Source: Woeseiaceae bacterium (lineage in GTDB: Bacteria; Pseudomonadota; Gammaproteobacteria; Steroidobacterales; Woeseiaceae). Taken from it: a DNA stretch of 64,000 bases. Where the stretch lies: positions 475 through 64,474 of the forward strand of contig JBFFSI010000005.1 of assembly GCA_041572475.1 (NCBI GenBank), written 5' to 3'. The translations under genes were made by a program, and so were the position numbers. Below are positions 1 to 64,000 of the stretch, one piece after another (position 1 is the first letter of the stretch; every line of letters begins with the position of its first letter). The notes beneath the pieces were generated by a model, which worked only from the letters and a program-made list of their open reading frames with translations, had not been told where the DNA came from and ran no database searches.

Positions 1-2
1 CC

Positions 3-134
3 GGAGCGAGCGAGACCTTGCACCTGCACCGGGTCGACGGGCGCCTGCTGCTGCTGACCGCGGCGCAGCAGGCCGACTGGGAATCGTCCGGCCGCTATGA
101 TGATTGCGCGCTGACGCGCTCCAACGAAGAGTAA
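3..134 (+). CDS. 3' end of an upstream gene (partial, product unknown)
   Basis: The frame is open from the window edge to TAA at 132-134 (...LLLLTAAQQADWESSGRYDDCALTRSNEE*). Third codon positions are almost all G/C, as in the recognisable genes here. No family is assignable. Confidence 0.35.
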   Translation, partial: GASETLHLHRVDGRLLLLTAAQQADWESSGRYDDCALTRSNEE

Positions 135-146
135 ACGGAACCCACC

Positions 147-2135
147 ATGAATTTACGCAACCGGCTACTTGTGCTCGTCTGTCTCGGCCTGACGTCACCC
201 GCATTCGGTGCGGCCGTCGAGGGCATCACGCTGAGCCACTTCGAGCCGCTCGGCCGCCTCGAAATCGACGGCCTCGGCAGCGGCCAGCAGAAAGCCGGTC
301 TTGCTGGCCCGGTTGCATTGCGCTTCGATGCGCTCGGTCGAACTTTCGAACTGCAGCTCGAGCCGAACGCCAACCTGATGGCGGCGATGGACGGCGGGCA
401 AGGTTTCGGCGATGCGATTCCGTACCGCGGCAGGCTGCCGGGCGTCCAGGGATCGTGGGCCGCCGTGACCATCCGCAACGGCATGCCCGTGGGGCTGGTC
501 TTCGACGGCGAGGCGCTGTTTGCGCTCGAAGTGCCTGGCGATGCCCTCGTGGATACGAATTCGCCCATCGCCTATCGCCTCGCGGATGTCACGGTGGCAC
601 CCGGTGCCATGAGCTGCGCGACGGGTGCCGCGGCGGCCAGCGGATCGGCGATGTTCAAGGCCGTTGTCTCCGGACTCGATGCCGGTATCGCGCAGGCCCC
701 GGGCGCCGTCTCGGAGATTACGATCGGCGCGATCGGCGATGGCCCGTTTACGAGCGATAAGGGCGCGACGGCTGCCGCCGACATAGTGGCGCGCCTCAAC
801 ATCGTCGACGTCATCTTTAGCGAGCAGCTGGGCGTGCAAGTTCGCGTGCCCGTGATCGATATTTTCGACAGTACCGATGACCCGTTCACCAGCACGGGAG
901 ATCCGGGCCAGCTCCTCGACGAGGTCCGGAACTACCGTTTCGACACTGCCAGCCAGAGAAGCCAGGGCCTGACGCACCTCTATACCGGCCGCAACCTGGA
1001 CGGCACGACGGTCGGCATCGCCTACCAGGGTGCGCTGTGCAACAGCCGCTTCGGCGCGGGGCTCAGCGAGGGCCGGGGCAGCCCGAACTTCGACGCGCTG
1101 GTCGCGGCACACGAGATCGGTCACAATTTCGGCGCGCCGCACGACGGCGAGGCCGGTTCACCGTGCGAAAGTCAGACGGGCGACTGGCTGATGTCCCCGC
1201 GGGTCAACGGCAGTGACCAGTTCTCTGCCTGCAGCATCCAGCAGATGCAGGACGACATTGCCGCCGCCGCCTGTATCACCGCACTGCCCAGCACCGACAT
1301 CTCGCTGGCCTTCCGTGGTTCGACAGCCACGGCGCTCTTCGGCGGCACGGACAATGTCGTTGTCGATGTCGTCAATAATGGGACCGAGCCGTCCGTCAAC
1401 GTTGCCGTCGACATTTCGCTACCGAACAACGTGACGCTCAACTCCGCCACCAGCTCCGCCGGGGCCTGCCAAAGCGGCGCCGGTTCGGTGAGCTGCCAGC
1501 TGGGCAATGTCGCCGGCACTGCGGCCACCGAAATCGATCTCGAGATCACCGGTTCGGTAGTCGGCTCCGGCACGTTCAGCGCCACGGTTACGGCGAACGT
1601 CGACGACCAGGCTGGCAACAACCAGGATGCGCTGCAGCTGACCGTCGAACCCGCGGTGAATCTCGCGATCAATACCCCGCCGTCCAGCCAGGTAACGCTA
1701 AACGGGAGCACGACGCTGACAGTTACGTTGGACAATCGCGCGTCGCTTGACGCGACCGGCGTCACGCTTGGCATCGCCCTCAACGCCGGGCTGCGTGCAA
1801 ACTCGGCCAGCTGGTCGATCGGCAGCTGCACGGTCGCGGCGCAGCAGGTCGACTGCCAGGCCGGTCAATTCGACCGCCAGTCCAGCGCGTCCCTGACACT
1901 CAATGTGACCGGCGTTGCCGAGGGGAGCAAGAACTACACGGTGGCCCTGGCCTCGGCAGAGCCCGATACCGACGCCTCCGACAACAACGTGCGGGGCAGC
2001 GTCAGCGTCCGCACGGCAGGCGGTGGGGGCGGCGGTGACGACGAGGGCGGCGGCAGCGCGGGCTGGCTGCTGCTCACACTGCTCGCCGGACTGTCGACGC
2101 GCCGGGCGCCGCAGGTCAGGCGTCGAGCCGGTTGA
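147..2135 (+). CDS. Secreted reprolysin-like (metzincin) zinc metalloprotease with DUF11-type repeats and a GlyGly-CTERM-like sorting tail
   Basis: Signal peptide MNLRNRLLVLVCLGLTSPAFGA. Zinc motif HEIGHNFGAPHD (HExxHxxGxxHD). Two repeat modules of the NNGTEPS...LP...S.GAC type. C-terminus GGGGGGDDEGGGSAGWLLLTLLAGLSTRR (Gly run, hydrophobic helix, basic tail). Confidence 0.85.
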   Translation: MNLRNRLLVLVCLGLTSPAFGAAVEGITLSHFEPLGRLEIDGLGSGQQKAGLAGPVALRFDALGRTFELQLEPNANLMAAMDGGQGFGDAIPYRGRLPGVQGSWAAVTIRNGMPVGLVFDGEALFALEVPGDALVDTNSPIAYRLADVTVAPGAMSCATGAAAASGSAMFKAVVSGLDAGIAQAPGAVSEITIGAIGDGPFTSDKGATAAADIVARLNIVDVIFSEQLGVQVRVPVIDIFDSTDDPFTSTGDPGQLLDEVRNYRFDTASQRSQGLTHLYTGRNLDGTTVGIAYQGALCNSRFGAGLSEGRGSPNFDALVAAHEIGHNFGAPHDGEAGSPCESQTGDWLMSPRVNGSDQFSACSIQQMQDDIAAAACITALPSTDISLAFRGSTATALFGGTDNVVVDVVNNGTEPSVNVAVDISLPNNVTLNSATSSAGACQSGAGSVSCQLGNVAGTAATEIDLEITGSVVGSGTFSATVTANVDDQAGNNQDALQLTVEPAVNLAINTPPSSQVTLNGSTTLTVTLDNRASLDATGVTLGIALNAGLRANSASWSIGSCTVAAQQVDCQAGQFDRQSSASLTLNVTGVAEGSKNYTVALASAEPDTDASDNNVRGSVSVRTAGGGGGGDDEGGGSAGWLLLTLLAGLSTRRAPQVRRRAG

Positions 2136-4146
2136 CGCCGGCGATATCGGGCGCCACCTCGGCGTAGTGGCTGAACTCCATATCGAAGCTGCCGTCCCCG
2201 CCCGACAGGGACTTCAGGCGCGAGTGATAGCCCTGTAGTTCCTTCAGCGGGGCCTGCCCGGAGATCTGCAGTCGGTTGGCAGACAAGGTCTCCGTGCCGC
2301 TGACGATGCCGCGCATCGACGACAGGTCGCCGGCCACACCGCCGGCGCAGTCGCTCGGAATCGTAAACGTGACGTTGACAATCGGCTCCATCAGCACGGG
2401 CCGCGCCTGCTTGACCGCATCGAGAAACGCTTTCTTGCCTGCCTGGACGAAGGCGATTTCCTTCGAGTCCACGGAGTGGTGTTTGCCGTCGTAGACAATC
2501 ACCTTGACGTCCTGCATCGGGAAGCCGAAGGTCGCGCCGGCTTCCATGATCTGGCGAACGCCGGTCTCGACGGCGGGGATGAAGCCTGACGGAATCGCGC
2601 CGCCGACCACCTCGCTCTTGAACTCGAAACCTCCGCCTTCGGGTAGCGGCTCGACGCGCAGGTAGACCTCGCCGAACTGGCCGGCGCCGCCGGTCTGTTT
2701 CTTGTGGCGATGATGGCCTTCGGCCCGCGCCTTGATGGTCTCCCGGTAAGCGATTGACGGTTCCGCCGTCTGGATCTCCAGGTTGTAGCGGTCCTTGATC
2801 TGCTCGAGGACGCTGCGCAAGTGCAGCTCTCCGTGTCCTCGCAGTACGACCTCGTTGAGTGAGGCGATGTGTTCGACGGTCAGCGACGGGTCTTCCGCCT
2901 CGGCCGTGTGCAGCGCATCCGATGTCTTCTGCGCGTCCGCATCATTGGACGGCTTGATGGCCAGTCCGTACATGGGACGCGGCAGGTCGATGGATTTCAG
3001 GTGGAAATGATCTTCGTCGTGCGAGTCGTGCAAGACGGCGTCATAGTGGGCCTCGTCCACACGCGGGATTGCGCAGATATCGCCAGGCACCCCGGCATCC
3101 GCCTTGACGTGTTCGGCGCCATTGAGTTTCAGCAGCTGGCTGACCTTGATCGGCTTGCGCGCGTCGCCAACATAGAGCTGGTTGCCGGGTCTGATCGTGC
3201 CCTGGTGGATGCGGAACACGCCCAGCCGGCCCTTGAACGGGTCGATCTCGATCTTGAAGACGTGCGCGATGGCATGCGCGTCCGGCTCCGCCGTGATCGA
3301 CGCTTTCTTGGCGTTCTCGCCTTCGCCTTTCAGGAACACGGGCGGGTTGCCTTCCATCGGGTTGGGCATCAGGTGCTCGAAGATGTTAAGCAGCTGCTTG
3401 ATGCCTGCGCCTGTCTCGGCCGAGACGAAGCATACGGGCACCAGGTGCTCGTCGCGCAACGCCTGTTCGAATGGATCGTGCAGCTGCTCGGGAGCCAGCT
3501 CCTCGCCCTGCTCCAGGTAAAGTTCCATCAGCTCCTCGTCCAGCTCCACCACCTGGTCGACGATCTGGGTGTGTGCCGACTTGACGTCGCTGAATGCAGT
3601 CTCGGCGCCCTCCAGCTGGAAGAAGCAGTCGACCACGGCCTTGCCGTCTGCAGAGGGCAGGTTGAGCGGCAGGCACTCGCTGCCGAAGGCATCGCGGATG
3701 TCAGCGAGCAATGACTCGAGGTTAACGCCCTCGGCGTCGATCTTGTTGACGATGATCATGCGACAAAGCCGCTGCTTGTGAGCGGCTTTCATCATGCGTC
3801 TGGCGACTTCCTCGATTCCCGCCTGGGCGTTGATCACGACTGCAGCCGTTTCGGCAGCGGGAAGCACCGATAGAGAGCGGGCGTAAAAATCCCTGTATCC
3901 CGGCGTGTCGATCAGGTTGACGTGTATGCCCCCGTGATCCAGGTGGCACACGGACGTGAACTGGGAATGGCCCTCGGCGCGCTCGGCCGCCGCGTAGTCG
4001 GACACGGTCGTACCCTTGATGACCGACCCCATTTCCTTGATCGCTCCGCCGGCGTGCAATAGCGCCTCGGTGAGCTGGGTCTTGCCGGCGCCGCTCGGGC
4101 CTACAAGACACACGTTACGTATATCGCAGGAGTTGTACCCCATCAC
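2116..4146 (-). CDS. Elongation factor G-like GTPase paralogue (divergent G domain)
   Basis: 676 aa with EF-G five-domain length and C-terminal similarity. G1 is GPSGAGKT, G3 is DTPGYRDF (Tyr where EF-G/EF-Tu have the catalytic His) and G4 is NKID. Its 3' end overlaps the convergent protease gene by 20 nt. Confidence 0.85.
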   Translation of the reverse strand: MMGYNSCDIRNVCLVGPSGAGKTQLTEALLHAGGAIKEMGSVIKGTTVSDYAAAERAEGHSQFTSVCHLDHGGIHVNLIDTPGYRDFYARSLSVLPAAETAAVVINAQAGIEEVARRMMKAAHKQRLCRMIIVNKIDAEGVNLESLLADIRDAFGSECLPLNLPSADGKAVVDCFFQLEGAETAFSDVKSAHTQIVDQVVELDEELMELYLEQGEELAPEQLHDPFEQALRDEHLVPVCFVSAETGAGIKQLLNIFEHLMPNPMEGNPPVFLKGEGENAKKASITAEPDAHAIAHVFKIEIDPFKGRLGVFRIHQGTIRPGNQLYVGDARKPIKVSQLLKLNGAEHVKADAGVPGDICAIPRVDEAHYDAVLHDSHDEDHFHLKSIDLPRPMYGLAIKPSNDADAQKTSDALHTAEAEDPSLTVEHIASLNEVVLRGHGELHLRSVLEQIKDRYNLEIQTAEPSIAYRETIKARAEGHHRHKKQTGGAGQFGEVYLRVEPLPEGGGFEFKSEVVGGAIPSGFIPAVETGVRQIMEAGATFGFPMQDVKVIVYDGKHHSVDSKEIAFVQAGKKAFLDAVKQARPVLMEPIVNVTFTIPSDCAGGVAGDLSSMRGIVSGTETLSANRLQISGQAPLKELQGYHSRLKSLSGGDGSFDMEFSHYAEVAPDIAGVNRLDA

Positions 4147-4197
4147 TGATTCCTCTCAACTTATCGTTTTCTTTGAATAATAACGCCTCGCCGCGGC

Positions 4198-5841
4198 TTA
4201 CGCATAATGCGGGTAGACCGGCTGGTACATGTAGTCGTGAATATCCGCGCGGATATCCGCGGATTCTTCCTTGCCGGCAAGCCCCTGGTCGTAGGCAATC
4301 GTGGCGACGTCGTAAGCGATATGTGCGGAAACCTGGCGGATCCGGCTGAGTGACGGGTATATCCGTCCACGCTCCAGGTCCGATTCGGTGACCAGGCCAG
4401 CAAGCGATTTCGCGGCTGCCAGGAACATCTCGTCCGTAATCTTGCGCGCCCGGCTGACAATTGCCCCGAGGCCGACACCGGGGAAGATGTAGGCATTATT
4501 GCCCTGGCCCGGGATAAAGGTCTCGTTGCCCAGCTTGACGGGGTCAAAAGGACTGCCGCTCGCGAATACTGCGCGGCCGTTGGTCCAGGCGTAGGCCTGC
4601 TCGGCCGTGCACTCGGCCTGTGATGTCGGGTTCGAGAGCGCAAATATGATCGGCCGTTCGTTGATATCAGCCATGGCCTCGAGGATGTCCTTCGTGAAGG
4701 TCTGCGGCTGGCCGGAGAGGCCGAGAATGGCCGTGGGCTCCAGCGTACGAACGGCCTCCAGGAAGTCTCCCGTGTAGGGGTGGTCGTGCGCATACGGGCG
4801 CTTGTGCTCCGCGATATTGTCGCGGCCCGAGACCAGCAGGCCCCTGGAATCGACGAACCAGCAACGCTGGCGCGCTTCTTCGGCCGGGATCCCTTGCTCG
4901 ACCAGCGCGGCGACGAACACGTCGGCGGTGCCGATGCCGGCCTCGCCGGCCCCGAGGAACAGGATCTTCTGCTCCAACAGCTTGCCGCCCGTGATACGCA
5001 TTGCGGCGATGATGCCCGCAACGGCGACGGCACCGGTGCCCTGGATATCATCGTCGAACAGGCAGACGCGGTCCCGGTACTTGTCGAGCAGCCGGAATGC
5101 ATTGGTATTGCCGAAGTCCTCCAGCTGGATGAGGATGCCCGGGAAGGTCTCCTCTGCCGCGGTGATGAATTCCTCGACCAGTTCGTCGTAGGCTGCGCCG
5201 CGCTGGCGCCGGCGCTCCAGCCCGTTGTAAAGCGGATCATTCAGGAGCTTCTCGTTATTGGTGCCGACATCGAGCATCACAGGCATGCAGTGGGTCGGCG
5301 GGATGCCGGCGCAGGCGGTGTAGAGCGCCAGTTTGCCGATCGGGATGCCCATGCCATCGGCGCCCAGGTCGCCAAGCCCCAGAATGCGCTCGCCGTCTGT
5401 CACGACGATGATCCTGGTATCTTTGTGCGGCCAGTTCCGCATGATCTCCCTGACACGACCCCGGTCGTGCAGGGATACGTAAAAGCCACGCGACTGCCGA
5501 AAGATATGCTGAAACTCCTGGCAGGCCTTGCCGACCGTGGGGGTATAGATGATCGGCATCATCTCCTCGATATGGTTCATGATGACGCGGTAGAACAGCG
5601 TCTCGTTGCGGTCCTGCAACGCCACGAGGTAGAGGTAGCGCTCGAGATCCGTCGGCTTGTCGCGAACGTTGCCGAGCACGCGTAATTCCTGCTCGGCGGG
5701 GGAGTGGACGCGTGGCGGCAACAGGCCCCTCAGCTTGAGATAGTCGCGTTCTGCTTCGGTGTAAGCCGTGCCCTTGTTGCGCACGGGGTCATGGAGAATC
5801 TTGACACCCAGGTAAGGCGATGGAGCCGATTGGTCGTTCAC
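4198..5841 (-). CDS. NAD(P)-dependent malic enzyme
   Basis: Motifs NKGTAYTEAERDYLKLRGLLPP, ILGLGDLGADGMGIPIGKL, FLGAGEAGIG (Rossmann) and IFALSNPTSQAECT. The preferred start is GTG at 5841, preceded by AAGGA 8 nt upstream. The ORF stays open to ATG 5958, but that extension looks non-coding. Confidence 0.88.
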   Translation of the reverse strand: MNDQSAPSPYLGVKILHDPVRNKGTAYTEAERDYLKLRGLLPPRVHSPAEQELRVLGNVRDKPTDLERYLYLVALQDRNETLFYRVIMNHIEEMMPIIYTPTVGKACQEFQHIFRQSRGFYVSLHDRGRVREIMRNWPHKDTRIIVVTDGERILGLGDLGADGMGIPIGKLALYTACAGIPPTHCMPVMLDVGTNNEKLLNDPLYNGLERRRQRGAAYDELVEEFITAAEETFPGILIQLEDFGNTNAFRLLDKYRDRVCLFDDDIQGTGAVAVAGIIAAMRITGGKLLEQKILFLGAGEAGIGTADVFVAALVEQGIPAEEARQRCWFVDSRGLLVSGRDNIAEHKRPYAHDHPYTGDFLEAVRTLEPTAILGLSGQPQTFTKDILEAMADINERPIIFALSNPTSQAECTAEQAYAWTNGRAVFASGSPFDPVKLGNETFIPGQGNNAYIFPGVGLGAIVSRARKITDEMFLAAAKSLAGLVTESDLERGRIYPSLSRIRQVSAHIAYDVATIAYDQGLAGKEESADIRADIHDYMYQPVYPHYA

Positions 5842-5950
5842 TTTGGCGGTCCTTTGGAACAGAGCCTGATAACCGCAAAATACGACCCCTCGCAGCCTGT
5901 TTAAATGCCGGAATTCACCTAGATGCATAGGCTCGCGAGCGTCCCGGCTT

Positions 5951-5970
5951 CGGTTCATGCGTATGAACCG
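5951..5970. promoter_or_regulatory. Perfect 8-bp inverted repeat CGGTTCAT-GCGT-ATGAACCG in a divergent promoter region
   Basis: Read directly: 5951-5958 is the reverse complement of 5963-5970. It lies between the malic enzyme start and the cNMP-binding protein start. The TTCAT-N4-ATGAA core resembles Crp/Fnr-family half-site geometry. Confidence 0.35.
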
Positions 5971-6014
5971 GCAGCCGCTTCGATGCTAGGATGCCTGCTA
6001 CAAGGAGCGCTGGT

Positions 6015-6494
6015 ATGAATGACCTGTCCCACCTGGTAATGAACTCGTCCCTCGGATCCGAGCTGACGACGGAAGAGGCCACGATCCTCGCGCGCACGAT
6101 GGCGTCGCGAGTCCTCGGCGACGGCGACTTCCTGATCACCGAGGGCGACAACGATGATGCCCTGCACGTGCTCCTGGACGGCAAGCTCGAAGTGGTGAAG
6201 CGGACTGGCGCAGGCGAAGAGGCCAGTCTCGGAGTGCTCCGCGAGGGAGACCTCGCCGGCGAGCTGAGTTTCGTAGACGGGCACGCGCACACGGTGGCGC
6301 TGAGGGCGCTCTGTTCGACGACGCTGCTCAGCCTGACGAGGGAGGACTTCGAGGCCCTGGTCGACGAAAATCCCAGGCTCGTTTACAAGGTCATGCGCTC
6401 GGTCGCCCGCTCGGCCCACAAGATCATGCATCGAATGAATGCCGAATTCATCGAGCTCTCCAACTACATTTTCAAGCAGCACGGCCGCTACTGA
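6015..6494 (+). CDS. Stand-alone cyclic-nucleotide-binding domain protein (no DNA-binding domain)
   Basis: cNMP-binding beta-roll signature FLITEGDNDDALHVLLDGKLEVVKR...REGDLAGELSFVDG...RTA-like segment. AAGGAG at 6002-6007 lies 7 nt before ATG 6015. At 159 aa it is too short for a Crp-type HTH. Confidence 0.7.
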   Translation: MNDLSHLVMNSSLGSELTTEEATILARTMASRVLGDGDFLITEGDNDDALHVLLDGKLEVVKRTGAGEEASLGVLREGDLAGELSFVDGHAHTVALRALCSTTLLSLTREDFEALVDENPRLVYKVMRSVARSAHKIMHRMNAEFIELSNYIFKQHGRY

Positions 6495-6595
6495 TCGGCC
6501 CAGGCACCTGATACGCCTGCCGCAGGCTGACGGCAGCGATAAAATTCGTGCTACAGTCCCCGGCGTCCTCTGCGCACTAGAAGAACAACCCATTT

Positions 6596-7888
6596 ATGAA
6601 TCGAAAGAATCTGCTGGACAGCAGAAAGGGGCGGCTTACGACTTTCGGCCTGCTCTATGTCTCGGAAGGGATTCCCTACGGCTTCACATCGGTCGCCATG
6701 GTGACCTTCATGCGCACGGCCGGGATCTCGCTGGAGCAGATCGGAATATTCGTCGCGGCGCTGTTCATACCGTGGTCGTTCAAGTTCGCCTGGGCGCCGC
6801 TCATCGACCTCGTCAAGCTGAACCGGCTCGGCGGCCGCAAGGCCTGGATCATGGGCTGCCTCGTGATGATGATCGTGACCCTCGTCGTGACGGCGCTGGT
6901 CGATTTCCAGAACGATTTCCGCTTGCTGCTGGCCATGGTTGTCCTCAACAACATGTTCTGCGCGACCCAGGACGTGGCCATCGACTCATTGGCGGTCAGC
7001 ACGCTCAAGCCGGACGAGCGCGCCAGCGGCAACGGCTTCATGTTCGGCGGGCAGTACTCCGGGATTGCGATGGGTGGCGGTGGCGCCGTCTTCGTGTTCG
7101 GCATCTGGGGATTCAACGCCGCCCTGTTCTACATCAGCGCCCTGCAGCTCGTCTGCCTGCTGTTCGTCCTGTTCTTTGTCAGGGATCCGCGCGCGGCGGA
7201 GCCGACGACGCCGCACGTGGGGAGTATCGTGCTGCATTTTCTGCGCACGCTGCGGGAATTCCTGTGGGAGGTCTACACGAGCTTCATGAAGTCGGGCAGG
7301 AGCCCCAGGATCGGGCTGCTGTTCTCCTTAATGCCTATCGGTGCCCTGGTGCTGGGCTACGCGGCCCTGACGACCATCCAGGTCGACTACGGTTTTAGCG
7401 AAATGCAGATTGCCCGTACCAGTGCGCTGAACACGATCGCCGGCGCCATCGGCTGCGTCGTCGGCGGCCTGCTGGCCGATCGCTTCGGGATGCGGCGCAT
7501 GCTGGGGCTGTATTACCTGCTCTCGGCACTGCCCGGGCTGGTCCTCGCCACTTACATTTCCAACTTCGGCCTCGCCGGCGTTCCGATCGAAGTCATCTAC
7601 GCGACGCTGATCGGTCACGGCTTCCTGTACGGGCTGTCGTTCGGCGTCCACGCCGCGATCTTCATGGGGATGACCAACCCCGCGGTGGCCGCCACCCAGT
7701 TCACGGCCTTCATGGCGATGAGCAACGTCGCGATCAGCTACACGAACTACTGGCAGGGGGTGATCGCCGAGCGGTTCGACTACGCATTGGTCCTGTACGT
7801 CGACGCCCTGTTGATCATCTTGCCGCTGTTCCTCATTCCCTTCCTGCGCTCGCGTGAAGAGGACATGGCCCTGGCCACGAGTTCGTAG
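6596..7888 (+). CDS. MFS transporter (AmpG / folate-biopterin-like subfamily)
   Basis: About 12 predicted hydrophobic helices. The N-terminal LLYVSEGIPYGFTSVAMVTFMR...PWSFKFAWAPLIDL is typical of AmpG/BT1-type MFS proteins. Confidence 0.75.
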   Translation: MNRKNLLDSRKGRLTTFGLLYVSEGIPYGFTSVAMVTFMRTAGISLEQIGIFVAALFIPWSFKFAWAPLIDLVKLNRLGGRKAWIMGCLVMMIVTLVVTALVDFQNDFRLLLAMVVLNNMFCATQDVAIDSLAVSTLKPDERASGNGFMFGGQYSGIAMGGGGAVFVFGIWGFNAALFYISALQLVCLLFVLFFVRDPRAAEPTTPHVGSIVLHFLRTLREFLWEVYTSFMKSGRSPRIGLLFSLMPIGALVLGYAALTTIQVDYGFSEMQIARTSALNTIAGAIGCVVGGLLADRFGMRRMLGLYYLLSALPGLVLATYISNFGLAGVPIEVIYATLIGHGFLYGLSFGVHAAIFMGMTNPAVAATQFTAFMAMSNVAISYTNYWQGVIAERFDYALVLYVDALLIILPLFLIPFLRSREEDMALATSS

Positions 7889-7967
7889 ATCTACGAATGT
7901 AATAGTATCGCCTGCAACCTTATAAACGGGGTACGGCCAGATATGCCTTTGCGCCGGGAGGCCAGTT

Positions 7968-9206
7968 ATGAATGGGCGAAACCCTATCGAAGCACTCGCG
8001 CACCTGCGCCACGAATTCGGTGAGCATGGCGGCGTCAACATGTCGATCGAGGCAAGCTCGACGTTCACCGTGATGGAGCCGGGCACGATGCCCGCCATAT
8101 TCCAGGGACTGAAGGGCCACGAGGCCGGCTGCTACCTGTACGGGCGGCACTTCAACCCGACCGTCTACAACCTGGGGCTGCAGCTCGCAGCGCTCGAGGG
8201 CACCGACGCGGCCTACTGCACGGCCAGCGGCATGGGTGCGATCGCGTCGACCGTGCTGGCGCTGTGCAAGGCAGGCAGCCACGTCGTCGCATCTCACGCC
8301 GTCTACGGCGGCACCTATGCGCTGCTGCACGATCTCCTCAGCGAGAAGTGCGGCATCGAGACGACCTTCGTCGACATCACTGACCTCGAGGCGGTACGTG
8401 CGGCCATCACCGACAAGACCACGATGGTCTACACGGAGAGCGTGGCCAACCCGACGCTGCGCGTCGCGAACATCCCGGCGCTGGCGGACATCGCGCACGA
8501 GGCAGGCGCGCAGCTCGTCGTCGATAACACGTTCAGCCCTCTGATCCTCAGCCCGGCAGCGCTCGGCGCCGACGTGGTCGTCCACAGCATCACCAAGTTC
8601 ATCAGCGGCATGTCCGACGTAATCGCGGGCGCCGTCTGCGGCACTTGCGAGTTCATCGAGTCGCTGATGGACCTCCACACGGGCCCGCTGATGCTGCTCG
8701 GGCCGACGATGGACCCGATGGTTGCTTCGAAGCTCAGCCTGCGGATCCCGCACCTGCCCGCGCGTATGAGCGCGCACGGCGAAAGGGCAATGGCCCTCTC
8801 GGAACGGTTATGCGAAAAGGGCATCCGGGTCAATTACCCGGGCCTCGAGCAGCATCCGGACAAGGCGCTGTTCGATGAGCTCCGTTGTCCGGACTACGGC
8901 TACGGCGGCGTCATGACGATCGATTTGGGCAACGAGGCGGCGGCGAACGCACTCATGGAGACTTTGCAGAACCGCTACCGCTTCGGCTTCATGGCCGTCA
9001 GCCTCGGCTACTTCGACACGCTCATGTCGTGCTCGGGTTCGAGCACGTCGAGCGAACTCACGGACGAGGACAAGACGGCAGCCGGCATCAGCCCGGGACT
9101 CATCAGGCTGTCCATCGGTTACACCGGCACGCTCGAGCAGCGCTGGCATCAGCTGTATTCGGCGCTGCAGGATTGCGGTCATTTGCCGGCGCGTCGCCGG
9201 GCCTGA
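7968..9206 (+). CDS. Cys/Met-metabolism PLP-dependent enzyme, methionine gamma-lyase-like (plant-type)
   Basis: GEHGGVNMSIEASSTFTVMEP...YGRHFNPTV...AYCTASGM...VYTESVANPTL...VVDNTF. PLP-lysine segment HSITKFISGMSDVIAG. From memory it is strongly reminiscent of plant MGL. Confidence 0.75.
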   Translation: MNGRNPIEALAHLRHEFGEHGGVNMSIEASSTFTVMEPGTMPAIFQGLKGHEAGCYLYGRHFNPTVYNLGLQLAALEGTDAAYCTASGMGAIASTVLALCKAGSHVVASHAVYGGTYALLHDLLSEKCGIETTFVDITDLEAVRAAITDKTTMVYTESVANPTLRVANIPALADIAHEAGAQLVVDNTFSPLILSPAALGADVVVHSITKFISGMSDVIAGAVCGTCEFIESLMDLHTGPLMLLGPTMDPMVASKLSLRIPHLPARMSAHGERAMALSERLCEKGIRVNYPGLEQHPDKALFDELRCPDYGYGGVMTIDLGNEAAANALMETLQNRYRFGFMAVSLGYFDTLMSCSGSSTSSELTDEDKTAAGISPGLIRLSIGYTGTLEQRWHQLYSALQDCGHLPARRRA

Positions 9207-9236
9207 AGCCCCACCAGTTACCCAGGGGAGAGTTGT

Positions 9237-10547
9237 ATGCGCAGGATGATCATCATGGGCGCGGCGGGACGCGATTTTCACGTCTTCAACTGCTGTTTCC
9301 GCGACAACCCGGATGCGGAGATCGTAGCTTTCACCGCGACGCAGATTCCGCATATCGAGGATCGCCGCTACCCGGCCTCCCTCGCGGGGCCACGGTATCC
9401 CGACGGCATCCCGATCTACCCGGAGGAGGACCTGGACCGGCTGCTCGCAGACGACGGCATCGACGAGGTCGTGTTCGCATACTCGGACATCAGCCTGGAC
9501 TACGTGGCCGAGAAGCGCCGCCGGGTCGAGGCTACGGGCGTTGTTTTCTCGACCTTCGATATTGATGCGACGATGCTCGTCTCGGGCAAGCCGGTCATCG
9601 CGGTGACCGCCGTCCGGACCGGTTGCGGCAAGAGCCAGGTCTCGCGGAGGATTACCTCGATCCTGAGGGACCTTGGCAAGAGGGCCGTCGCCGTCCGCCA
9701 CCCGATGCCCTATGGCCATATCGCAGAACAGGCAGTGCAGCGCTTTGCAACCCTCGAGGACCTCGAGCGCCACGAGTGCACGATCGAGGAACGCGAGGAA
9801 TACGAGCCGCACATCATGAACGGCGTCGTCGTTTACGCGGGGGCCGACTATGGCGCCATCCTGGCCGAAGCGCAGCAGGAGGCTGACGTGATCGTCTGGG
9901 ACGGCGGCAACAACGACACACCCTTCTTCCGGCCGGACCTCTGGATAGTGATCGCCGACCCGCACCGGCCGGGCCACGAGCTCGAGTACTTTCCCGGGAC
10001 CGAGAATTTCCGCCGCGCCGACATCATCCTCATCAACAAGGTCGATTCCGCGGAGCAGGCGGGCATCGATGCGGTCATGGCCTCGGCAGAGGCCGTCAAC
10101 CCGGGCGCGACCGTCCTCTGTCGGGACTCGGTCCTGCACGTCCCGGATCCGGCGGCGATCCGGGGTAAACGGGTGCTCGCCGTCGAGGACGGGCCGACGA
10201 CGACGCACGGCGGCATGCCGTTCGGGGCGGGCGTGCTCGCGGCGCGCACGAATGGCGCGGCGGAAATCGTGGACCCGCGCGCCGTCGCCGTCGGCGAAAT
10301 CGCGGAGACCTTCGCCGCTTACCCCGACATCGGCCCGTTACTGCCGGCGATGGGCTACGGCGAGCAGCAGGTTCGCGATCTCGAGGCGACGATTAATGCC
10401 GTGGACTGCGACCTCGTGCTGATCGCAACGCCCATCGATCTCGGCCGGCTCGTCGACATCGACAAGCCCAGCATGCGCATCGGCTACGAGCTCGGGGAAG
10501 GGGACGGCACCCTGGTCGAGGCCGTCAAAGGCCTGTTCGCGCGCTGA
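9237..10547 (+). CDS. Cyclic 2,3-diphosphoglycerate synthetase-family protein (often annotated as GTPase)
   Basis: The N-terminus IIMGAAGRDFHVFNCCFRDNPDAEIVAFTATQIPHIEDRRYP and the mid-protein P-loop-like TGCGKSQVS match my recollection of this family. Function in bacteria is unproven. Confidence 0.5.
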   Translation: MRRMIIMGAAGRDFHVFNCCFRDNPDAEIVAFTATQIPHIEDRRYPASLAGPRYPDGIPIYPEEDLDRLLADDGIDEVVFAYSDISLDYVAEKRRRVEATGVVFSTFDIDATMLVSGKPVIAVTAVRTGCGKSQVSRRITSILRDLGKRAVAVRHPMPYGHIAEQAVQRFATLEDLERHECTIEEREEYEPHIMNGVVVYAGADYGAILAEAQQEADVIVWDGGNNDTPFFRPDLWIVIADPHRPGHELEYFPGTENFRRADIILINKVDSAEQAGIDAVMASAEAVNPGATVLCRDSVLHVPDPAAIRGKRVLAVEDGPTTTHGGMPFGAGVLAARTNGAAEIVDPRAVAVGEIAETFAAYPDIGPLLPAMGYGEQQVRDLEATINAVDCDLVLIATPIDLGRLVDIDKPSMRIGYELGEGDGTLVEAVKGLFAR

Positions 10548-10563
10548 AGCCTGCGCCGGGTGG

Positions 10564-10992
10564 TCAGGCGATGCTGACGAGCTCGATGTCGAAGGTCAGG
10601 GCCTGCCCGGCCAGCGGGTGATTGCCGTCCACGGTGATCCCGTCGTCGCGGACGTCGGCGACTACGAAGGTCATGACCTGGCCGTCGGGCGACTGGCTCT
10701 GCAGCTGCATGCCGACCGCGGCGTCGATCTCGTCGGGAAGGGCGGACTTGGGCACGTCCTGGACGAGCTGCTCGTGGCGCGGGCCGTAAGCCTGGTCCGG
10801 CTCGATCGTCACCGACCTGGCTTCCCCGACGCTCATGCCTTCCACGGCCGCGTCGAAGCCCGGGATGACCTGGCCGCTGCCGAGGGCGAATTCGAGCGGC
10901 TCGCGCCCACGCGAACTGTCGAACTCGGTGCCGTCCTGCAGGGTTCCGGTGTAGTGAATGCGCACGGTGTCGCCTGATTTGGCCTGGCTCAT
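10564..10992 (-). CDS. FKBP-type peptidyl-prolyl cis-trans isomerase (SlyD/FkpB-like, with IF insert, no His tail)
   Basis: VRIHYTGTLQDGTEFDSS...FALGSGQVIPGFDAAVEGM...NHPLAGQALTFDIELVSI. Confidence 0.85.
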   Translation of the reverse strand: MSQAKSGDTVRIHYTGTLQDGTEFDSSRGREPLEFALGSGQVIPGFDAAVEGMSVGEARSVTIEPDQAYGPRHEQLVQDVPKSALPDEIDAAVGMQLQSQSPDGQVMTFVVADVRDDGITVDGNHPLAGQALTFDIELVSIA

Positions 10993-11229
10993 ATTGCCTG
11001 CTCCTGGAGAGTTGATCGCCGCAAGAAACGCGTCGGCCGGTCATCCTGGCAGGTGACCGCGAAAGGCTGTTTCAAGGGGACAGGGTTTTGAGATTTGAGA
11101 TGATTTGCGGCGCCACCATAACAGAATAGGTTGGCGGAGCGAAATCCGGCCCCGGCGACGGCCCGGCTGCGGATGTCGCTACCCGCATTTGCTGCTAATC
11201 TCTGGGGATAACAAAAAGGGAGCTAAGCG

Positions 11230-11682
11230 ATGGATACCGCGTGGATACAAGTCTTCGTGCTCACGATCGCGGAGTGCGTGGCGCCGGCCGGGAAAACCGT
11301 GTGCCAGGAGCAGATGTTCGAACTCCAGTTCCTGACCGAGGCGGACTGCCGGGTCGCACTCGAGCAACTCATCACCCTGAAAGAGGCGTCGGCCAACGTC
11401 ATCGTCGATCGCGCGGGCTCGGGCTGCGCGCCGAGTGCGCGCGAGGCCGAGGCGTTCGCGAGTCTCGAGGCGATCAGCGAGGCCAACAAGGACACGATCG
11501 GCTGGCGGCGGCCGGGCCCCGGGGACGGCGATGCCTCCCAGACCCGAATGGCGTACCAGGAGCGTCTCGCGGCCCTCGAACCCTGCGAGGAGACGAAAGG
11601 TGTGACGCCGTGCAAGGTCGGCGAGATCATCATCGAGGACGCAATGGGCGAGCCCGTCGAAGTCTGGCGCCGCGATCAGTAG
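11230..11682 (+). CDS. Hypothetical Cys-containing protein
   Basis: AGGGAG SD lies 7-8 nt before ATG 11230 and GC3 is high. I recognise no family. Confidence 0.5.
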   Translation: MDTAWIQVFVLTIAECVAPAGKTVCQEQMFELQFLTEADCRVALEQLITLKEASANVIVDRAGSGCAPSAREAEAFASLEAISEANKDTIGWRRPGPGDGDASQTRMAYQERLAALEPCEETKGVTPCKVGEIIIEDAMGEPVEVWRRDQ

Positions 11683-11746
11683 ACCGACGCCACAACTCGT
11701 TCGCGGCATCGGCACCGTAGCCGGCGCCTTCCTCGTCCTGAACGGC

Positions 11747-12976
11747 ATGATCGGCGCGGGCATCTTCGCGTTGCCATCTGCCGTGGCCGAGCGCGCGGGG
11801 GTCCTGAGCCCGTGGCTGTTCCTGGCCGCCGGCCTGATGATTATCACCGTCGTCCTGGCCCTTGCCGAACTGGCCAGCTATTTTCGCGACTCGGGCGGTC
11901 CCGTGCTGTATGCCACGGAGGCGTTCGGGCCGCTCGCCGGATTCAGCACGGGCTGGATCTACTACATCAGCCGGGCGGCCGCGGTGGCCGCCAACATGCA
12001 CGTCATGGCGCTGTACCTCGGCGCCGTGTGGCCCTGGTTCGACACGCCGCCGGGCCATGCGGCCGTCGTCGTTGCCGTCAGTGTCGGCCTGACGGCTGTG
12101 AATATCCTCGGCGTCAAGGGCGGTGTGAGTGCGCTGTCGGTGTTCACGTACCTGAAGGTGATCCCGCTGGTCCTGCTGGTGCTCATCGGCATGCGGTCGG
12201 TGGGTCCCGACGTGCTGTTTCCGGCAGCAATTCCGACGATCGATGACCTCGGCGGGACCATCCTGCTGCTGATCTATGCCTTCGTCGGTTTCGAGCAGGT
12301 GCTGATTACCGCGGGCGAAACAACCAGGCCACGTCGCACGATCCCGCAGGCGCTGGTGCGCACCGTCGTCGTGACCGCCGTGTTCTATTTCCTGATCATG
12401 CTCGTCTACGTCGGGGTGCTGGGCGACGAGGTGGGCAACGGCGGCACGCTCGTGGATATCGGGCGGCAGCTGGCCGGGCCGGCCGGCGCGGTCGCAATCA
12501 CGCTCACGGCCGTATTCTCGATCGGCGGCAACCTGTCGGGCACGACCCTCGCGGTACCGCGGCTGACGCTGTCACTTGCCGAGAAGCGCCTGCTGCCGGG
12601 CTGGTTCGGTATGCTGCACCCGCGGTACGCGTCGCCGGCGAATTCCATCCTGTTCTTCGGCGGCCTCGCCATTGCCCTTGGGCTCAGCGGATCCTTCGTC
12701 ATCCTTGCGGTGGCTTCCTCGCTGACGCGCCTGATCACCTTCATGATCTGTATCGCGAGCCTGCCGCGAATACGGGCGCAGGCCAGCGAGGAAGACCGCC
12801 GGACGGCTTTCCGGCTCCGGGGCGGTTATGCGATTCCTCTCGTCGCGCTCGTGGTCTGTGCGTGGATGGCCTCGCACTCCTCGCTCCGGGACTGGCTCTA
12901 TTTCGGCGGATTGTTCGTTGTCGGCCTGGCGCTCTACCTGCTCGAGACACGGGTTTTGCGCAGAAATGCGGGTTGA
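11747..12976 (+). CDS. APC-superfamily amino acid permease (true start probably upstream of the first ATG)
   Basis: Multiple TM helices and a GAGIFALPS TM1 motif. The frame is open from 11606, and the upstream in-frame peptide LVRGIGTVAGAFLVLNG looks like the missing first half of TM1 (see findings). Confidence 0.8.
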   Translation: MIGAGIFALPSAVAERAGVLSPWLFLAAGLMIITVVLALAELASYFRDSGGPVLYATEAFGPLAGFSTGWIYYISRAAAVAANMHVMALYLGAVWPWFDTPPGHAAVVVAVSVGLTAVNILGVKGGVSALSVFTYLKVIPLVLLVLIGMRSVGPDVLFPAAIPTIDDLGGTILLLIYAFVGFEQVLITAGETTRPRRTIPQALVRTVVVTAVFYFLIMLVYVGVLGDEVGNGGTLVDIGRQLAGPAGAVAITLTAVFSIGGNLSGTTLAVPRLTLSLAEKRLLPGWFGMLHPRYASPANSILFFGGLAIALGLSGSFVILAVASSLTRLITFMICIASLPRIRAQASEEDRRTAFRLRGGYAIPLVALVVCAWMASHSSLRDWLYFGGLFVVGLALYLLETRVLRRNAG

Positions 12977-13076
12977 CCGACCCCTGATACTTGCCAGTTT
13001 ACTTTAAGTTTTCGATTCAACCTGCCGGTTCGTGGAAGCCGTCGAAGCGGCCGGCAGATGGTCGCGTTTGAAACCG

Positions 13077-13104
13077 TTGACAACGATTCCCTCATGAATA
13101 GATT
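13077..13104 (+). promoter_or_regulatory. Sigma70-type promoter (TTGACA-16 nt-TAGATT)
   Basis: TTGACA at 13077-13082 and TAGATT at 13099-13104, inside a 507-nt non-coding gap. Confidence 0.5.
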
Positions 13105-13110
13105 GGACCG

Positions 13111-13460
13111 TGAGGCGAGAGCCTCACGCGCCAACAAGTTCGCTTGTTGACAACCGCCCTGCTGGAAGAGGTCCGAGCTTCGACAAGTGTCGGGGGCGGT
13201 GGACGCGAAAGGCGGAACCTTCGGGGAAAGCGAGACACGCGAGTGGGTCGACGGAAACGAAGGAACGCGACGGAGAGACTCGGAAAACCACCGTAGCGTT
13301 ACGCCAAAGGTAGCCCGATACCAAGAACGCAATCGGGCCCGGAAGAAGAAGCCGGCCGCAAGGCCGGGGGACGAAGAAGGGACCAAGAGCGCGACAAAGC
13401 AGTACTACCGAAGCGTCCTCTAATACGGCGGCCCCGTGAGCAATCGCGGGGCCGTTTTTC
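13111..13460 (+). ncRNA. Candidate ~350-nt structured, purine-rich, GGA-rich regulatory RNA (CsrB/Rsm-like or Hfq-binding; family unassigned)
   Basis: A promoter lies upstream. 5' hairpins are at 13109-13128 (GAGA loop) and 13132-13149 (UUCG loop), plus a GCAA-loop hairpin at 13352-13367. About a dozen GGA triplets and a GAAGAAGAAG run are present. A strand-specific intrinsic terminator closes the unit. The embedded ORFs have poor codon usage and no properly spaced SD. Confidence 0.45.
13429..13460 (+). terminator. Rho-independent terminator
   Basis: CGGCCCCG (13429-13436) pairs with CGGGGCCG (13447-13454) across a 10-nt loop and is followed by TTTTT (13455-13459). The U-run exists only on the + strand. 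Confidence 0.75.
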
Positions 13461-13483
13461 GTTCCGGGCTTGAATTCGGGAGG

Positions 13484-14242
13484 CTAAACCAGGAAGGGCA
13501 GCAGCGCGCGGCGCTCGGCAGGGTAGTCGGGAAACTGCTCGCGGTACCAGCGGTGATTCGCGACTGCCCGCGGCGCCAGGTTGGCGATCGTGAACACGGC
13601 GAACGCTAGCCCGGCGAGTGACCAGCTCGCTAACGCCCAGCCCAGCCACGCGATAATCTCGCCGAGGTAATTCGGGCAGGAAACCCAGCGGAAGAGGCCA
13701 CCCTGCGGAATCCGGTAGCCGCTTTCACCGGGTCGTCGCAGCCGCAGCAGGACCGCGTCCGAATGCCGGTTGATCGTCCAGCCGGCGAGAAACAGCGCGG
13801 TTCCCGCGAGAAACAGGGTTCGGCCCGTCCACGCATCGGCGTAGGCGCCGAAATGCGAAATCCAGCGCGCGTTTATGTAAGCGTTCAGGCAGTTGAAGGC
13901 GAAGGCCATCGCAGCGATCAGGACCGGCATGCGCTTCCCGTCAGCCCGGATCCTGAACGGGTAAACGAAGGTCCGGTTGATGTAGTGCAGTTGCCAGAGG
14001 GCGAAGAGGAGCAGCGGCGCCAGGCTCGCCGCGTGATCCCCGAGCGCGTAGATGGCGGCGAATAGCAAAACGGCTGGGCTTTCCATCAGCACCCAGCCCG
14101 CGCGCGCCGGCATGGTCGGACCCCAGCCGCCACGAACATGGCGCCCGTAAGGCGCCGTCACGAAGAGCAGCGACACGAAGCTCAGGGGGGCCAGCACGAA
14201 CATGGCCGCTACCAGGCAGCCGTGAACCTGCAGCTCGGTCAT
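13484..14242 (-). CDS. 3-oxo-5-alpha-steroid 4-dehydrogenase (steroid 5-alpha-reductase) family membrane protein
   Basis: Polytopic membrane protein. The C-terminal NYLGEIIAWLGWALAS...ANHRWYREQFPDYPAERRALLPFLV is characteristic of the family. Confidence 0.8.
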   Translation of the reverse strand: MTELQVHGCLVAAMFVLAPLSFVSLLFVTAPYGRHVRGGWGPTMPARAGWVLMESPAVLLFAAIYALGDHAASLAPLLLFALWQLHYINRTFVYPFRIRADGKRMPVLIAAMAFAFNCLNAYINARWISHFGAYADAWTGRTLFLAGTALFLAGWTINRHSDAVLLRLRRPGESGYRIPQGGLFRWVSCPNYLGEIIAWLGWALASWSLAGLAFAVFTIANLAPRAVANHRWYREQFPDYPAERRALLPFLV

Positions 14243-14258
14243 GTCGGCTTCGGCGCCT

Positions 14259-15797
14259 CTAGGCTTCCTTCAGCTTGTAGGTCCAGCGACCGTATACGTA
14301 CATGCCCGCGGCGGCCACGATGCCGACCGAGCCCATGATGTACCAGGCGATGCCGACGTTGTTGGCCATGTAGAGATTGCCGGTCAGGATTTCGGCCGAT
14401 TGGCCCGAGAGTTCGACCAGCCGCTGGAACGCCTCGCCGATCGGGATCGCATCGACCTCGGCCGGCGACACGCCATCCTCCAGCAGCGCCCGGCGGGCGA
14501 TGGTGTCCTTGGAGCCGTACATGCCGTAGAGGTACTGGCCCGTGAAGCCCTCGATGGTCCAGCCGATACCCAGCGGCAGCTGGCTGAAGCCGAGATACAT
14601 CGCCTTTTTCTGCGCTGGCGCAATGTTGCCGAGGTATTCGGAACTCTTCGGGCTCGACAGCATTTCCCCCATCGAGAAGCTGACGATGCCGAGCACGATC
14701 AGCCAGACGTAGTTAAAGCCGCCGAAAACCATCAGCGTGCCGGCGGCGAGGAACGTGCCGAGCGCCATGGAGTTGGTGGCTCGCATCAACGCGCTCCAGC
14801 CGGCGACGATGAAACAGACGAACATGATCAGCATGGCGTTCAGGTTGACGAGGCCCTCGGGCTGGATCCGCATTCCGTCCTGGTTCATGCCAAGGAAGAA
14901 TATCCAGAACTTGCTCGATGTCCCGTCCTCACCGAACAGGTGACGCACCATGACGGACGTGTCGACCCAGTCGCGGAAATACAGCGGGCCCACGTCCCAG
15001 AATGCATAGAGCATGAACCAGAAGGCCGAGAACAGGACCATGTACCACACCATGATCGGCCGACCGAGTTCCTTGAGGCTGTCCAGCCACAGGCTGCTCT
15101 CGACGACTTCCCCCGACTTCACCTTGTCCCGGTAGGCGAGCCGCTCGTCCTTGTCGATCTCCTTGTAGGTCAGGAGCAGCAGGAAGTTGAGCGAGATGAT
15201 CGCGGCGCAGGCATAGAACACGTACTGCCACTCGAGCTGCCGCAGCTGAGCCGCGAGCAGCGGGCCGAGGAAGCCGCCGATGTTCACGGTCTGGTAGAAG
15301 ACGCCCCAGGCCATGGAACTGTTCTGGCGGTTGGTTGCCTTGACGATCGTCGCCTGGATCCCGGGCTTGAAGATGCCGGTGCCGAACGCAAGGACGATAG
15401 CGCCGGCCAGGAAGCCCCAGAAGCTGTGAAACCAGGCCATGATCAGGTAACCGATGATCTTGAAGACCGTCGAGGCGAAGATGGTCTCCTTGTAGCCGAC
15501 GCGGTCCGATATGCCGCCGGTGACGACCGGCACGAACGACTGCACGAAGGCCCACACCGTGAAGATGATGCCCATGTCGGTACCGGTCAGGCCCAGGCCG
15601 CCGCTCGATACGGAGTTCGTGCCATACAGGCTCGCGACCGAGCGTACGCCGTAGTAGGCGAGGCGCTCGATCATTTCCATGCCGCCGCAGATCCAGAAGA
15701 CGTAAGACAGGCTGGCGATGGCGGCCCAGATGCCGTACTGCTTGACGTCCTTGATGGTTGTCGAGTGGGACTCGGTTGCGAGGTCTGAATTTGCCAT
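14259..15797 (-). CDS. Proton-dependent oligopeptide transporter (POT/PTR2 family MFS)
   Basis: ExxERFxYYG signature as MEMIERLAYYG. The protein is about 512 aa and polytopic. The start is set at ATG 15797 (MANSDLATE...) rather than the ORF maximum of 15944. Confidence 0.85.
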   Translation of the reverse strand: MANSDLATESHSTTIKDVKQYGIWAAIASLSYVFWICGGMEMIERLAYYGVRSVASLYGTNSVSSGGLGLTGTDMGIIFTVWAFVQSFVPVVTGGISDRVGYKETIFASTVFKIIGYLIMAWFHSFWGFLAGAIVLAFGTGIFKPGIQATIVKATNRQNSSMAWGVFYQTVNIGGFLGPLLAAQLRQLEWQYVFYACAAIISLNFLLLLTYKEIDKDERLAYRDKVKSGEVVESSLWLDSLKELGRPIMVWYMVLFSAFWFMLYAFWDVGPLYFRDWVDTSVMVRHLFGEDGTSSKFWIFFLGMNQDGMRIQPEGLVNLNAMLIMFVCFIVAGWSALMRATNSMALGTFLAAGTLMVFGGFNYVWLIVLGIVSFSMGEMLSSPKSSEYLGNIAPAQKKAMYLGFSQLPLGIGWTIEGFTGQYLYGMYGSKDTIARRALLEDGVSPAEVDAIPIGEAFQRLVELSGQSAEILTGNLYMANNVGIAWYIMGSVGIVAAAGMYVYGRWTYKLKEA

Positions 15798-15976
15798 CTC
15801 TGAGCCTTTTGTCGTGCAGATGGCCGCGAAGTCTAACCCGGAAGCGGGGCGCACGGAAATGCAAAGTCGAGTTGATATTCGTAAAAGTACTAACTGGCAA
15901 TTCGACGCCATGCCCCCAAAAAGACATCGCCGGGTGGAACGCACCCGGTGATTAGCCTTGAAGGAGGTGAACAGCT

Positions 15977-16483
15977 GTGCCCAAGGTAAAAAGCATCATC
16001 CCGAAGAAAGAACGTGAATTCGGCGCCGGCCGGGCAATGACGCCGTTCACCCACAGCATGGAGGAGTTCCTGGAGAACTTCTTCCCACGCCGTTGGATGG
16101 AGGGTTTCGAGCCCATGGGCTGGCGGCGTCCGATGTGGCCGGAGATCGAGGAGAAGTTCGATTTCCTGCCCAACGTGGACATCGTCGACAAGGGTGACTA
16201 CGTACTGGTTCGCGCCGAGATGCCGGGCGTCAAGAAGGAGGACCTGGAGATCACCATCGCGGGTGACCGGTTGACTCTGGAGGCGAGGCGCGAAGTCGAG
16301 GAGAAAGAGGAAAAGGACGACTTCTTCCGCCACGAGATGGCCTATGGCCGCATGTTCAGAACCGTCCGCCTGCCGGTCGACGTGCACGGTGACAAGGCGA
16401 CTGCCGAGCTGGAAGACGGCATCGTCGAGATTCACCTGCCCAAGGTCGAGGTGACGACACCCCACAGGGTCATGGTTGCCTGA
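15977..16483 (+). CDS. Hsp20/alpha-crystallin small heat-shock protein
   Basis: AAGGAGG at 15961-15967 precedes GTG 15977. Alpha-crystallin domain DIVDKGDYVLVRAEMPGVKKEDLEITIAGDRLTLEA...ELEDGIVEIHLPK. Confidence 0.9.
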   Translation: MPKVKSIIPKKEREFGAGRAMTPFTHSMEEFLENFFPRRWMEGFEPMGWRRPMWPEIEEKFDFLPNVDIVDKGDYVLVRAEMPGVKKEDLEITIAGDRLTLEARREVEEKEEKDDFFRHEMAYGRMFRTVRLPVDVHGDKATAELEDGIVEIHLPKVEVTTPHRVMVA

Positions 16484-16508
16484 CGGCCCGGACTTTTCAT
16501 TAACCCGA

Positions 16509-16528
16509 GGGGCGGCTGCGGCCGCCCC
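16509..16528. terminator. GC-rich hairpin between convergent hsp20 and tauE-like genes
   Basis: GGGGCGGC (16509-16516), TGCG loop, GCCGCCCC (16521-16528). The T-run is weak (TTGATTG). Confidence 0.5.
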
Positions 16529-16536
16529 TTGATTGT

Positions 16537-17445
16537 CTACAGCAGCCCGAATTTCATGAGGGCAACGATCATCATCGCGACGGCGAGTACGAGGAACAGG
16601 ATGCCGATACCGAGTTCCATCGCGCGCTGGGAAATGCGCCCCTGCAGCCGCGGCCCGATCTGGCCGCCGATCAGCACGCCGGGGATCGAGTAGCAGACGA
16701 GGTTCCAGGGCACCGCGTTGACGCCGCCGTCCTGGATGATCTCGAGCACGAGCGTGGTCGACGCCAGGGCGACGGTTACGATGACGACGAACACGGACGT
16801 GGCCGCCGCAATTCCGACCGGGACGCCCTTGCGCGTCAGCTGCGAGATGATGACCTCGCCGATGCCCACTGACACCATGCCGGTCAGGAACGCCCCGACG
16901 CCGATCGTTGCCGTTTCCCGTGGTCGCAGGTGTGGCATCGTGTAGACATACTCGCGGCCATCCGAATCGGTCTTGGTGCGCGCCTCGCCCAGCGGCTCGG
17001 AGCGCCCCACGGTAACCACCGCGGCCGTGTGCTGGTGCAGGAACAGGATGCCGATGGCCAGCACCAGCACGAGTAGCGCATAGCCGCCGACGAGCAGGCC
17101 CTCGTGAACCTCGTGCGCGACGATAGCGCCGAGGATGGCCACCGGGACCGACAGCTTGAGAAAGCGCACGCCCATGGCGAAGTCGATCATGCGCCGGCGG
17201 TAATAGCCGATGAACCCGGACGTGAAACCGAAGGTTTCGGTCAACAGCGCCGTGCCGATCGCCGCGAGCGTCGAACCGAGCGGGTACTCGGGGCCCAGCA
17301 GCGGGAAAATCAGGATGAAGATCGGGGTAAACAGCGCCGCGCCGCCGATTCCACTCAGCATCGCGCAGGTCGCGACGCAGATCGAGACGGGGAACATGAA
17401 CCAATAGAGCGTGAAGTCCATCGGTGGCGTCAAACCCGGGAACAA
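16537..17445 (-). CDS. TauE/SafE-family anion (sulfite/organosulfonate) exporter, copy 1
   Basis: About 8 TM helices and internal duplication with GIGGAALFTP / VGIGEVIIS-type motifs. Confidence 0.75.
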   Translation of the reverse strand: MFPGLTPPMDFTLYWFMFPVSICVATCAMLSGIGGAALFTPIFILIFPLLGPEYPLGSTLAAIGTALLTETFGFTSGFIGYYRRRMIDFAMGVRFLKLSVPVAILGAIVAHEVHEGLLVGGYALLVLVLAIGILFLHQHTAAVVTVGRSEPLGEARTKTDSDGREYVYTMPHLRPRETATIGVGAFLTGMVSVGIGEVIISQLTRKGVPVGIAAATSVFVVIVTVALASTTLVLEIIQDGGVNAVPWNLVCYSIPGVLIGGQIGPRLQGRISQRAMELGIGILFLVLAVAMMIVALMKFGLL

Positions 17446-17511
17446 AAAAGCGACGCAGTATTACATCAATTAAACTGCTTGTGTCGACCCGGTAACAAAC
17501 TGAAATGAATT

Positions 17512-18396
17512 ATGAGCGGGATGGCGAGCCGATGCCCTGACTGGTTCCGTAGCCTGCGGCGCGCGGAGGGTCTGCCCGCGGACTACGATACGGCGGCTCA
17601 CGAGGTGATCGAGCCCCTGGCTGGCCTTTTCGCGAGCCTCCGCGAGTCGGCCGCAGATCCGGTCGTTGTCGGGATCTGTGGCGCCCAGGGCTCGGGCAAG
17701 ACCACGCTCGCCCTGTTTCTCGAGACCTGGCTGCGTCGCGAGCATGATCTCGGCGTTGCCCGGTTGTCACTCGACGACCTGTACCTGACGAAGGCGGACA
17801 GGGAGCGGCTGGCGCTGTCGATCCACCCGCTGCTGAGAACGCGCGGCGTGCCGGGTACCCATGATGTGGGCCTCGGCATGCACCTGCTGGACGAGCTCAC
17901 CTCCGCGTCAGGGACCGTCGCCTTGCCCCGTTTCGACAAGGTGGCCGATGACCGTGCGCCCGAGTCCACGTGGCCGGTGCTTGCGACGCCGGTCGACGTC
18001 GTGCTGTTCGAGGGCTGGTGCGTCGGCGTGCGGCCGCAGTCCCCGGCGGCGGTCCTCGAGCCCGTCAATGAACTGGAAACCGACGAGGATCCCGATGCGT
18101 CCTGGCGCCGGTATGTCAACGACAGGCTCGCAACCGAATACGCGCGGCTCTTCGAAGTGCTCGATGCCCTGGTCCTGCTGCAGGTGCCGTCGTTTGCCAA
18201 GGTGCTGGAGTGGCGCGGGCTCCAGGAGCGCAAGCTGGCGGGGGCCGTCGATGACCGGCAGATGCTGCGCTTCGTCAGGCATTTTGAACGCCTGACGCGG
18301 CACACCCTCGAGACGATGCCGCGATATGCCGACGTGGTGATCGACGTCGACGAGGACCATCGGCTGGGTGAGATCGAGGTTCACGGCTGGAAATAA
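17512..18396 (+). CDS. P-loop kinase of the D-glycerate 3-kinase (GLYK, plant/cyanobacterial type) family
   Basis: GICGAQGSGKTTLA, LSLDDLYLT, GVPGTHDV, LPRFDKVADDR and VVLFEGWCVG match the GLYK signature blocks as I recall them. Confidence 0.65.
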   Translation: MSGMASRCPDWFRSLRRAEGLPADYDTAAHEVIEPLAGLFASLRESAADPVVVGICGAQGSGKTTLALFLETWLRREHDLGVARLSLDDLYLTKADRERLALSIHPLLRTRGVPGTHDVGLGMHLLDELTSASGTVALPRFDKVADDRAPESTWPVLATPVDVVLFEGWCVGVRPQSPAAVLEPVNELETDEDPDASWRRYVNDRLATEYARLFEVLDALVLLQVPSFAKVLEWRGLQERKLAGAVDDRQMLRFVRHFERLTRHTLETMPRYADVVIDVDEDHRLGEIEVHGWK

Positions 18397-18401
18397 AACG
18401 G

Positions 18402-18432
18402 TTGACAGCACATAACAGAACAACTATTCTGT
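18402..18432 (+). promoter_or_regulatory. tetR promoter (TTGACA-17 nt-TATTCT) overlapped by operator palindrome ACAGAA-N6-TTCTGT
   Basis: TTGACA at 18402-18407 and TATTCT at 18425-18430. Palindrome arms are at 18415-18420 and 18427-18432. The ATG at 18438 lies only 7 nt after the -10 and has no SD, implying a leaderless mRNA. Confidence 0.6.
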
Positions 18433-18437
18433 AATCC

Positions 18438-19022
18438 ATGGCAAGGACACGAGAATTCGATCCATCGACGGCGCTTGCGAAAGCGGTCGATGTCTTCGCG
18501 GCCAAGGGGTACTCGGAGACCTCGATGGAAGACCTCGTCCGGGCCACCGGGGTCAGCCGTTATGGTATCTACGGCACCTTCGGCAACAAGCGCGAGTTCT
18601 TCGAGCAGGCGTTGGAGCGGTACGCGGACAGCATGGGCCGGCAGGCGTTCCTGCGGCTGCTGGAGCCTGGCGCGAGCCTGGAGCACATCCGTGCCATCTT
18701 CATGGATCGCATCGCGGAGATGTGCGGTGCCAATCGCGCCAAGGGCTGCCTGTTCGTGCACACCGCGATGGAGCTGGCCGCACAGGACACGGAGCTGCAG
18801 GGCGTGCTGCAAAAATTCATGAAGCGCATGTCCAAGGCCTTCTCGGTCGGCCTCGAGTCGGCCAGGGAGAGGGGCGAGGTACGGCCGGACCTGGACGTCC
18901 GCAGGGCGGGGATCTACCTGACGACGACGATGTTCGGTCTCGCGGTGATGGTCAGAACCGGTTTTCCGCGCGAGACCTTGCACGACATCGTGGATTCGGC
19001 ACTGGCTTCGCTGACGGGGTGA
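18438..19022 (+). CDS. TetR/AcrR-family transcriptional regulator
   Basis: N-terminal HTH: AKGYSETSMEDLVRATGVSRYGIYGTFGNKREFF. Confidence 0.9.
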   Translation: MARTREFDPSTALAKAVDVFAAKGYSETSMEDLVRATGVSRYGIYGTFGNKREFFEQALERYADSMGRQAFLRLLEPGASLEHIRAIFMDRIAEMCGANRAKGCLFVHTAMELAAQDTELQGVLQKFMKRMSKAFSVGLESARERGEVRPDLDVRRAGIYLTTTMFGLAVMVRTGFPRETLHDIVDSALASLTG

Positions 19023-19037
19023 GTTTTTTTGAGTAAA

Positions 19038-19106
19038 ACAGAATGATCGTTCTGAATCACAGGGGCAAGCGGTCTTTTTTTGGGCAAAACAGAACGAACG
19101 TTCTGT
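19038..19106 (+). promoter_or_regulatory. Two further copies of the ACAGAA-N6-TTCTGT operator upstream of the small secreted-protein gene
   Basis: ACAGAA-TGATCG-TTCTGA at 19038-19055 and ACAGAA-CGAACG-TTCTGT at 19089-19106. The architecture is the same as the site in the tetR promoter. Confidence 0.55.
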
Positions 19107-19155
19107 GCAACGAACCCGGCGGACTATCCGCCGGACAACAAAGGGAGTAAGGAAG

Positions 19156-19488
19156 ATGATGAAACGAGTAATCCTGGTATCGATTGCTGCACTTGGCTTT
19201 GCCACCCACGCGGGCGCGGCGTCCGTTGACGAGGTGAAATACGACGGCGAAGTCAGGTCATGCGTCGCAGAAATACGCAATCACGTTGACTACGCGGGCG
19301 CGAGCCACGTCCGGCATGACGTGGTGCTGGTCAAGCCGAAGCTCCTCGGCTACGTCATGAGGATCGATACGGCAATCTACACCGAGACCGAAGGCGGCCC
19401 GGTGCGCGAGTACGCGAGCTATTGCGTCGTGAACGGCAATCATCGGCCGCTGAAGTTCGAGATTTCCGAAACGCTCGACAATTCCTGA
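19156..19488 (+). CDS. Small secreted protein of unknown function (likely TetR-controlled)
   Basis: AAGGAAG SD precedes ATG 19156. Signal peptide MMKRVILVSIAALGFATHAGA. About 110 aa; no family recognised. Confidence 0.6.
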   Translation: MMKRVILVSIAALGFATHAGAASVDEVKYDGEVRSCVAEIRNHVDYAGASHVRHDVVLVKPKLLGYVMRIDTAIYTETEGGPVREYASYCVVNGNHRPLKFEISETLDNS

Positions 19489-19553
19489 GAATGGCGGCTG
19501 GTATCGAGGGTCCGCCGGGGTAGCGCACGGCCTCGGCGGGCCCCGCCGGCGCA

Positions 19554-19608
19554 TTGAAATAAATAAGCCAGATCGATAAAGTCAGTGTTTTGGATAAGAT
19601 CTTCTTAT
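19554..19608 (+). promoter_or_regulatory. Candidate cbbR promoter (TTGAAA-17 nt-TAAAGT) and LysR-type T-N11-A box overlapping the start codon
   Basis: TTGAAA at 19554-19559 and TAAAGT at 19577-19582. The inverted repeat ATAAGA-TCT-TCTTAT at 19594-19608 contains T-N11-A and overlaps ATG 19607. Confidence 0.4.
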
Positions 19609-20509
19609 GCACCTGACTCTTCGGCAGCTGCAGTGCTTCGCCGCAGTGGCGAGGAACCGCAGCTTCACGCGAGCCGCCGACGAACTCCACCTGACACAGC
19701 CTGCCGTTTCGATGCAGGTGCGCCAGCTGGAGCAACAGACGGGCGTGACGGTTACCGAGCAGCTCGGTAAGCAGATCCATCTGACCGAGGCGGGCGAGGA
19801 GGTCTATCGCTACGCCCGGTCGATCCTGCAACAGGTCGCCGAAATGGACGACGTCCTGACGCGCCTGAAGGGGCTCACCGGCGGCAGGCTGAAGATCGCG
19901 GCCATCTCGTCCGCGAATTACTTTGCGCCAAAGCTCCTCGGTGTATTCCTGCAACGCTTCCCCGAGGTCGATGTCAGCATCAACGTCACCAACCAGTCCG
20001 CGGTCCTGAGGCAGGTTGCCGAGAACGAGGTCGACATGGCCATCATGGGCCAGCCGCCCAGGGACTCGAATCTCGACGCCATCCCGTTCATGGAGAATCC
20101 GCTGGTGATCATTGCGGCGCCCGGCCATCGTCTTGCCCGGCGCAAGTCGATCCCGCTCGCCGAGCTGGAGAGAGAGACCTTCCTGATCCGCGAGCCGGGT
20201 TCGGGCACGCGCGGCGCCATGCAGCGCTTTTTCCGCGAGCACAGGCGGAAGCTCAACACGGGCATGGAGATGGGCAGTCTTTCGGCGATCAAGCAGAGCG
20301 TGCAGGCGGAACTGGGCCTGGGGCTGGTGCCAAGGGGCGCCATCCAGGCCGAGTTACAGCTCGGCAACCTCGTGGAACTGAAGGTCCGCGAGCTGCCGAT
20401 TCAGCGTCACTGGTACGTGGTCCTGCACAAGGGCAAGCGCCTGTCGGTTGCGGCAGATGCGTTCAAGCTACTGTTGATCAACGAGGCCGAGGACCTGCTG
20501 TCGGCCTAG
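19607..20509 (+). CDS. cbbR: LysR-family transcriptional regulator, CbbR-like
   Basis: HTH LRQLQCFAAVARNRSFTRAADELHLTQPAVSMQVRQLE. About 300 aa, with overall resemblance to CbbR/RbcR. It neighbours prk and gph. Confidence 0.7.
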   Translation: MHLTLRQLQCFAAVARNRSFTRAADELHLTQPAVSMQVRQLEQQTGVTVTEQLGKQIHLTEAGEEVYRYARSILQQVAEMDDVLTRLKGLTGGRLKIAAISSANYFAPKLLGVFLQRFPEVDVSINVTNQSAVLRQVAENEVDMAIMGQPPRDSNLDAIPFMENPLVIIAAPGHRLARRKSIPLAELERETFLIREPGSGTRGAMQRFFREHRRKLNTGMEMGSLSAIKQSVQAELGLGLVPRGAIQAELQLGNLVELKVRELPIQRHWYVVLHKGKRLSVAADAFKLLLINEAEDLLSA

Positions 20510-21192
20510 GCGCGGCGTCGGCGGCGACAAAGCGCCGGGAGCTCCGCAAGCGTCGCGAGAAGCCAGTCGCCGCCCAGCTCCTCGACCGGCGTAATCGTGT
20601 AGCCGTGGCTGACAAGCGCACACGGCACATCCGCCGCTCGCGCCGTCTCGACATCCGTCCCGCTGTCGCCGACATAGAGAGCCTGTTCCGTCGTGGCGCC
20701 GAGCTTCGTGATAGTCGCGAGGAGCGGCGCGGGATCGGGCTTGGGCGGCAGGCCCGAGCCGTATCCCTGTACCGCATCGAAGCGATCTCGGACGCCGAGA
20801 TCGCCGAGTAACTTGGCGCAGAACGGATCCGGCTTGTTACTGCAGATCCCGAGCCGGATACCCATTCCGGCGACAGCTTCGAGACAAGGCTCGACATCGG
20901 GGAACAGTCGGCTCAGCGCGTTGCCGCCGGCTTCATAGTGTTCGTTGAAGGCCGCCGTCAGCCGCACGACGGTGCTCTCGCTCGCGTCGGCTGCGTGCAG
21001 CGCCAGCGCGCGCCGCACGAGAACCTTGGGGCCTGCCCCGATCATGGTCTTGACCGTGGCGAGGTCGACCGGCGCGACCGCGTCCTCTGCCAGCGCCTGG
21101 TTCAGGGCGTGCTGGATATCCGTCGCCGTGTCGGCAAGGGTGCCATCGAGGTCGAAGACGATGACGCGGGGCCAGGCTGCCTTGTTGGTCAT
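20506..21192 (-). CDS. gph: Phosphoglycolate phosphatase (HAD superfamily)
   Basis: HAD motif I VIVFDLDGTLADT and motif IV YVGDSGTDVETARAA. Its start codon shares one nt with the prk stop (TGATG on the minus strand at 21190-21194). Confidence 0.8.
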   Translation of the reverse strand: MTNKAAWPRVIVFDLDGTLADTATDIQHALNQALAEDAVAPVDLATVKTMIGAGPKVLVRRALALHAADASESTVVRLTAAFNEHYEAGGNALSRLFPDVEPCLEAVAGMGIRLGICSNKPDPFCAKLLGDLGVRDRFDAVQGYGSGLPPKPDPAPLLATITKLGATTEQALYVGDSGTDVETARAADVPCALVSHGYTITPVEELGGDWLLATLAELPALCRRRRRA

Positions 21193-22082
21193 CAGGCGAC
21201 CAGCCGGCCCCGGGATCGGCTGGCATCGATCATCCTCTGCAGGATCGGCATCAGGATGAGTTCCATGGCCAGCAGCATCTTGCCGCCTGGAACCACGATC
21301 GTGTTCCGGCGCGAGATGAACGAACGGTCCAGCATCGCGAGCAGGTACGGGAAGTTGATGTCGAATTTCGTCGGGTCGCGGAAGCGAATGACGATGAAGC
21401 TCTCCTCGGCCGTGGGGATATCGCGTGCGATGAACGGGTTGGAGGTGTCAACCGTCGGCACCCGCTGGAAATTGATGTCCGTGCGTGAGAACTGTGGCGT
21501 TATGTGGTTCACGTAGTCTTCCATGCGCCGCAGGATGGTCTTGGTCACGTCGACCTCGGCATAGCCGCGATCGGCGGTGTCGCGGTGTATCTTCTGGATC
21601 CACTCCAGGTTGACGATCGGAACGACGCCGATCAAGAGGTCGGCGAACTGCGCGACGTTGCATTCGCCCGTGACCATGGCGCCATGCAGACCCTCGTAGA
21701 GTAGCAGGTCAGCATCGCTCGGCAAATCCTCCCAGTCGGTGAACGTGCCGTTCGGGCTGCCGCGCTCGACCGCCTCTTCTTCGTTATGGATGTAATAGCG
21801 GCGTTTGCCCTTGCCCGATTCTCCGAACTCCTTGAACAGGGTGGCCAATTCGCAGAGCAGGTTGGCATCCGGGCCGAAGTGGCTGATGTTCCTGCCCTGT
21901 GCCTCGGCCCTGGCGATCGCCTCGCGCATCTCGGCGCGGTTATAGCGGTGGTAGCTGTCGCCCTCGATAATCGCCGAGTTGACGTCGAGGCGCCGGAAAA
22001 TGTGCTCGAAGGCCTTCTTGACGGTGGTGGTGCCGGCCCCGGAGGAACCGGTGACTGCGACGACTGGGTGCCGGGTAGACAT
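21192..22082 (-). CDS. prk: Phosphoribulokinase
   Basis: VAVTGSSGAGTTTVKKAFEHIFRR...IEGDSYHRYNRAEMR...NISHFGPDANL, the classic bacterial PRK N-terminus. 296 aa. Confidence 0.92.
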   Translation of the reverse strand: MSTRHPVVAVTGSSGAGTTTVKKAFEHIFRRLDVNSAIIEGDSYHRYNRAEMREAIARAEAQGRNISHFGPDANLLCELATLFKEFGESGKGKRRYYIHNEEEAVERGSPNGTFTDWEDLPSDADLLLYEGLHGAMVTGECNVAQFADLLIGVVPIVNLEWIQKIHRDTADRGYAEVDVTKTILRRMEDYVNHITPQFSRTDINFQRVPTVDTSNPFIARDIPTAEESFIVIRFRDPTKFDINFPYLLAMLDRSFISRRNTIVVPGGKMLLAMELILMPILQRMIDASRSRGRLVA

Positions 22083-22149
22083 GCTCGTTCTCCTCCCCTC
22101 GCGACGGCGGCAGGCTCCTCGCCGTCCTCGATCGCGTCGCGACAGGCGC

Positions 22150-22230
22150 TCAAATTAGCATTTCATTAAATAATTAAAACTAAATATTTTTTATTCATAC
22201 CATCAGAAAAAGCTTATGAATAGATCGCGG
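22150..22230 (-). promoter_or_regulatory. AT-rich island upstream of prk with inverted repeat TATTCATA-N15-TATGAATA
   Basis: About 80 nt of strongly AT-rich DNA sits in an otherwise GC-rich window. Inverted-repeat arms are at 22192-22199 and 22215-22222. The island lies between the sorB stop (22289) and the prk start (22082). Confidence 0.45.
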
Positions 22231-22288
22231 TACCGAGCCGGCCGGGGCAAATGCGGATTCGGGCGACGCTGGCTGACGCGCGGCGCGG

Positions 22289-22669
22289 TCAGTCAGGTTG
22301 TCGCGTAGGGGGCGCGTACGGGTTCGGTGGCATCAACGCCGGGGGGATCGCAGCGCGGCGTCGGTCCTCCTGGGGCGGGTAGTACTCGGCGAGGTAGCCG
22401 ACGATCCGCTGTTCGACCTCGGGCTCGAACAACCAGAGATTCTGCTTCGCCTGCATCCAGCGGATCATGTTCAGCCATTGGTCCGCGGTGCCACGCTGTT
22501 GCGTGATCAGCCGGGGCGAATGACAGGCGATGCAGTTAGCCCTGACCAGTTCCCAGTCGCCGGCCATTTTCAGCCCCGTAAACGCATCCAGCTCGGGGCC
22601 ATCGGCTCGCGCGGATACGCCAGCGGCCACCAGCACGAGCGACAGGACGAGCTGCTTGCCGCGTGGCAT
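22289..22669 (-). CDS. Monoheme c-type cytochrome, SorB-like partner of the sulfite dehydrogenase
   Basis: Signal peptide MPRGKQLVLSLVLVAAGVSARA and one CIACH heme motif. ATG 22669 lies 2 nt after the sorA-like stop (22672-22674). Confidence 0.7.
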   Translation of the reverse strand: MPRGKQLVLSLVLVAAGVSARADGPELDAFTGLKMAGDWELVRANCIACHSPRLITQQRGTADQWLNMIRWMQAKQNLWLFEPEVEQRIVGYLAEYYPPQEDRRRAAIPPALMPPNPYAPPTRQPD

Positions 22670-22671
22670 CG

Positions 22672-24006
22672 TCACACGACCTGCACAGCGATTCGGTGGC
22701 ATGCGTTGTTGAGATAACCCTTGGGATTCCAGCCCGGCAGGACCATCGGCTGCGACTTGCCCGCCTCGTCGGTGGCCCGGGCCCATATTTCGTAGTAACC
22801 CGGCCCGGGGAACTCCACCTCGGTCAGCCAGCGCTGCCAGGCGAATCGGTTGACCGGGCGGCGGAGTTCCGCCCTCTGCCAGGTGGCGCCGAAGTCGATG
22901 GAAACGTGCATGTCGCTGACGGCGAGATCGCCGGCCCATGCATGGCCACGCAATGCGAGAGGGCGACCGTGCGCATGCTCGAGGCCGGACCTCGGGAACG
23001 TGATCAGCGACTTGACCGGCATCGATTCGATGATGCACATCTCGTCGTCCGGAACGACGCTGCCCGGCGCCACCGGCTTGCACGGCACGCGATAGGAAGT
23101 GCCGGTCATCTTCGGGCCGTCGTGCACCTGGTTACGCACCACGATCTTCCTGAGCCACTTGCCGGCGACCGAGCCCGGCCAGCCGGCGCAGACCAGGCGT
23201 AGCGGGTAGCCGTTCATGTGCGGGATGTCCTCGCCGTTCATGGCCCAGGCGATCAGGGTCTCGTCCTCCATCGCCTTGGCGACAGGCACGCCGCGCGATA
23301 TCGGGACCTTGCCGGGGTCGCCGCTGGCGTGCGTGTCCGCCCCGTAATAGGCGACGTAGACCGCATCCTCGCCTATGCCGACGTATTCCAGGACGTCCCG
23401 GAGGCGCACGCCGGTCCAGGCCGGGCAACCGACCGCGCCGACAGACCACTGGTTGCCCGAGGCCGGCGGCACGAATTCACTGCGGCCATTGCCGCCGCAC
23501 TCGAGTTGCAGCTGGTAGGTGTAATGCTCGAACCGCTCCTTGAGCTCGGCCACGGTGAAGCGCATCGGCCGCTCGGCGGACTCGCCGCCAATCTCCAGCG
23601 TCCAGGCCTCGGGATCGATGTTGGCGGTGTTCGGCGGGGTGCCGTTGTTCCTGACGAACAGGTACCTGGCCGGCGTGACGTCGTCGTCGAGGAGATGCGC
23701 CGGTGTTTCGGCATTGACGGGCCTGTCGTTGAGGATGATCAGGCCTTCCTTGCCCGGAATCTGGAACGGCCGGGTCGTCTGCGCGATGGCCGCCGGTATC
23801 AGGCCGCCAGGCATGAGGTGTGCAAACGGGATAGAGGCGCCGACGGCGGCGGACATTGCTGCCAGGCCGCCCTTCGTCAGGAATCCGCGGCGGGTCATCG
23901 GGTTGACCTTGCGTCCCCAGACCAGTTCGTCCGCTTTGCCAGGATCTTCCGCGTACAGCGCGTGGATGCCGCGTTTCTTGAGTGCCACCTTCGCCCTCCG
24001 GTTCAT
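22672..24006 (-). CDS. Periplasmic molybdopterin sulfite dehydrogenase (sulfite-oxidase family, SorA-like)
   Basis: Twin-arginine signal MTRRGFLTKGGLAAMSAAVGA. Moco-Cys block LQLECGGNGRSE. C-terminal dimerisation-domain length is as expected. The start may be ATG 23898 (MTRRGFL) rather than 24006. Confidence 0.85.
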   Translation of the reverse strand: MNRRAKVALKKRGIHALYAEDPGKADELVWGRKVNPMTRRGFLTKGGLAAMSAAVGASIPFAHLMPGGLIPAAIAQTTRPFQIPGKEGLIILNDRPVNAETPAHLLDDDVTPARYLFVRNNGTPPNTANIDPEAWTLEIGGESAERPMRFTVAELKERFEHYTYQLQLECGGNGRSEFVPPASGNQWSVGAVGCPAWTGVRLRDVLEYVGIGEDAVYVAYYGADTHASGDPGKVPISRGVPVAKAMEDETLIAWAMNGEDIPHMNGYPLRLVCAGWPGSVAGKWLRKIVVRNQVHDGPKMTGTSYRVPCKPVAPGSVVPDDEMCIIESMPVKSLITFPRSGLEHAHGRPLALRGHAWAGDLAVSDMHVSIDFGATWQRAELRRPVNRFAWQRWLTEVEFPGPGYYEIWARATDEAGKSQPMVLPGWNPKGYLNNACHRIAVQVV

Positions 24007-24117
24007 GCGTTCTGCAGGAGCGGCTCGATGCCTATAAGCGCGCGTCCCGTCATGTTCGAACGAGGGGCCGCCACGACCACGGCGATGGCCGTGGCTGACC
24101 TCGACAATTGCTTTGGT

Positions 24118-24348
24118 TCAGGCTGCCGTGTGCTTGATCAGGAAGCGGTAGACGTCGTTGTCCACGGAGTGTTCAAGGAGTTCATTGCCGGTCTGCCGGC
24201 AGAATGCCTGGAAATCAGCCACGGCACCGGGGTCCGTGGCGAGGATTTCCAGGGTGCCGCCGGCAGGGACTTCCTTCAGTGCCTTCCTGGCCTTGAGGAT
24301 CGGCAGCGGGCAGTTCAGGCCCTTAGCGTCGAGAGTGTGGTCAGCCAT
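24118..24348 (-). CDS. tusA: TusA-family sulfur carrier
   Basis: 76 aa. LDAKGLNCPLPILKARKAL contains the CPxP active-site Cys motif. Confidence 0.88.
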   Translation of the reverse strand: MADHTLDAKGLNCPLPILKARKALKEVPAGGTLEILATDPGAVADFQAFCRQTGNELLEHSVDNDVYRFLIKHTAA

Positions 24349-24381
24349 TTACATGCGCTCCGGTGTTGTTGTTCGCTGTGG

Positions 24382-24921
24382 TCAGATAAACAGGTTGATA
24401 TCGGCTTGGGTCGCACACTCGATATACGTTGCGGCGCCACCGATATTAATGCCATCGATCATGTCTGCCTTGTCATACTCGAAAAGGTCCATGGTCATCT
24501 GGCAACCGATCAGGCGCACATCCGACTCCACGGCCATATCTCGCAGATCCTCGATCGACGCGACGCCCTTCTTCTTGATCAGGTTTTTCATCATGACCGA
24601 GCATGCAGCATCGACGCCCGGGACCGCCGTGAGCAAATTCGGCAGACCCATGTGCGCACCCATCATCGGCATCTTCATCGCCGGGTTGCCGGCGGCGGTC
24701 ACCTGCAGGTTGAGCTTCTTGAGCAGCAGCGGCAAACCGTAGAAGGTAAAGAACATCGTCACGTTCAGTCCCATCGCCGCCGCGGTCGTGGCAAGAATGA
24801 ACGGCGGGTAGGCCCAGTCGAGACTGCCCTTCGTGACGATGATCGTCATGTTTTTGGTTTCGGGAGCCGCAGCCGGCGCACCGCTGGCAGCGTCCTGGAC
24901 GGCTTGTGCTTCACTGGACAT
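24382..24921 (-). CDS. DsrE/DsrF-family sulfurtransferase, DsrE3-like
   Basis: DsrE fold length after a 25-aa low-complexity N-terminus. Conserved-looking RLIGCQMTMDLF Cys segment. An AAGGGGTGA SD precedes the ATG at 24921. Confidence 0.75.
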   Translation of the reverse strand: MSSEAQAVQDAASGAPAAAPETKNMTIIVTKGSLDWAYPPFILATTAAAMGLNVTMFFTFYGLPLLLKKLNLQVTAAGNPAMKMPMMGAHMGLPNLLTAVPGVDAACSVMMKNLIKKKGVASIEDLRDMAVESDVRLIGCQMTMDLFEYDKADMIDGINIGGAATYIECATQADINLFI

Positions 24922-25054
24922 CGATAATCACCCCTTGTAGATATATGGATCAGGCGATCCAAACAGCATATTAGTATATCAGAATTGTCTTTATTAGTTT
25001 AATGGAATACTCTGGCTCGCCTGCCTGAATTGTACCGTCAACGCGTTTGGATTT
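24922..25054. promoter_or_regulatory. AT-rich divergent control region between dsrE3-tusA-sorAB and the lipoate-assembly/sHdr run
   Basis: The only sizeable AT-rich gap in the island. It contains GGATC-AGGC-GATCC (24947-24960) nested in GATATA...TATATC, and a possible + strand promoter TTGTCT-17 nt-TACTCT (from 24986). Confidence 0.45.
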
Positions 25055-26245
25055 ATGCATCGAATGCAGTCGCAACCTGCAGCTGGTAATACCGTCCGGG
25101 ACGCGGCGAGCCGGGATTCAGCGTCGATCGCCGACGCGCAACCTGTGCCGCTGTATGTCGGCAGTGGCCTATTCCGGCGCGCTGCTTTCGGCAACCATCA
25201 CCCGCTGAAGATCGTCCGCCATTCTGCCGTCCTCGACCTCGTGCACATGCTTGGCTGGCTGACGGACGAGGCGTTCTGCACGGCGCCGGCGGCGACCTTC
25301 GATGAGCTCACGACATTTCATGACCCGGACTACGTGCGGGCCCTTCAATACGCAGACTCCACCGGGACGGTCGATCCCGCAGAGCGCACGCATTACCGCA
25401 TCGGCACCCTCGAAAACCCGTTGTTCACAGGGCTGTTCGAGCGGGCGGCAACGACGGTCGGCGGTTCGATACTGGCCGCGAGGCTAGCCGGCAAGGGCCA
25501 CGTCGTGTTTCACCCCTCCGGCGGCACCCACCATGGCCGGCCCGGCCGGGCGAGCGGTTTCTGCTATTTCAACGATCCCGTTTTCGCGATCCGGACCCTG
25601 CTTGGCGAGTGCGAGATGGACCGCGTGATGTATATCGACCTCGATGCCCATCACGGTGACGGGGTGGAGGAGGCGTTCGTCGACGAGCCTCGAGTGATGA
25701 CGGTGTCTATTCACGAGCAGCACCGCTGGCCCTACAGCGGCCTGGCCAGCGACCGGCGCAACGGCGGCGCGCGCAATCTGCCGGTCCCGAAGGGCGTCAA
25801 CGACAGCGAGCTCGAGTACCTGGTCGAGCATGCCGTGGAGCCGCTGCTTGACAGGTTCGCCCCCGATGCGCTCGTGCTCTGTTGCGGCGCGGACTGCCTG
25901 GCCGGGGATCCGTTGTCCGGCATGCAGCTGAGCAACGTGGCGCTGTGGGACACCGTGGAACGGCTGCTGGCGACCGGCAAGCCCGCGGTCATTCTCGGCG
26001 GTGGCGGTTACAATCCCTGGACCGTGGCGCGCTACTGGGCCGGTCTGTGGGGCCGCCTGATCGGCGCGACGTTCCCGGACGAGTTGCCCGCCGAGGCTCG
26101 CGAGTTGTTCGGCAAGTTGGAATGCGACCTGATCGACGAAGACGACGTCGAAGAGGCCTGGCTCAAGACGCTGGTGGACGTTCCCAATGCGGGCAAGGTG
26201 CGCGACGAGATAAGATCATTGGCGAGGGAAGTGACGAGGAGGTGA
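25055..26245 (+). CDS. Zn-dependent histone-deacetylase-family (AcuC/HDAC class I-like) lysine deacylase
   Basis: All catalytic blocks are present: SGGTHHG...ASGFCYFND, Zn ligands in DLDAHHGDG and GADCLAGDPL, and catalytic Tyr in GGGGYN. The exact start is uncertain (ATG 25055 or 25064, or GTG 25145). Confidence 0.85.
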   Translation: MHRMQSQPAAGNTVRDAASRDSASIADAQPVPLYVGSGLFRRAAFGNHHPLKIVRHSAVLDLVHMLGWLTDEAFCTAPAATFDELTTFHDPDYVRALQYADSTGTVDPAERTHYRIGTLENPLFTGLFERAATTVGGSILAARLAGKGHVVFHPSGGTHHGRPGRASGFCYFNDPVFAIRTLLGECEMDRVMYIDLDAHHGDGVEEAFVDEPRVMTVSIHEQHRWPYSGLASDRRNGGARNLPVPKGVNDSELEYLVEHAVEPLLDRFAPDALVLCCGADCLAGDPLSGMQLSNVALWDTVERLLATGKPAVILGGGGYNPWTVARYWAGLWGRLIGATFPDELPAEARELFGKLECDLIDEDDVEEAWLKTLVDVPNAGKVRDEIRSLAREVTRR

Positions 26246-26247
26246 GC

Positions 26248-27285
26248 ATGGCGTGGCTTGATGCCCTGGCCGGGATCGACGACCTGGAAGACGCGGAATT
26301 CGACGGAGATCTCGTTGCGCGCTTCGAGGCGATGGCGGCGAGGACCGTCGAGCGCCCGATCCGATTCTCGACGCCCACCTTCAAGGAATACGAAAGCTCC
26401 GAGCTGAGTGGTTGCGGCAAGAACAGCTTCCCGGCCTTTTCGATCACCGCGGCGGCCTGCGCGCTGAATTGCGACCACTGCCAGAAAAAAATCCTGGAGC
26501 CGATGATCCCGGCGACCAACCCGGCGATGCTGGACACGAAAGTGCGCCACCTCATCGAGACCCAGGAACTGAACGGGTTCCTGCTGTCAGGCGGTTCCAA
26601 CAAGCGCAACGAGATTCCGTACAGTCGCTACATGCCCGTCATCGAACACCTCAAGCGCGACTTCCCGCAGCTCAAGATTGCCGTGCACAGTGCGCTGCTG
26701 GACGAGCCGCGCGCAAAGGAGATGGAATCCGCAGGCGTCGACACGGTCATGATGGACGTCATCGGCGCCCAGGAGACCATCAACGAGGTCTACAACCTCG
26801 ACCGCTGTGTCGACGACTTCGAGGCGACACTCGCCGCGCTGTGTTCCACGTCCATGGAAGTGACGCCGCATATCGTGATCGGCCTGCACTATGGGCGCAT
26901 CCTCGGCGAGGCGAACGCGCTGGACATGGTCAGCCGCTACCCGGTGACGGCGCTGGTCTTGGTCGTGATCATGCCGTTCTATGCGAAGCCCGGGACCTTC
27001 GTCACGCCTGCAACTGCCGACGTCGGCCGCATCTTCCTCGAGGCGAGGGAGCGGCTGCCAGACCGGCAGGTGCTGCTGGGCTGTGCGCGGCCGCCAGGCA
27101 TGCACAAGCGGGTCACGGACGCTTACGCCATAATGGCCGGGCTCGATGGCATAGCCTTTCCGGCCGACGGCGCCGTCAGCGTGGCGCATACGATCGGCCG
27201 GCCGTTCGAGCAGGCGCATTCCTGCTGTTCGATCAAGGTCGGCAGCAGCCTCAAGACGTCAATTTCGCGTTCATGCGCGGCGTAA
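26248..27285 (+). CDS. Radical-SAM protein, LipS1/LipS2-type lipoyl synthase component (A)
   Basis: CX3CX2C as CALNCDHC. 345 aa. GAGGAGG SD (26236-26242) lies inside the deacylase gene, whose TGA (26243-26245) is 2 nt before this ATG. Assignment as LipS1 or LipS2 cannot be made by eye. Confidence 0.7.
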   Translation: MAWLDALAGIDDLEDAEFDGDLVARFEAMAARTVERPIRFSTPTFKEYESSELSGCGKNSFPAFSITAAACALNCDHCQKKILEPMIPATNPAMLDTKVRHLIETQELNGFLLSGGSNKRNEIPYSRYMPVIEHLKRDFPQLKIAVHSALLDEPRAKEMESAGVDTVMMDVIGAQETINEVYNLDRCVDDFEATLAALCSTSMEVTPHIVIGLHYGRILGEANALDMVSRYPVTALVLVVIMPFYAKPGTFVTPATADVGRIFLEARERLPDRQVLLGCARPPGMHKRVTDAYAIMAGLDGIAFPADGAVSVAHTIGRPFEQAHSCCSIKVGSSLKTSISRSCAA

Positions 27286-27300
27286 GCAAAGGATAGGACC

Positions 27301-28515
27301 ATGAGTTGCATCGAGCCGAAGTCCAGTACCGCGATGGAGCCGCGCTTCCCGCAGAAGACGCCGCAGGAGCGCCGTAACGGCCGCCGCGTCAAGGACAATG
27401 ACATCCCGCCGGAAGGTGTGTACCTGCCAAACAACAACTACCTCGCCCCGCACATGGTCTCGCCCGAGTATGTGCAGATGTCCAATGCGGCCGCGATCAC
27501 TCTAGGCATCATGGGCGGGCGCATGTACCGCTGCGAATGCACGCGCTGCCTCAACCTGCTGCTGACCTATCCCGAGGGTTGCCGGGCCAACTGTGCCTAC
27601 TGCGGGCTGGCGCGCCACCGCGAGGCGGACCGCGACTATGCGGACCGTAATTTCATCCGCGTCGACTGGCCGGCAGTGCCGCTTGTCGACATCGTCGATA
27701 TCGTTGCGAAAGACCCGGAGAACAGTCCGTTCCATCGGATGTGCATCTCGATGATCACGCACCCGCGGTCGGAGGCGGATACCTTCACGGTTCTCGAGCG
27801 CTGGACGGACCGGATCGACCCGGATGCGATTCCCGTTTCGATCCTGTCGAACCCGACGACGATGACCCGTGAGGACGTGCAGAAGACCCGGGATCTCGGC
27901 GCCGACATCTTCACGGTGGCGCTCGACGCAGCCACGCCCGAGGTCTTCGACCGCACGCGCGGGAAGGGCGTCCAGTCGCCGCACAAGTGGTCGAAGTACT
28001 GGGAGATCCTGCTCGATGCAAAAGATATCTTCGGCCCGGACAAGTTCGGCGCGCACATCATTGTCGGCATGGGGGAGACCGAATACGAGGCGCTGAAACT
28101 GGTCCAGGAGCTCGTCGATCTCGGTGGTCACAGCCACATGTTCTGCTTCTTCCCGGAGCAGGGCTCGCTGATGGATCATCTGCCCGCGACGCCCCGCGAC
28201 CAGTGGCGTCGAGTCCAGCTGGCGCGCTACCTGATCGACTACCGCGACGTCCGCGTCGATCACATGCGTTTCGACGATGAGGGCCGTGTCGTGGACTTCG
28301 GCCTGCCTGCGTCGGAACTCTCCAACATCATCGACGACGGCATCGCCTTCCGGACGTCGGGGTGCCCGGGCAAAGTCCAGGACGACATATCGGCCTGTGA
28401 CCGTCCCTACGGCGACTCACCCCCCTCGGATATCGCGAGCTATCCGTTCCAGCCCGAGAAGAAAGACATCAAGAAAATCCGCAAGCAACTCGAAATCCCG
28501 GTGCGGGTCGAATAA
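27301..28515 (+). CDS. Radical-SAM protein, LipS1/LipS2-type lipoyl synthase component (B), BioB-like
   Basis: CX3CX2C as CRANCAYCGLAR. 404 aa. Starts 15 nt after the previous gene. Confidence 0.7.
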   Translation: MSCIEPKSSTAMEPRFPQKTPQERRNGRRVKDNDIPPEGVYLPNNNYLAPHMVSPEYVQMSNAAAITLGIMGGRMYRCECTRCLNLLLTYPEGCRANCAYCGLARHREADRDYADRNFIRVDWPAVPLVDIVDIVAKDPENSPFHRMCISMITHPRSEADTFTVLERWTDRIDPDAIPVSILSNPTTMTREDVQKTRDLGADIFTVALDAATPEVFDRTRGKGVQSPHKWSKYWEILLDAKDIFGPDKFGAHIIVGMGETEYEALKLVQELVDLGGHSHMFCFFPEQGSLMDHLPATPRDQWRRVQLARYLIDYRDVRVDHMRFDDEGRVVDFGLPASELSNIIDDGIAFRTSGCPGKVQDDISACDRPYGDSPPSDIASYPFQPEKKDIKKIRKQLEIPVRVE

Positions 28516-28530
28516 GCCGACCTGCAAGGC

Positions 28531-29613
28531 ATGCCGAACGCATTTCGAATCATCGATACCGGTGTCCGCGAGGGCCGCGCCAATATTGCTTTCGATGCGG
28601 CGCTGATCGAAGAACGGCAGGCAGGCCGCGTGCCGGATACGGTTCGCTTCCTGCGGTTTCCGCCGACTGCGCTGATCGGGCGGCACCAGGACCTCAGCCG
28701 GGAGGTCAACCTCGACTATTGCCGTGAGCACGGGATCGGCATCGTTCGCCGCATCACGGGCGGCGGCGCCATCTACCTCGACGAGGGTCAGCTCGGCTGG
28801 GAACTCGTGTTTCATCGCGCCTCCCTGGGTGTTGCCGCGTTGCCCGACCTGACGCGCAAGATCTGCGATGCGGCCGCCGCCGGGCTGAGAAAGCTCGGCG
28901 TCAAGGCCCGGTTCCGGCCGAGAAACGACATCGAAGTAGATGGCCGCAAGCTGAGCGGGACGGGTGGCTTCTTCGACGGCGACGTGCTGATCTTCCAGGG
29001 GACGGTGCTGGTCGACATGAATTCGGGGCAGATGGCGCAGGCGCTGAATATCCCGGAAAGCAAGCTGGCCAAACATCAGCTGGAGTCGGCGGCCGACCGC
29101 ATCGTGACGCTGAAAGAACTGCTGGGCGACGACCTGCCGCCCATGGCGGACATACAGCAGGCACTCATCGACGGTTTCACCGAGAGTTTCGGCATCGAGG
29201 CCGCGCCCGGCGTCATCAGCGAGGCGGAAGAGGCGCTGGCCCACCGGCACTTCATCGAGGAGATCGGCACCGACGAGTTTGTCGGGGAAATCGACAATCC
29301 CGGCGAGGACAACGAGTTGCTCAGCGGTAGCCATACCGGTCCCGGCGGCACGATCGATGCGCACGTCAAGCTCGAGGGTCCGACCCGGCGCATGCTGCAG
29401 CGGGTACTGATCAGCGGCGACTTCTTCGTGACGCCGCCGCGCATCGTGTTCGACCTCGAGGCACACCTGATGCACACGCGCATCGAGGAGGTCGGTGCAG
29501 CCATCGACGAGTTCTTCGCGGACAACGACATCGACATGCTCAGCGTGTCCCCCGACGACTTCAAGGCGTCGATCGCCGCGGCCGTCGGGGCGGGAGGGCG
29601 GGCCGGTGTCTGA
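28531..29613 (+). CDS. Lipoate-protein ligase, sLpl(AB)-type (LplA catalytic plus accessory domain)
   Basis: N-terminal BPL/LPL catalytic-domain blocks: RFLRFPPTALIGRHQDL...IVRRITGGGAIYLDEGQL...GRKLSGTGGFFDG. Confidence 0.85.
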   Translation: MPNAFRIIDTGVREGRANIAFDAALIEERQAGRVPDTVRFLRFPPTALIGRHQDLSREVNLDYCREHGIGIVRRITGGGAIYLDEGQLGWELVFHRASLGVAALPDLTRKICDAAAAGLRKLGVKARFRPRNDIEVDGRKLSGTGGFFDGDVLIFQGTVLVDMNSGQMAQALNIPESKLAKHQLESAADRIVTLKELLGDDLPPMADIQQALIDGFTESFGIEAAPGVISEAEEALAHRHFIEEIGTDEFVGEIDNPGEDNELLSGSHTGPGGTIDAHVKLEGPTRRMLQRVLISGDFFVTPPRIVFDLEAHLMHTRIEEVGAAIDEFFADNDIDMLSVSPDDFKASIAAAVGAGGRAGV

Positions 29614-29659
29614 TTGCAGCCCCGACGCATTCGCCATGGCCGGGCGCACCGGGGCGCCA

Positions 29660-30403
29660 ATGAACGTCGTCGCGGTGATCCAGCATACCTCCGGAGAGTA
29701 CCTCGGCCTGATGGAGGACCACCTGGAAGGCCGTCGGATCCGCTTCCAGTATTTCCGCCCATTTACGAGCGGCGGCAAGCTGCCGGCGGCTGACTTGCCG
29801 GCCGACGCGTTGATCCTGCTGGGGGGCGGCCCGTGGGGCGCCGCCGGCACCCGCGACCTGCCGACGCTGGCCGAGGAAATCGAATTGACCCGGGCGCGCC
29901 TGGCGGAGGGTACGCCCGTCATCGGTATGGGCCTCGGCGCGCAGATCCTCGCCATCGCCGCCGGCGGGGGCGCGGAACCGGCCGAATTCGCGTTCGAGAT
30001 CTACCCGGCGACCCGCATCAAAGACGATGCGCTCAACGGCTTCCTGCCCGAGCGCTTCACGCAGGTGACGTACATGCGCGACCGTCCCGTACTGCCCGCC
30101 GACGCGAAGGTGCTGGCAGTGGGTCCCGACGACCGGCCGGCGATCTTCCAAATGGGCCATAATGCTTATGGCTTTCTGGGTAACCCCGGGATTAAGCTCG
30201 GCATGATCGAAGACCTCATCATGGAGTTCGAGGAAGTGCCGATCGGTGCGCCTGCCGAACTCGAGAGATTGCGCGGACTCCAGGTGGCTATCGAAGACGA
30301 CCTGGTGCCCATCATGACGGGGCTGGTGCAGTGCACGGCCCTGATGACGTCGCCACGGGCGGCGGAGGAAGCTGCGCGCAAATTGGACAACCCTTTAATT
30401 TAG
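29660..30403 (+). CDS. Class-I glutamine-amidotransferase-like protein lacking the nucleophile cysteine
   Basis: MNVVAVIQHTSGEYLG...LILLGGGPW...PVIGMGLGAQILA. The nucleophile-elbow position (G-x-C-x-G) reads G-M-G-L-G. An alternative start is ATG 29636. Confidence 0.65.
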   Translation: MNVVAVIQHTSGEYLGLMEDHLEGRRIRFQYFRPFTSGGKLPAADLPADALILLGGGPWGAAGTRDLPTLAEEIELTRARLAEGTPVIGMGLGAQILAIAAGGGAEPAEFAFEIYPATRIKDDALNGFLPERFTQVTYMRDRPVLPADAKVLAVGPDDRPAIFQMGHNAYGFLGNPGIKLGMIEDLIMEFEEVPIGAPAELERLRGLQVAIEDDLVPIMTGLVQCTALMTSPRAAEEAARKLDNPLI

Positions 30404-30470
30404 GATATGCTAATGTGCTGTTAAGCGGCCTTCCGTGGGGGTGGGTCGGCGGCAGCCGAGGATAATAACA

Positions 30471-30851
30471 ATGGCTGAGAAACTCATTATCGTCATGGCG
30501 AACACCGACACCCGGAACGGCGAGGAGCTCGGTGCGCCGATTTTCCAGGCGACCGTGGCAGCGGCGATGGATTATGAGGTGGACGTGATTTGCACGGCGA
30601 CGGCTGGCCGCCTGATGAAGAAAGGCGTCGCGGAAAAGCTGTTCGTGAAGGAAGGGTCGCCGAAGTCGGTTTACAGCTTCATCCAGGATGCCCACGAAGC
30701 CGGCGCCAAGTTCTATTGTTGTTCGCCTAACCTCGACCTCTTCGACATGACCCAGGACGACCTCATTCCCGAATGCGAAGGGATCGTCGGCGGCGCTCAC
30801 CTGATTGAGCAGGTCATGGAGGAAGAGGACACCCGGGTTCTTACTTACTAG
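30471..30851 (+). CDS. DsrE-family small sulfurtransferase-like protein
   Basis: 126 aa. GAGGA SD lies 8 nt before ATG 30471. KLIIVMANTD...AKFYCCSPNLDLFDM is DsrE/DsrF-like with paired Cys. Confidence 0.72.
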   Translation: MAEKLIIVMANTDTRNGEELGAPIFQATVAAAMDYEVDVICTATAGRLMKKGVAEKLFVKEGSPKSVYSFIQDAHEAGAKFYCCSPNLDLFDMTQDDLIPECEGIVGGAHLIEQVMEEEDTRVLTY

Positions 30852-30860
30852 GTCAGCTCT

Positions 30861-31607
30861 ATGTCGCACGCGTCCACGTCTCGAGTACAGGAATACATTG
30901 GCGATCCCGTATCGGAAGAAACACCGGTACCGAGGGAGCAACTTGAGGAGATCTTCCAGGACATCCAGGCGGACCTGCGCTACGACCACGAGCTGAACGG
31001 CTGTCTCAACTGCGGCATCTGCACCGCAACCTGCCCGGCTGCGCATTACTACGATTTCAGCCCGCGCGAGATCGTGCAGCTGCTCTGGACCGAGAATCTC
31101 GAGGGCATCTACGATGCCATGCAGGAGAAGATCTGGTCCTGTGCCCAGTGTTACACCTGTGCGGCGCGCTGTCCCTTCGGCAACTCGCCGGGTGGTCTGG
31201 TCATGCTCATGCGCGAGACCGCGATCAAGCACGGCATGGAGTCCGCCAAGAGCGTGCTGCGGCCGTTTAGCCGCGTCATGCTGAAGCTGATCTCCACGGG
31301 CAACCAGCTGTCGCCGGACATGATCAACCCCGAAGGCTTTGCCGATTGGGGGCCGCACATCTCGAAGGTGGATGCGCCGCTCGAGACGCTGCGCAAGGCG
31401 ATTCCGATGCCGACCTTGCATACGACCAAGACGGCATGGGAGGTCAACCTCAAAACATCTGTCGAGCTCTACACGATCTGGGAAGAAACCGGCGTGCTCG
31501 ACAGCCTCGAAACGATTGACGAAAACCTCTTCGACGTCATCTCGGACATCATGGACGAGAAGCGTGATGACTACGAAGACTGGTTGGACGAGCAGGACGA
31601 AGACTAG
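30861..31607 (+). CDS. hdrC1: sHdrC1, ferredoxin-like heterodisulfide-reductase-like subunit
   Basis: Two 4Fe-4S motifs, CLNCGICTATCP and CAQCYTCAARCP. Position and size are typical of sHdrC1. Confidence 0.85.
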   Translation: MSHASTSRVQEYIGDPVSEETPVPREQLEEIFQDIQADLRYDHELNGCLNCGICTATCPAAHYYDFSPREIVQLLWTENLEGIYDAMQEKIWSCAQCYTCAARCPFGNSPGGLVMLMRETAIKHGMESAKSVLRPFSRVMLKLISTGNQLSPDMINPEGFADWGPHISKVDAPLETLRKAIPMPTLHTTKTAWEVNLKTSVELYTIWEETGVLDSLETIDENLFDVISDIMDEKRDDYEDWLDEQDED

Positions 31608-31616
31608 GAGTAGCAA

Positions 31617-32963
31617 ATGTCGACAGGTAATGGTGGGGAACGTTTCACCGGTCACGGTTCTGAGTGGCAGGATACAAACCTGAGTAAGGAGGAAGCGCAC
31701 GTGGCTACGGTCTGGGTCGACCAGATCGTCAACCGGCGCTCCATGCTGACCAACAAGGACCGCGTCGAAGACGTGCGTGACCTGATGTGGGAACTCGAGA
31801 AAGACGGCGAGATCCTCGTGCATCGCGTCGAGGATCAGCACGAGCCGATCATGGTCAAGACGCTGTATGGCTGGGACAAGAAAATTCCGACGACCCAGCT
31901 ATGGCATCACAAGTCCTGCGGGCAGTGCGGCAACATCCCCGGTTACCCGGCTTCGCTCCTGTGGCTCATGAACGAGATGGACATCCGGTATCTCGACGAG
32001 ACCGACCAGACCTCGTGCACGGCATGGAACTACCACGGTTCGGGCATAGGCAATATCGAGAGCCTCTCGGCCGTGTTCCTGCGCAACTTCCACCAGGCCT
32101 ACGTCGCGGCCAAGGCCCAGGGCCTGCCGGAGGGCTACTACTATCCGCTGGTTCACTGCGGCACGTCTTTCGGCAACTACAAGGAGGTGCGCGGTTACCT
32201 GCTGCACTCGGCCAAGCTGCGCGAGCGGGTCAAGAAGATCCTCGGTAAGCTGGGGCGCCTCGTGGACGGCAAGCTGCTGATTCCCGAAGAGGTCGTGCAC
32301 TACTCCGAATGGCTGCACGTGATGCGGGACAAGATCGCCGAACGCCAGGTTATCGACGCCAGCGAGATCCGTGCGACGGTGCACCCGGCCTGCCACGTCT
32401 ACAAGATGGTGCCGGAAGACGCCATTTACGACGACAAGATTCTCGGCGGCAACCGTGTCGCCGTGACGACCGGGGTTCTCGAGTCGCTGGGCACGCAGGT
32501 CATCGACTACCGCACCTGGTACGACTGCTGCGGATTCGGCTTTAGGCACATCATTTCCGAGCGCGAGTTCACGCGCTCGTTCGCGATCGATCGCAAGATC
32601 CGGGTGGCGCAGGAAGAGGCGCGCGCGGATATGATGATTGGCCACGACACCGGTTGCATCACCACGCTCGACAAGAACCAGTGGATCGGCGCAGCCGCCG
32701 GCAAGCCGGTCGACCTTCCCGTGATGGCGGACTGCCAGTTCGCCGCGCTGGTCTGCGGCGCACATCCCTACAAGATCGTGCAGCTGCACTGGCACGCGTC
32801 GTCGACCGAAAGGCTGATGGAAAAACTGGGCATCGACTGGCAGGCGAAGAAAGCCGAGTTCGAGGCCTATTTAAAGGACGTGGAAGCGGGCAAGGGCGAG
32901 ACCCTTTACGACCCGCGAAAGATGATCACGTCCGGTCCGGGATTCAAGGCAATCGAAGGCTAG
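31617..32963 (+). CDS. hdrB1: sHdrB1, CCG-domain subunit
   Basis: 448 aa. Cys-rich blocks CGQCGN, HPACHVYK and WYDCCGFGF (CCG motif). Confidence 0.85.
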   Translation: MSTGNGGERFTGHGSEWQDTNLSKEEAHVATVWVDQIVNRRSMLTNKDRVEDVRDLMWELEKDGEILVHRVEDQHEPIMVKTLYGWDKKIPTTQLWHHKSCGQCGNIPGYPASLLWLMNEMDIRYLDETDQTSCTAWNYHGSGIGNIESLSAVFLRNFHQAYVAAKAQGLPEGYYYPLVHCGTSFGNYKEVRGYLLHSAKLRERVKKILGKLGRLVDGKLLIPEEVVHYSEWLHVMRDKIAERQVIDASEIRATVHPACHVYKMVPEDAIYDDKILGGNRVAVTTGVLESLGTQVIDYRTWYDCCGFGFRHIISEREFTRSFAIDRKIRVAQEEARADMMIGHDTGCITTLDKNQWIGAAAGKPVDLPVMADCQFAALVCGAHPYKIVQLHWHASSTERLMEKLGIDWQAKKAEFEAYLKDVEAGKGETLYDPRKMITSGPGFKAIEG

Positions 32964-33022
32964 GTTGCCTCGTGCCGCCCGCGGCGGCATAGAGAGACGG
33001 CTCGCTGAGACGAGAGGATGAC

Positions 33023-34072
33023 ATGGCAAAACCAATACTAATTCTAGGTGGCGGACCGGCCGGTCTGGCCGCGGCACATAGCCTCGGTACCGTTGGCCGT
33101 TCCAGTATTCTCGTCGAGAAAGAAGACAAGCTCGGGGGCGCACCGATCCTGTCCGGCTATGCCAAGCTCGTGCCTACGGGCGAATGGGCCAAGGATGCGA
33201 TCGGCGGGATGGTGAAACGAGTCGAGAATGACAAGAACGTCAAGGTGCTAACCGGTACTACCGTCACGAAGTTCGACGGCAGTCCCGGGAATTTCGAAGC
33301 ACAGCTCTCCAGTGGCGACAGCGTGCAGGTCGATGCGGCAGTACTCTGTAGCGGGTTCACTCACTTCGACTCGGTCAACAAGCCCGAGTGGGGTTTCGGC
33401 ACGTTTCCCGATGTCGTGACGACGACCCAGGTCGAGCAGATGATCTCGTCGGGCCAGGGCGTGCGCTGCCCGTCTGACGGCCGCAAGCCGCAACGGGTAG
33501 CGATCCTGCTGTGCGTCGGCTCCCGTGACCGCCAGATCGGCCGCGAGTGGTGCTCCAAGATCTGCTGCACGGTATCGGCCAACATGGCCATGGAGATCCG
33601 CGAGGAGCTGCCGGATTGCCACGTCTATATCTATTACATGGACATCCGAACCTTCGGCCTCTACGAGACCAAGTACTACTGGCGCAGCCAGGAGGAGTTC
33701 AAGGTCAAGTACATCAAGGCGCGTATCGCCGAGGTCACGTCCGACGGTGAGAAGCTGATCGTCAAGGGCGAGGACACACTCGTGAAGCGTCCGATCACGA
33801 TCCCCTTCGACTTGGTGGTGCACGCGATTGGCATGGACCCGAACGTGGATAACCCGACCATCGCCGAGACCTTTGGTGTCGACCTCGAAGAACACGGGCA
33901 CATTGCTGCGGCCAATCGCTACGGCGCCATGGGTCACACGTCTCGACCCGGCGTTTACGTTGCCGGCGCGGCAACCGGCCCGGAGACGATCGATGATTCG
34001 ATCGCCCAGGGCCACGCGGCCGCCATGTCGGTGCTGTCGGCCCTCAGCGAGTCGCTGGGCAAGAGCGCCTAG
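33023..34072 (+). CDS. hdrA: sHdrA, FAD/FeS flavoprotein subunit (short bacterial type)
   Basis: Dinucleotide fold ILILGGGPAGLAAAHSLG. HdrA cluster signature LLCVGSRDRQIGREWCSKICC. 349 aa. Confidence 0.9.
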   Translation: MAKPILILGGGPAGLAAAHSLGTVGRSSILVEKEDKLGGAPILSGYAKLVPTGEWAKDAIGGMVKRVENDKNVKVLTGTTVTKFDGSPGNFEAQLSSGDSVQVDAAVLCSGFTHFDSVNKPEWGFGTFPDVVTTTQVEQMISSGQGVRCPSDGRKPQRVAILLCVGSRDRQIGREWCSKICCTVSANMAMEIREELPDCHVYIYYMDIRTFGLYETKYYWRSQEEFKVKYIKARIAEVTSDGEKLIVKGEDTLVKRPITIPFDLVVHAIGMDPNVDNPTIAETFGVDLEEHGHIAAANRYGAMGHTSRPGVYVAGAATGPETIDDSIAQGHAAAMSVLSALSESLGKSA

Positions 34073-34083
34073 GGCCGCGCACC

Positions 34084-34929
34084 GTGTCGAAGATTGCCGC
34101 GTTGCAGCCCGCCGACATCGAGCGCCCCGTGCTCGACCTGTCGGGTGACGCGCTGCGCGCGGGCCTGAAGGCCATGGTGGTGTGCAGCGAGGAACACGGC
34201 GGCATCGAGCGCTATGTGGATGCCGTCAAGCTGAAGAGCAAGTTGTTCCGCGAGGCCCTCGTGGAAACCTCCGTGGACAACCTGGAGCTCGAGACCTTCA
34301 AGGGGCTGTGCACGTTCATGGCGACGGTGCGGCGGCGCGTCAGTGGCTGGCTGACGACAGACTCTTTCGACCACATGCGCGGGCGCATCAAGGAACTACT
34401 GGAAGGCGATGCCGACGTGGACGCCCGCATCGCGGCCTTCTGTAGCCATTTCCCGACTGACAAGCGGCATCGCTGGGTGCGGGATCTCGCCACCGAGCTG
34501 CTGCACAATTCCGATCCCGAGCGCATCCCGCTGATGAACCGCTGGGTGTGGGATGCGAAAGCCAACACCGGCGTCATCCGTGAGATCTGGCACGGCGACG
34601 ACGTGGATCACATGACCATTCCGGTAGCGGACGGCTACGGTACCTACGTGATGCTGCGGGAAGAGCTCAGCCAGTTCCTGAGCGACGAAGGTATGTTCCG
34701 GGATGTCCTGCAATACGTGGATATGCTCTGCGCGCAGATCTATGCGCAATACATCTGCGAGCAGGGCGGCAGCTACCTGCGCACGGATTTCTCGGCGCCG
34801 GAAGACCCGATGGAACACACGCGGCGCCTGCTGGGACTTGACGGCGTCCGCCCGGGCAACGGCAAGACGAGACTCAAATCGATCGACGGCGAGGCTTTCG
34901 TCATCGAGGACAACAAACTGTTGAACTGA
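34084..34929 (+). CDS. Conserved 'Hyp' protein of sHdr clusters (between hdrA and hdrC2)
   Basis: 281 aa from GTG 34084, 11 nt after hdrA and 6 nt before hdrC2. Position and size match the conserved hypothetical of described shdr loci. No motif is known to me. Confidence 0.7.
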   Translation: MSKIAALQPADIERPVLDLSGDALRAGLKAMVVCSEEHGGIERYVDAVKLKSKLFREALVETSVDNLELETFKGLCTFMATVRRRVSGWLTTDSFDHMRGRIKELLEGDADVDARIAAFCSHFPTDKRHRWVRDLATELLHNSDPERIPLMNRWVWDAKANTGVIREIWHGDDVDHMTIPVADGYGTYVMLREELSQFLSDEGMFRDVLQYVDMLCAQIYAQYICEQGGSYLRTDFSAPEDPMEHTRRLLGLDGVRPGNGKTRLKSIDGEAFVIEDNKLLN

Positions 34930-34935
34930 CCGACC

Positions 34936-35700
34936 ATGCCAATTCACGAAAAATCGCTGATCCGCCCCGAAAACCTCAAGACGCACGATGAACTCGTCCT
35001 CGATGGGGTCGATGTCTCCGGCCACTGGAGCACCTTCATCGAATCCCGCGTCGTGACCGACTACAACGAAAAACTGGAGGACGAGATCGCCGCGCTCCCG
35101 GGCGGCGAGCACATCCACCGCTGCTGGCAATGCGGGTCCTGCACGAACTCCTGCACGGTCCATGCCATCAACCCGGACTTCAACCCGCGCTACTGGATCT
35201 ACCTGATCCGCATTGGCATGGAATCCGAGCTGCTGCGCGACAAGGACATCATCTGGCAGTGCGTGTCCTGCAACAAGTGCACCTACGCCTGCCCCCGCGA
35301 CGTGTTCCCCGAGGGTGTGATGAAGGCGACCGGGCACTGGCTCGAGCGCAAGGGCCACACCGAGAAGTCACCCTCGACGCACTTCGACGAGGTGTTCACC
35401 GAGCAGGTCGTCAAGACCGGCAAGATCGAGGAAAGCCGGACAATTCGGCGGTTCTTCACGCGCACGAAACAGGCGCTGGTGCAGCCCTGGATGGTCGAGA
35501 TGATGATACGGCTGCTGCGGGGCCTGCCCGTCGGCCTGCTGACCCGGATGGGTCTTGCCACGCTGGTGGCGCCGCGCACCAGCGGCTGGTCGCGAGCGTC
35601 GCAGGCGATGCAGGAGTATATCGACGAGCAGCATGCGAAACAGGAAGAGGCATTGACGCTGGCACAGACTATCGAAAAGGCGCGTCGGGACGCCGCCTAG
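34936..35700 (+). CDS. hdrC2: sHdrC2, ferredoxin-like subunit
   Basis: CWQCGSCTNSCT and CVSCNKCTYACP. Confidence 0.85.
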   Translation: MPIHEKSLIRPENLKTHDELVLDGVDVSGHWSTFIESRVVTDYNEKLEDEIAALPGGEHIHRCWQCGSCTNSCTVHAINPDFNPRYWIYLIRIGMESELLRDKDIIWQCVSCNKCTYACPRDVFPEGVMKATGHWLERKGHTEKSPSTHFDEVFTEQVVKTGKIEESRTIRRFFTRTKQALVQPWMVEMMIRLLRGLPVGLLTRMGLATLVAPRTSGWSRASQAMQEYIDEQHAKQEEALTLAQTIEKARRDAA

Positions 35701-35709
35701 GAACATTAG

Positions 35710-36642
35710 ATGACGACGAAAGACAAGTACAAGAAGGTGGCCTACTACCCGGGCTGCGCGCTCGAGGGCACCGGGCATTCCTATAACCGTTCGACCAAGG
35801 CCGTCGGCAAGGCGCTGGGACTCGACCTGGTCGAGGTCAAGAACTGGAACTGCTGCGGGGCGATGGAAGTCAAGAACGTTGACCCCAAGCTGCAGACCTA
35901 CCTGTCCTCGCGGGTCATGTCGATCGCGGCCAACGAGATGGACATGGACGTAGTGATGGCGCCTTGCAACGGCTGTTACCACAACCTGAAGAAAGCCGAG
36001 TACGATCTCGCCAACGACAAGGAATCGGTCGACGTCGTCGACAAGCTGTCCAAGAAGGCTGGCCACAAGACCTACGAGTCCGGCCAGGTTGAGACCATTC
36101 ATGCGCTCGACTGGATCAAGGACTCGATCGGCGAGGACGGCCTCGCGGAGCGGGTCAAGAATTCGCTCTCCGGCATCAAGATCGCCAACTACTACGGCTG
36201 CATGTACACGCGTCCGCGGCACATCTTCCCCGAGAAGGACGCAGGCCCAGGCTCGGAGTCGACGTCCAAACCGCATTTCATGGACGATCTGCTCGCGGCG
36301 GCCGGCGCCGAAAACGTCGACTTCCCGCTGAAGACAGCCTGTTGCGGCGGCGCGCATACACTGTCCGACAGTGACACCTCGACCAAGCTCGTGCTGAACA
36401 TCCTGAAGACCGCGAAAATGGCCGGAGCGGACGTGATCGCAACCGAGTGTCCCACGTGTCACACAGGTCTCGAAATGCACCAGATTCGTGCGGAAAAGAC
36501 CCTGGGCGTGACCGTCGACATCAAGATTCTCTATTTCACGCAGCTGCTCGGCATGGCGCTCGGCCTGAAGCCGAAGAAGGTCGGAGTCCACGAGAACATC
36601 TCCGACTCCCGCAGCTTCCTGAAGGAAAAAGGGCTCGCATGA
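35710..36642 (+). CDS. hdrB2: sHdrB2, double CCG-domain subunit
   Basis: YYPGCALEG...NWNCCGA and YYGCMYTRP...KTACCGGAHT. Confidence 0.87.
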   Translation: MTTKDKYKKVAYYPGCALEGTGHSYNRSTKAVGKALGLDLVEVKNWNCCGAMEVKNVDPKLQTYLSSRVMSIAANEMDMDVVMAPCNGCYHNLKKAEYDLANDKESVDVVDKLSKKAGHKTYESGQVETIHALDWIKDSIGEDGLAERVKNSLSGIKIANYYGCMYTRPRHIFPEKDAGPGSESTSKPHFMDDLLAAAGAENVDFPLKTACCGGAHTLSDSDTSTKLVLNILKTAKMAGADVIATECPTCHTGLEMHQIRAEKTLGVTVDIKILYFTQLLGMALGLKPKKVGVHENISDSRSFLKEKGLA

Positions 36643-37082
36643 GGAGGCTGGCCGAGCTCGAGGCCGCCATCGACAGCCTGCCCGGCGAAAATGATGCAGT
36701 GCAGCAAGCCGAAGCCCTGCTCAAGGTCTCCGAGGAAGTCGTGGAGCACTGGATCATGGGGCGCGGCGACACGCCCACCGACGAGACGCGCGAGGGATTC
36801 CGATTGCTCGCATTGCACCGCCAGGGCGCAAAGGGCGATCCGAGCTTCAACGCCTGCCGAGAGACCTGCCGCGAAATCGCTTATCATTACAACCTGGTTA
36901 CGATGCAGCCGGAGCATGGGGAAACCATGCATCGTCTGGATATGATGAAAATGATATGCAACCACCTGTATCTATTTATCAGTGGCAAAATGCAGGTAGC
37001 AGAGCTGGGGGAGTTTTGCTGTTCCTCCAAGCCGATTCGGCTGGCGCCTGAGGCCAGGAAACAAACGAGAAAGGAGGCTTAG
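36639..37082 (+). CDS. Cys-containing hypothetical protein wedged between hdrB2 and lbpA
   Basis: The ATG overlaps the hdrB2 stop (ATGA at 36639-36642). Its stop at 37080-37082 is 2 nt before lbpA. 147 aa with CRETC, a single C and a CC pair. The first two-thirds have normal high GC3; the last third is AT-richer. No family recognised. Confidence 0.55.
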   Translation: MRRLAELEAAIDSLPGENDAVQQAEALLKVSEEVVEHWIMGRGDTPTDETREGFRLLALHRQGAKGDPSFNACRETCREIAYHYNLVTMQPEHGETMHRLDMMKMICNHLYLFISGKMQVAELGEFCCSSKPIRLAPEARKQTRKEA

Positions 37083-37084
37083 CG

Positions 37085-37525
37085 ATGCCAACAGTACGGG
37101 GTTGTTACTTGCCGGATGAGCTTCTCTACGACGTAGACAATCACATCTGGTTCCAGGAGCAGGGTGACGGCAACGTGAAGATCGGCATGACGGCTGTCGC
37201 GACGGCGATGGCCGGCAAACTGGTGGCGTTCACGCCGAAGCGGGTCGGTCGCTCGGTGCGGGCCGGCAAATCCTGTGGCACGCTGGAGTCCGGCAAGTGG
37301 GTCGGGCCTGCCAAGTCTCTCACCGGCGGCGAAGTTGTCGCAGTGAACGACGACATGGTTGCCAATCCCGGCATTGCGAACGACGATCCTTACGAGGCCG
37401 GCTGGCTGCTGGTCCTGAAGCCGGAGGACTGGGATACGGTCAAGGGCTCGCTCGTCGTGGGCAGCGACGTAACGGCGCCCTACGAAGCCAAGATGGACTC
37501 GGAGGGCTTCGGCGGCTGCGCCTAA
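37085..37525 (+). CDS. lbpA: Lipoate-binding protein LbpA (GcvH-like)
   Basis: GcvH fold blocks: HIWFQEQGDGNVKIGMT...CGTLESGKWVGPAKSLTGGEVVAVNDD...PYEAGWLLVLKP. The lipoyl-lysine lies in ESGKW. AAGGAGG SD is at 37071-37077. Confidence 0.87.
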   Translation: MPTVRGCYLPDELLYDVDNHIWFQEQGDGNVKIGMTAVATAMAGKLVAFTPKRVGRSVRAGKSCGTLESGKWVGPAKSLTGGEVVAVNDDMVANPGIANDDPYEAGWLLVLKPEDWDTVKGSLVVGSDVTAPYEAKMDSEGFGGCA

Positions 37526-37551
37526 GCGCGCCCCGGGGGGAGCATTCGAGC

Positions 37552-37908
37552 GTGGGCAAGAACAGCAGCGCCGCGATGACCGTGGAGCATTCGCCGATGA
37601 GCGAACTGCACGGCATGGCCTCGAACGCCTGCGAATTGCTCAAGGCGATGGCAAACGAGTGGCGGCTGATGATCCTGTGCCAGCTGTCCGAAGGGGAGAA
37701 GACGGTTGGCGAGCTGCAACGCACTCTGGGCATCAGCCAGTCGGCGCTGTCGCAGCACCTGGCCATCCTCAGGCGCGAGAAAATCGTCGTCTCGAGAAAA
37801 CAGGCCCAGTCGGTGAGTTACTCGCTGGCGGGAGATGAAGCAACGAAAGTAATGGAATCGCTGCATGACGTGTTCTGCGGGGCGGCGAAGGCGGAGGAGT
37901 CAAAGTAA
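37552..37908 (+). CDS. ArsR/SmtB-family transcriptional regulator, sHdrR/SoxR-like
   Basis: Winged HTH: EWRLMILCQLSEGEKTVGELQRTLGISQSALSQHLAILRREKIV. Cys residues lie in NACELL, ILCQL and VFCGA. The start is GTG 37552 (GGGGGAG 10 nt upstream) or ATG 37576. Confidence 0.8.
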   Translation: MGKNSSAAMTVEHSPMSELHGMASNACELLKAMANEWRLMILCQLSEGEKTVGELQRTLGISQSALSQHLAILRREKIVVSRKQAQSVSYSLAGDEATKVMESLHDVFCGAAKAEESK

Positions 37909-39350
37909 TGAAGTCAATGATCAGAAAGTCCACGGCACTCGCCCTGGCTGTATCCGCGCTGAGCCTCAGCGGCACGGCGATGGCGACCAACGGCTATTTC
38001 ACTCACGGCGTCGGCGCCGAATCGAAGGGCATGGCAGGAACCGGTATCGGTTCCGACAATTTCAGCGGCTCGATCATCGTCGCATCCAACCCGGCGCTCG
38101 GCGTGTTTGCCGATGACAGCTGGGAGATCGGCCTGTCGTTCTTCAGCCCGAGGCGCAGCTACGAGGCCGGCCAGAGCTTTGTCAACGGCAACTTCGGCGC
38201 GTTCACGATCGGTGCCGGCAGCTTCGACAGCGGCAGCGAATGGTTCCCGATTCCGTACATTTCCAAGAACTGGCGCCTCGGGAGCGGCGCCGCGATAACG
38301 ACGGCATTCTACGGCCGTGGCGGCATGAACACCGACTGGGACGACTCGAATACGTTCGCGACCTTCGATCCCGACGGAGACGGCCCGACTCCGATTGTTT
38401 CGCCGTCCGGACCCTTCGGCGATGGCGAGGCCGGCGTAGACCTCTCGCAGGCTTTCCTGGCCGTCAACTACTCGGCCAAGATCGGCGACAATTTCGCTAT
38501 CGGCATCGGCCCCATATTCGCGATCCAGATGTTCGAGGCGAAGGGCGTCGGCACGTTTGCGGGCTATACGAAGACCTTTAACACCGTATATCCCGGCTAC
38601 GTTGGCGCCTGCGTGCAGGCCGGCGGCAATCCGCTGCTCTGCCAGCTTCAAGCCCTGGAACCGGCCGCAGGGGACGTGACGAGCCTGACCGACAACGGCC
38701 ACGAACTCTCGACCGGCTTCGGCGGCGCCGCCGGGTTCTGGTGGGGTGTCACCGACTCGTTCAGCGTCGGCGCTTCCTACACCTCCAAGATGTCGATGAG
38801 CGAGTTCGATGACTACAGCGACCTGTTCGCGGAAGCAGGTGGCTTCGACATCCCGTCCAGCACCAAGCTCGGCTTTACGTTCGGCCGCGGCACCAACGTG
38901 CTCGTCAACTTCGACGTCGAGCAGACCCAGTTCAGCGAGGTCGACTCGGTCGGCAACCCGCTGGCAAACATCGCGGGCTGCCCGTCGGCTGGCCTGGGCG
39001 GAACGGACGTCGAGTCCTGCCTCGGCGGCAAGAACGGCGCCGGTTTCGGTTGGGACGACATGACCACCTACAAGCTCGGCGTCGAGTGGACCGTGGATGA
39101 CTCGACGGTCTGGCGCTTCGGCTACAGCTACGGCAAGCAGCCGATCAATGAGGCCGACGTGCTGTTCAATATCCTCGCGCCGGGTGTCATGGAAGAGCAC
39201 ATCACGCTGGGCCTGACCAGGGACAAATGGCACTTCTCGCTGATGTACGCGCCGCCATTCTCGGTCAAGGGCCAGAACTTGTTCGACCCGACGCAGGAGA
39301 TCGAGCTGACGATGCGCCAGCTGGAGTTTGAAGTCGCGTACTCGTTCTAG
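37908..39350 (+). CDS. FadL/OmpP1/TodX-family outer-membrane hydrophobic-compound channel
   Basis: Signal peptide ...ALSLSGTAMA. N-terminal TNGYFTHGVGAESKGMAGTG hatch-domain motif. Aromatic-rich beta strands and a terminal ...VAYSF. The ATG shares one nt with the regulator's TAA (TAATG, 37906-37910). Confidence 0.8.
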   Translation: MKSMIRKSTALALAVSALSLSGTAMATNGYFTHGVGAESKGMAGTGIGSDNFSGSIIVASNPALGVFADDSWEIGLSFFSPRRSYEAGQSFVNGNFGAFTIGAGSFDSGSEWFPIPYISKNWRLGSGAAITTAFYGRGGMNTDWDDSNTFATFDPDGDGPTPIVSPSGPFGDGEAGVDLSQAFLAVNYSAKIGDNFAIGIGPIFAIQMFEAKGVGTFAGYTKTFNTVYPGYVGACVQAGGNPLLCQLQALEPAAGDVTSLTDNGHELSTGFGGAAGFWWGVTDSFSVGASYTSKMSMSEFDDYSDLFAEAGGFDIPSSTKLGFTFGRGTNVLVNFDVEQTQFSEVDSVGNPLANIAGCPSAGLGGTDVESCLGGKNGAGFGWDDMTTYKLGVEWTVDDSTVWRFGYSYGKQPINEADVLFNILAPGVMEEHITLGLTRDKWHFSLMYAPPFSVKGQNLFDPTQEIELTMRQLEFEVAYSF

Positions 39351-39359
39351 GGCGGGATC

Positions 39360-40388
39360 GTGAAAACACTTCGCACCTGGTCGGCGGCAGTGCTGGGCAT
39401 CCTGTGCCTGGCGCTGCCGGCGCTGGCCGCCAAAGATATTGGTATCTTCGAGACGATCCTCGAGTCGTCACAGTCGTTCGATGCGACCGCGGCCGCCGTT
39501 GAGTCGGCTTTCGACGAGTCCGAGTTCAAGCTGCACGCCATGCATAACGTGCGCGTTCCCGACGACAAGCACCAGGCGAGGCTATATGTGCTGACCTCTC
39601 CCGCCTACCTGGCGGCGGCAGCCGCCGAGTCGCCGCGCACGGTGTCGGCGCAGGTCCTGCGGGTCGCGGTCTATACGCTCGGCGACGAGCAGAAGACCTA
39701 CGTGAACATGGCCAACCCGGTCGCGCACGCGATGGTGTATTACAGCGAGTCGGACAATTACCACGCTCTCGTCGAGGCGGCGAAGACCGCAGCGGCAGGC
39801 CTCAGGTCGGTCGTGCAGGCCCTGCCGGGCACGCCGGTCAGCCAGCAGCTCGAGCCGATGCGCGCCGAGAAGAAATACCGCAAGTTCAACGGCGACGGCC
39901 CCGCGAAGATGATGGCCAGGTTCCGCAACTGGGAGGAGAGCCAGCTGCAGATCCTGGAGGAGTCCGCGGATGACTTCGGTGCAGTGGTCGATCGTGTCGC
40001 TGCGGCGCTCGCCGCGGGCTCGGTTGCGGGCGCCGACGAGACGCGCGGCTGGGAGATCGTGACACAGATCCCCTTCGGCGAGGACGCCGTATACCTCGGC
40101 CTGACGAACCCCTACATCGAGGACCGGATGGTCCGCATCAACTCGCGCTTCCGTTCCGAAGGCAAGACGGAGGCCGCGCCTTATCCCGGCGTCGACCACG
40201 TGACGGCGCTGCCGACGGACTTGCTGATCGTTCGCGGCGGCAACAAGACCCGCGTGTTGCATTACGGCCAGATGTGGCGCATGCAGCTGTACTTCTGGGA
40301 TTCCGGCTACCGCGCGTTTACCGCCAACATGGGCGTTCCCGGAGACATCGCGGATTCGATCGAAGCCGCCGTCCTCCAGGCCGAGTAG
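39360..40388 (+). CDS. Periplasmic protein of unknown function (possible tandem DUF302-like fold)
   Basis: GTG start 9 nt after the fadL-like stop. Signal peptide MKTLRTWSAAVLGILCLALPALAA. The N-terminal half (SFDATAAAVESAFDESEFKL...RLYVL...QVLRVAVYTLGDEQKTYVNMANP) resembles the DUF302 pattern from memory. Confidence 0.6.
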   Translation: MKTLRTWSAAVLGILCLALPALAAKDIGIFETILESSQSFDATAAAVESAFDESEFKLHAMHNVRVPDDKHQARLYVLTSPAYLAAAAAESPRTVSAQVLRVAVYTLGDEQKTYVNMANPVAHAMVYYSESDNYHALVEAAKTAAAGLRSVVQALPGTPVSQQLEPMRAEKKYRKFNGDGPAKMMARFRNWEESQLQILEESADDFGAVVDRVAAALAAGSVAGADETRGWEIVTQIPFGEDAVYLGLTNPYIEDRMVRINSRFRSEGKTEAAPYPGVDHVTALPTDLLIVRGGNKTRVLHYGQMWRMQLYFWDSGYRAFTANMGVPGDIADSIEAAVLQAE

Positions 40389-40438
40389 CTGTCAGGGGGT
40401 CCCTGTCCCGCTGGTTGGTCCCTGTTATTATCCCGGGC

Positions 40439-42172
40439 ATGAAGAAGGACAAACTCGACCCGGACTGGCTTCGCCAGCAAATCGTCGGCATCGATTCGAC
40501 CTTCGAGACGCCGTTCGGCGAACGACTGATGGTGTACTGTGACTACACGGCATCCGGCCGCTGCCTGCGTTTCGTCGAGTCCTACCTGCAGAGCCTGCAG
40601 CGCGTCTACGCGAATACCCACACCGAGGACGACATCACCGGCCGCAGCATGAGCCAGCTGCTGCACGAAGCCGAGATAGCGATCAAGGCGTCGGTCAATG
40701 CGGGGCCCGGCGGCCGGATTGTCGCCTGCGGCACGGGCGCGACCGGCGCGATCGACAAGCTGCAGCAGATCATCGGCGTGGCGCTTGCTCCCGCGACGCG
40801 CCAGAACATCGAGGGCCTGCTCGACGACCCCGACTCGGGATACACCAGCGGGGCCTTCCGGCAGCTTCTGCGCGACAGGCAGCCCGTCGTTTTTGTCGGT
40901 CCGTACGAGCATCACTCGAACGAACTGTCGTGGCGGCAGTCACTGGCGACGAGCATCGAGGTCCGGCTGGATGCCACCGGCAATATCGACCTCGCACATC
41001 TCGAAGAATTGTTGCAGGCGCCCGAATACCAGGACCGGCTGCGTATCGGCTCGTTCTCCGCCGCGTCCAACGTCACCGGTATCCGGTCCAACGTCCGCGA
41101 AATTGCCGCGCTGTTGCACAGGTATGGCGCGATCGCCTGTTTCGACTATGCGGCCTGTGCGCCGTATGTCGAAATCGACATGAACCCGGACGACGACGGT
41201 AACGGCGATGCCTCGATCGACGCGCTCTACGTGTCACCGCACAAGTTTCTCGGGGGCCCCGGTTCCAGCGGCGTACTCGTGTTCAACGAACGCATCTATC
41301 ACCGGGAATTGCCGCCGAGCGTGAGCGCAGGCGGCACCGTGGACTACGTCGGGCCGGAAGACCAGGATTACATCACGAGCATCGAGGAGCGCGAGAAGGC
41401 GGGCACGCCGGGTGTGCTGCAGACCATGAAGGCGGCGCTCGTGTTCCAGGTCAAGGACCGCGTCGGTGTCGATGTCATCGAGAAACGCGAACGCACGTTC
41501 ACAAAGCGAGCCCTCGATAGCTGGGGCGGAAACGAATACATCGAGATCCTGGGCAACCCCGACCCGGCGCAGCGTGTCGGGATCATCTCGTTCAACGTCC
41601 GCGACCATCGCGGCAGTTACCTGCACCACAAATTCGTGACGGCGCTGCTCAACGACCTGTTCGGCATCCAGTCGCGCGCGGGGTGCTCCTGTGCCGGGCC
41701 TTACGGGCACCGGCTCCTGAATATCGACCAGGAGACCTCGGAGAAGTACCGCGTGGCGGTGCAGCAGGGGTACTGCGGCTTGAAGCCCGGCTGGTGCCGG
41801 GTCGGCCTGCACTGGGTCATGGACGATGCCGAGGCGAACTACGTCATCGATGCCGTGAATTTCGTGGCCAACCACGGTCGCCACTTCCTCGGCCTGTACG
41901 ACTTCGACCTTGGCACGGGCACCTGGTCGCACAAGCAGGGCCCCGGGGTATTGCCGAGCTTTTCGCTGGGCGTGGCGCTGGTCGAGGATGAGGGGGAGCC
42001 GGCTACACTGTCGCTGGCGCTGCGCAGGCAACTCTACAATCACTACCTGACTGAGGCTGGCCGCTGGCTCGAGCGCCTCAAGGACAAACCTGAAGGGCCC
42101 CTCGAGTCACTCGAGGGGGACCTGGCGGACCTGCAGTTTTTCGCGCTGCCGCCGCAAACGTCCAGGCACTAG
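40439..42172 (+). CDS. Class-V aminotransferase-fold PLP enzyme, cysteine desulfurase-like with C-terminal extension
   Basis: PLP-Lys block VSPHKFLGGPGSSGVLVF. Cys loop SRAGCSCAGPYGH. The start is set at ATG 40439 (MKKDKLDP...). The ORF maximum of 40274 would overlap the previous gene. Confidence 0.78.
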   Translation: MKKDKLDPDWLRQQIVGIDSTFETPFGERLMVYCDYTASGRCLRFVESYLQSLQRVYANTHTEDDITGRSMSQLLHEAEIAIKASVNAGPGGRIVACGTGATGAIDKLQQIIGVALAPATRQNIEGLLDDPDSGYTSGAFRQLLRDRQPVVFVGPYEHHSNELSWRQSLATSIEVRLDATGNIDLAHLEELLQAPEYQDRLRIGSFSAASNVTGIRSNVREIAALLHRYGAIACFDYAACAPYVEIDMNPDDDGNGDASIDALYVSPHKFLGGPGSSGVLVFNERIYHRELPPSVSAGGTVDYVGPEDQDYITSIEEREKAGTPGVLQTMKAALVFQVKDRVGVDVIEKRERTFTKRALDSWGGNEYIEILGNPDPAQRVGIISFNVRDHRGSYLHHKFVTALLNDLFGIQSRAGCSCAGPYGHRLLNIDQETSEKYRVAVQQGYCGLKPGWCRVGLHWVMDDAEANYVIDAVNFVANHGRHFLGLYDFDLGTGTWSHKQGPGVLPSFSLGVALVEDEGEPATLSLALRRQLYNHYLTEAGRWLERLKDKPEGPLESLEGDLADLQFFALPPQTSRH

Positions 42173-42174
42173 GC

Positions 42175-43524
42175 TCAGGCGAGATTGTCGGCCACGAGTT
42201 CGAGCAGGCTCTCGATGTCCTTGTCCCACTTGAAGTGTTCTTTAGCGTCGGCGTAGCTCTGCCGGCAATTCGAGCACGTCGAGAGGATGGTCCTGGCACC
42301 GGTTGCCTCGACCTGGTCCATCTTCAGTTCGAAGACCTTGTACCTCAGCTTGTCGGCACGGTGAATGGTGATAACACCGCCGCCGCCGCCGCAACACCAG
42401 TTGAAGTCCCCGCTCGGGGCCATCTCCTCGAGATTCAGCCCGAGGGCCTCCATGACGACACGCGGAGCCTCTGTCGCGCCGCCGCGTCGGGCAACCTGGC
42501 AGGGATCGTGGAATGTCACGGTCTGGTCGACTTTCCTGACCCTCAGGCGACCCGATGCGATGGCGTCGGCCAGGAACTCGGAAATGTGTTGCACCTTGAA
42601 CGGTAATGGCTTGCCATACATGGCCGCGCCTTGCCAGCGCAACGCACCGTAGGCGTGACCGCATTCCGGCAGGACGACCAGCTTGGCACCGCAGTTGATT
42701 GCCGCATTGATCAGCTTCATCGTCGCTTCTTTTTGCCAGCCGGAGTTGCCGGCCATCATGCCGAAGTTGGTCGCCTCGTAGCCCTCGGTCCGGAACGTCC
42801 AGTTTTCGCCCAGGGTATTGAGAATCTTTGCCGTGGCCGCAATCGAGTGCGGGTATTTCATGATCTCGATCGACGACATGCACACCAGTATGTCTGCCTG
42901 CTCCTTGTCGACAGGGATGTCGACTTCGTGCTCGTCGGCCATCCACTCGACCCGGTCCTCGAAGACTTCGGCCGTTGCGCCCAGCGGGCTGCCTTCTTCC
43001 TTGGCGCGCATTGCCGTTTCGTGCAATTCGTCGGGAACCAGTCCCGCGTGGAACATGCCGTGACGCGCCTGGCCGACCAGGGTGGCGATATCGATGCCCA
43101 TCGGGCAGATGAGCGAGCAGCGTCCACACATCGTGCAGGAGTCGTAGATCAGCTCCTGCCACTCGCCGAGCTGTTCGACGGTCACCTCGCGCTTCAGGCC
43201 AAAGAGGCGGTAGAAGAACCCGAACGGGCTGGCCTCGCGTTTGTAGGCCTGTTTGAAGACCTCCAGCTTCCAGATGGGCGTGTACTTCGGGTCTCCGGTC
43301 TGCACATAGTAGTGGCAGGCTTCGGCGCACTGGCCGCAGTGAACGCAGGCCTCCATGTAGCTCGCCGTCGTGCGATTCATGTTCTTGGCGAAGTTCGCCA
43401 TCGCCCGGCGCAGTCGCTCGTTCTCGTCGATGTCCCCCTGCGTGTCGTGACGCGGGTGCGGGTCCTTGACAGTCAGTCTCGGTTGATCTTCATCCAGAGG
43501 GTATTTTTGTGTTACCTCGCTCAT
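42175..43524 (-). CDS. HdrD/DsrK-like FeS oxidoreductase (two 4Fe-4S motifs plus CCG domains)
   Basis: CVHCGQCAEACH, CTMCGRCSLICP, HDPCQVARRGG and NWCCGGGGG. Its stop is 2 nt from the convergent PLP-enzyme stop. Confidence 0.85.
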   Translation of the reverse strand: MSEVTQKYPLDEDQPRLTVKDPHPRHDTQGDIDENERLRRAMANFAKNMNRTTASYMEACVHCGQCAEACHYYVQTGDPKYTPIWKLEVFKQAYKREASPFGFFYRLFGLKREVTVEQLGEWQELIYDSCTMCGRCSLICPMGIDIATLVGQARHGMFHAGLVPDELHETAMRAKEEGSPLGATAEVFEDRVEWMADEHEVDIPVDKEQADILVCMSSIEIMKYPHSIAATAKILNTLGENWTFRTEGYEATNFGMMAGNSGWQKEATMKLINAAINCGAKLVVLPECGHAYGALRWQGAAMYGKPLPFKVQHISEFLADAIASGRLRVRKVDQTVTFHDPCQVARRGGATEAPRVVMEALGLNLEEMAPSGDFNWCCGGGGGVITIHRADKLRYKVFELKMDQVEATGARTILSTCSNCRQSYADAKEHFKWDKDIESLLELVADNLA

Positions 43525-44174
43525 ACCCTTGCTCCTTTACGCGTGAACGCATAACCGGTCGAATACCTTGTGCCGAAAACGATGATCGAGTGCATCAGCT
43601 TGCCGAACGGGAACCAGACCAGGAAGATTTCGAAGCTCAGGATGTGCAGGGCGAGCAGCATCTCGTAGCGCGCGCCCACATGTGCGACGGCCAGCAGTCC
43701 CGTGGCGACGGGCAGCGCTGTAACCAGCCACGAGAAGTAGTCGTCGAAATTCGAGATCAGCCGCAACACCGGGTGCTTCAGCCTGCGCCCGATGCCCGTC
43801 AACAACGTAGCCAGCGCCAGCGCAGCCGCGACATGGATGACCACGGCCGGCAGCGCCGGCCAGGAGAGGCCGGTAAAGCTCTCGATGAAGAGTATGTGCG
43901 GGGCGCTGCCAAAGATGACGACGGCGAGGCTGATGTGCATCGCGTAAGCCAGAACCGTGCCATTGAACGTGCGCGTGCGAAACGGCTCGTGATGCACAAA
44001 GCGCGAAAATATGGCGCGAAGGCCGCCGGCCCGGACAGCCTCCGAACGCGGCTCCGAGATGTCGACTTTCCGAACAGTGAGGAGAATATGCACGAGTCGC
44101 CAGGCGAGGCCTGCGACGAAGATGATGACGGCGATCTGCAGACCGGGACCGCGCACGAAGTCGAGTAGCTCCAT
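43521..44174 (-). CDS. NarI/DsrM-like membrane di-heme b-type cytochrome (quinone-interacting subunit)
   Basis: 217 aa with 5 predicted TM helices and conserved-looking His residues (VHILL, AMHISL, VAHVG, ALHILSFEIFLVWFPFGKLMH, a NarI-family tail). A 4-nt overlap with the downstream dsrK-like gene indicates translational coupling. Confidence 0.78.
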   Translation of the reverse strand: MELLDFVRGPGLQIAVIIFVAGLAWRLVHILLTVRKVDISEPRSEAVRAGGLRAIFSRFVHHEPFRTRTFNGTVLAYAMHISLAVVIFGSAPHILFIESFTGLSWPALPAVVIHVAAALALATLLTGIGRRLKHPVLRLISNFDDYFSWLVTALPVATGLLAVAHVGARYEMLLALHILSFEIFLVWFPFGKLMHSIIVFGTRYSTGYAFTRKGARV

Positions 44175-44408
44175 AGCCGTTTCCCCAGGTTTCCTTTTGG
44201 ATTCAGCCCCTTGGCGGGCATCCCTGACGTTCGCCGTCAGTATCCCTGTTCCGACGGCGATCTTGCATAAGGATTACTGCCTACCCGGCTTCCACCCAGG
44301 CCGGGCCATCGACCGGTTTTCGGCACGCTCGCCGTCTAAGGGTGTGCAAGGGACAGGGGCAGCCCCCAACGCTGCCGTGCCAGTTAAATCCAAAATGGGA
44401 GGAACACC

Positions 44409-45272
44409 GTGAGAATTTCCACGAGACTATCAATAACGGTATTGAGCGCTGCCGTCGCCGCCGTGTGCGGTACCGCGACCGCGACCGAACCCTGCGACGA
44501 TTTCGGCGAGTGCAAGGTACTGGTCGAAATCAATTCGACCGATGGTGACATCGGCTTTCATTTCCTCGGCGACGCCGACGATCTCCGTTCGATGCGGCTG
44601 GACGATCCGAATGGCGCCAAGATTTTCGAATACGGCGTGTCCAGCGCAGGCCGCGACCAGTTGTGGACGGAGAGTTTCGGCGAGAGCGCGGAGCCGCTCT
44701 GCTGGCCCAATCCCGATGAGGACCCGGAGGACTGGGAAGATATCGTGACCCTTAGAGAATTCTACGAGCGCTGGGAGGCGGGCACTTATGTCTTCACTGG
44801 TAAAGGTGAGGGCGGCGAGATGCTCTACGGCGAGACGGAACTGAGTTTCAACCTGCCGGCCGCGCCGCAGAACGTGAACTTTAATGGTGCCTCGATCACG
44901 TGGACCGACGGCGATGACCTCGGCAACTGCGCACCGATGTCTGACCCAGCTGAGGGGGTCGAGACCATTTACGACTTAGACGACATCGTTGACGTCGTAG
45001 ACGCGGATGTCTTCGAGATCGTGATGGAGCCGGATGTTGAGGATGGCGATGCCACAGGGGCACTCGTCTACAGCATCCGGGTTCCCGCCGGTACCTACGC
45101 GGTCGAAGTGCCAGCGCTCTACCTGGCCGCGCTTCCTGAAAATACGCCCGTGAAGATCGAAGTCGGTGCGATCTCCGCAGACGACAACGCCACGTTCACC
45201 GAGGTCGACGGATTCTGCGTCAATCCTTACGTTGTACTTGGCGAAGACGAAGAGTGCGGGGAAGAGGACTAG
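44409..45272 (+). CDS. Secreted highly acidic protein of unknown function
   Basis: GGGAGGA SD precedes GTG 44409. Signal peptide MRISTRLSITVLSAAVAAVCGTATA. Asp/Glu-rich with scattered Cys and an ...EDEECGEED C-terminus. Confidence 0.55.
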   Translation: MRISTRLSITVLSAAVAAVCGTATATEPCDDFGECKVLVEINSTDGDIGFHFLGDADDLRSMRLDDPNGAKIFEYGVSSAGRDQLWTESFGESAEPLCWPNPDEDPEDWEDIVTLREFYERWEAGTYVFTGKGEGGEMLYGETELSFNLPAAPQNVNFNGASITWTDGDDLGNCAPMSDPAEGVETIYDLDDIVDVVDADVFEIVMEPDVEDGDATGALVYSIRVPAGTYAVEVPALYLAALPENTPVKIEVGAISADDNATFTEVDGFCVNPYVVLGEDEECGEED

Positions 45273-45301
45273 GCCGGCCGAACTGCGAGACGGCGCCCGT
45301 A

Positions 45302-47500
45302 TCACTCCCCTGCTGATACGGTCGCCGCCTTGCGCTGCCGGCGGTAGCCGTGCAGCAGCGGTTCGGTGTAGCCGCTCGGCTGGGTCGTGCCCTCGAACAC
45401 CAGGCTGCAGGCGGCCTGGAAGGCGATGCTGGCATCGGGGTCGGTGCTCATCGGCCGGTAGGCGGGGTCGCCCGCGTTCTGTTCATCGACGACCTTCGCC
45501 ATGCGCAGCATTGTCTCGCGCACCTGCTCCTCGCTACACACGCCATGCAGCAGCCAGTTCGCAATGTGCTGGCTCGAGATGCGCAGGGTGGCCCGGTCTT
45601 CCATCAGGTCGACGCCATTGATGTCGGGCACCTTGGAACAGCCCACGCCCTGGTCGATCCAGCGAACCACGTAGCCGAGGATGCCCTGGGCATTGTTGTC
45701 CAGTTCGGCCTGGATCTCCCCGGCACTGAGCGAGGCGGGGTCACCCAGCGGGATCGTGAGTATATCGTCGAGACTCGCGGGCTCGCGCGTGGCGAGCTCT
45801 GTCTGCCGGGCCGCCACGTCGACGTCGTGGTAATGCATCGCGTGCAGGGTTGCCGCGGTCGGTGACGGGACCCACGCACAATTGGCGCCTGCCTCCGGGT
45901 GGCCTCGCTTGGTGTCGACCATCTCCTTCATCTCGTCGGTCTTCGGGAACATGCCCTTGCCGATCTGGGCCTTGCCGGGCAGACCGCAGCGAATGCCGAC
46001 GTCGACGTTCCAGTCCTCGTACGCGAGCATCCAGGGCTGCTGCTTGATGATTTCCTTGCGGAGGAACGGTCCGGCGCGCATCGATGTGTGGATCTCGTCG
46101 CCCGTGCGGTCGAGGAAGCCGGTGTTGATGAACACGAGGCGGTGTTGCACCGCCCGGATGCACTCGTCGAGATTGACGGTGGTGCGGCGTTCCTCGTCCA
46201 TGACGCCGACCTTGATCGTGTAGCGCGGCAGGTCGTAGAGGTCTTCAACCATCGTCATGAGCCGGTCCGTCAGCGCCGCTTCCTCCGGCCCGTGCATTTT
46301 CGGCTTGACGATATAGATGCTGCCTGTGCGACTGTTCGCCAGCGGGGCCTTACCGTGGATGTCGTTGAGCGCGCAGGCGACGGTCATGATCGCATCGAGG
46401 ATGCCCTCGAACACTTCGTTGCCGGCTGCGTCCAGTATGGCGTCCGTGCGCATCAGGTGCCCGACGTTGCGGACCAGCATCAGGCTGCGGCCCGGCAGCG
46501 ACAGGGCCTCGCCGGTTACCGACCTGTATTCCCTGTCCGGGTTCATGCGCCGTGAAAGGCGCTTGCCGCCCTTGTCGAATTGGGCCTCGAGCGTGCCCTG
46601 CATCAGCCCGAACCAGTTGCGGTAGACGTGGACCTTGTCTTCGGCATCCACGGCGGCGACCGAGTCCTCGCAGTCCTCGATCGTCGTCACCGCGGACTCG
46701 AGTACGACGTCACTGACGTTTGCGGCTGCGTCGCGGCCGACCGGGTGCGACGGGTCGACCTGGAGCTCGATGTGCAGGCCGTGGTTGCGAAACAGCAGCC
46801 GGTACGCGGATCCGGACCCCGCGTAGCCGACGAACTGGCCGGGATCGGCGAGGCCGGTCTCCGTGGCGTCGTCGAGCCGTACACCGAGTAAAGCGTGATC
46901 CCCCGAGACGTCGAGCCGATACTCCCCGACCTTCGCGTGCGAACCCTCGGCGAGCGGTATCGCGCGATCGAGAAACTCGGCCGCGTAAGCGATGACGGCT
47001 CGCCCGCGCTCGGGGTTGTAGGCGCCGGCCGGCGCCGTATCGCCCGAGCGGGCGATCACGTCGGTGCCGTAAAGGGCGTCGTAGAGGCTGCCCCAGCGAG
47101 CATTGGCCGCGTTGAGGGCGAAGCGGGCGATGCTGACCGGCACGACGAGTTGCGGGCCTGCGATGGCCGCGATCTCGGCATCGACTTCGTCCGTTTCGAT
47201 CCGGAACGGCCCGCCGCGCTCGACCAGGTAACCGATGTCAACGAGAAATTGCCGGTAATGGGCCGGGTCCAGCCGGTCCCCGGGATACGCGGCGTGGTAG
47301 TCGTCGATCTTCGCCTGCATCGCGTCGCGCTCGGCCAGCAGGCGTTCGTTGACCGGCGTCAGCGCATCGATGATCGCCTCGACGCCCGCCCAGAAGGCGT
47401 GTTCGTTGAGACCGACTTCGGGCAACAGCTCGGTCGAGACAAACGCGTGGAATAAGGGATGGACCGACAGCTTGCCGATCGTGATGTGCTGCTTACTCAT
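45302..47500 (-). CDS. glcB: Malate synthase G
   Basis: About 732 aa from ATG 47500 (MSKQHITIGKLSVHP...), with family-typical length and blocks throughout (e.g. ...GPFLRKEIIKQQPWMLAYEDWNVDVG...). Confidence 0.9.
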   Translation of the reverse strand: MSKQHITIGKLSVHPLFHAFVSTELLPEVGLNEHAFWAGVEAIIDALTPVNERLLAERDAMQAKIDDYHAAYPGDRLDPAHYRQFLVDIGYLVERGGPFRIETDEVDAEIAAIAGPQLVVPVSIARFALNAANARWGSLYDALYGTDVIARSGDTAPAGAYNPERGRAVIAYAAEFLDRAIPLAEGSHAKVGEYRLDVSGDHALLGVRLDDATETGLADPGQFVGYAGSGSAYRLLFRNHGLHIELQVDPSHPVGRDAAANVSDVVLESAVTTIEDCEDSVAAVDAEDKVHVYRNWFGLMQGTLEAQFDKGGKRLSRRMNPDREYRSVTGEALSLPGRSLMLVRNVGHLMRTDAILDAAGNEVFEGILDAIMTVACALNDIHGKAPLANSRTGSIYIVKPKMHGPEEAALTDRLMTMVEDLYDLPRYTIKVGVMDEERRTTVNLDECIRAVQHRLVFINTGFLDRTGDEIHTSMRAGPFLRKEIIKQQPWMLAYEDWNVDVGIRCGLPGKAQIGKGMFPKTDEMKEMVDTKRGHPEAGANCAWVPSPTAATLHAMHYHDVDVAARQTELATREPASLDDILTIPLGDPASLSAGEIQAELDNNAQGILGYVVRWIDQGVGCSKVPDINGVDLMEDRATLRISSQHIANWLLHGVCSEEQVRETMLRMAKVVDEQNAGDPAYRPMSTDPDASIAFQAACSLVFEGTTQPSGYTEPLLHGYRRQRKAATVSAGE

Positions 47501-47586
47501 ATGCCTTGGACTTGTATCATCAGCGCGGCGGCTGCGCCATACTGAAAAATATCTATACCCCAGATTCGCAACCAGGATCCTTCGCA

Positions 47587-48474
47587 ATGACGACATCGGC
47601 AGCTTTCATTGGGCTAGGCGTGATGGGCTACCCCATGGCCGGCCACCTCGCAAGGGCCGGCTATTCCGTGACGGTCTTCAACCGGACCCGGGCCAGGGCC
47701 GATGCGTGGGTCGACGAGTACGGCGGCAGTGTCGCCGATACGCCGCGGGCTGCGGCGGAGGCCGCCGAGTTCGTGTTCACCTGCGTTGGCAATGACGACG
47801 ATGTGCGCGCCGTGACGCTGGGTCATCACGGGGTGTTTGCGGGTCTCGCGGAAGGCGCCGTGCTCGTCGATCACACAACGGCGTCTGCGGCGCTCGCGCG
47901 AGAGCTGCACTCGGCCGCGGCCAACGCTGGTGCAGGCTTCCTCGACGCGCCGGTGTCCGGCGGGCAGGCGGGTGCGGAAAACGGCGCGCTGACCTGCATG
48001 GTGGGCGGCGACAGCGGGGCCTTCGAAAAGGCGAGGCCGCTCATCGAGAGCTACAGCCGCATGCTGAAACTACTCGGGCCGCCAGGCTACGGCCAGCTGG
48101 CGAAGATGGTCAACCAGATCTGCATCGCGGGGACCGTGCAAGGGCTCGCCGAGGCCCTGCACTTCGCGTTCGCGACCGACCAGGACGCGGCCGCCGTGCT
48201 GGAGGTCATCTCGAAAGGCGCGGCGCAATCCTGGCAGATGGACAACCGGGGCGAGACCATGCTCGCGGGCGAGTTCGATTTCGGCTTCGCCGTCGACTGG
48301 ATGCGCAAGGACCTCGCCATGGTTCTCGATGCGGCGAGAGAGGCGGGCGCGCATCTGCCGGTGACGGCGCTAGTCGACCAGTTCTATGGTGAGGTCCAGA
48401 GTCTCGGCGGATCGCGCTGGGATACCTCGAGCCTGCTCGTGCCGCTCGAGCGCTCGAGGAACGCCGGCGGCTAG
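47587..48474 (+). CDS. NAD(P)-dependent 3-hydroxyisobutyrate / tartronate-semialdehyde (2-hydroxy-3-oxopropionate) reductase family dehydrogenase
   Basis: AAFIGLGVMGYPMAGHLARAGYSVTVFNRT Rossmann fold and DAPVSGG block. Divergent from glcB by 86 nt. Confidence 0.85.
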   Translation: MTTSAAFIGLGVMGYPMAGHLARAGYSVTVFNRTRARADAWVDEYGGSVADTPRAAAEAAEFVFTCVGNDDDVRAVTLGHHGVFAGLAEGAVLVDHTTASAALARELHSAAANAGAGFLDAPVSGGQAGAENGALTCMVGGDSGAFEKARPLIESYSRMLKLLGPPGYGQLAKMVNQICIAGTVQGLAEALHFAFATDQDAAAVLEVISKGAAQSWQMDNRGETMLAGEFDFGFAVDWMRKDLAMVLDAAREAGAHLPVTALVDQFYGEVQSLGGSRWDTSSLLVPLERSRNAGG

Positions 48475-48992
48475 TTGCGCCGGTAGATGAGCTTCTCCTC
48501 GCGCAGGCCGTCGGCAAAACTGACCGCGAGGTAGGCGTGCACCGTCGAGTCGTCGATGCGATAAAAGCTGAGACTCGAGAAGTGTATGGCGTCCGGCTCT
48601 GCGCGGATGAAGCGAAACTGTCCGTACTCGTCCTTTTCCTCCCAGGAGGTGAAATCCGGATCGAAATGGCGGACCTTCATCGTGATGCTGCCTGCTTCCT
48701 CGACGAGCAACAGCAGCTCGTAGAAGCCGATGGCGTCGCCATCGAGCAGCTTGAACATGCCGATCATCGAGCCGGCAGAAGGCGGATTCCAGACCTCTTC
48801 GAAGGTGCTGCCAAAGCCCTCGCCTTTCCAGGACCCCACCAGCCATGCAACGTCATCGAGGGTTGCGGCAGCGCGATGGTCCGGATCGTCGAGGATGAAG
48901 GTGTGCTCGGTGTAGCGGGACTGGGCCAGGGACGTCGACGACAGCATCATGACGGCCGCGGCGAGGGCGAATACCGGTATTGAATTGTTCAA
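48471..48992 (-). CDS. Secreted protein of unknown function (lipocalin-like/DUF)
   Basis: GAAGGAG SD lies 7 nt before TTG 48992. This gives the signal peptide (M)NNSIPVFALAAAVMMLSSTSLAQS. The longer ATG-initiated ORF (to 49175) lacks an SD and overlaps the divergent tauE-like gene. Confidence 0.55.
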   Translation of the reverse strand: MNNSIPVFALAAAVMMLSSTSLAQSRYTEHTFILDDPDHRAAATLDDVAWLVGSWKGEGFGSTFEEVWNPPSAGSMIGMFKLLDGDAIGFYELLLLVEEAGSITMKVRHFDPDFTSWEEKDEYGQFRFIRAEPDAIHFSSLSFYRIDDSTVHAYLAVSFADGLREEKLIYRRN

Positions 48993-49086
48993 AGTGCGGC
49001 TCCTTCTGTGTGCATGCGACGGCACCCCGAGGAAGCGGGCGCGCCTCAGCAGGGCCGCGGCATTCGGCAGATGATACAGTCTGCCC

Positions 49087-49899
49087 ATGGACCTGCCGAG
49101 TTTGATTGTCGCCATGCTCGTCACCGGGGCGGCCGCGGGCGTCCTCGCCGGCCTGCTCGGTGTCGGCGGGGGCATCGTGATCGTGCCGGCGCTCGAGGCG
49201 GCCCTCGGCTACCTCGGCGTCGACCTCACCGTGCGCATGCACATCGCGGTAGCGACGTCGCTGGCGACGATCATCCCGACCTCGATATCCTCCGCCGCGG
49301 CGCACTACCGCAAGTCCTCGATCGATTTCCAGGTCGTCCGCTTCTGGTGGCCGTTCATCCTCGCCGGCGCCATCGCCGGCACGATCATCGCCTCCCAGGT
49401 ATCGGGCCGCGTGCTCGCGGGCGTGTTTGCCGTGGTCGCGCTGGCTGCGGCTGTGAACATGATGCGGCCGTCGCAGGCAAAGGTGATCTGGGGCGAGGTG
49501 CCGCGCGGGCCGGGCGGGGCGCTGATCCCGACAGGCATCGGTGCGATTTCGACCCTGATGGGCATCGGCGGCGGCACGATGAGCGTGCCTGCCATGACGC
49601 TGATGAGCAAGCCGGTGCATCTCGCTGTGGGCACGTCGGCCCTGCTCGGGCTGGTTATCGCCTTGCCGGCAACCGCAGGCTACGTGCTCGCGGGGTGGGG
49701 CAACGACCTGATGCCGGCGTGGAGCCTCGGTTATGTGAGCCTCGTCGGGTTCCTGCTCGTCACGCCGGCCACGGTGCTGTTCGCGCCCGTCGGCGCCCGG
49801 ATCGCCCATGCGCTGTCGCGCCGCTGGTTGAGTTTCCTGTTCGGTGCGTTTCTTTTCGTCGTGTCCGTGCGCATGGGTCTGCGTGCCTTCGCCGGATAG
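49087..49899 (+). CDS. TauE/SafE-family anion (sulfite/organosulfonate) exporter, copy 2
   Basis: 270 aa with about 8 TM helices. LLGVGGGIVIVP and LMGIGGGTMSVP duplicated motifs. Confidence 0.78.
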   Translation: MDLPSLIVAMLVTGAAAGVLAGLLGVGGGIVIVPALEAALGYLGVDLTVRMHIAVATSLATIIPTSISSAAAHYRKSSIDFQVVRFWWPFILAGAIAGTIIASQVSGRVLAGVFAVVALAAAVNMMRPSQAKVIWGEVPRGPGGALIPTGIGAISTLMGIGGGTMSVPAMTLMSKPVHLAVGTSALLGLVIALPATAGYVLAGWGNDLMPAWSLGYVSLVGFLLVTPATVLFAPVGARIAHALSRRWLSFLFGAFLFVVSVRMGLRAFAG

Positions 49900-49974
49900 C
49901 GAGCGCCGGCGAGTCACGGCGCGACTCGCTGGAGTAGAATAAGGGCCGGCAGTGACTGCACGAGGAACGACGCC

Positions 49975-51129
49975 ATGCGCCTGAAGAACTGCTATCGCAC
50001 GCGGGACTTTCGCCAGCTGGCCAAGCAGCGACTGCCCGCGCCGATCTTTCACTATATCGACGGCGGCGCCGACGACGAAGTGACGCTGGCCCGCAATACC
50101 GATGCCTTCGAGACGGTAGACCTCGTGCCCAACGTCCTGGCGGGCATCGAGGATGTCGACCTGTCGGTCGAGGTGCTCGGCCAACGCCTGGACATTCCGC
50201 TGTTCATGGCGCCGACGGCCATGCAGCGCCTGTTCCACGACGACGGCGAGTTTGCGCTCGCACGGGCGGCCGAGAAATACGGCACGATGTTCGGCGTGTC
50301 CACGATCGGCACGCGCAGCATCGAGGAAATCGGCGCGTTTACGAGCGCACCCAAGCTGTTCCAGATCTATATCCATCACGACCCGGCGCTCACGTCGAAC
50401 CTCATCACTCGCTGCAGGGAGGCGGGATTCGGCGCGCTGGCGCTGACCGTCGACACGATCGTGGCGGGCAACCGCGAGCGCGACTACCTGACCGGTTTCA
50501 CGACGCCGCCGAAGCTGACGCCGCGAAGCCTCATGAGCTTCGCCACGCACTGGCGCTGGGCGTTCGACTACCTGCTCAAGGAGCCGTTCGACCTGCCCAA
50601 CATCAAGGGCTTCGTCGGCACCGGGGGCGACGTCAAGCTGTCGGTCGTCGACTACATCAACACGCAGATGAAGGCCTCGATCAGCTGGGACGAAGCGGCG
50701 GCGATGATCGAGGAGTGGGGCGGCCCGTTCGCGATCAAGGGCGTGATGTCGGTCGACGATGCTCGGCGCTCAGTGGAGGTGGGCGCAAGCGCGATCATGA
50801 TTTCCAACCACGGCGGTCGGCAGCTCGACGGCTCGCGCTCGCCGTTCGACCAGCTGCAGGCCATCCTCGACGCGGTCGGCGGCGAGATCGAGGTGATCCT
50901 CGACGGCGGGATTCGCCGCGGGACCCATGTCCTCAAGGCGATGGCAATGGGTGCGACGGCCTGCTCTGGCGGGCGCATGTACCTCTACGCCCTGGCCGGA
51001 GCCGGCACCGCGGGCGTCGATCGCGCGCTCGGCCTGCTTCGCGACGAGATCGAACGCGACATGAAGCTGATGGGCTGCAAGTCGATCGCGGAACTCAAAC
51101 CCTCGATGCTTGCGCCCAGACTCGCCTGA
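49975..51129 (+). CDS. FMN-dependent alpha-hydroxy-acid dehydrogenase/oxidase (LldD / glycolate-oxidase family)
   Basis: LPAPIFHYIDGGADDE..., AIKGVMSVDDA, ISNHGGRQLDG, DGGIRRGTHVLKA. Confidence 0.9.
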   Translation: MRLKNCYRTRDFRQLAKQRLPAPIFHYIDGGADDEVTLARNTDAFETVDLVPNVLAGIEDVDLSVEVLGQRLDIPLFMAPTAMQRLFHDDGEFALARAAEKYGTMFGVSTIGTRSIEEIGAFTSAPKLFQIYIHHDPALTSNLITRCREAGFGALALTVDTIVAGNRERDYLTGFTTPPKLTPRSLMSFATHWRWAFDYLLKEPFDLPNIKGFVGTGGDVKLSVVDYINTQMKASISWDEAAAMIEEWGGPFAIKGVMSVDDARRSVEVGASAIMISNHGGRQLDGSRSPFDQLQAILDAVGGEIEVILDGGIRRGTHVLKAMAMGATACSGGRMYLYALAGAGTAGVDRALGLLRDEIERDMKLMGCKSIAELKPSMLAPRLA

Positions 51130-53339
51130 TGCGCCGTTTTTGCCTCGTCGTGCTCCTGAGTGCCGCGTCGCTGATCGTCGCGGCTTGCGGCGGCGGGGCG
51201 GAGACGACGAATAACCCGCCAACGAATCCGCCACCGCCGACGCCGTCGACGAGCGGTCTCAATGCGCGGCCTGGCAACGCAGCCTGCCTTGCGCCCTACC
51301 GGGGGCCGGTAGCGGGCGCGGTCGATGTCGTCGATGCGTTCCCCGCCCTGCCCAACGTCAGTCAGCCGACCAAGGTCCTCGTCGAGCCCGTGGCCGATCC
51401 GCGCTGGTTCGTGCTCGAGAAGACCGGGCGGGTCCGGGTATTCGACCCGGACAATGCGAATTCGCTCTCGACGTTCCTGGACCTGTCCGGAGTGGTGCGA
51501 ACGGCGTCCGAGGCCGGCCTGCTGGGCATGGCCTTCCATCCGGATTACCCGGCGGTGCCGGAGGTGTTCCTGTCCTACGTCATTGCCGGGCCGGTCGTCG
51601 AAGCGCGGTCGGTGATTTCGCGTTTCATCCTCGACGACGTCGCGTCGCCGGGGGGCGGAACGGCCGAGCAGGTCATCATCGAGATCGACCAGTTTCGCAG
51701 CAATCACAATGGCGGCGACATCGGCTTCGGTCCCGACCGCCTCCTGTACATCGGCCTCGGCGACGGGGGAGGCGCCAACGACCCCGCGGAGACCGGCCAG
51801 GATACGACGCGGCTGCTCGGCGCCTTCCTGCGCATCGATGTCATCGGCACCGGCGCGGACTACGACATCCCGCCGGGCAACCCGTTCTCCGGCAACGCGA
51901 AATGCGGTCCCGGGCTCAACGCGGCCAGCTGCCCGGAGATCTTCGCCTGGGGCTTCCGAAACCCGTGGCGCTGGAGTTTCGATGTGCCCACCGGCGTGCT
52001 CTGGGCCGCGGACGTCGGCCAGGGTTCGTGGGAGGAGGTCGACCAGGTCGAGGTCGGCAACAACTACGGCTGGGACTGCCGTGAGGGCGCGCACAATTTC
52101 GAGCTGGCCGGCTGCATCGGGCCATTCGTGGACCCGGTCAGCGAGTACCCGCACACCAACGGCAACCGCTCGATCACGGGCGGATTCGTTTACCAGGGTG
52201 TGGCGATCCCGTCGCTGACAGGCCGCTACGTGTTCGCAGATTTCGAGTCCGGCCGCTTCTGGGCCCTGCGGTCGGACGGTGCGGGTGGCTTCACCAACGT
52301 GGAACTCCTGAACACGTCGACGGGGCCCTCCGCCTTCGGCCTGGACCAGGACGGCGAACTCTATTTCACCGACTTCTTCGGCGGTCGCATCATGCAGCTG
52401 GTGCCCTCTGGCGGGGGCGGCGCGGACCCGGTGCCCGACCTGCTGTCGCAATCCGGCTGCGTCGATCCTGCGGATGTCACCCGGCCCTATGCCGGGCTCG
52501 TGCCTTACGACCTCAATGCGCCGTTCTGGTCGGACGGGGCCGTCAAGGATCGCCACATGGGCCTTCCGAACGGCACCACGATACTGGTTGGCACCGAGGG
52601 TGACTGGACGTTCCCGCCCGGCACCGTCATCGTCAAGAATTTCCGGCTGAACGGACAGCTCATCGAGACCCGGCACCTGATGCGGCACCCGGACGGCGCC
52701 TGGGCGGGCTACACCTACGAGTGGAATGCCGCCCAGACCGAGGCGACCCGTGTGCGCGGCGGCAAAACGGTGAATATCGGCGGCCAGGACTGGATTTACC
52801 CGGACGAGGCCGAGTGCCTGCAATGCCATACCGCCGTGGCCGGCGTCGCGCTGGGACCGGAAACGGCGCAGCTCAACAAGGACTTCACTTACCCGCAGAC
52901 CGGCCGTGCCGCGAACCAGTTGCACACGCTCGATGCCGTCGGGATGTTCGCCGCAGCCATCGGCGACCCGGCGACCCTGCCGGCGATGCCGGACCCAATG
53001 GATGCGGCGGCTGACCTGGGCGACCGGGCGCGCGCCTACCTGCACACGAACTGTGCGCAGTGCCATCAGCCGGGTGGACCGACACCGGTCAACATCGATC
53101 TGCGCTACACGACCGCGCTCGCCGACACCAATGCCTGCGACGCGGTGCCGCAGGCCGGCGACCTGGGCATCGTGATGCCGAGGATCATCGCGCCCGGTGA
53201 CGCAGCGCGTTCCGTCCTCGTCGCCCGCACCAATCGGCGCGACGTGGCGGGTATGCCGCCCCTGGGTTCGACCGTCGTGGACGCGGCCGGGGTGGCCCTG
53301 TTGACCGACTGGGTCACCGGCCTGGCCGACTGCAACTAG
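51129..53339 (+). CDS. Lipoprotein: PQQ-dependent (SGDH-type) dehydrogenase-like beta-propeller fused to a C-terminal domain with two CxxCH heme motifs
   Basis: Lipobox LIVAAC. Blocks GLLGMAFHPDY, HNGGDIGFGPDRLLYIGLGDGG and GFRNPWRWSFD, plus CLQCH and CAQCH. The ATG shares one nt with the preceding stop (TGATG, 51127-51131). Confidence 0.7.
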   Translation: MRRFCLVVLLSAASLIVAACGGGAETTNNPPTNPPPPTPSTSGLNARPGNAACLAPYRGPVAGAVDVVDAFPALPNVSQPTKVLVEPVADPRWFVLEKTGRVRVFDPDNANSLSTFLDLSGVVRTASEAGLLGMAFHPDYPAVPEVFLSYVIAGPVVEARSVISRFILDDVASPGGGTAEQVIIEIDQFRSNHNGGDIGFGPDRLLYIGLGDGGGANDPAETGQDTTRLLGAFLRIDVIGTGADYDIPPGNPFSGNAKCGPGLNAASCPEIFAWGFRNPWRWSFDVPTGVLWAADVGQGSWEEVDQVEVGNNYGWDCREGAHNFELAGCIGPFVDPVSEYPHTNGNRSITGGFVYQGVAIPSLTGRYVFADFESGRFWALRSDGAGGFTNVELLNTSTGPSAFGLDQDGELYFTDFFGGRIMQLVPSGGGGADPVPDLLSQSGCVDPADVTRPYAGLVPYDLNAPFWSDGAVKDRHMGLPNGTTILVGTEGDWTFPPGTVIVKNFRLNGQLIETRHLMRHPDGAWAGYTYEWNAAQTEATRVRGGKTVNIGGQDWIYPDEAECLQCHTAVAGVALGPETAQLNKDFTYPQTGRAANQLHTLDAVGMFAAAIGDPATLPAMPDPMDAAADLGDRARAYLHTNCAQCHQPGGPTPVNIDLRYTTALADTNACDAVPQAGDLGIVMPRIIAPGDAARSVLVARTNRRDVAGMPPLGSTVVDAAGVALLTDWVTGLADCN

Positions 53340-53451
53340 GCGCCGTTTTGCATAATCGTCGGCCCCGGCGAGCCGTCTTCGGCGATTTCTGTGACGTCAT
53401 TCAAGTGATTTGTGGTCTCTGGAGCCCATACTTATGGGAACCGGAGGACTT

Positions 53452-53934
53452 ATGACGCGCATTCTCACGACATTGCTGCTCTTGGCGGGCCTGAGCCTGG
53501 CGGCCCATGCCGATGTCTGGAAGTGGGTCGATTCAAGCGGCAAGACCCATTTCGTCGACACGATGAAGCCGATCTACACCTGGTCGGACGAGTTCGGCAA
53601 GGTGCACTACAGCGATACGCCGGATCACGAGGATGCGGTCTCCATCGAACTCGTCTGGCATTCATCCGGGTCGCTCGTCGATGTCGAGGATAGCGAGTCC
53701 GATTCTGATTCCGGCGGCTACGCTTATCCTGGCGAGACCGCGGAGGAGCGCGCCGAGCGCGAGAAAGCCGAAGCCTACTATTGCAAGCGGGCGACGGAGA
53801 TCTACGAGTCCTATGTCAATGCGCCGCAGCTGTATCGAACCAATGCGAGCGGGGAGCGCGAGTACCTCAGCAAAGAGGAAGCCGGCGCCACCATCGCCGA
53901 GACCAAGGCCAAGCGCGACGAACTCTGCCGCTAG
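53452..53934 (+). CDS. DUF4124-domain secreted protein
   Basis: GGAGGA SD precedes ATG 53452. Signal peptide, then DVWKWVDSSGKTHFVDT...VHYSDTP. Confidence 0.65.
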   Translation: MTRILTTLLLLAGLSLAAHADVWKWVDSSGKTHFVDTMKPIYTWSDEFGKVHYSDTPDHEDAVSIELVWHSSGSLVDVEDSESDSDSGGYAYPGETAEERAEREKAEAYYCKRATEIYESYVNAPQLYRTNASGEREYLSKEEAGATIAETKAKRDELCR

Positions 53935-55559
53935 AACGATCCCTTGGATTCGAGCAGGATCTGCACGTCATCGATCGACGCGTCGCCGTCGAGCGGGAAC
54001 GCGATGTCGAGGTGCACGATTTTGCGCGAGCCCGTCCGGGTCGGCGCAAACCGCAGGCCGATGCCGACATCCTTGAGCCAGCCGAGTTCCTGGCCGCCGA
54101 GCGGGTGATCGCCCCAGGTGCGGCCCACGTCGGCAAAAATGGCCCCGCCGACGCGGAACAGCCGCAGCGGGTACCAATCCCAGAAGTAGCGCTGCTCGAC
54201 GGAGAAGAGCAGGTTCGAATCGCCGGACTGGTAACGCAGCGGATAGCCTCGCAAGCCGGTATCGCCGCCGATTTCGACGGGCGACTCGAGGTCGAGGTCG
54301 TGTCCGACGGTCGTCGACAATGTCGCAAAAAACGAGTGTTTCTCGGAAAAGCGGTGCGAGTAGCGCGCGCGCGCCGAAACCAGTGCGTTCGCCGTGCTGC
54401 TGCCCTCGAGGCGGCCGCTCGCACTGCCCGACAGCGCCAGCGCAACGTCGTCGACAGAGCCGAATAAGCGGCTCACGCTGGCCGAGTAGACGAGAGCGTC
54501 CCGGTCGGCGCCGAAAGCCTCGTCTGACCAGCCGAGCGAAGCCGCAAACCGCAGGCCGGTCTGCAGGTCCTCGGTCCGCTTGATCTGGTCGCGATTGCTG
54601 GTTTCCTCGAAACTGTCCTGCAGTATCTCGATACCGATGAACGGGTAGATCAGCTTTCGATCGCCGGGAATTGCCGGCGGCAGGATTGCGTCGGCGACCT
54701 CCGCAAAGCGGCTTTCGTCGAACACCACGCCGGCGGTGTAGCGCCGCACCCAGCCGTTCCTGAGCCCACCGGACCAGCCCCCGAACGCGTTGAAATAGCG
54801 GCGCTCCTGCTGGTACTCGGCGGCCTTTTCACCGAGGTCGTAGAGGACGCCCCGCTGGTTGATTTCCGAGCCGATCACACCCGCCGCCCAGCGGGCATCC
54901 AGCGCATAAAAGGGCCGAACCAGCGACAGGAAGCTGGACTCGCCGTCGGAGTTGTCCGCGTACAACGCGTTGAGCCGCACCCAGCTGGTACCGAGCTGCT
55001 TGTCCTCGAACTCTACGGACTTGGAGACGCGGTCGACGTCGTCCGTCCGGGCAAAGCGGATCAGCTGCCCACGGCCCAGCAGGTTGAGTTCCTCGATGTC
55101 GATGACCGTCTTGTTTTCGCCGCCCTTGCGACTGATCGAGAACCCCGGGTTCAGGGTCCAGACATCCTGCGTCGTGACGCGCAGGTCGACTTTGCCGTCC
55201 TCCCGGTTCACAGGCTCGATCGCGACATCGTAGAAATAGGTGTTCTTGCGCAGGATGCGCTCGGACTCGTCGGACAGCCGCTTCGAGTAGGTGTCCCCGG
55301 GCTCCAGCAGCAGTTGCCGGGTGATGATCTCGTCCTTGGTTACGATATGCCACTTGTTGGCGAGCCGGAACAGCCAGTTGTTCTCCTTCGGGTTGCTGAG
55401 ATCGAAGACATCCCGCTTGTCGAGGATAATCTCCCCGATGACGACCCTGTCTGCCTCGAGCTGGGCGACATCGAGCCCCTCGGCGGGCTCCTCCGCCGAA
55501 ACGTGTCCGGCGGCGACCAACAGAGCGGCGATGAATCTGAGGAAACGAGGTTTCGGCAC
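53931..55559 (-). CDS. Omp85/BamA-superfamily outer-membrane protein (POTRA plus surface-antigen barrel)
   Basis: Signal peptide, POTRA-like N-terminus and beta-barrel-like C-terminus ending ...LLESKGSF. Its stop and the convergent DUF4124 stop share the palindrome CTAG (53931-53934). Confidence 0.72.
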   Translation of the reverse strand: MPKPRFLRFIAALLVAAGHVSAEEPAEGLDVAQLEADRVVIGEIILDKRDVFDLSNPKENNWLFRLANKWHIVTKDEIITRQLLLEPGDTYSKRLSDESERILRKNTYFYDVAIEPVNREDGKVDLRVTTQDVWTLNPGFSISRKGGENKTVIDIEELNLLGRGQLIRFARTDDVDRVSKSVEFEDKQLGTSWVRLNALYADNSDGESSFLSLVRPFYALDARWAAGVIGSEINQRGVLYDLGEKAAEYQQERRYFNAFGGWSGGLRNGWVRRYTAGVVFDESRFAEVADAILPPAIPGDRKLIYPFIGIEILQDSFEETSNRDQIKRTEDLQTGLRFAASLGWSDEAFGADRDALVYSASVSRLFGSVDDVALALSGSASGRLEGSSTANALVSARARYSHRFSEKHSFFATLSTTVGHDLDLESPVEIGGDTGLRGYPLRYQSGDSNLLFSVEQRYFWDWYPLRLFRVGGAIFADVGRTWGDHPLGGQELGWLKDVGIGLRFAPTRTGSRKIVHLDIAFPLDGDASIDDVQILLESKGSF

Positions 55560-55629
55560 GATAAGGCGCTACTTAGCCCAAGCTAAATCAGTATAATCCG
55601 GTGCTGGCGAGAATACTGAGCAGTACGTC

Positions 55630-55839
55630 ATGGCGACCACCCTGATGAACGAAGGACTGATGCTTATGCTCGTCGGCATGGGCACCGTATTCGTGTTCCT
55701 GACGGTGCTCGTTGCAGCCATGTCCATGATGTCTCGGCTCACGATGCGATTTCAAGCGGATGCGCCGCCCACGGGACACGCGGAGGACGAGGTCGCGGCT
55801 ATCGCCGCAGCGATCGCAGCGCATCGCCGCAAGCAATAA
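55630..55839 (+). CDS. oadG: Oxaloacetate decarboxylase gamma subunit
   Basis: 69 aa with a single TM helix ([18 protein letters not shown]). Sits immediately upstream of oadA and oadB. Confidence 0.75.
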
Positions 55840-55856
55840 ACACAGGGAATTCTCTC

Positions 55857-57638
55857 TTGAGCAACAAGCAACCACTCGGGATTACGGAGCTCGTACTTCG
55901 CGACGGGCATCAAAGCCTGCTCGCAACCCGTATGCGCATCGAAGACATGCTGCCGATCTGCGACAAGCTGGACCAGGTCGGATTCTGGTCCATCGAATCG
56001 TGGGGCGGGGCGACATTCGACGCTTGCATCCGCTACCTCGGCGAAGATCCGTGGGAGCGCATCCGCAAGCTGAAGGCGGCGATGCCGAATACGCCGCAGC
56101 AGATGCTGTTCCGCGGGCAGAACATTCTCGGCTACCGGCATTACGCCGACGACCTGGTCGAGAAGTTCGTCGAGCGTGCCGCGGAGAACGGCGTCGACGT
56201 GTTCCGGATCTTCGATGCGCTCAACGACACGCGCAACCTGGAGGTCGCGATCAAGGCGACCGTGGCCCTGGGCAAGCACGCGCAGGGCACGATTTCCTAC
56301 ACCGTGAGCCCGGTGCATACGATCGACCTCTGGGTCGATCTCGCGAAGCGTATCCAGGATATGGGCGCCCATTCGATCGCGATCAAGGACATGGCAGGCC
56401 TGCTGCGGCCGTACGTCGCGTTCGAGCTGGTCAGTCGCCTCAAGGAAACACTGGAGATACCGGTCCACATGCAGTGCCATGCGACGACCGGCCTGTCGAC
56501 GGCGACGAACGTCAAGGCGGCCGAGGCCGGGATCGACAACATCGACACGTCGATCTCGTCGATGAGCATGACCTACGGGCACTCGCCGACCGAGTCGCTG
56601 GTGGCGATACTCGAAGGCACGGACCGGGATACCGGCCTCGACCTGTATCTGCTCGAGGAGATCGCGGCGTATTTTCGCGAAGTCCGCAAGAAATATGCAA
56701 AGTTCGAGGGCGGGCTCAAGGGCGTCGATTCGCGCATTCTTGTCGCCCAGGTACCGGGTGGCATGCTGACGAACTTGGAGAACCAGCTCCGCGAGCAGAA
56801 CGCGACCGACAAGCTGGACGACGTGCTCGACGAGATTCCGCGCGTTCGCGAGGACCTGGGCATGCTCCCGTTGGTCACGCCGACGTCGCAGATCGTCGGC
56901 ACCCAGGCGGTCATCAACGTGCTCTCGGGCCAGCGCTACGCGACGATCTCCAAGGAAACAGCCGGCGTGCTGAAGGGCGAGTACGGCGCCACGCCGACGC
57001 CCGTCAACGCCGAGATCCAGGCGAAGGTGCTCGAGGGAGGCGAACCGATCACTTGCCGGCCCGCGGACCTGCTTGATCCCGAGGTCGAGCGCCAGACCGA
57101 GGAGCTGGCCCAGATCGCCACAGAGAAGAACATCCGTCTCGCGGCCAGCGTCATCGACGACGTGTTGACCTATGCCCTGTTCCCGCAGATCGGGCTGAAA
57201 TTCCTGCAAAACCGGGATCACCCCGAGGCCTTCGAGCCGCCGCCGGAGGCGCCGACTGCTGTGGCGCCCGCCGCGGCGGGGACGAGCCGCGGCGCGCAGG
57301 GACCCGCGGTCTACTCGGTCCGGGTGAACGGCAAGAGCTACACGGTCGAAGTCGCCGAGAGCGGCCAGCTCACGGACGTGCAGCAGGCCGCGGCGCCGGC
57401 GCCCGCTGCGGCTAAAGGCGGCAATGGCGAGGCCGTCAAGGCCGTGCTCGCCGGCAACATCTTCAAGCTGAACGTGGCGGTCGGCGATGCCGTCGCCGTC
57501 GGGCAGACGCTGCTCGTCGTCGAGGCCATGAAAATGGAGACCGCCGTCGTCGCCCCGAAAGCCGGCACGATCACGGATGTCTTCGTCGCCGAGGGCGACA
57601 CCGTGGCCGTCGGCGATTCCCTCGTCGCGATAGGCTGA
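55857..57638 (+). CDS. oadA: Oxaloacetate decarboxylase alpha subunit (carboxyltransferase plus biotinyl domain)
   Basis: [17 protein letters not shown] and the C-terminal biotinylation motif [14 protein letters not shown] start at 55857 with AGGGA 8 nt upstream. Confidence 0.9.
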
Positions 57639-57641
57639 CGC

Positions 57642-58772
57642 ATGGAGTTCATCGAGCAGATCTGGCACGGCTCCGGTCTCTACCAGATCACGGGCGGCCA
57701 GGTTGTCATGCTGCTTATCTGCCTGGCGCTGTTGTATCTCGGCATCGTCCGCAAGTTCGAACCGCTGTTGCTGGTCACGATCGGCTTCGGCGGTCTCCTG
57801 TCGAACATCCCCGGCGTGGAGATCGCGACGGGAGACGGCCTGCTGCACCTGACCTATCTCGTGGGCATCGAGACCGGTGCCTTTCCCCTGATCATCTTCA
57901 TGGGCGTGGGCGCACTGACGGACTTCGGCCCGCTGCTCGCCAACCCGCGCACCCTGTTCCTCGGCGCCGCGGCGCAGTTCGGCATCTTCGCGACGCTGCT
58001 CGGCGCCCTCGGGCTGACGGCCATCGGCTGGATGGACTTCTCGGTGAAGGAGGCGGCGGCGATAGGCATCATCGGCGGCGCGGACGGGCCGACGGCGATC
58101 TACGTTGCTGGCAAGCTCGCGCCTGACCTGCTCGGCGCCATCGCGGTCGCGGCCTATTCCTACATGGCGCTGGTGCCGCTCATTCAGCCGCCGATCATGA
58201 AAGCGCTGACCACCGAGGCCGAGCGCAAGATCGAGATGGTCCAGCTGCGCGAGGTGTCCAAAGCCGAGCGCATCCTGTTCCCGCTGTTGCTGTTGCTGCT
58301 CGTGGCGCTGCTCTTGCCCTCGGCGGCGCCGCTGCTCGGCATGCTGGCGTTCGGCAACCTGATGCGTGAGTGCGGCGTCGTTGACCGGCTGTCGCACACG
58401 ACGCAGAACGCGCTGATCAACATCGTGACGATTTTCCTCGGCCTGTCGGTCGGCTCGAAGCTGAGCGCCGATCAATTCCTGCAGTCGAGTACCCTGGGGA
58501 TACTGCTGCTCGGTATCGTCGCTTTCGCCATCGGCACCGCGAGCGGCGTACTGATGGGCAAGCTGCTGAACAAGGTGTCAAACATACCGATCAACCCGCT
58601 GATTGGCGCTGCCGGCGTATCGGCCGTGCCGATGGCGGCACGCGTTGCCAACAAGGTGGGGCTCGACGCCAACCCGCACAACATCCTGTTGATGCATGCC
58701 ATGGGCCCGAACGTGGCCGGCGTCATCGGTTCGGCCGTCGCCGCCGGCATCATGATCATGTTCACGTCCTGA
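57642..58772 (+). CDS. oadB: Oxaloacetate decarboxylase beta subunit (Na+-translocating)
   Basis: 376 aa polytopic protein. Starts 3 nt after oadA. Family-typical GADGPTAIY and MGPNVAG segments. Confidence 0.88.
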
Positions 58773-58816
58773 CTTCCCGGCCTGCCTTTGCGCGGGCCTT
58801 GAGGGGGCGATGCGCT

Positions 58817-60226
58817 TCAGCCGCGCTGGAAGTGATCCTCGAGCACCTGCGCGACGCAGCTCGTCAGCCGTTTGCCCGTTACGATGTGCAGGAACTCGTT
58901 GGGGCCGTGCGCGTTCGACTTAGGCCCTAACAATCCCGTGATCAGGAACTGCGCCTCCGGGAATTTCTCGCCGAGCATGCCCATGAACGGAATCGTGCCG
59001 CCCGTGCCCATGTACATCGACGGCTTGCCGAAGAAGGCCTCGGAGGCCCTCTGCATCGATTGCTCGAGCCAGTCGGCGATCGGCGGCGCGTCCCAGCCGG
59101 CCATCGTCGACTCGACCTTGAAACTCACTTTGGCAAGCGGCGGCGTGTCGGTCGTGAGTGCCGCTTTTACGGCCTCGGCCGCGGCGACGGCATCGAGTGA
59201 GGGCGGCAGGCGGAACGAGAGCTTCAGGGTATTGAACGGCAGCTGCACGTTGCCGGCGTTGACGAGCGTCGGCAGGCCGTCGGCGCCGGTGATGCTCAGC
59301 GTCGGCCGCCAGGTGTTGTTGAGTAGCAGCTCGTGGGGAGACTCGCTCGGCTGCGGGTCGGCGACGGCCCAGGGGTACTTCTGGTAGGTGAGGTCGCCAA
59401 GGGTTTCGGCGGCTTTCTTGGCCTGCTCGATGCGCTCCTCCGGAATCTCGACGTGCAGCGACTCGAGAACGATCTGGCCGCTGTTCTCGTCCTCGAGCCG
59501 GCTCAGGAGTTTCCTCAACACCCGGAAGCTGGACGGCACGACGCCGCTGGCGGTTCCCGAGTGCACGCCCTCGGTCAGCACGTCGACGCGCAGGGTCCCG
59601 GTCAGGTTGCCGCGCAGCGAGGTCGTGCACCAGAGCTGCTCGTAGTTGCCGCACTCCGCGTCGAGACAGACGACGAGGTCGGGCGAGCCGATGCGATCTT
59701 CGAGGAGCTCGATGTAGTCGGGCAGGTCGAAGCTGCCGCTTTCCTCGCAGCCCTCGACCAGCACGACGCAGCGCGCGTGCGGGATGCCTTGCTCCTGTAG
59801 CGCCCGGATCGCCGACAGCGAGCCGAACAGCGCATAGCCGTCGTCCGCGCCGCCGCGGCCGTAGAGCTTGCCGTCCTTGATGACGGGCTTCCACGGGTCG
59901 AGGTCCTCGTCCCAGCCGCTGAACTCGGGCTGCTTGTCGTAGTGCCCGTAAAGCAGGACCACGTCGTCGGAGTCACCGGGGATCTCGCACAGCAGCACCG
60001 GCGTGCGGCCTTCGATGCGCACGATCTCGACCTGCAGGTCCTTGATCGGTTGCTGCCTCGCCCAGGCTTCGAGCATCTGCACGGCTTTCTCCATGTGGCC
60101 GTTAGCTTCCCAGTCCGGGTCGAAATGCGGCGACTTGTTCGGGACCCTGATGTACTCGGAAATCTCCGGGATGATCGAGTCGTCCCAGGCCTTGTTAACG
60201 AATTCCGCCGTTTGCTTGTTGTCCAT
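58817..60226 (-). CDS. M20-family metallopeptidase/dipeptidase
   Basis: LLYGHYDKQP, GRGGADDGYALF and VEGCEESGS metal-site blocks. Confidence 0.85.
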   Translation of the reverse strand: MDNKQTAEFVNKAWDDSIIPEISEYIRVPNKSPHFDPDWEANGHMEKAVQMLEAWARQQPIKDLQVEIVRIEGRTPVLLCEIPGDSDDVVLLYGHYDKQPEFSGWDEDLDPWKPVIKDGKLYGRGGADDGYALFGSLSAIRALQEQGIPHARCVVLVEGCEESGSFDLPDYIELLEDRIGSPDLVVCLDAECGNYEQLWCTTSLRGNLTGTLRVDVLTEGVHSGTASGVVPSSFRVLRKLLSRLEDENSGQIVLESLHVEIPEERIEQAKKAAETLGDLTYQKYPWAVADPQPSESPHELLLNNTWRPTLSITGADGLPTLVNAGNVQLPFNTLKLSFRLPPSLDAVAAAEAVKAALTTDTPPLAKVSFKVESTMAGWDAPPIADWLEQSMQRASEAFFGKPSMYMGTGGTIPFMGMLGEKFPEAQFLITGLLGPKSNAHGPNEFLHIVTGKRLTSCVAQVLEDHFQRG

Positions 60227-60279
60227 GTCTTACAGTCCGTAGTCCCGTGTAGGAGCGGCTTTAGCCGCGACCCGATTGA

Positions 60280-61140
60280 TCAATTCTCTTGCGTCAGTGA
60301 CCGGTACAAAGTGGTGGTCATCCTCTCGGTCGTGATGAACCGCCAGTTCCAGGTGTCGTGATAGTCGGCCAGGGGGTTCGCCGCGAGCACCTCATCCTGT
60401 GACAGACCCTGGTCGACAAGGTTTTTCACGCGGGCCCGGGCGTCCACGAGCATGTCGACGGCAGCCTGCAGGTCCGCGCGGCTGCCCGACGGGCCGTGGC
60501 CCGGCAGGATGACCGTGTCTTCGTCGGCCAAGTCGATGATCTTCTCCTGGGCGGCGATGAAACCGGCGACCGTGCCACCCTGGCCCAGATCGATGTACGG
60601 GAACACGCCGTTGAACCAGGTGTCGCCGGCGTAAATCACGTTGAGCCCGCGAAACTCGATGATCGCGTCACCGTCGGTGTGTGCGGCAGCGGAATGGAAT
60701 ACGTGAGCCTCGACGCCGTTGACGTGGAACGTCAGTGCGTCCGAGAACGTCACTACCGGTATGCCTCCCGGGCCACCGGCGTCTTCGGGCTTTTCGGCGA
60801 GCCGCTTGCGCAGGTTTTCGTGCGCGACGACGTACGAGCCGGAGCCGGCAAACGCAGCGTTGGCGCCGGTGTGGTCGCCATGGACGTGGGTATTGACCAC
60901 GAAATCGATCGACCTGCCGACGAGCTCGTTGACCTTGTCCACCACCGCGTCCGAGTACGGCGGCATGCCATTGTCGTAGAGGATGTTGTACTCGTCCCCG
61001 GTCTGCAGCGTGAAGTTTCCGCCTGCACCGAGGATGTGATAGATGCCGGGCGCCACCTCCGTCGCCTCGAGCTTGACCTCGTCGTCCTGGGCTTGCACAG
61101 CAGCGGATATCAGCAGCAGGAAAACAATGGTTTTCTTCAT
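60280..61140 (-). CDS. Secreted metallo-beta-lactamase-fold hydrolase
   Basis: Signal peptide MKKTIVFLLLISAAVQA and NTHVHGDHTG (HxHxDH). Confidence 0.85.
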   Translation of the reverse strand: MKKTIVFLLLISAAVQAQDDEVKLEATEVAPGIYHILGAGGNFTLQTGDEYNILYDNGMPPYSDAVVDKVNELVGRSIDFVVNTHVHGDHTGANAAFAGSGSYVVAHENLRKRLAEKPEDAGGPGGIPVVTFSDALTFHVNGVEAHVFHSAAAHTDGDAIIEFRGLNVIYAGDTWFNGVFPYIDLGQGGTVAGFIAAQEKIIDLADEDTVILPGHGPSGSRADLQAAVDMLVDARARVKNLVDQGLSQDEVLAANPLADYHDTWNWRFITTERMTTTLYRSLTQEN

Positions 61141-61520
61141 GCTTAATAGCCTCACAAAAATACCGCCCCGAATGGTTACACGCCGGGCGGCGAATCGCCA
61201 GTGGGCGGGAGCCTGTCAGCGCCAGCAGCCGCTACGACTGCGGTGATTACGAATTGACTGCATTTTCAGGTCTCTACAGGGTGGGGCACAGAGGGAGGTA
61301 GCTGCCGTCCGCCTCATCGTGTGCGTGGATGTGCCCCGCATTCACCCCGGTTCGCGCCTTCGACCACGCCTCCGGGGTGCCGACTGAGCCGGCTCGGTGT
61401 GCTTACCAATCGGGGGAAGGTCTTGGAGAAAGAGCCGCGATATTCGCATTCGACGTCGGACGATAACATCCACGACCGGCGCGGCCTGATCTGGTACGCG
61501 AACTGGACGCAGGCGTTCTG

Positions 61521-63830
61521 ATGGCGATCATCGAGGAGCTCACTCGCCGCAGGCTCATCCAGACGGCCGCGCTGTATGTCGCGATTGCCTGGGGCGGCAC
61601 CGAGATACTCGTCTTCCTGACGGAAAGCCTGTTCACGGAGGCGGCCGCACGAGAGGTGAGGCGCTACCTCGCGATACTGCTGATTGCCGGCTTCCCGGCC
61701 GCGATGTACCTGGCGTGGACCCGGGATCTCCGACGGACAGCGCGGCGCATCGTCAGCGCCTTGGCCGTTGCGGTTCTCGTGGCGGGCGTGATTATCTACC
61801 TCATTCCGCCGCCGGAGCCGGACGGTGCACTGGCCGTGACCGAAAACTCGATTGCGGTGCTGCCTTTCGAAGTCTGTGAGGATCGTGCGAGCGACCGCAC
61901 GCTTGCCGCTGGCCTGGCCGGCGCCGTGTTCAACCGCCTGGCGCAACGCGACCGTCTCAAAGTGATGGGGCGGCGCTCGGTCGATACCGTGGTGGCGACC
62001 GCGCCGTCCGTGACGACGATCGCCGACCTGCTTGGCGTCGAGTACATGCTGCAGGGCGTTCTCTGCCGGGACGGACTTAACCTGAGCGTGCAGGCCGAGC
62101 TGACGGACAATAATGGCTTCACGGTCTGGGCGCAGGAATTTACCCAGGTCGTCAATCGTTTCGACCAGGTTGAAGCACGACTGGCCTCGTTGGTTGCTGA
62201 TGGCGTAGCGGTCCGGCTCGGCGACGCCATTGCCGGGCCACAGGACAGGGCCATCGACGGCAAGGCACTGGAGCACTTCCTGATCGGGCAGGAGTACCTG
62301 CGGCGGCGTGACAAGGACAAGGCGCGCACCGAGTTCGAGAAAGCACTCGCGATTCAGCCCGATTACGCCGAGGCCCGGTTCGAGCTGGCCTGGGCCACGG
62401 CCGATATCCGGCTTTTCGAAAACCAGGCGGATGGCTTGAAGCACGTGCGTGCGTCTACCGAAGAGGCGCTGGTGCTGGTCAGGGCCGAGCTGCAGCGAGA
62501 TGCTGGGAGCTTCGAAACCAGTCGTATCGCCGGCCGCTTACTGCTTTCTCTCGGTCAACTCGAAGACGCGCTGGTCTACCGGGAATTTCACGAGATCGGC
62601 GCAGACGGCGTCGCGGCCAGCCGGGCGAGGTCACAGGCATACTACACCGAGGCTGAGCAGCATTTCCGTTCGGCGCTGGCCGCCAATCCGAGCGCAACGG
62701 AGGTGCGTGTAGGAACGGCCGTCAGCATGGACAGCCAGGGCGTAGCGCGCCGCAGGGAATCCCTTCGGCTGGTGCTGGACGGACTGGACCGGCGGGATCC
62801 GTTCAACGAGGACCTGAGCGAGCTTGCCGCCTACCGGCTGGTCGAATTCGGCCGACTGCGCGAGGCGATGGAGAGGCTCGATCGCTTCGAGGCTCTGCCA
62901 CAGGGCAAGAGTATCGGACTATGGTGGACCCAGCTCGAGATCCTGCAAAACCAGGGCCGTGTGGATGAAAAATTCGCGAAGCTGATCGAAATTCTGCACC
63001 AACGTCCGGAACTCTATAAGCAGCTCAGAATTCTCTATCACCTGTGGTGGACGGTAAGCGGGATCGGGATGTTGGGCCTCGTCGAGCAGGCTGAGGAACT
63101 CTACGAGGCTGTCGCGAAAATACCGAATCCCGAGCACCAGGATGCAGAGGAGTTTCGGCGGATGTTCCTGGCAGGCCCGGAAGATGTTGACGCGGACGGG
63201 CATGGCGAGGTGAACGACCCAGGGATCGCGGAGTTCGTCGGCATGAGTAACGATGAGATCCTCAAGACCTGGCAGATCGAAGCAGGCGGGATTGCCGGCG
63301 CGTTCTGGAATGCGGGAGAAAGGGAGCGGGCGATCGAGTTGCTCGAGGCGCTGCAGCACTACCCGTACCCGCCGACCGTCTGGGCGGAACGGCGCATGGG
63401 TTATCCAATGCTTCTGGCCGGCATGTACATGGAGATGGGGCGCAGCGACGATGCTGCAGCCGTGTTGCAGCGAGTCGTTACGGAGCTGCAGGCCGAGGTC
63501 GATGCCGGCGTACGCCACCATTCGACCGTGTCGCTGTTGGCCGAAGCCTACGGCCGGCAAGGGAATCTCGATGCAGCGCTGGATATGCTGGAACTGGCCG
63601 TCGACTACGGTGCGTACGACGTTTATGACGCCGGGGAGCCCGCAGAACAGGATCCCGAAGACTCGAACTGGAGGACCCAAGTCAAGGACGACCCCCGATT
63701 TGTCCAGCTCCGCTCACGCATGTCGGCATACGTCGAACAGCAGCGCTCGAACATCCGTGCGCTGTTGGCACAGAACGACATCGAGGCATTGCTGGCGCCG
63801 CTGATGGAGCCGGAGGCGCAGCCCGAATAG
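61521..63830 (+). CDS. Membrane-anchored TolB-N-like plus TPR-repeat protein
   Basis: N-terminal RRRLIQTAALYVAIAWGGTEILVFL helix. SIAVLPFEVCEDRASDRTLAAGLAGAV... (TolB-N-like module). Long TPR-like C-terminal helical repeats. Confidence 0.65.
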   Translation: MAIIEELTRRRLIQTAALYVAIAWGGTEILVFLTESLFTEAAAREVRRYLAILLIAGFPAAMYLAWTRDLRRTARRIVSALAVAVLVAGVIIYLIPPPEPDGALAVTENSIAVLPFEVCEDRASDRTLAAGLAGAVFNRLAQRDRLKVMGRRSVDTVVATAPSVTTIADLLGVEYMLQGVLCRDGLNLSVQAELTDNNGFTVWAQEFTQVVNRFDQVEARLASLVADGVAVRLGDAIAGPQDRAIDGKALEHFLIGQEYLRRRDKDKARTEFEKALAIQPDYAEARFELAWATADIRLFENQADGLKHVRASTEEALVLVRAELQRDAGSFETSRIAGRLLLSLGQLEDALVYREFHEIGADGVAASRARSQAYYTEAEQHFRSALAANPSATEVRVGTAVSMDSQGVARRRESLRLVLDGLDRRDPFNEDLSELAAYRLVEFGRLREAMERLDRFEALPQGKSIGLWWTQLEILQNQGRVDEKFAKLIEILHQRPELYKQLRILYHLWWTVSGIGMLGLVEQAEELYEAVAKIPNPEHQDAEEFRRMFLAGPEDVDADGHGEVNDPGIAEFVGMSNDEILKTWQIEAGGIAGAFWNAGERERAIELLEALQHYPYPPTVWAERRMGYPMLLAGMYMEMGRSDDAAAVLQRVVTELQAEVDAGVRHHSTVSLLAEAYGRQGNLDAALDMLELAVDYGAYDVYDAGEPAEQDPEDSNWRTQVKDDPRFVQLRSRMSAYVEQQRSNIRALLAQNDIEALLAPLMEPEAQPE

Positions 63831-64000
63831 GCTCGCCGTTCAGTCGCGGCTGAAGCGGCTCCTGTACGGAATGAAACGCTAACGATTACTCGGGAACGAG
63901 AATTGCGCCTTCTCTCGCACGCCACCTGATGGCCAGCGCTGCGTGATCGTCTTGCGCCGCGTGTAAAACCTTACGCTGTCAGGGCCGTAGGCGTACAGGT

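Follow-up and report, generated by a model that had tools for sequence, protein, structure and literature searches.

A predicted zinc-dependent HDAC-family lysine deacylase is encoded at the head of lipoate-assembly operons in Proteobacteria

The window, a 64,000-nucleotide stretch of a Woeseiaceae contig, encodes an HDAC-family deacylase at the start of a run of lipoate-assembly and sulfur-oxidation genes. The features of this region are the following.

24382-24921, minus strand: dsrE2, sulfur-carrier gene, divergent from the deacylase gene (NF047629 SulfCarrDsrE2, 217 bits, above the cut-off)
24968-24987, plus strand: conserved 20-nt element ATATTAGTATATCAGAATTG, direct repeat in the divergent dsrE2/deacylase intergenic region
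24992-25013: degenerate second copy of the 20-nt element
25055-26245, plus strand: HDAC-family deacylase gene (396 aa, N-terminal ~30 residues predicted to be disordered)
26236-26242, plus strand: GAGGAGG, Shine-Dalgarno sequence of lipS1, located in the deacylase reading frame, 5 nt ahead of the lipS1 ATG
26248-27285, plus strand: lipS1, radical-SAM lipoyl synthase subunit (NF053742, E 9e-59; PF04055)
27301-28515, plus strand: lipS2, radical-SAM lipoyl synthase subunit (NF053743, E 1e-54; PF04055)
28531-29613, plus strand: sLpl(AB)-type lipoate/octanoate:protein ligase (PF21948 LplA-B_cat, E 3e-47; TIGR00545 and LplB models)
29639-30403, plus strand: lipX-like class-I glutamine-amidotransferase-like (GATase) gene (weak PF00117; PRK07053, E 3e-19)
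30435-36642, plus strand: dsrE3 and shdrC1-B1-A-hyp-C2-B2 (ORFs; DsrE family match; gene order conserved across loci)
37085-37525, plus strand: lbpA, GcvH-like lipoate-binding protein (PF01597 GCV_H, E 2.5e-31)
37576-37908, plus strand: ArsR-type regulator, sHdrR/SoxR-like (PF01022 HTH_5, E 3e-14)

The names LipS1 and LipS2 are meant at the family level only, because both proteins score under the NCBI curated cut-offs; the lipS1 of the window shares 68-88% identity with its counterparts in related loci. The Hdr gene names were assigned by homology to the published genes, and the product of the dsrE3-shdr cluster is a sulfur-oxidising heterodisulfide-reductase-like complex (sHdr). The acceptor lysine of LbpA likely lies in the motif ESGKWVG. 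The start of the ArsR-type regulator was set at an internal ATG by reading the ORF. dsrE2 is found in the same place in most gammaproteobacterial loci. The name lipX for such a GATase-like gene comes from PMC10332631; the start codon of the copy in the window is uncertain and its position is conserved in relatives.

The sLpl(AB)-LipS1/LipS2 route was established between 2018 and 2023 (Cao 2018, PMC6067878; Tanabe 2023, PMC10332631). Its accessory genes are lipT, lipX and lipY, which are largely unassigned. The window has the lipS1, lipS2, slpl(AB), lipX and lbpA of this pathway, and its lip genes stand next to shdr genes in an arrangement of the published kind. The difference lies in the deacylase gene: in the window, as in over 100 related loci, it leads the operon, whereas the published sLpl(AB) clusters are described without it. 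Our search of the accessible literature library gave no paper tying an HDAC/AcuC enzyme to LipS1, sHdr or LbpA, which agrees with the preliminary description of this DNA, whose author was not aware of such an enzyme in sHdr/LbpA or lipoate loci.

The deacylase matched the Pfam profile PF00850 (Hist_deacetyl) over the whole model, with residues 49-332 covering profile positions 1-295 of 298 (E 5e-69; 233 bits for a cut-off of 27.9). It is a member of the Zn-dependent HDAC / arginase-deacetylase superfamily. The translation contains GGTHHG (156-161), ASGFCYFND (166-174), DLDAHHGDG (195-203), GADCLAGDPL (278-287) and GGGGYN (315-320). The closest solved structure is that of Aquifex HDLP (1c3r, E 1e-65), and in the alignment to it H159/H160 correspond to HDLP H131/H132, the charge-relay residues D195 and D202 to D166 and D173, the zinc ligands D197, H199 and D280 to D168, H170 and D258, and the catalytic tyrosine of GGGY, Y319, to Y297. 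Thus, all the motifs on which an intact class-I HDAC enzyme had been proposed are present, and the catalytic residues match those of HDLP. Another residue, E120, aligns with D101 of HDAC8. Across 85 related genes, E120 and the aligned catalytic residues show no or almost no variation (conservation of 97% or more).

The AlphaFold2 model of the protein (pLDDT 89.3, pTM 0.90) was matched by Foldseek to HDLP (TM 0.87/0.93, rmsd 2.0), followed by HDAC8 and HDAC2, and has the alpha/beta fold of the arginase-deacetylase superfamily. Graf et al. 2024 (PMC11532494) define cluster 2 of the family, i.e., class I and AcuC-HDLP, by XGG(L/x)HH instead of RPPxHH and by (G/A)GGY. The deacylase carries this signature (SGGTHH at 155-160, GGGY at 316-319), and its best PDB matches are HDLP, HDAC8 and HDAC1/2. 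The enzyme belongs to the class-I / AcuC-HDLP branch and is predicted to be catalytically competent as a Zn-dependent N6-acyl-lysine amidohydrolase.

The same residues give some indication of the acyl groups that might be accommodated. The deacylase has the motifs of an open foot pocket (GGGxHH-type, with a small residue before GGY), a type associated with the removal of longer acyl chains (PMC11532494). Two long-chain lysine deacylases of this kind, Vibrio cholerae HdaH (cluster 5b; SGGYHH/GGGY) and human HDAC11 (GGGFHH/SGGY), resemble the deacylase of the window (SGGTHH/GGGY) but belong to another cluster of the family, and the Vibrio enzyme binds decanoate (PMC11532494). Since the foot-pocket motif is common to all class-I-type enzymes, it permits a medium-chain substrate and does not predict one. 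A true member of the long-chain group would be expected to prefer C8-C14 acyl-lysine to acetyl-lysine.

The deacylase gene is closely tied to the genes that follow it. Its stop codon (TGA, 26243-26245) is separated by 2 nt from the lipS1 ATG (26248-26250), and these positions, together with the GAGGAGG inside its coding sequence, confirm the earlier proposal that it heads the lip operon in tight coupling to lipS1. Upstream, the pattern of the 20-nt element is exactly conserved in 27 retrieved loci, and the element lies between dsrE2 and the deacylase gene wherever its position was compared with gene maps. In two loci lacking the deacylase (L052 and L077) it is found directly 5' of lipS1. It may serve the lip operon as an operator or promoter element; a simple scan of the dsrE2-deacylase spacer returned neither a sigma-70 promoter nor a terminator. 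Being downstream of this promoter-region element and coupled to lipS1, the deacylase is expected to be made with the lipoate-building enzymes.

A conserved linkage to lipoate genes, proposed as a check in the preliminary description, was found in each of three samples. Among genome loci retrieved with the deacylase, lipS1 was nearby in 32 of 33 and directly downstream in 29; one gene intervenes in two loci (L024 and L026), the order differs in a third (L012), and the 33rd contig breaks off 10 nt beyond the deacylase stop. The metagenome loci were retrieved with LipS1, as the best 80 matches (74-88% identity), and 67 of the 70 informative ones had the deacylase upstream. This set is biased to Woeseiaceae-like relatives because only the best 80 matches were taken, a bias partly offset by the search with alphaproteobacterial LipS1, where the deacylase was upstream in all five look-ups. 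Within this sampling, which reached Alpha-, Beta- and Gammaproteobacteria but not archaeal, Aquificae, Acidithiobacillus or Thioalkalivibrio-type loci, the linkage holds in more than 100 loci.

Members of the deacylase clade nearly always open a lipS1-(lipT)-lipS2-slpl(AB)-lipX operon, beside the sHdr-LbpA genes. The adjacency to lipS1 is kept through at least seven operon architectures, and in two loci (L014 and L018) the ligase gene is elsewhere while the deacylase is still with lipS1. In 100 loci, the deacylase stop and the lipS1 start overlap in 22 cases, are 0-15 nt apart in 36 and 16-60 nt apart in 37. The pairwise distances of the deacylase and LipS1 co-vary (r 0.83, Mantel p ~0.001). 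The deacylase evolves faster, with a mean pairwise distance of 0.38 (0.24 for LipS1 and 0.18 for LipS2).

The deacylase is nevertheless dispensable for the lipoate-assembly pathway. At least three related loci (L052, L077 and L111) lack it, and L077 bears a deletion scar in which only the last ~60 deacylase codons are left. No deacylase gene figures in the descriptions of the published Hyphomicrobium and Thioalkalivibrio clusters, and a Thioalkalivibrio helper plasmid (lipS1-slpl(AB)-lipT-lipS2) gives holo-LbpA in E. coli without it. We infer that the enzyme has an accessory role, improving the pathway without being one of its core steps. The earlier observation that LipT is missing holds, as we found no LipT homologue in the 64-kb window, but the accompanying idea that the deacylase fills the slot of LipT does not. 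Both genes are present in Burkholderiales and in several alphaproteobacterial loci, where LipT is placed between lipS1 and lipS2, and this frequent co-occurrence excludes the deacylase as a substitute for LipT.

Dispensability in some lineages would fit a passenger gene with no tie to lipoate, or a small-molecule amidohydrolase acting, e.g., on an acetylated amine, and the HDAC family does include polyamine and xenobiotic amidases (PMC11532494). We consider this very unlikely, given a linkage seen in over 100 loci of three classes, the constraint on all catalytic residues, the class-I type of the enzyme with its retained equivalent of HDAC8 D101, and the lack of relation to ApaH clusters.

The public annotation of clade members is AcuC ("acetoin utilization protein AcuC"). 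HDLP (PDB 1c3p/1c3r) and bacterial AcuC share with the deacylase the fold, the catalytic residues and the XGGxHH and GGGY motifs, at ~33% identity, and all are monomer-sized single domains. Yet, the deacylase of the window falls in a separate clade and lacks the acuA/acuB partners. The gene for AcuC sensu stricto, which deacetylates AcsA at a conserved C-terminal lysine, accompanies acuB and the acetyltransferase gene acuA in the vicinity of acsA, whereas the neighbours of the deacylase are dsrE2 and lipS1 and the partner genes of its clade are lipS1, lipS2 and slpl(AB). The AcuC label is misleading for the lipS1-linked clade.

The lipS1-linked deacylases are monophyletic (87 of 100 bootstraps with a fast distance method). 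Their nearest relatives in the tree are alphaproteobacterial "AcuC" proteins (P0124 group) of equal length and ~47% identity, whose gene is followed by a DUF192 gene in all six loci and shows no link to lipS1/lipS2 or slpl(AB). The two clades have the same acyl-pocket residues (T158, R130, G161 and GGGY). The site of T158 is occupied by Leu, Met or Trp in HDAC1, HDLP and HDAC8; T158 and R130 differ from HDLP but are shared with the sister clade, and we rejected them as a pocket signature private to the lipS1-linked clade. In these sequences we see no sign that the pocket was remodelled for a special acyl group. E120 does separate the clades: it is kept in 98% of the lipS1-linked clade, and the equivalent site in the sister clade is Gly. 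In AcuC, HDAC2 and HDAC8 the Asp at this site forms hydrogen bonds with the main chain of bound cyclic-peptide inhibitors (PMC11532494), and the retention of E120 therefore favours a protein or peptide substrate. Other residues specific to the lipS1-linked clade include T118, G126, A131, V135, H153, F177, G284, M290, T323, Y327, C357 and L359. One sister-clade gene (L115) lies just upstream of pdhABC-lpd-lipA; the five other sister loci are not near such genes, and we judged this a chance placement and discarded a wider tie of the AcuC family to lipoyl proteins.

The pocket shared with the sister clade, and the annotation itself, would suit an AcuC-like regulatory deacetylase that takes an inhibitory acetyl group off the ligase, LipS1/S2, sHdr or an acyl-CoA synthetase, instead of acting on the LbpA lysine. 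The activation of AcsA by AcuC is the sole established physiological role of the family in bacteria. We regard such a function as distinctly improbable here. The window ORFs scanned against Pfam included no acuA, acuB or acsA and no GNAT, CBS or ACT protein, and the deacylase itself matched no family in the NCBIfam scan. Moreover, the linkage is specific to lipS1 and persists through many rearrangements, which a general regulator would not need.

The deacylase most likely hydrolyses N6-acyl-lysine in support of LbpA maturation, as judged from its predicted chemistry and its place in the operon. Our leading reading, to which we give somewhat less than an even chance, is that of an accessory editor which clears the LbpA acceptor lysine of blocking acyl groups. 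The enzyme would remove acyl groups that block or derail lipoylation of this lysine: acetyl, fatty acids of the wrong length introduced by the free-acid ligase, or abortive or damaged, partly thiolated chains. After clearance, sLpl(AB) would reload the lysine and LipS1/LipS2 would complete the cofactor. The published pathway begins with free octanoate loaded by the ligase (PMC10332631), so that the choice of acyl group is not set by an ACP-bound donor, and an editor of the amide bond may therefore have something to correct. Several observations point against editing: the pathway runs without the deacylase, some loci lack the gene, the pocket is the same as in the sister clade, and the enzyme evolves faster than its partners. 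By analogy, the characterised AcuC enzymes would also speak against it, as they regulate acetyl-CoA synthetase and not carrier proteins.

The need for free octanoate, whose cellular source is not named in the pathway papers (PMC10332631), could be met in another way. The deacylase might be a precursor-releasing amidase that hydrolyses octanoyl- or lipoyl-lysine on GcvH, E2 domains or peptides, or free lipoyl-lysine, with the freed octanoate or lipoate then loaded on LbpA by sLpl(AB), a relay equivalent to the LipL amidotransferase of Firmicutes. LipM does not act on LbpA in vitro, and E. coli lipoyl domains are not substrates of the sLpl ligases, hence LbpA needs a dedicated route. A supplier would fit co-expression with the ligase, the SGGTHH and GGGY type accommodates C10 in Vibrio HdaH (PMC11532494), and these loci repeatedly encode an outer-membrane transporter of the FadL family, a hint that the supply of precursor is important. 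Still, we think precursor release unlikely, since stripping housekeeping lipoyl proteins would be costly, LbpA is still lipoylated in organisms without the deacylase, and the tightest partner is lipS1 and not the ligase, as the two loci with a distant ligase gene illustrate.

Known lipoamidases and delipoylases include Enterococcus Lpa and the sirtuins CobB, SIRT4 and SIRT2. To our knowledge, none of these has the HDAC fold, and we know of none encoded in a lipoate-assembly operon. They remove the acyl group from lipoyl-lysine, which by analogy is the kind of reaction proposed for the deacylase. The latter is outside the lipoamidase families (Ser-Ser-Lys amidase-signature and sirtuin): PF00850 is its sole domain and all its structural neighbours are HDACs. 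A parallel in gene content is the SirTM/GcvH-L/LplA2/macrodomain operon of Staphylococcus and Streptococcus (PMC4518038), which also combines an enzyme of a "deacylase" family with a GcvH-like carrier and a dedicated ligase. However, SirTM is an NAD-dependent sirtuin and not a Zn-dependent HDAC, it ADP-ribosylates its carrier without deacylation (PMC4518038), and its setting is oxidative stress in pathogens rather than dissimilatory sulfur oxidation.

These systems bear on a further suggestion of the preliminary description, a lipoamidase-type off switch. Such a switch would strip lipoate from LbpA and so halt sHdr-dependent sulfur oxidation. The chemistry is feasible for the HDAC family (PMC11532494), reviews discuss lipoamidase and delipoylation activities of sirtuins, and in the SirTM operon a GcvH-like carrier that has its own ligase is controlled by a sirtuin (PMC4518038). 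Co-translation with the assembly enzymes makes the suggestion a poor fit: an eraser co-transcribed and translationally coupled with the writers, under a shared upstream element, would make a futile cycle, and opposite regulation would be expected. We hold it to be highly improbable.

The conservation of the deacylase at the operon head suggests an undescribed hydrolytic step in the building or maintenance of the LbpA lipoate, i.e., editing, repair or precursor release, which is missing from the current pathway scheme. This clade might comprise the first Zn-dependent HDAC enzyme with an acyl-lysine substrate on a lipoyl carrier, a possibility that we put forward as doubtful. It would be either a proofreading hydrolase that takes wrong, abortive or damaged C8-type acyl groups off LbpA, or a relay hydrolase that releases the octanoate or lipoate bound to other lipoyl proteins, which would then be reloaded onto LbpA at the expense of ATP. 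If a lipoyl carrier is the substrate, lipoate biosynthesis gains a hydrolytic step and a bacterial class-I HDAC is given a defined non-acetyl function. Very few bacterial HDAC-type enzymes have known physiological substrates, AcuC on AcsA being the established example. The deacylase clade brings an obvious candidate substrate, LbpA, together with a published LbpA/helper-plasmid assay system. Its function is also directly testable in cultured bacteria, because the isolates among the five alphaproteobacterial look-ups, Qipengyuania soli, Allgaiera indica and Hyphobacterium sp. HN65, carry the gene.

The gene at the head of the lip operon encodes a protein that is matched by the histone deacetylase domain (PF00850) across the whole model (Pfam, E 5e-69).

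25055-26245, + strand, deacylase ORF (396 residues)

All the motifs attributed to this protein in the preliminary description (GGTHHG, ASGFCYFND, DLDAHHGDG, GADCLAGDPL and GGGGYN) were found in its translation. Its closest solved structure is the HDAC homologue of Aquifex aeolicus, HDLP (E 1e-65), followed by HDAC8, HDAC1 and HDAC2. The residue-by-residue alignment equates H159/H160 with H131/H132 of HDLP, D195 and D202 with the charge-relay aspartates D166 and D173, and Y319 with the catalytic Y297; the zinc ligands of HDLP are matched by D197, H199 and D280, and E120 is aligned with D101 of HDAC8. The AlphaFold2 model (pLDDT 89, pTM 0.90) superposes on HDLP with TM scores of 0.87/0.93. Its first ~30 residues were poorly modelled, and pLDDT fell below 50 only at residues 1-20. 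Sequence and modelled fold place the protein in the HDAC superfamily and, within it, in the class-I / AcuC-HDLP branch, with all the defining features of both present. It is predicted to be an intact class-I HDAC-type amide hydrolase.

We searched for homologues among 1.84 billion cluster representatives. Identity to the deacylase dropped from 57% to 47%, and then to 35-40%, the level of HDLP, AcuC and the eukaryotic class I enzymes. All lipS1-linked deacylases formed one clade in a neighbour-joining tree (87/100 bootstraps), with 103 alignment columns at least 97% conserved, every catalytic residue among them. Alphaproteobacterial "AcuC" proteins, ~47% identical to the deacylase, make up the sister clade. 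In six out of the six loci examined (L114-L120, e.g., L115 6001-7610), the gene after theirs encodes a DUF192 protein (PF02643), and lipS1/lipS2 and slpl(AB), which we looked for beside them, were absent from all six. Hence, the linkage to lipS1 belongs to one orthologous group and not to AcuC-like genes generally. The sister-clade "AcuC" and DUF192 genes make an uncharacterised conserved pair. Public annotation names the lipS1-linked proteins "acetoin utilization protein AcuC". The deacylase is not AcuC sensu stricto: it has no acuA, acuB or acsA neighbours, and returned no family in the NCBIfam scan. A possible reading is that it is an AcuC-like regulatory deacetylase of an enzyme of the module.

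The junction with lipS1 is as first described: the deacylase stop codon (TGA, 26243-26245) is followed by the ATG of the next gene at 26248, and the GAGGAGG at 26236-26242 lies within the deacylase coding sequence. Pfam and NCBIfam profiles identified the genes 3' of the deacylase as LipS1, LipS2, an LplA/B-type ligase and a GATase-like protein (lipX), and further downstream DsrE3, the sHdr genes and a GcvH-like LbpA. LipS1 and LipS2 are assigned at family level, as both fall short of the NCBI equivalog cut-offs. No LipT homologue was found within the 64-kb window, in line with its reported absence. From this gene arrangement the deacylase is predicted to be co-produced with the lipoate-building enzymes, which act on one lysine of LbpA.

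Conserved linkage to lipoate genes was the test set beforehand, and its outcome is our principal finding. The scan seeded with the deacylase, with one genome per species, gave 33 loci (49-74% identical) in Woeseiaceae and other Gammaproteobacteria, Burkholderiales and Alphaproteobacteria (Robiginitomaculum, a Rhizobiaceae MAG and a Rhodospirillales MAG). lipS1 was nearby in 32 of them and directly downstream in 29; one gene separates the two in L024 and L026, and the order differs in L012. The contig of the 33rd locus stops 10 nt past the deacylase stop codon, where a lipS1-like start appears. We also searched metagenomes with LipS1. Among the 80 best matches, 70 had enough upstream sequence, and 67 of these encode the deacylase directly upstream of lipS1. 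When an alphaproteobacterial LipS1 was the seed, a PF00850 gene was immediately upstream of lipS1 in all five hits looked up. Three of the five come from strains in culture, namely Qipengyuania soli (CP064654.1), Allgaiera indica (Defluviimonas sp. 20V17) and Hyphobacterium sp. HN65. Conservation of the deacylase-lipS1 linkage is therefore strongly supported. Across 100 loci, the deacylase stop and the lipS1 start overlapped in 22 (recurrently by 14 nt), were 0-15 nt apart in 36 and 16-60 nt apart in 37. The pairwise distances of the deacylase co-vary with those of LipS1 (r 0.83, Mantel p ~0.001), the deacylase being the faster-evolving of the two.

The pairing was kept through many rearrangements among the loci compared. 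The ligase gene is elsewhere in L014 and L018, the entire lip block is downstream of lbpA in L015, and the pair is divergent from the shdr genes in L122. In Robiginitomaculum the order is lipS1-lipT-lipS2-prfB-deacylase. The pairing also occurs both with and without lipT between lipS1 and lipS2, so the suggestion that the deacylase substitutes for LipT was wrong. The gene between deacylase and lipS1 in L024 (5309-6523) encodes a YeeE/YedE-like (SoxT-type) membrane protein; L026 has a gap at ~7870-9029 that matches this insertion in size and place. An AurF-like di-iron protein gene (PF11583) was found in L028 (8123-8884), L021 (5045-5812) and L011 (3366-4052, minus strand). At some loci of Rhodospirillales and Burkholderiales it is the gene immediately 5' of the deacylase, and it stands in front of the deacylase in L021 and L028. 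One database protein of the lipS1-linked clade (P0122, 659 aa) is an AurF-deacylase fusion, which may be a gene-calling artefact. In-frame stops or broken alignments disrupt the deacylase and several neighbours in two long-contig MAGs (L033 10128-11189, and L006), more likely through assembly or sequencing error than through pseudogenisation.

The spacer between the deacylase and the divergent dsrE2 contains a repeated element, and a regulator gene is encoded further downstream:

24968-24987, 20-nt element ATATTAGTATATCAGAATTG
24992-25013, degenerate second copy of the element
~37576-37908, ArsR-type (sHdrR/SoxR-like) regulator

The 20-nt element ATATTAGNATATCAGAATTG was identical in 27 fetched loci (e.g., L001 9913-9932, L052 3407-3426, L077 1474-1493), and lay within the dsrE2-deacylase spacer wherever its position was compared with gene maps. 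In the two element-bearing loci without deacylase (L052 and L077), it is directly 5' of lipS1. The repressor sHdrR of Hyphomicrobium binds the region upstream of lipS1, and the element is a candidate operator for the ArsR-type repressor. From this shared element and its position before lipS1, we place the deacylase inside the putative regulated lip transcription unit.

The deacylase gene is not indispensable. It is absent from L052 and L111, and only its last ~60 codons are left, as a deletion scar between the element and lipS1, in L077 (1440-1740). The order in L052 (2874-8156) is dsrE2 / lipS1-lipS2-slpl-dsrE3-lbpA-arsR, with no deacylase, lipX or shdr genes in between. A plasmid with lipS1-slpl(AB)-lipT-lipS2 of Thioalkalivibrio is enough to produce holo-LbpA in E. 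coli (PMC10332631).

We infer that the deacylase cleaves an N6-acyl-lysine and that this helps lipoate to be built on LbpA. Since the published pathway begins with free octanoate loaded by the ligase (PMC10332631), our leading reading is that of an editor or reset enzyme for the acceptor lysine of LbpA, which would rid that lysine of acetyl groups and of acyl groups that are abortive, damaged or of the wrong length. Its main rival is a precursor-releasing amidase, which would supply the ligase with octanoate or lipoate taken from other lipoyl proteins or lipoyl-lysine, a hydrolase-ligase relay analogous to LipL in outcome. The proposal that the deacylase is an off switch for LbpA lipoylation is disfavoured by its translational coupling to lipS1 downstream of the shared element, because a futile cycle would result.

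Substrate preferences may be read from a few positions. Position 120 is Glu in the linked clade and Gly in the sister clade. In AcuC, HDAC2 and HDAC8, the Asp at this position (D101 in HDAC8) forms hydrogen bonds with the main chain of cyclic-peptide inhibitors when these are bound (Graf et al. 2024, PMC11532494). Given this role, the kept Glu120 favours a protein or peptide as substrate. By a published rule, a foot pocket limited to acetate goes with RPPxHH and a bulky residue before GGY, and an open one with GGGxHH-type motifs and a small residue in front of GGY; the de-decanoylase VcHdaH has SGGYHH/GGGY (Graf et al. 2024, PMC11532494). The motifs of the deacylase (SGGTHH/GGGY) belong to the open type. 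A C8 chain would thus be permitted, not predicted, as the motif is common to all class-I-type enzymes. The residues of the deacylase's acyl pocket do not differ from those of the sister clade.

The deacylase falls outside both lipoamidase families, though its action may be similar. The closest system-level analogue of its operon is the SirTM / GcvH-L / LplA2 operon, which combines a sirtuin gene with those of a GcvH-like carrier and the carrier's own ligase (PMC4518038), but enzyme family and chemistry differ. No paper in the literature searched joins a deacetylase, AcuC or HDAC with LipS1, sHdr or LbpA, which is not proof, as much subscription literature was outside its scope; nor is the association mentioned in the main papers on the lipoate pathway and on bacterial deacylases. 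We regard this as a case in which one clade of a known enzyme family, separate from the rest, has been recruited to an operon for cofactor assembly. The deacylase would supply a step, open to testing, that a recently discovered pathway has so far lacked, and its gene is found in cultured strains.

A FadL/TodX-family outer-membrane transporter (PF03349) recurs in sHdr-lip loci, and may serve for the uptake of a hydrophobic precursor (octanoate or lipoate) or a sulfur species. In alphaproteobacteria it is in the divergent dsrE2-tusA operon (L121 4514-5806, L123 4464-5771, L124 4511-5800). Two ORFs in this part of the window had no Pfam match; the N-terminus of the second is hydrophobic and may be a signal peptide:

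36639-37082, ORF (147 aa) between shdrB2 and lbpA
37908-39350, FadL/TodX-family transporter, after the ArsR-type regulator
39360-40388, ORF (342 aa) after the FadL-like gene

The locus is surrounded by other sulfur- and autotrophy-related genes:

16537-17445, - strand, TauE/SafE sulfite-exporter-like gene
21192-22082, - strand, phosphoribulokinase
22672-24006, - strand, SorA-like sulfite dehydrogenase
40439-42172, + strand, class-V aminotransferase (cysteine-desulfurase-like) with a long N-terminal extension
42175-43524, - strand, Fer4/CCG-domain protein
49087-49899, + strand, second TauE/SafE sulfite-exporter-like gene

Follow-up and report, generated by a model that had tools for sequence, protein, structure and literature searches.

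A pair of minus-strand genes, here called M and K, was recognized in the window (the whole 64,000-nucleotide stretch of Woeseiaceae DNA that was analysed), and with a probability of roughly 55% we consider that it belongs to the Isp1/Isp2 branch of the DsrMK superfamily, functions without a hydrogenase and is a part of the type I sHdr-LbpA island. M (isp1/dsrM-like, 43521..44174, minus strand, 217 aa) is a predicted five-helix membrane cytochrome b and K (isp2/dsrK-like, 42175..43524, minus strand, 449 aa) a predicted cytoplasmic iron-sulfur protein. The first-pass annotation had proposed two overlapping genes at this place, and both reading frames were found, with no stops or frameshifts seen in them; they are joined by a 4-nt ATGA start/stop overlap, kept in 10 of 11 orthologous loci, and a GGAG-type ribosome-binding site precedes K. 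Strong purifying selection acts on the pair: dN/dS over 10 genomes was 0.056 for K and 0.10 for M, not above the values of the hydrogenase-embedded copies, and since dS was near saturation in this comparison these values are approximate.

The residues expected of a redox module are in place. Five hydrophobic segments appear as hydropathy peaks in M, and His residues H80, H93, H177 and H195 are invariant among 91 homologues; they are the predicted ligands for two haems, so that the membrane cytochrome b with five transmembrane helices which had been claimed is borne out. In K both CxxCxxCxxxC motifs of the [4Fe-4S] cubane type, as well as the CCG cysteine set C342/C377/C378/C417/C420, are invariant in 99 homologues, and 13 Cys are invariant in all groups compared. 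Two 4Fe-4S motifs and CCG domains had been read from the sequence; the former were confirmed, but the stretches HDPCQV and NWCCGGGGG belong to one CCG motif, within the single CCG domain that Pfam places at residues 336-421. Since the N-terminal CCG-like half of K retains only C288-G-H290, K is of the single-cluster DsrK/Isp2 type and not of the two-cluster HdrD type. Additionally, residues 287-290 of K (ECGH) align with the same motif in genuine Woeseiaceae DsrK, and Cys329 and His331 of DsrK, the equivalents of Cys288 and His290, flank the catalytic cluster (bioRxiv 10.64898/2026.08.25.746951).

Family models leave the pair outside the known equivalogs. Pfam misses M (NarI family, E 0.15), and its NCBIfam matches to TmcC (4.3e-32, 111 bits, cut-off 240) and HmcE (5.5e-27, 95 bits, cut-off 275) are below cut-off; the NarI part of the earlier NarI/DsrM-type label found no backing in Pfam, and M is recognized by the TmcC and HmcE models instead. 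K matched HmcF (3.5e-70, 237 bits, cut-off 750) and TmcB (1.2e-65, 222 bits, cut-off 735), and it scored 234 bits against the DsrK model NF045796 (cut-off 400), where a genuine Woeseiaceae DsrK reached 572 bits. Assignment of the pair to DsrMK, HmcEF, TmcBC or HdrDE proper was rejected, as every NCBIfam equivalog score was below cut-off. The proposed DsrMK/HdrED-like identity consequently stands at the superfamily level, as a DsrMK/HmcEF/TmcBC-type module, but neither as a proper member of these families nor, given the one CCG motif, as an HdrD type. The nearest family had been missed in the first-pass annotation: the closest relatives are the Isp1 and Isp2 proteins encoded in hynS-isp1-isp2-hynL operons (K 62-69% and M 44-58% identical). 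In a tree of 99 K-type proteins with SH-aLRT support, the stand-alone Woeseiaceae K proteins formed a clade (99) whose sister is the clade of hyn-embedded Isp2 from the Woeseiaceae (100), with a support of 96 for the node that unites them, and the clade of the window K is nested among further hyn-embedded clades. By sequence, the pair is best regarded as a hydrogenase-less offshoot of the Isp1/Isp2 family. No residues common to both stand-alone groups were found that separate stand-alone K from hyn-embedded Isp2, so the stand-alone and embedded copies probably share one substrate. The same genome carries on another contig a second, divergent isp1-isp2 pair (43% identity) that is embedded in a hyn operon, and no further K-type matches were detected in this genome beyond these two pairs.

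Comparison with the described systems specifies what is shared and what is not. Isp-type (group 1e) [NiFe] hydrogenases have the gene order hynS-isp1-isp2-hynL and occur in Thiocapsa, Allochromatium, Acidithiobacillus and Thioalkalivibrio. The window pair resembles Isp1/Isp2 in that the membrane gene comes first, in the ATGA coupling, in the same four His and the same Cys motifs, and in the position of K inside the hyn-embedded Isp2 clade; it differs in sitting beside shdr-lbpA instead of between hynS and hynL, in occurring also in genomes without a Hyn-type hydrogenase, and in forming a clade of its own. DsrMK of the DsrMKJOP complex is a quinol:DsrC-trisulfide oxidoreductase, and in DsrK an Asp (Asp500 in A. 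fulgidus) takes the place of the supernumerary Cys ligand. The window module shares with DsrMK a membrane subunit with two haems, the conserved non-ligating Cys-x-His, and a cytoplasmic subunit in which two cubane clusters are combined with one CCG motif. However, genuine DsrK of the same family is only 29-34% identical to K, no dsrJOP or dsrAB genes lie near the pair, and no match to the DsrC family (PF04358) was obtained in the 87%-complete genome. The sole solved relative of K recovered by sequence in a PDB search was EtfD (9OJN, E 5.4e-19), where five transmembrane helices, haem b, two [4Fe-4S] and CCG-bound clusters make up a wire to quinone (menaquinone) (PMC13083937); EMO was proposed to carry type II sHdr electrons to menaquinone via EtfAB (PMC11094781). 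In contrast to EtfD, a fusion with two CCG motifs, the window module consists of two genes with one CCG motif, it accompanies type I shdr (C2B2) and not type II, and no ETF domain was found among the neighbouring genes scanned. The architecture of a cytochrome b with a CCG iron-sulfur subunit is common to HdrDE, HmcEF and TmcBC as well, but HdrD carries a second CCG motif and a second non-cubane cluster that K lacks, and the window pair has no cytochrome c3 partner. No published description of a hydrogenase-less Isp1/Isp2 pair beside sHdr was found in the literature.

The island next to the pair is of the type I layout. An accessory block (24118..30403) comprises tusA (24118-24348) and a dsrE2-like gene (24382-24921) on the minus strand, followed on the plus strand, up to 30403, by HDAC-like, two radical-SAM (LipS-like), LplA-like ligase and GATase-like genes. 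A dsrE3-like gene and the type I core shdrC1-B1-A-hyp-C2-B2 (30435..36642, plus) follow in canonical order (Pfam DrsE_2, Fer4, CCG, Pyr_redox_2), and then, all on the plus strand, lbpA for a GcvH-like lipoate-binding protein (37085-37525, GCV_H 2.5e-31), an ArsR-type regulator (37552-37908, HTH_5 2.4e-14), a FadL/TodX-type outer-membrane protein (37908-39350, Toluene_X 6.5e-10) and a 342-aa ORF (39360-40388), the last two being conserved in orthologous loci. The final gene (40274..42172, plus) encodes a class-V aminotransferase resembling SufS (Pfam Aminotran_5 1e-31; SufS family 1.8e-30, below cut-off); judging by its homologues of 578-586 aa, translation probably begins around 40.4 kb. The pair had been described as ending 2 nt from the last gene of the sHdr run, and the 2-nt gap between the stop codons was found, but the abutting gene is this SufS-like aminotransferase, 4.6 kb past lbpA, and no sHdr subunit. 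It adjoins K tail-to-tail and is kept as convergent partner in the Woeseiaceae, with a gap of -4 to 154 nt across the orthologous loci. The immediate neighbours of the pair are the SufS-like gene and a gene for an acidic secreted protein; neither hynS nor hynL lies beside it, these genes being located with their own isp pair on the other contig. When 11 orthologous upstream regions were aligned, the 234 nt in front of M proved to contain a conserved element, GTAGGCAG-n3-CCTTATSC followed after about 20 nt by GATACT (44239..44284, minus strand), which occurs once in the window (expected 0.08). It gave no canonical sigma-70 match, no operator common to the pair and the shdr promoters was found, and the element is probably the promoter or operator of the pair itself.

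The association with shdr recurs in several lineages. At 13 Woeseiaceae loci the pair is convergent with shdr-lbpA-fadL-aminotransferase. In Burkholderiales it runs co-directionally, in the order M-K-tusA-HDAC-rSAM-GGR-rSAM-LplA-?-dsrE-shdrC1B1A, an arrangement also met at loci L063 and L076, so that the accessory gene set of the window (tusA, lipoylation genes etc.) sits there between the stand-alone M-K and shdr. In a third arrangement, again in Burkholderiales, the pair is divergent from dsrE2-fadL-tusA-lip-dsrE(-shdr), and at one further locus it lies between dsrE2-fadL and dsrE. FadL-type genes flank the stand-alone pairs of Burkholderiales too, and the genes closest to these pairs encode TusA and DsrE proteins, not LbpA. 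The K proteins of the lineages showing these different shdr-side arrangements are only 61-64% identical. Sulfur genes were absent within 10 kb from the pair in five Woeseiaceae members of the stand-alone clade and in Pelomicrobium, and in genome G138 shdr lies 472 kb away from it.

Co-occurrence was counted in a family sample of 151 genomes, with the K family delimited at >=53% identity and shdr scored by shdrB1. K-family proteins were present in 19 of the 21 shdrB1-positive genomes versus 1 of the 130 negative ones, counts that come from related and hence not independent genomes. Furthermore, shdrB1 was present in 9/10 genomes whose stand-alone pair is away from shdr. sHdr can do without the module, since no K-family match was obtained in two shdr-positive genomes of the family that are 93% and 96% complete. 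Taken together, gene neighbourhood and co-occurrence support a functional link of M-K to sHdr. The link originally proposed from position is in this way strengthened by the 13 convergent loci, by the two other arrangements in Burkholderiales and by the strong co-occurrence, and a pair tied to lactate, glycolate or glycerol-3-phosphate genes and never to shdr is not what the genomes presented.

Shared ecology has to be weighed against this link. The pair could be a general quinone-linked thiol/disulfide or persulfide oxidoreductase, serving for example redox homeostasis or another cytoplasmic substrate, and stand near shdr only since genes for lithotrophy, namely shdr, hyn and those of the carriers, form clusters that move together. 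The loci without sulfur genes nearby fit such a role, as does the upstream element that is not common to shdr; moreover, the hydrogenase-embedded relatives co-occur with shdr as well (in 12 family genomes, in 11 of them at a distance of 13-26 kb, and in 7/10 outside the family), so shared ecology alone can yield co-occurrence. We nevertheless hold this explanation to be rather unlikely, because three arrangements retain the pair beside shdr or carrier genes at so low an identity of K, one of them leading co-directionally straight into tusA and the lipoylation genes, and because nine of the ten dispersed copies are in shdr-positive genomes, whereas only 397 assemblies of the whole GTDB R207 representative set were reported to contain shdr (PMC11094781).

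A role tied to hydrogen is less probable still: the pair might act in trans for a [NiFe] hydrogenase encoded elsewhere and pass H2-derived electrons to quinone, as Isp1/Isp2 do in Thiocapsa and Allochromatium. Its membership in the Isp1/Isp2 clade would agree with this, no residue set separates K from the embedded Isp2, and a Hyn hydrogenase is encoded elsewhere in its own genome and in G077, G094 and G114, the three sampled family genomes with the same adjacency. Yet the Hyn operon of the own genome already has its isp1-isp2, only 43% identical to the window pair, at least four carriers of the stand-alone pair (G138, 98% complete, G153, G154 and G155) yielded no Hyn-type large subunit, and no genome of the family sample combines a stand-alone copy with a Hyn operon devoid of isp genes. 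That the pair is a decaying remnant of a hyn operon which lost hynS and hynL, functionless at present, would suit its sister position to the hyn-embedded pairs of Woeseiaceae, but we give this hardly any credence in view of the dN/dS of 0.06 and 0.10, the intact frames and cofactor ligands, and the conserved translational coupling and upstream element.

If the pair is indeed a functional part of the sHdr-LbpA island, a mechanism can be outlined. M would be a NarI-like five-helix cytochrome b with two bis-His haems that exchanges electrons with the quinone pool, and K would be docked on its cytoplasmic face. The CCG-motif cluster of K, beside the non-ligating Cys288 and His290, may act on a sulfur group carried by a protein of the sHdr relay, through two-electron chemistry of the thiol/disulfide or persulfide kind. 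We infer the quinone reactivity and the direction of electron flow of M-K, which in a sulfur oxidiser would likely run from the substrate towards quinone. M-K would in that case correspond, in split-gene form, to the exit route via EtfAB-EMO that was suggested for type II sHdr. As substrate of K, a TusA/DsrE persulfide is a tentative choice and dihydrolipoyl-LbpA a somewhat more doubtful one, while direct docking of K to the sHdr complex is very improbable. Complex prediction weakly suggests a K-LbpA interaction (ipSAE 0.35 against 0.03 for the best control, partner pLDDT >=89, runs agreeing in >=57% of contacts), where the mark applied was reached by 58/80 solved complexes and 2/110 mismatched pairs, and scores <=0.60 comprised only 7 of those 80 solved complexes, plus both passing mismatches.

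The electron exit of the type I sHdr-LbpA system has been discussed with DsrE2 as a possible membrane anchor, and the EtfAB-EMO quinone route was put forward for type II only (PMC11094781). A quinone-type module kept under selection beside type I shdr in three arrangements is a concrete candidate for this exit. It is a speculative but possible reading that the stand-alone pair constitutes the missing exit of type I sHdr at the membrane, with K re-oxidising dihydrolipoyl-LbpA or taking the electrons of TusA/DsrE-bound sulfur and M reducing quinone, and that by extension the hydrogenase Isp2 uses the same carriers. If so, electrons from the cytoplasmic sHdr pathway would enter the respiratory chain directly, as was proposed for EtfAB-EMO in type II. 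The pair also bears on the role of the CCG subunit Isp2 in the hydrogenases of sulfur bacteria: on the same reading Isp2 would act on these carriers, and H2 and sulfur metabolism would meet at one protein-bound thiol pool. Woeseiaceae are reportedly abundant in marine sediments, and if this holds, the route would matter for estimates of the energy yield of benthic sulfur oxidation.

The two genes of interest, the isp1/dsrM-like cytochrome b gene M (43521-44174, reverse strand, 217 amino acids) and the isp2/dsrK-like gene K (42175-43524, reverse strand, 449 amino acids), are translationally coupled, as the first-pass annotation had proposed: the stop of M and the start of K share the 4-nt overlap ATGA, which is preceded by a GGAG-type ribosome-binding site and is kept in 10 of 11 orthologous loci. 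The description of M as a five-helix NarI/DsrM-type cytochrome b was likewise confirmed, since the protein has five hydrophobic segments and four histidines (His80, His93, His177, His195) that are invariant among 91 homologues and match in spacing the bis-His ligands found in di-haem cytochromes b of the NarI type. Pfam did not recognise M (NarI family, E 0.15) and the PDB sequence search gave no match; the NCBIfam models TmcC (4e-32) and HmcE (5e-27) matched it end to end, both under their equivalog cut-offs.

No signal peptide was found in K. K carries a pair of CxxCxxCxxxC motifs together with a single complete CCG motif (C342, C377/C378, C417/C420), all of them without variation across 99 homologues. 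The earlier reading was correct about the two 4Fe-4S motifs and has to be revised about the plural CCG domains and the HdrD type: Pfam detects only one CCG domain, and the N-terminal CCG-like half retains only C288, within a motif E-C-G-H that in the alignment falls on the ECGH of true Woeseiaceae DsrK. Because of these features K is, as judged from its motifs, of the single-cluster DsrK/Isp2 type and not of the two-cluster HdrD type. The DsrMKJOP cryo-EM structure shows Cys329, the counterpart of C288, as a conserved, non-ligating and persulfide-carrying residue beside the single non-cubane cluster, and His331 of DsrK is typical of the single-cluster relatives (bioRxiv 10.64898/2026.08.25.746951).

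The pair stands tail to tail with a plus-strand run that begins with a dsrE3-like gene (from 30435) and continues with shdrC1-B1-A-hyp-C2-B2 (30861-36642), a small ORF, lbpA (from 37085), an ArsR-type regulator gene (from 37552), a FadL/TodX-type outer-membrane protein gene inside the run (37908-39350), a further, unassigned ORF (from 39360) and a SufS-like class-V aminotransferase gene (40274-42172). Upstream, tusA and dsrE2 (24118-24921, reverse strand) are followed on the plus strand by HDAC-like, two radical-SAM, LplA-like ligase and GATase-like genes, and the window thereby holds the full gene set that PMC11094781 describes for a type I shdr-lbpA island. The stop of K is 2 nt from that of the last plus-strand gene, so the close abutment reported earlier was real; the neighbour, however, is the SufS-like aminotransferase gene and not an sHdr subunit gene. 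Directly downstream of dsrE2-tusA there is a member of the molybdopterin sulfite-oxidase gene family (22672-24006, reverse strand), which may encode a sulfite dehydrogenase of the same island. FadL/TodX-type genes recur with sulfur-carrier genes (also at L107:6995-8883 and L109:7074-8952): in Woeseiaceae one is placed within the shdr run, and in Burkholderiales-type loci a FadL-type gene is paired with dsrE2, divergent from a stand-alone M-K pair, i.e. one without flanking hydrogenase genes; uptake of hydrophobic sulfur by these proteins is conceivable. The divergent gene for an acidic secreted protein (44409-45272) was rejected as a partner of the pair, its homologue being present in 0 of 80 loci.

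The association with shdr is not confined to the window. Convergent adjacency of the pair to shdr-lbpA-fadL-aminotransferase was observed in 13 loci including the window, with a gap of -4 to 154 nt. On one Burkholderiales-type contig a single strand carries M, K, tusA, HDAC, radical SAM, GGR-like, radical SAM, LplA, an ORF, dsrE, shdrC1, B1 and A, and in two more loci shdr lies about 8 kb downstream of K. Another Burkholderiales contig has the pair divergent from dsrE2-fadL-tusA-HDAC-lip genes-dsrE, and at one locus the pair is flanked by dsrE2-fadL on one side and followed immediately after K by a dsrE gene, the shdr genes of that genome being located elsewhere. No sulfur genes were found near the pair at six stand-alone loci; of ten genomes in which shdr is missing from the 10 kb around a stand-alone pair, nine have shdrB1 at another place. 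Pelomicrobium sp. G1, a carrier that can be cultivated, possesses a stand-alone pair as well as shdr.

The co-occurrence proposed earlier as a check was found among 151 sampled genomes of the family, which are related and hence not independent: a K-family gene (at least 53% identity) is carried by 19 of the 21 shdrB1-positive genomes, and is absent from the other two, versus 1 of the 130 shdrB1-negative ones, where the lone match is a fragment at a contig end. The 19 carriers comprise 6 with a stand-alone pair, 12 with the pair embedded in a hyn (Isp-type [NiFe] hydrogenase) operon and 1 whose hyn operon and shdr run converge; 11 of the 12 embedded pairs share a contig with shdrB1, from which they diverge at a distance of 13-26 kb. 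Outside the family hyn-embedded relatives co-occur with shdr too (7 of 10). A second, more remote kind of embedded pair (38-44% identity), similar to that on contig 18 of the window's genome, is common in shdr-negative genomes. Four carriers of a stand-alone pair lack a Hyn-type large subunit, among them G138 at 98% completeness.

That the pair represents DsrMK or HdrED proper, or falls within HmcEF or TmcBC, was not upheld: K scores 237 bits against a cut-off of 750 for HmcF, 234 against 400 for DsrK and 222 against 735 for TmcB, and the nearest relatives are Isp1/Isp2; the part of the earlier interpretation that linked the pair to type I shdr stood, by three arrangements and by co-occurrence. 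The protein search returned more than 120 clusters of 66-88% identity from Woeseiaceae, Chromatiales, Acidiferrobacterales and Burkholderiales. When 80 genome loci were classified by tblastn with the window proteins and the HynS and HynL of the same genome, K proteins of at least 79% identity all came from Woeseiaceae-type MAGs in which the convergent surroundings with shdr are the same, those at 62-69% were mostly Isp2 within hycI-hupH-hynS-isp1-isp2-hynL, and a third set was stand-alone in Burkholderiales and other taxa. Three contigs labelled Methylomirabilis, Bacteroidota and Levyibacteriota (L030, L032, L064) are probably mis-binned; their K genes are near-identical to betaproteobacterial or gammaproteobacterial ones. 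Beside complete hyn operons we also noted a lone K gene upstream of hycI (L078:6343-7686) and a tandem second K gene after isp2 (L030:3185-4450).

The genome of the window (2.7 Mb, 87% complete) has one other K-type gene, which, together with an M-type gene, is enclosed by hynS and hynL in a classical Isp-type operon on contig 18 (L003:3021-8726, hycI-hupH-hynS-isp1-isp2-hynL); this isp pair is 43% identical to that of the window. The HynS and HynL of this operon share 72-78% identity with their counterparts in operons whose Isp2 is 66-68% identical to the K of the window, so that two deeply split isp lineages serve similar hydrogenases inside one bacterial family. HmcF is a subunit familiar from the Hmc complexes of sulfate reducers; one Woeseiaceae locus (L089, 5880-7058 on contig C23 of G081) encodes a protein above the HmcF equivalog cut-off (808 versus 750 bits), about 24 kb from the hyn operon and about 10 kb from the shdr genes of that genome.

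In the K tree (99 rows, LG+C20, SH-aLRT, rooted on DsrK/HmcF) the stand-alone proteins of Woeseiaceae form a clade (18 rows, support 99) whose sister is the clade of hyn-embedded proteins from Woeseiaceae (25 rows, support 100), and the two together (support 96) are nested among other hyn-embedded clades, while betaproteobacterial stand-alone groups branch closer to the root. A single clade for all stand-alone pairs had a log-likelihood lower by 46 and an AU p of 0.038, with groups named post hoc and a root placed on the long DsrK/HmcF branches. A clean deletion of hynS and hynL at the hyn site of the sister genomes was considered as the origin of the pair and rejected, since in these genomes the operon flanks shdr on the opposite side, where it runs divergently at 13-26 kb from shdrB1. 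Only in G001 do a hyn operon and the shdr run converge; the operon there has the unusual order hynS-isp1-hynL-isp2 (L101, contig C78, 7558-12073, facing a shdr-lbpA-fadL run), and the K protein that it encodes (53% identity) falls, with alphaproteobacterial stand-alone pairs, into another clade, a basal one.

The pair is functional and not a remnant. Pairwise Nei-Gojobori dN/dS among ten shdr-adjacent orthologues, at near-saturated dS, amounts to 0.056 in K and 0.10 in M, no higher than in the hyn-embedded copies (0.064 and 0.13). Upstream of M a 20-nt element, GTAGGCAG-n3-CCCTTATCC, followed after about 20 nt by GATACT (44239-44284, reverse strand), is kept in 10 orthologous loci; its spacing does not match a canonical sigma-70 promoter, and nothing useful came out of a simple scan for sigma-70 sites and terminators. 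No evidence was found for an operator common to the pair and shdr, the element being single-copy in the window with 3 mismatches allowed.

Electrons would pass along two haems b, a pair of cubane clusters and a single non-cubane one. The same cofactor chain joins quinone to cytoplasmic thiol/sulfur chemistry in HdrDE and DsrMK, and the same kind of chain joins quinone to ETF in EtfD; among solved structures only mycobacterial EtfD (9OJN, E 5e-19) is related in sequence, and in it cytochrome b, FeS and CCG parts are fused into a wire that leads from ETF to menaquinone (PMC13083937). Since no DsrC was found in the 87% complete genome and no periplasmic donor for the module is present here, the proteins encoded with the pair most likely include its cytoplasmic partner. 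Persulfides of TusA/DsrE are one candidate substrate: these proteins are the nearest neighbours of the pair in Burkholderiales, the nearest neighbour of K in Woeseiaceae belongs to the persulfide-forming SufS-like family, and the persulfide-bearing Cys of DsrK is retained in K. The other candidate, dihydrolipoyl-LbpA, is a dithiol whose oxidation by quinone is strongly exergonic, as estimated from textbook redox potentials. Complex prediction for K and LbpA lends it weak support (ipSAE 0.35 versus 0.03 for the best control, partner pLDDT of 89 or more, 57% or more of the contacts common to the runs). In the calibration, 58 of 80 solved complexes and 2 of 110 mismatched pairs attained the mark, but scores up to 0.60 held only 7 of the 80 solved complexes together with both passing mismatches. 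The substrate, like the direction of electron flow, is putative.

No position fixed in both stand-alone groups and differently fixed in hyn-embedded Isp2 is common to the two; five positions in K and one in M are specific to the Woeseiaceae group only. Since no residues separate them, stand-alone K and embedded Isp2 probably act on the same substrate. For type II sHdr a quinone route through EtfAB-EMO has been proposed, and DsrE2 is a possible membrane anchor (PMC11094781); the same paper counts 397 genomes with shdr in GTDB R207. In the literature searched, which mostly leaves subscription journals outside its coverage, no description of an Isp/DsrMK-type module with type I shdr was found, and we have so far found no published account of a linkage between a stand-alone Isp1/Isp2-type pair and type I shdr. 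On the evidence of conserved neighbourhood and co-occurrence, we regard the pair as a hydrogenase-less Isp1/Isp2-type module that is linked to type I shdr.
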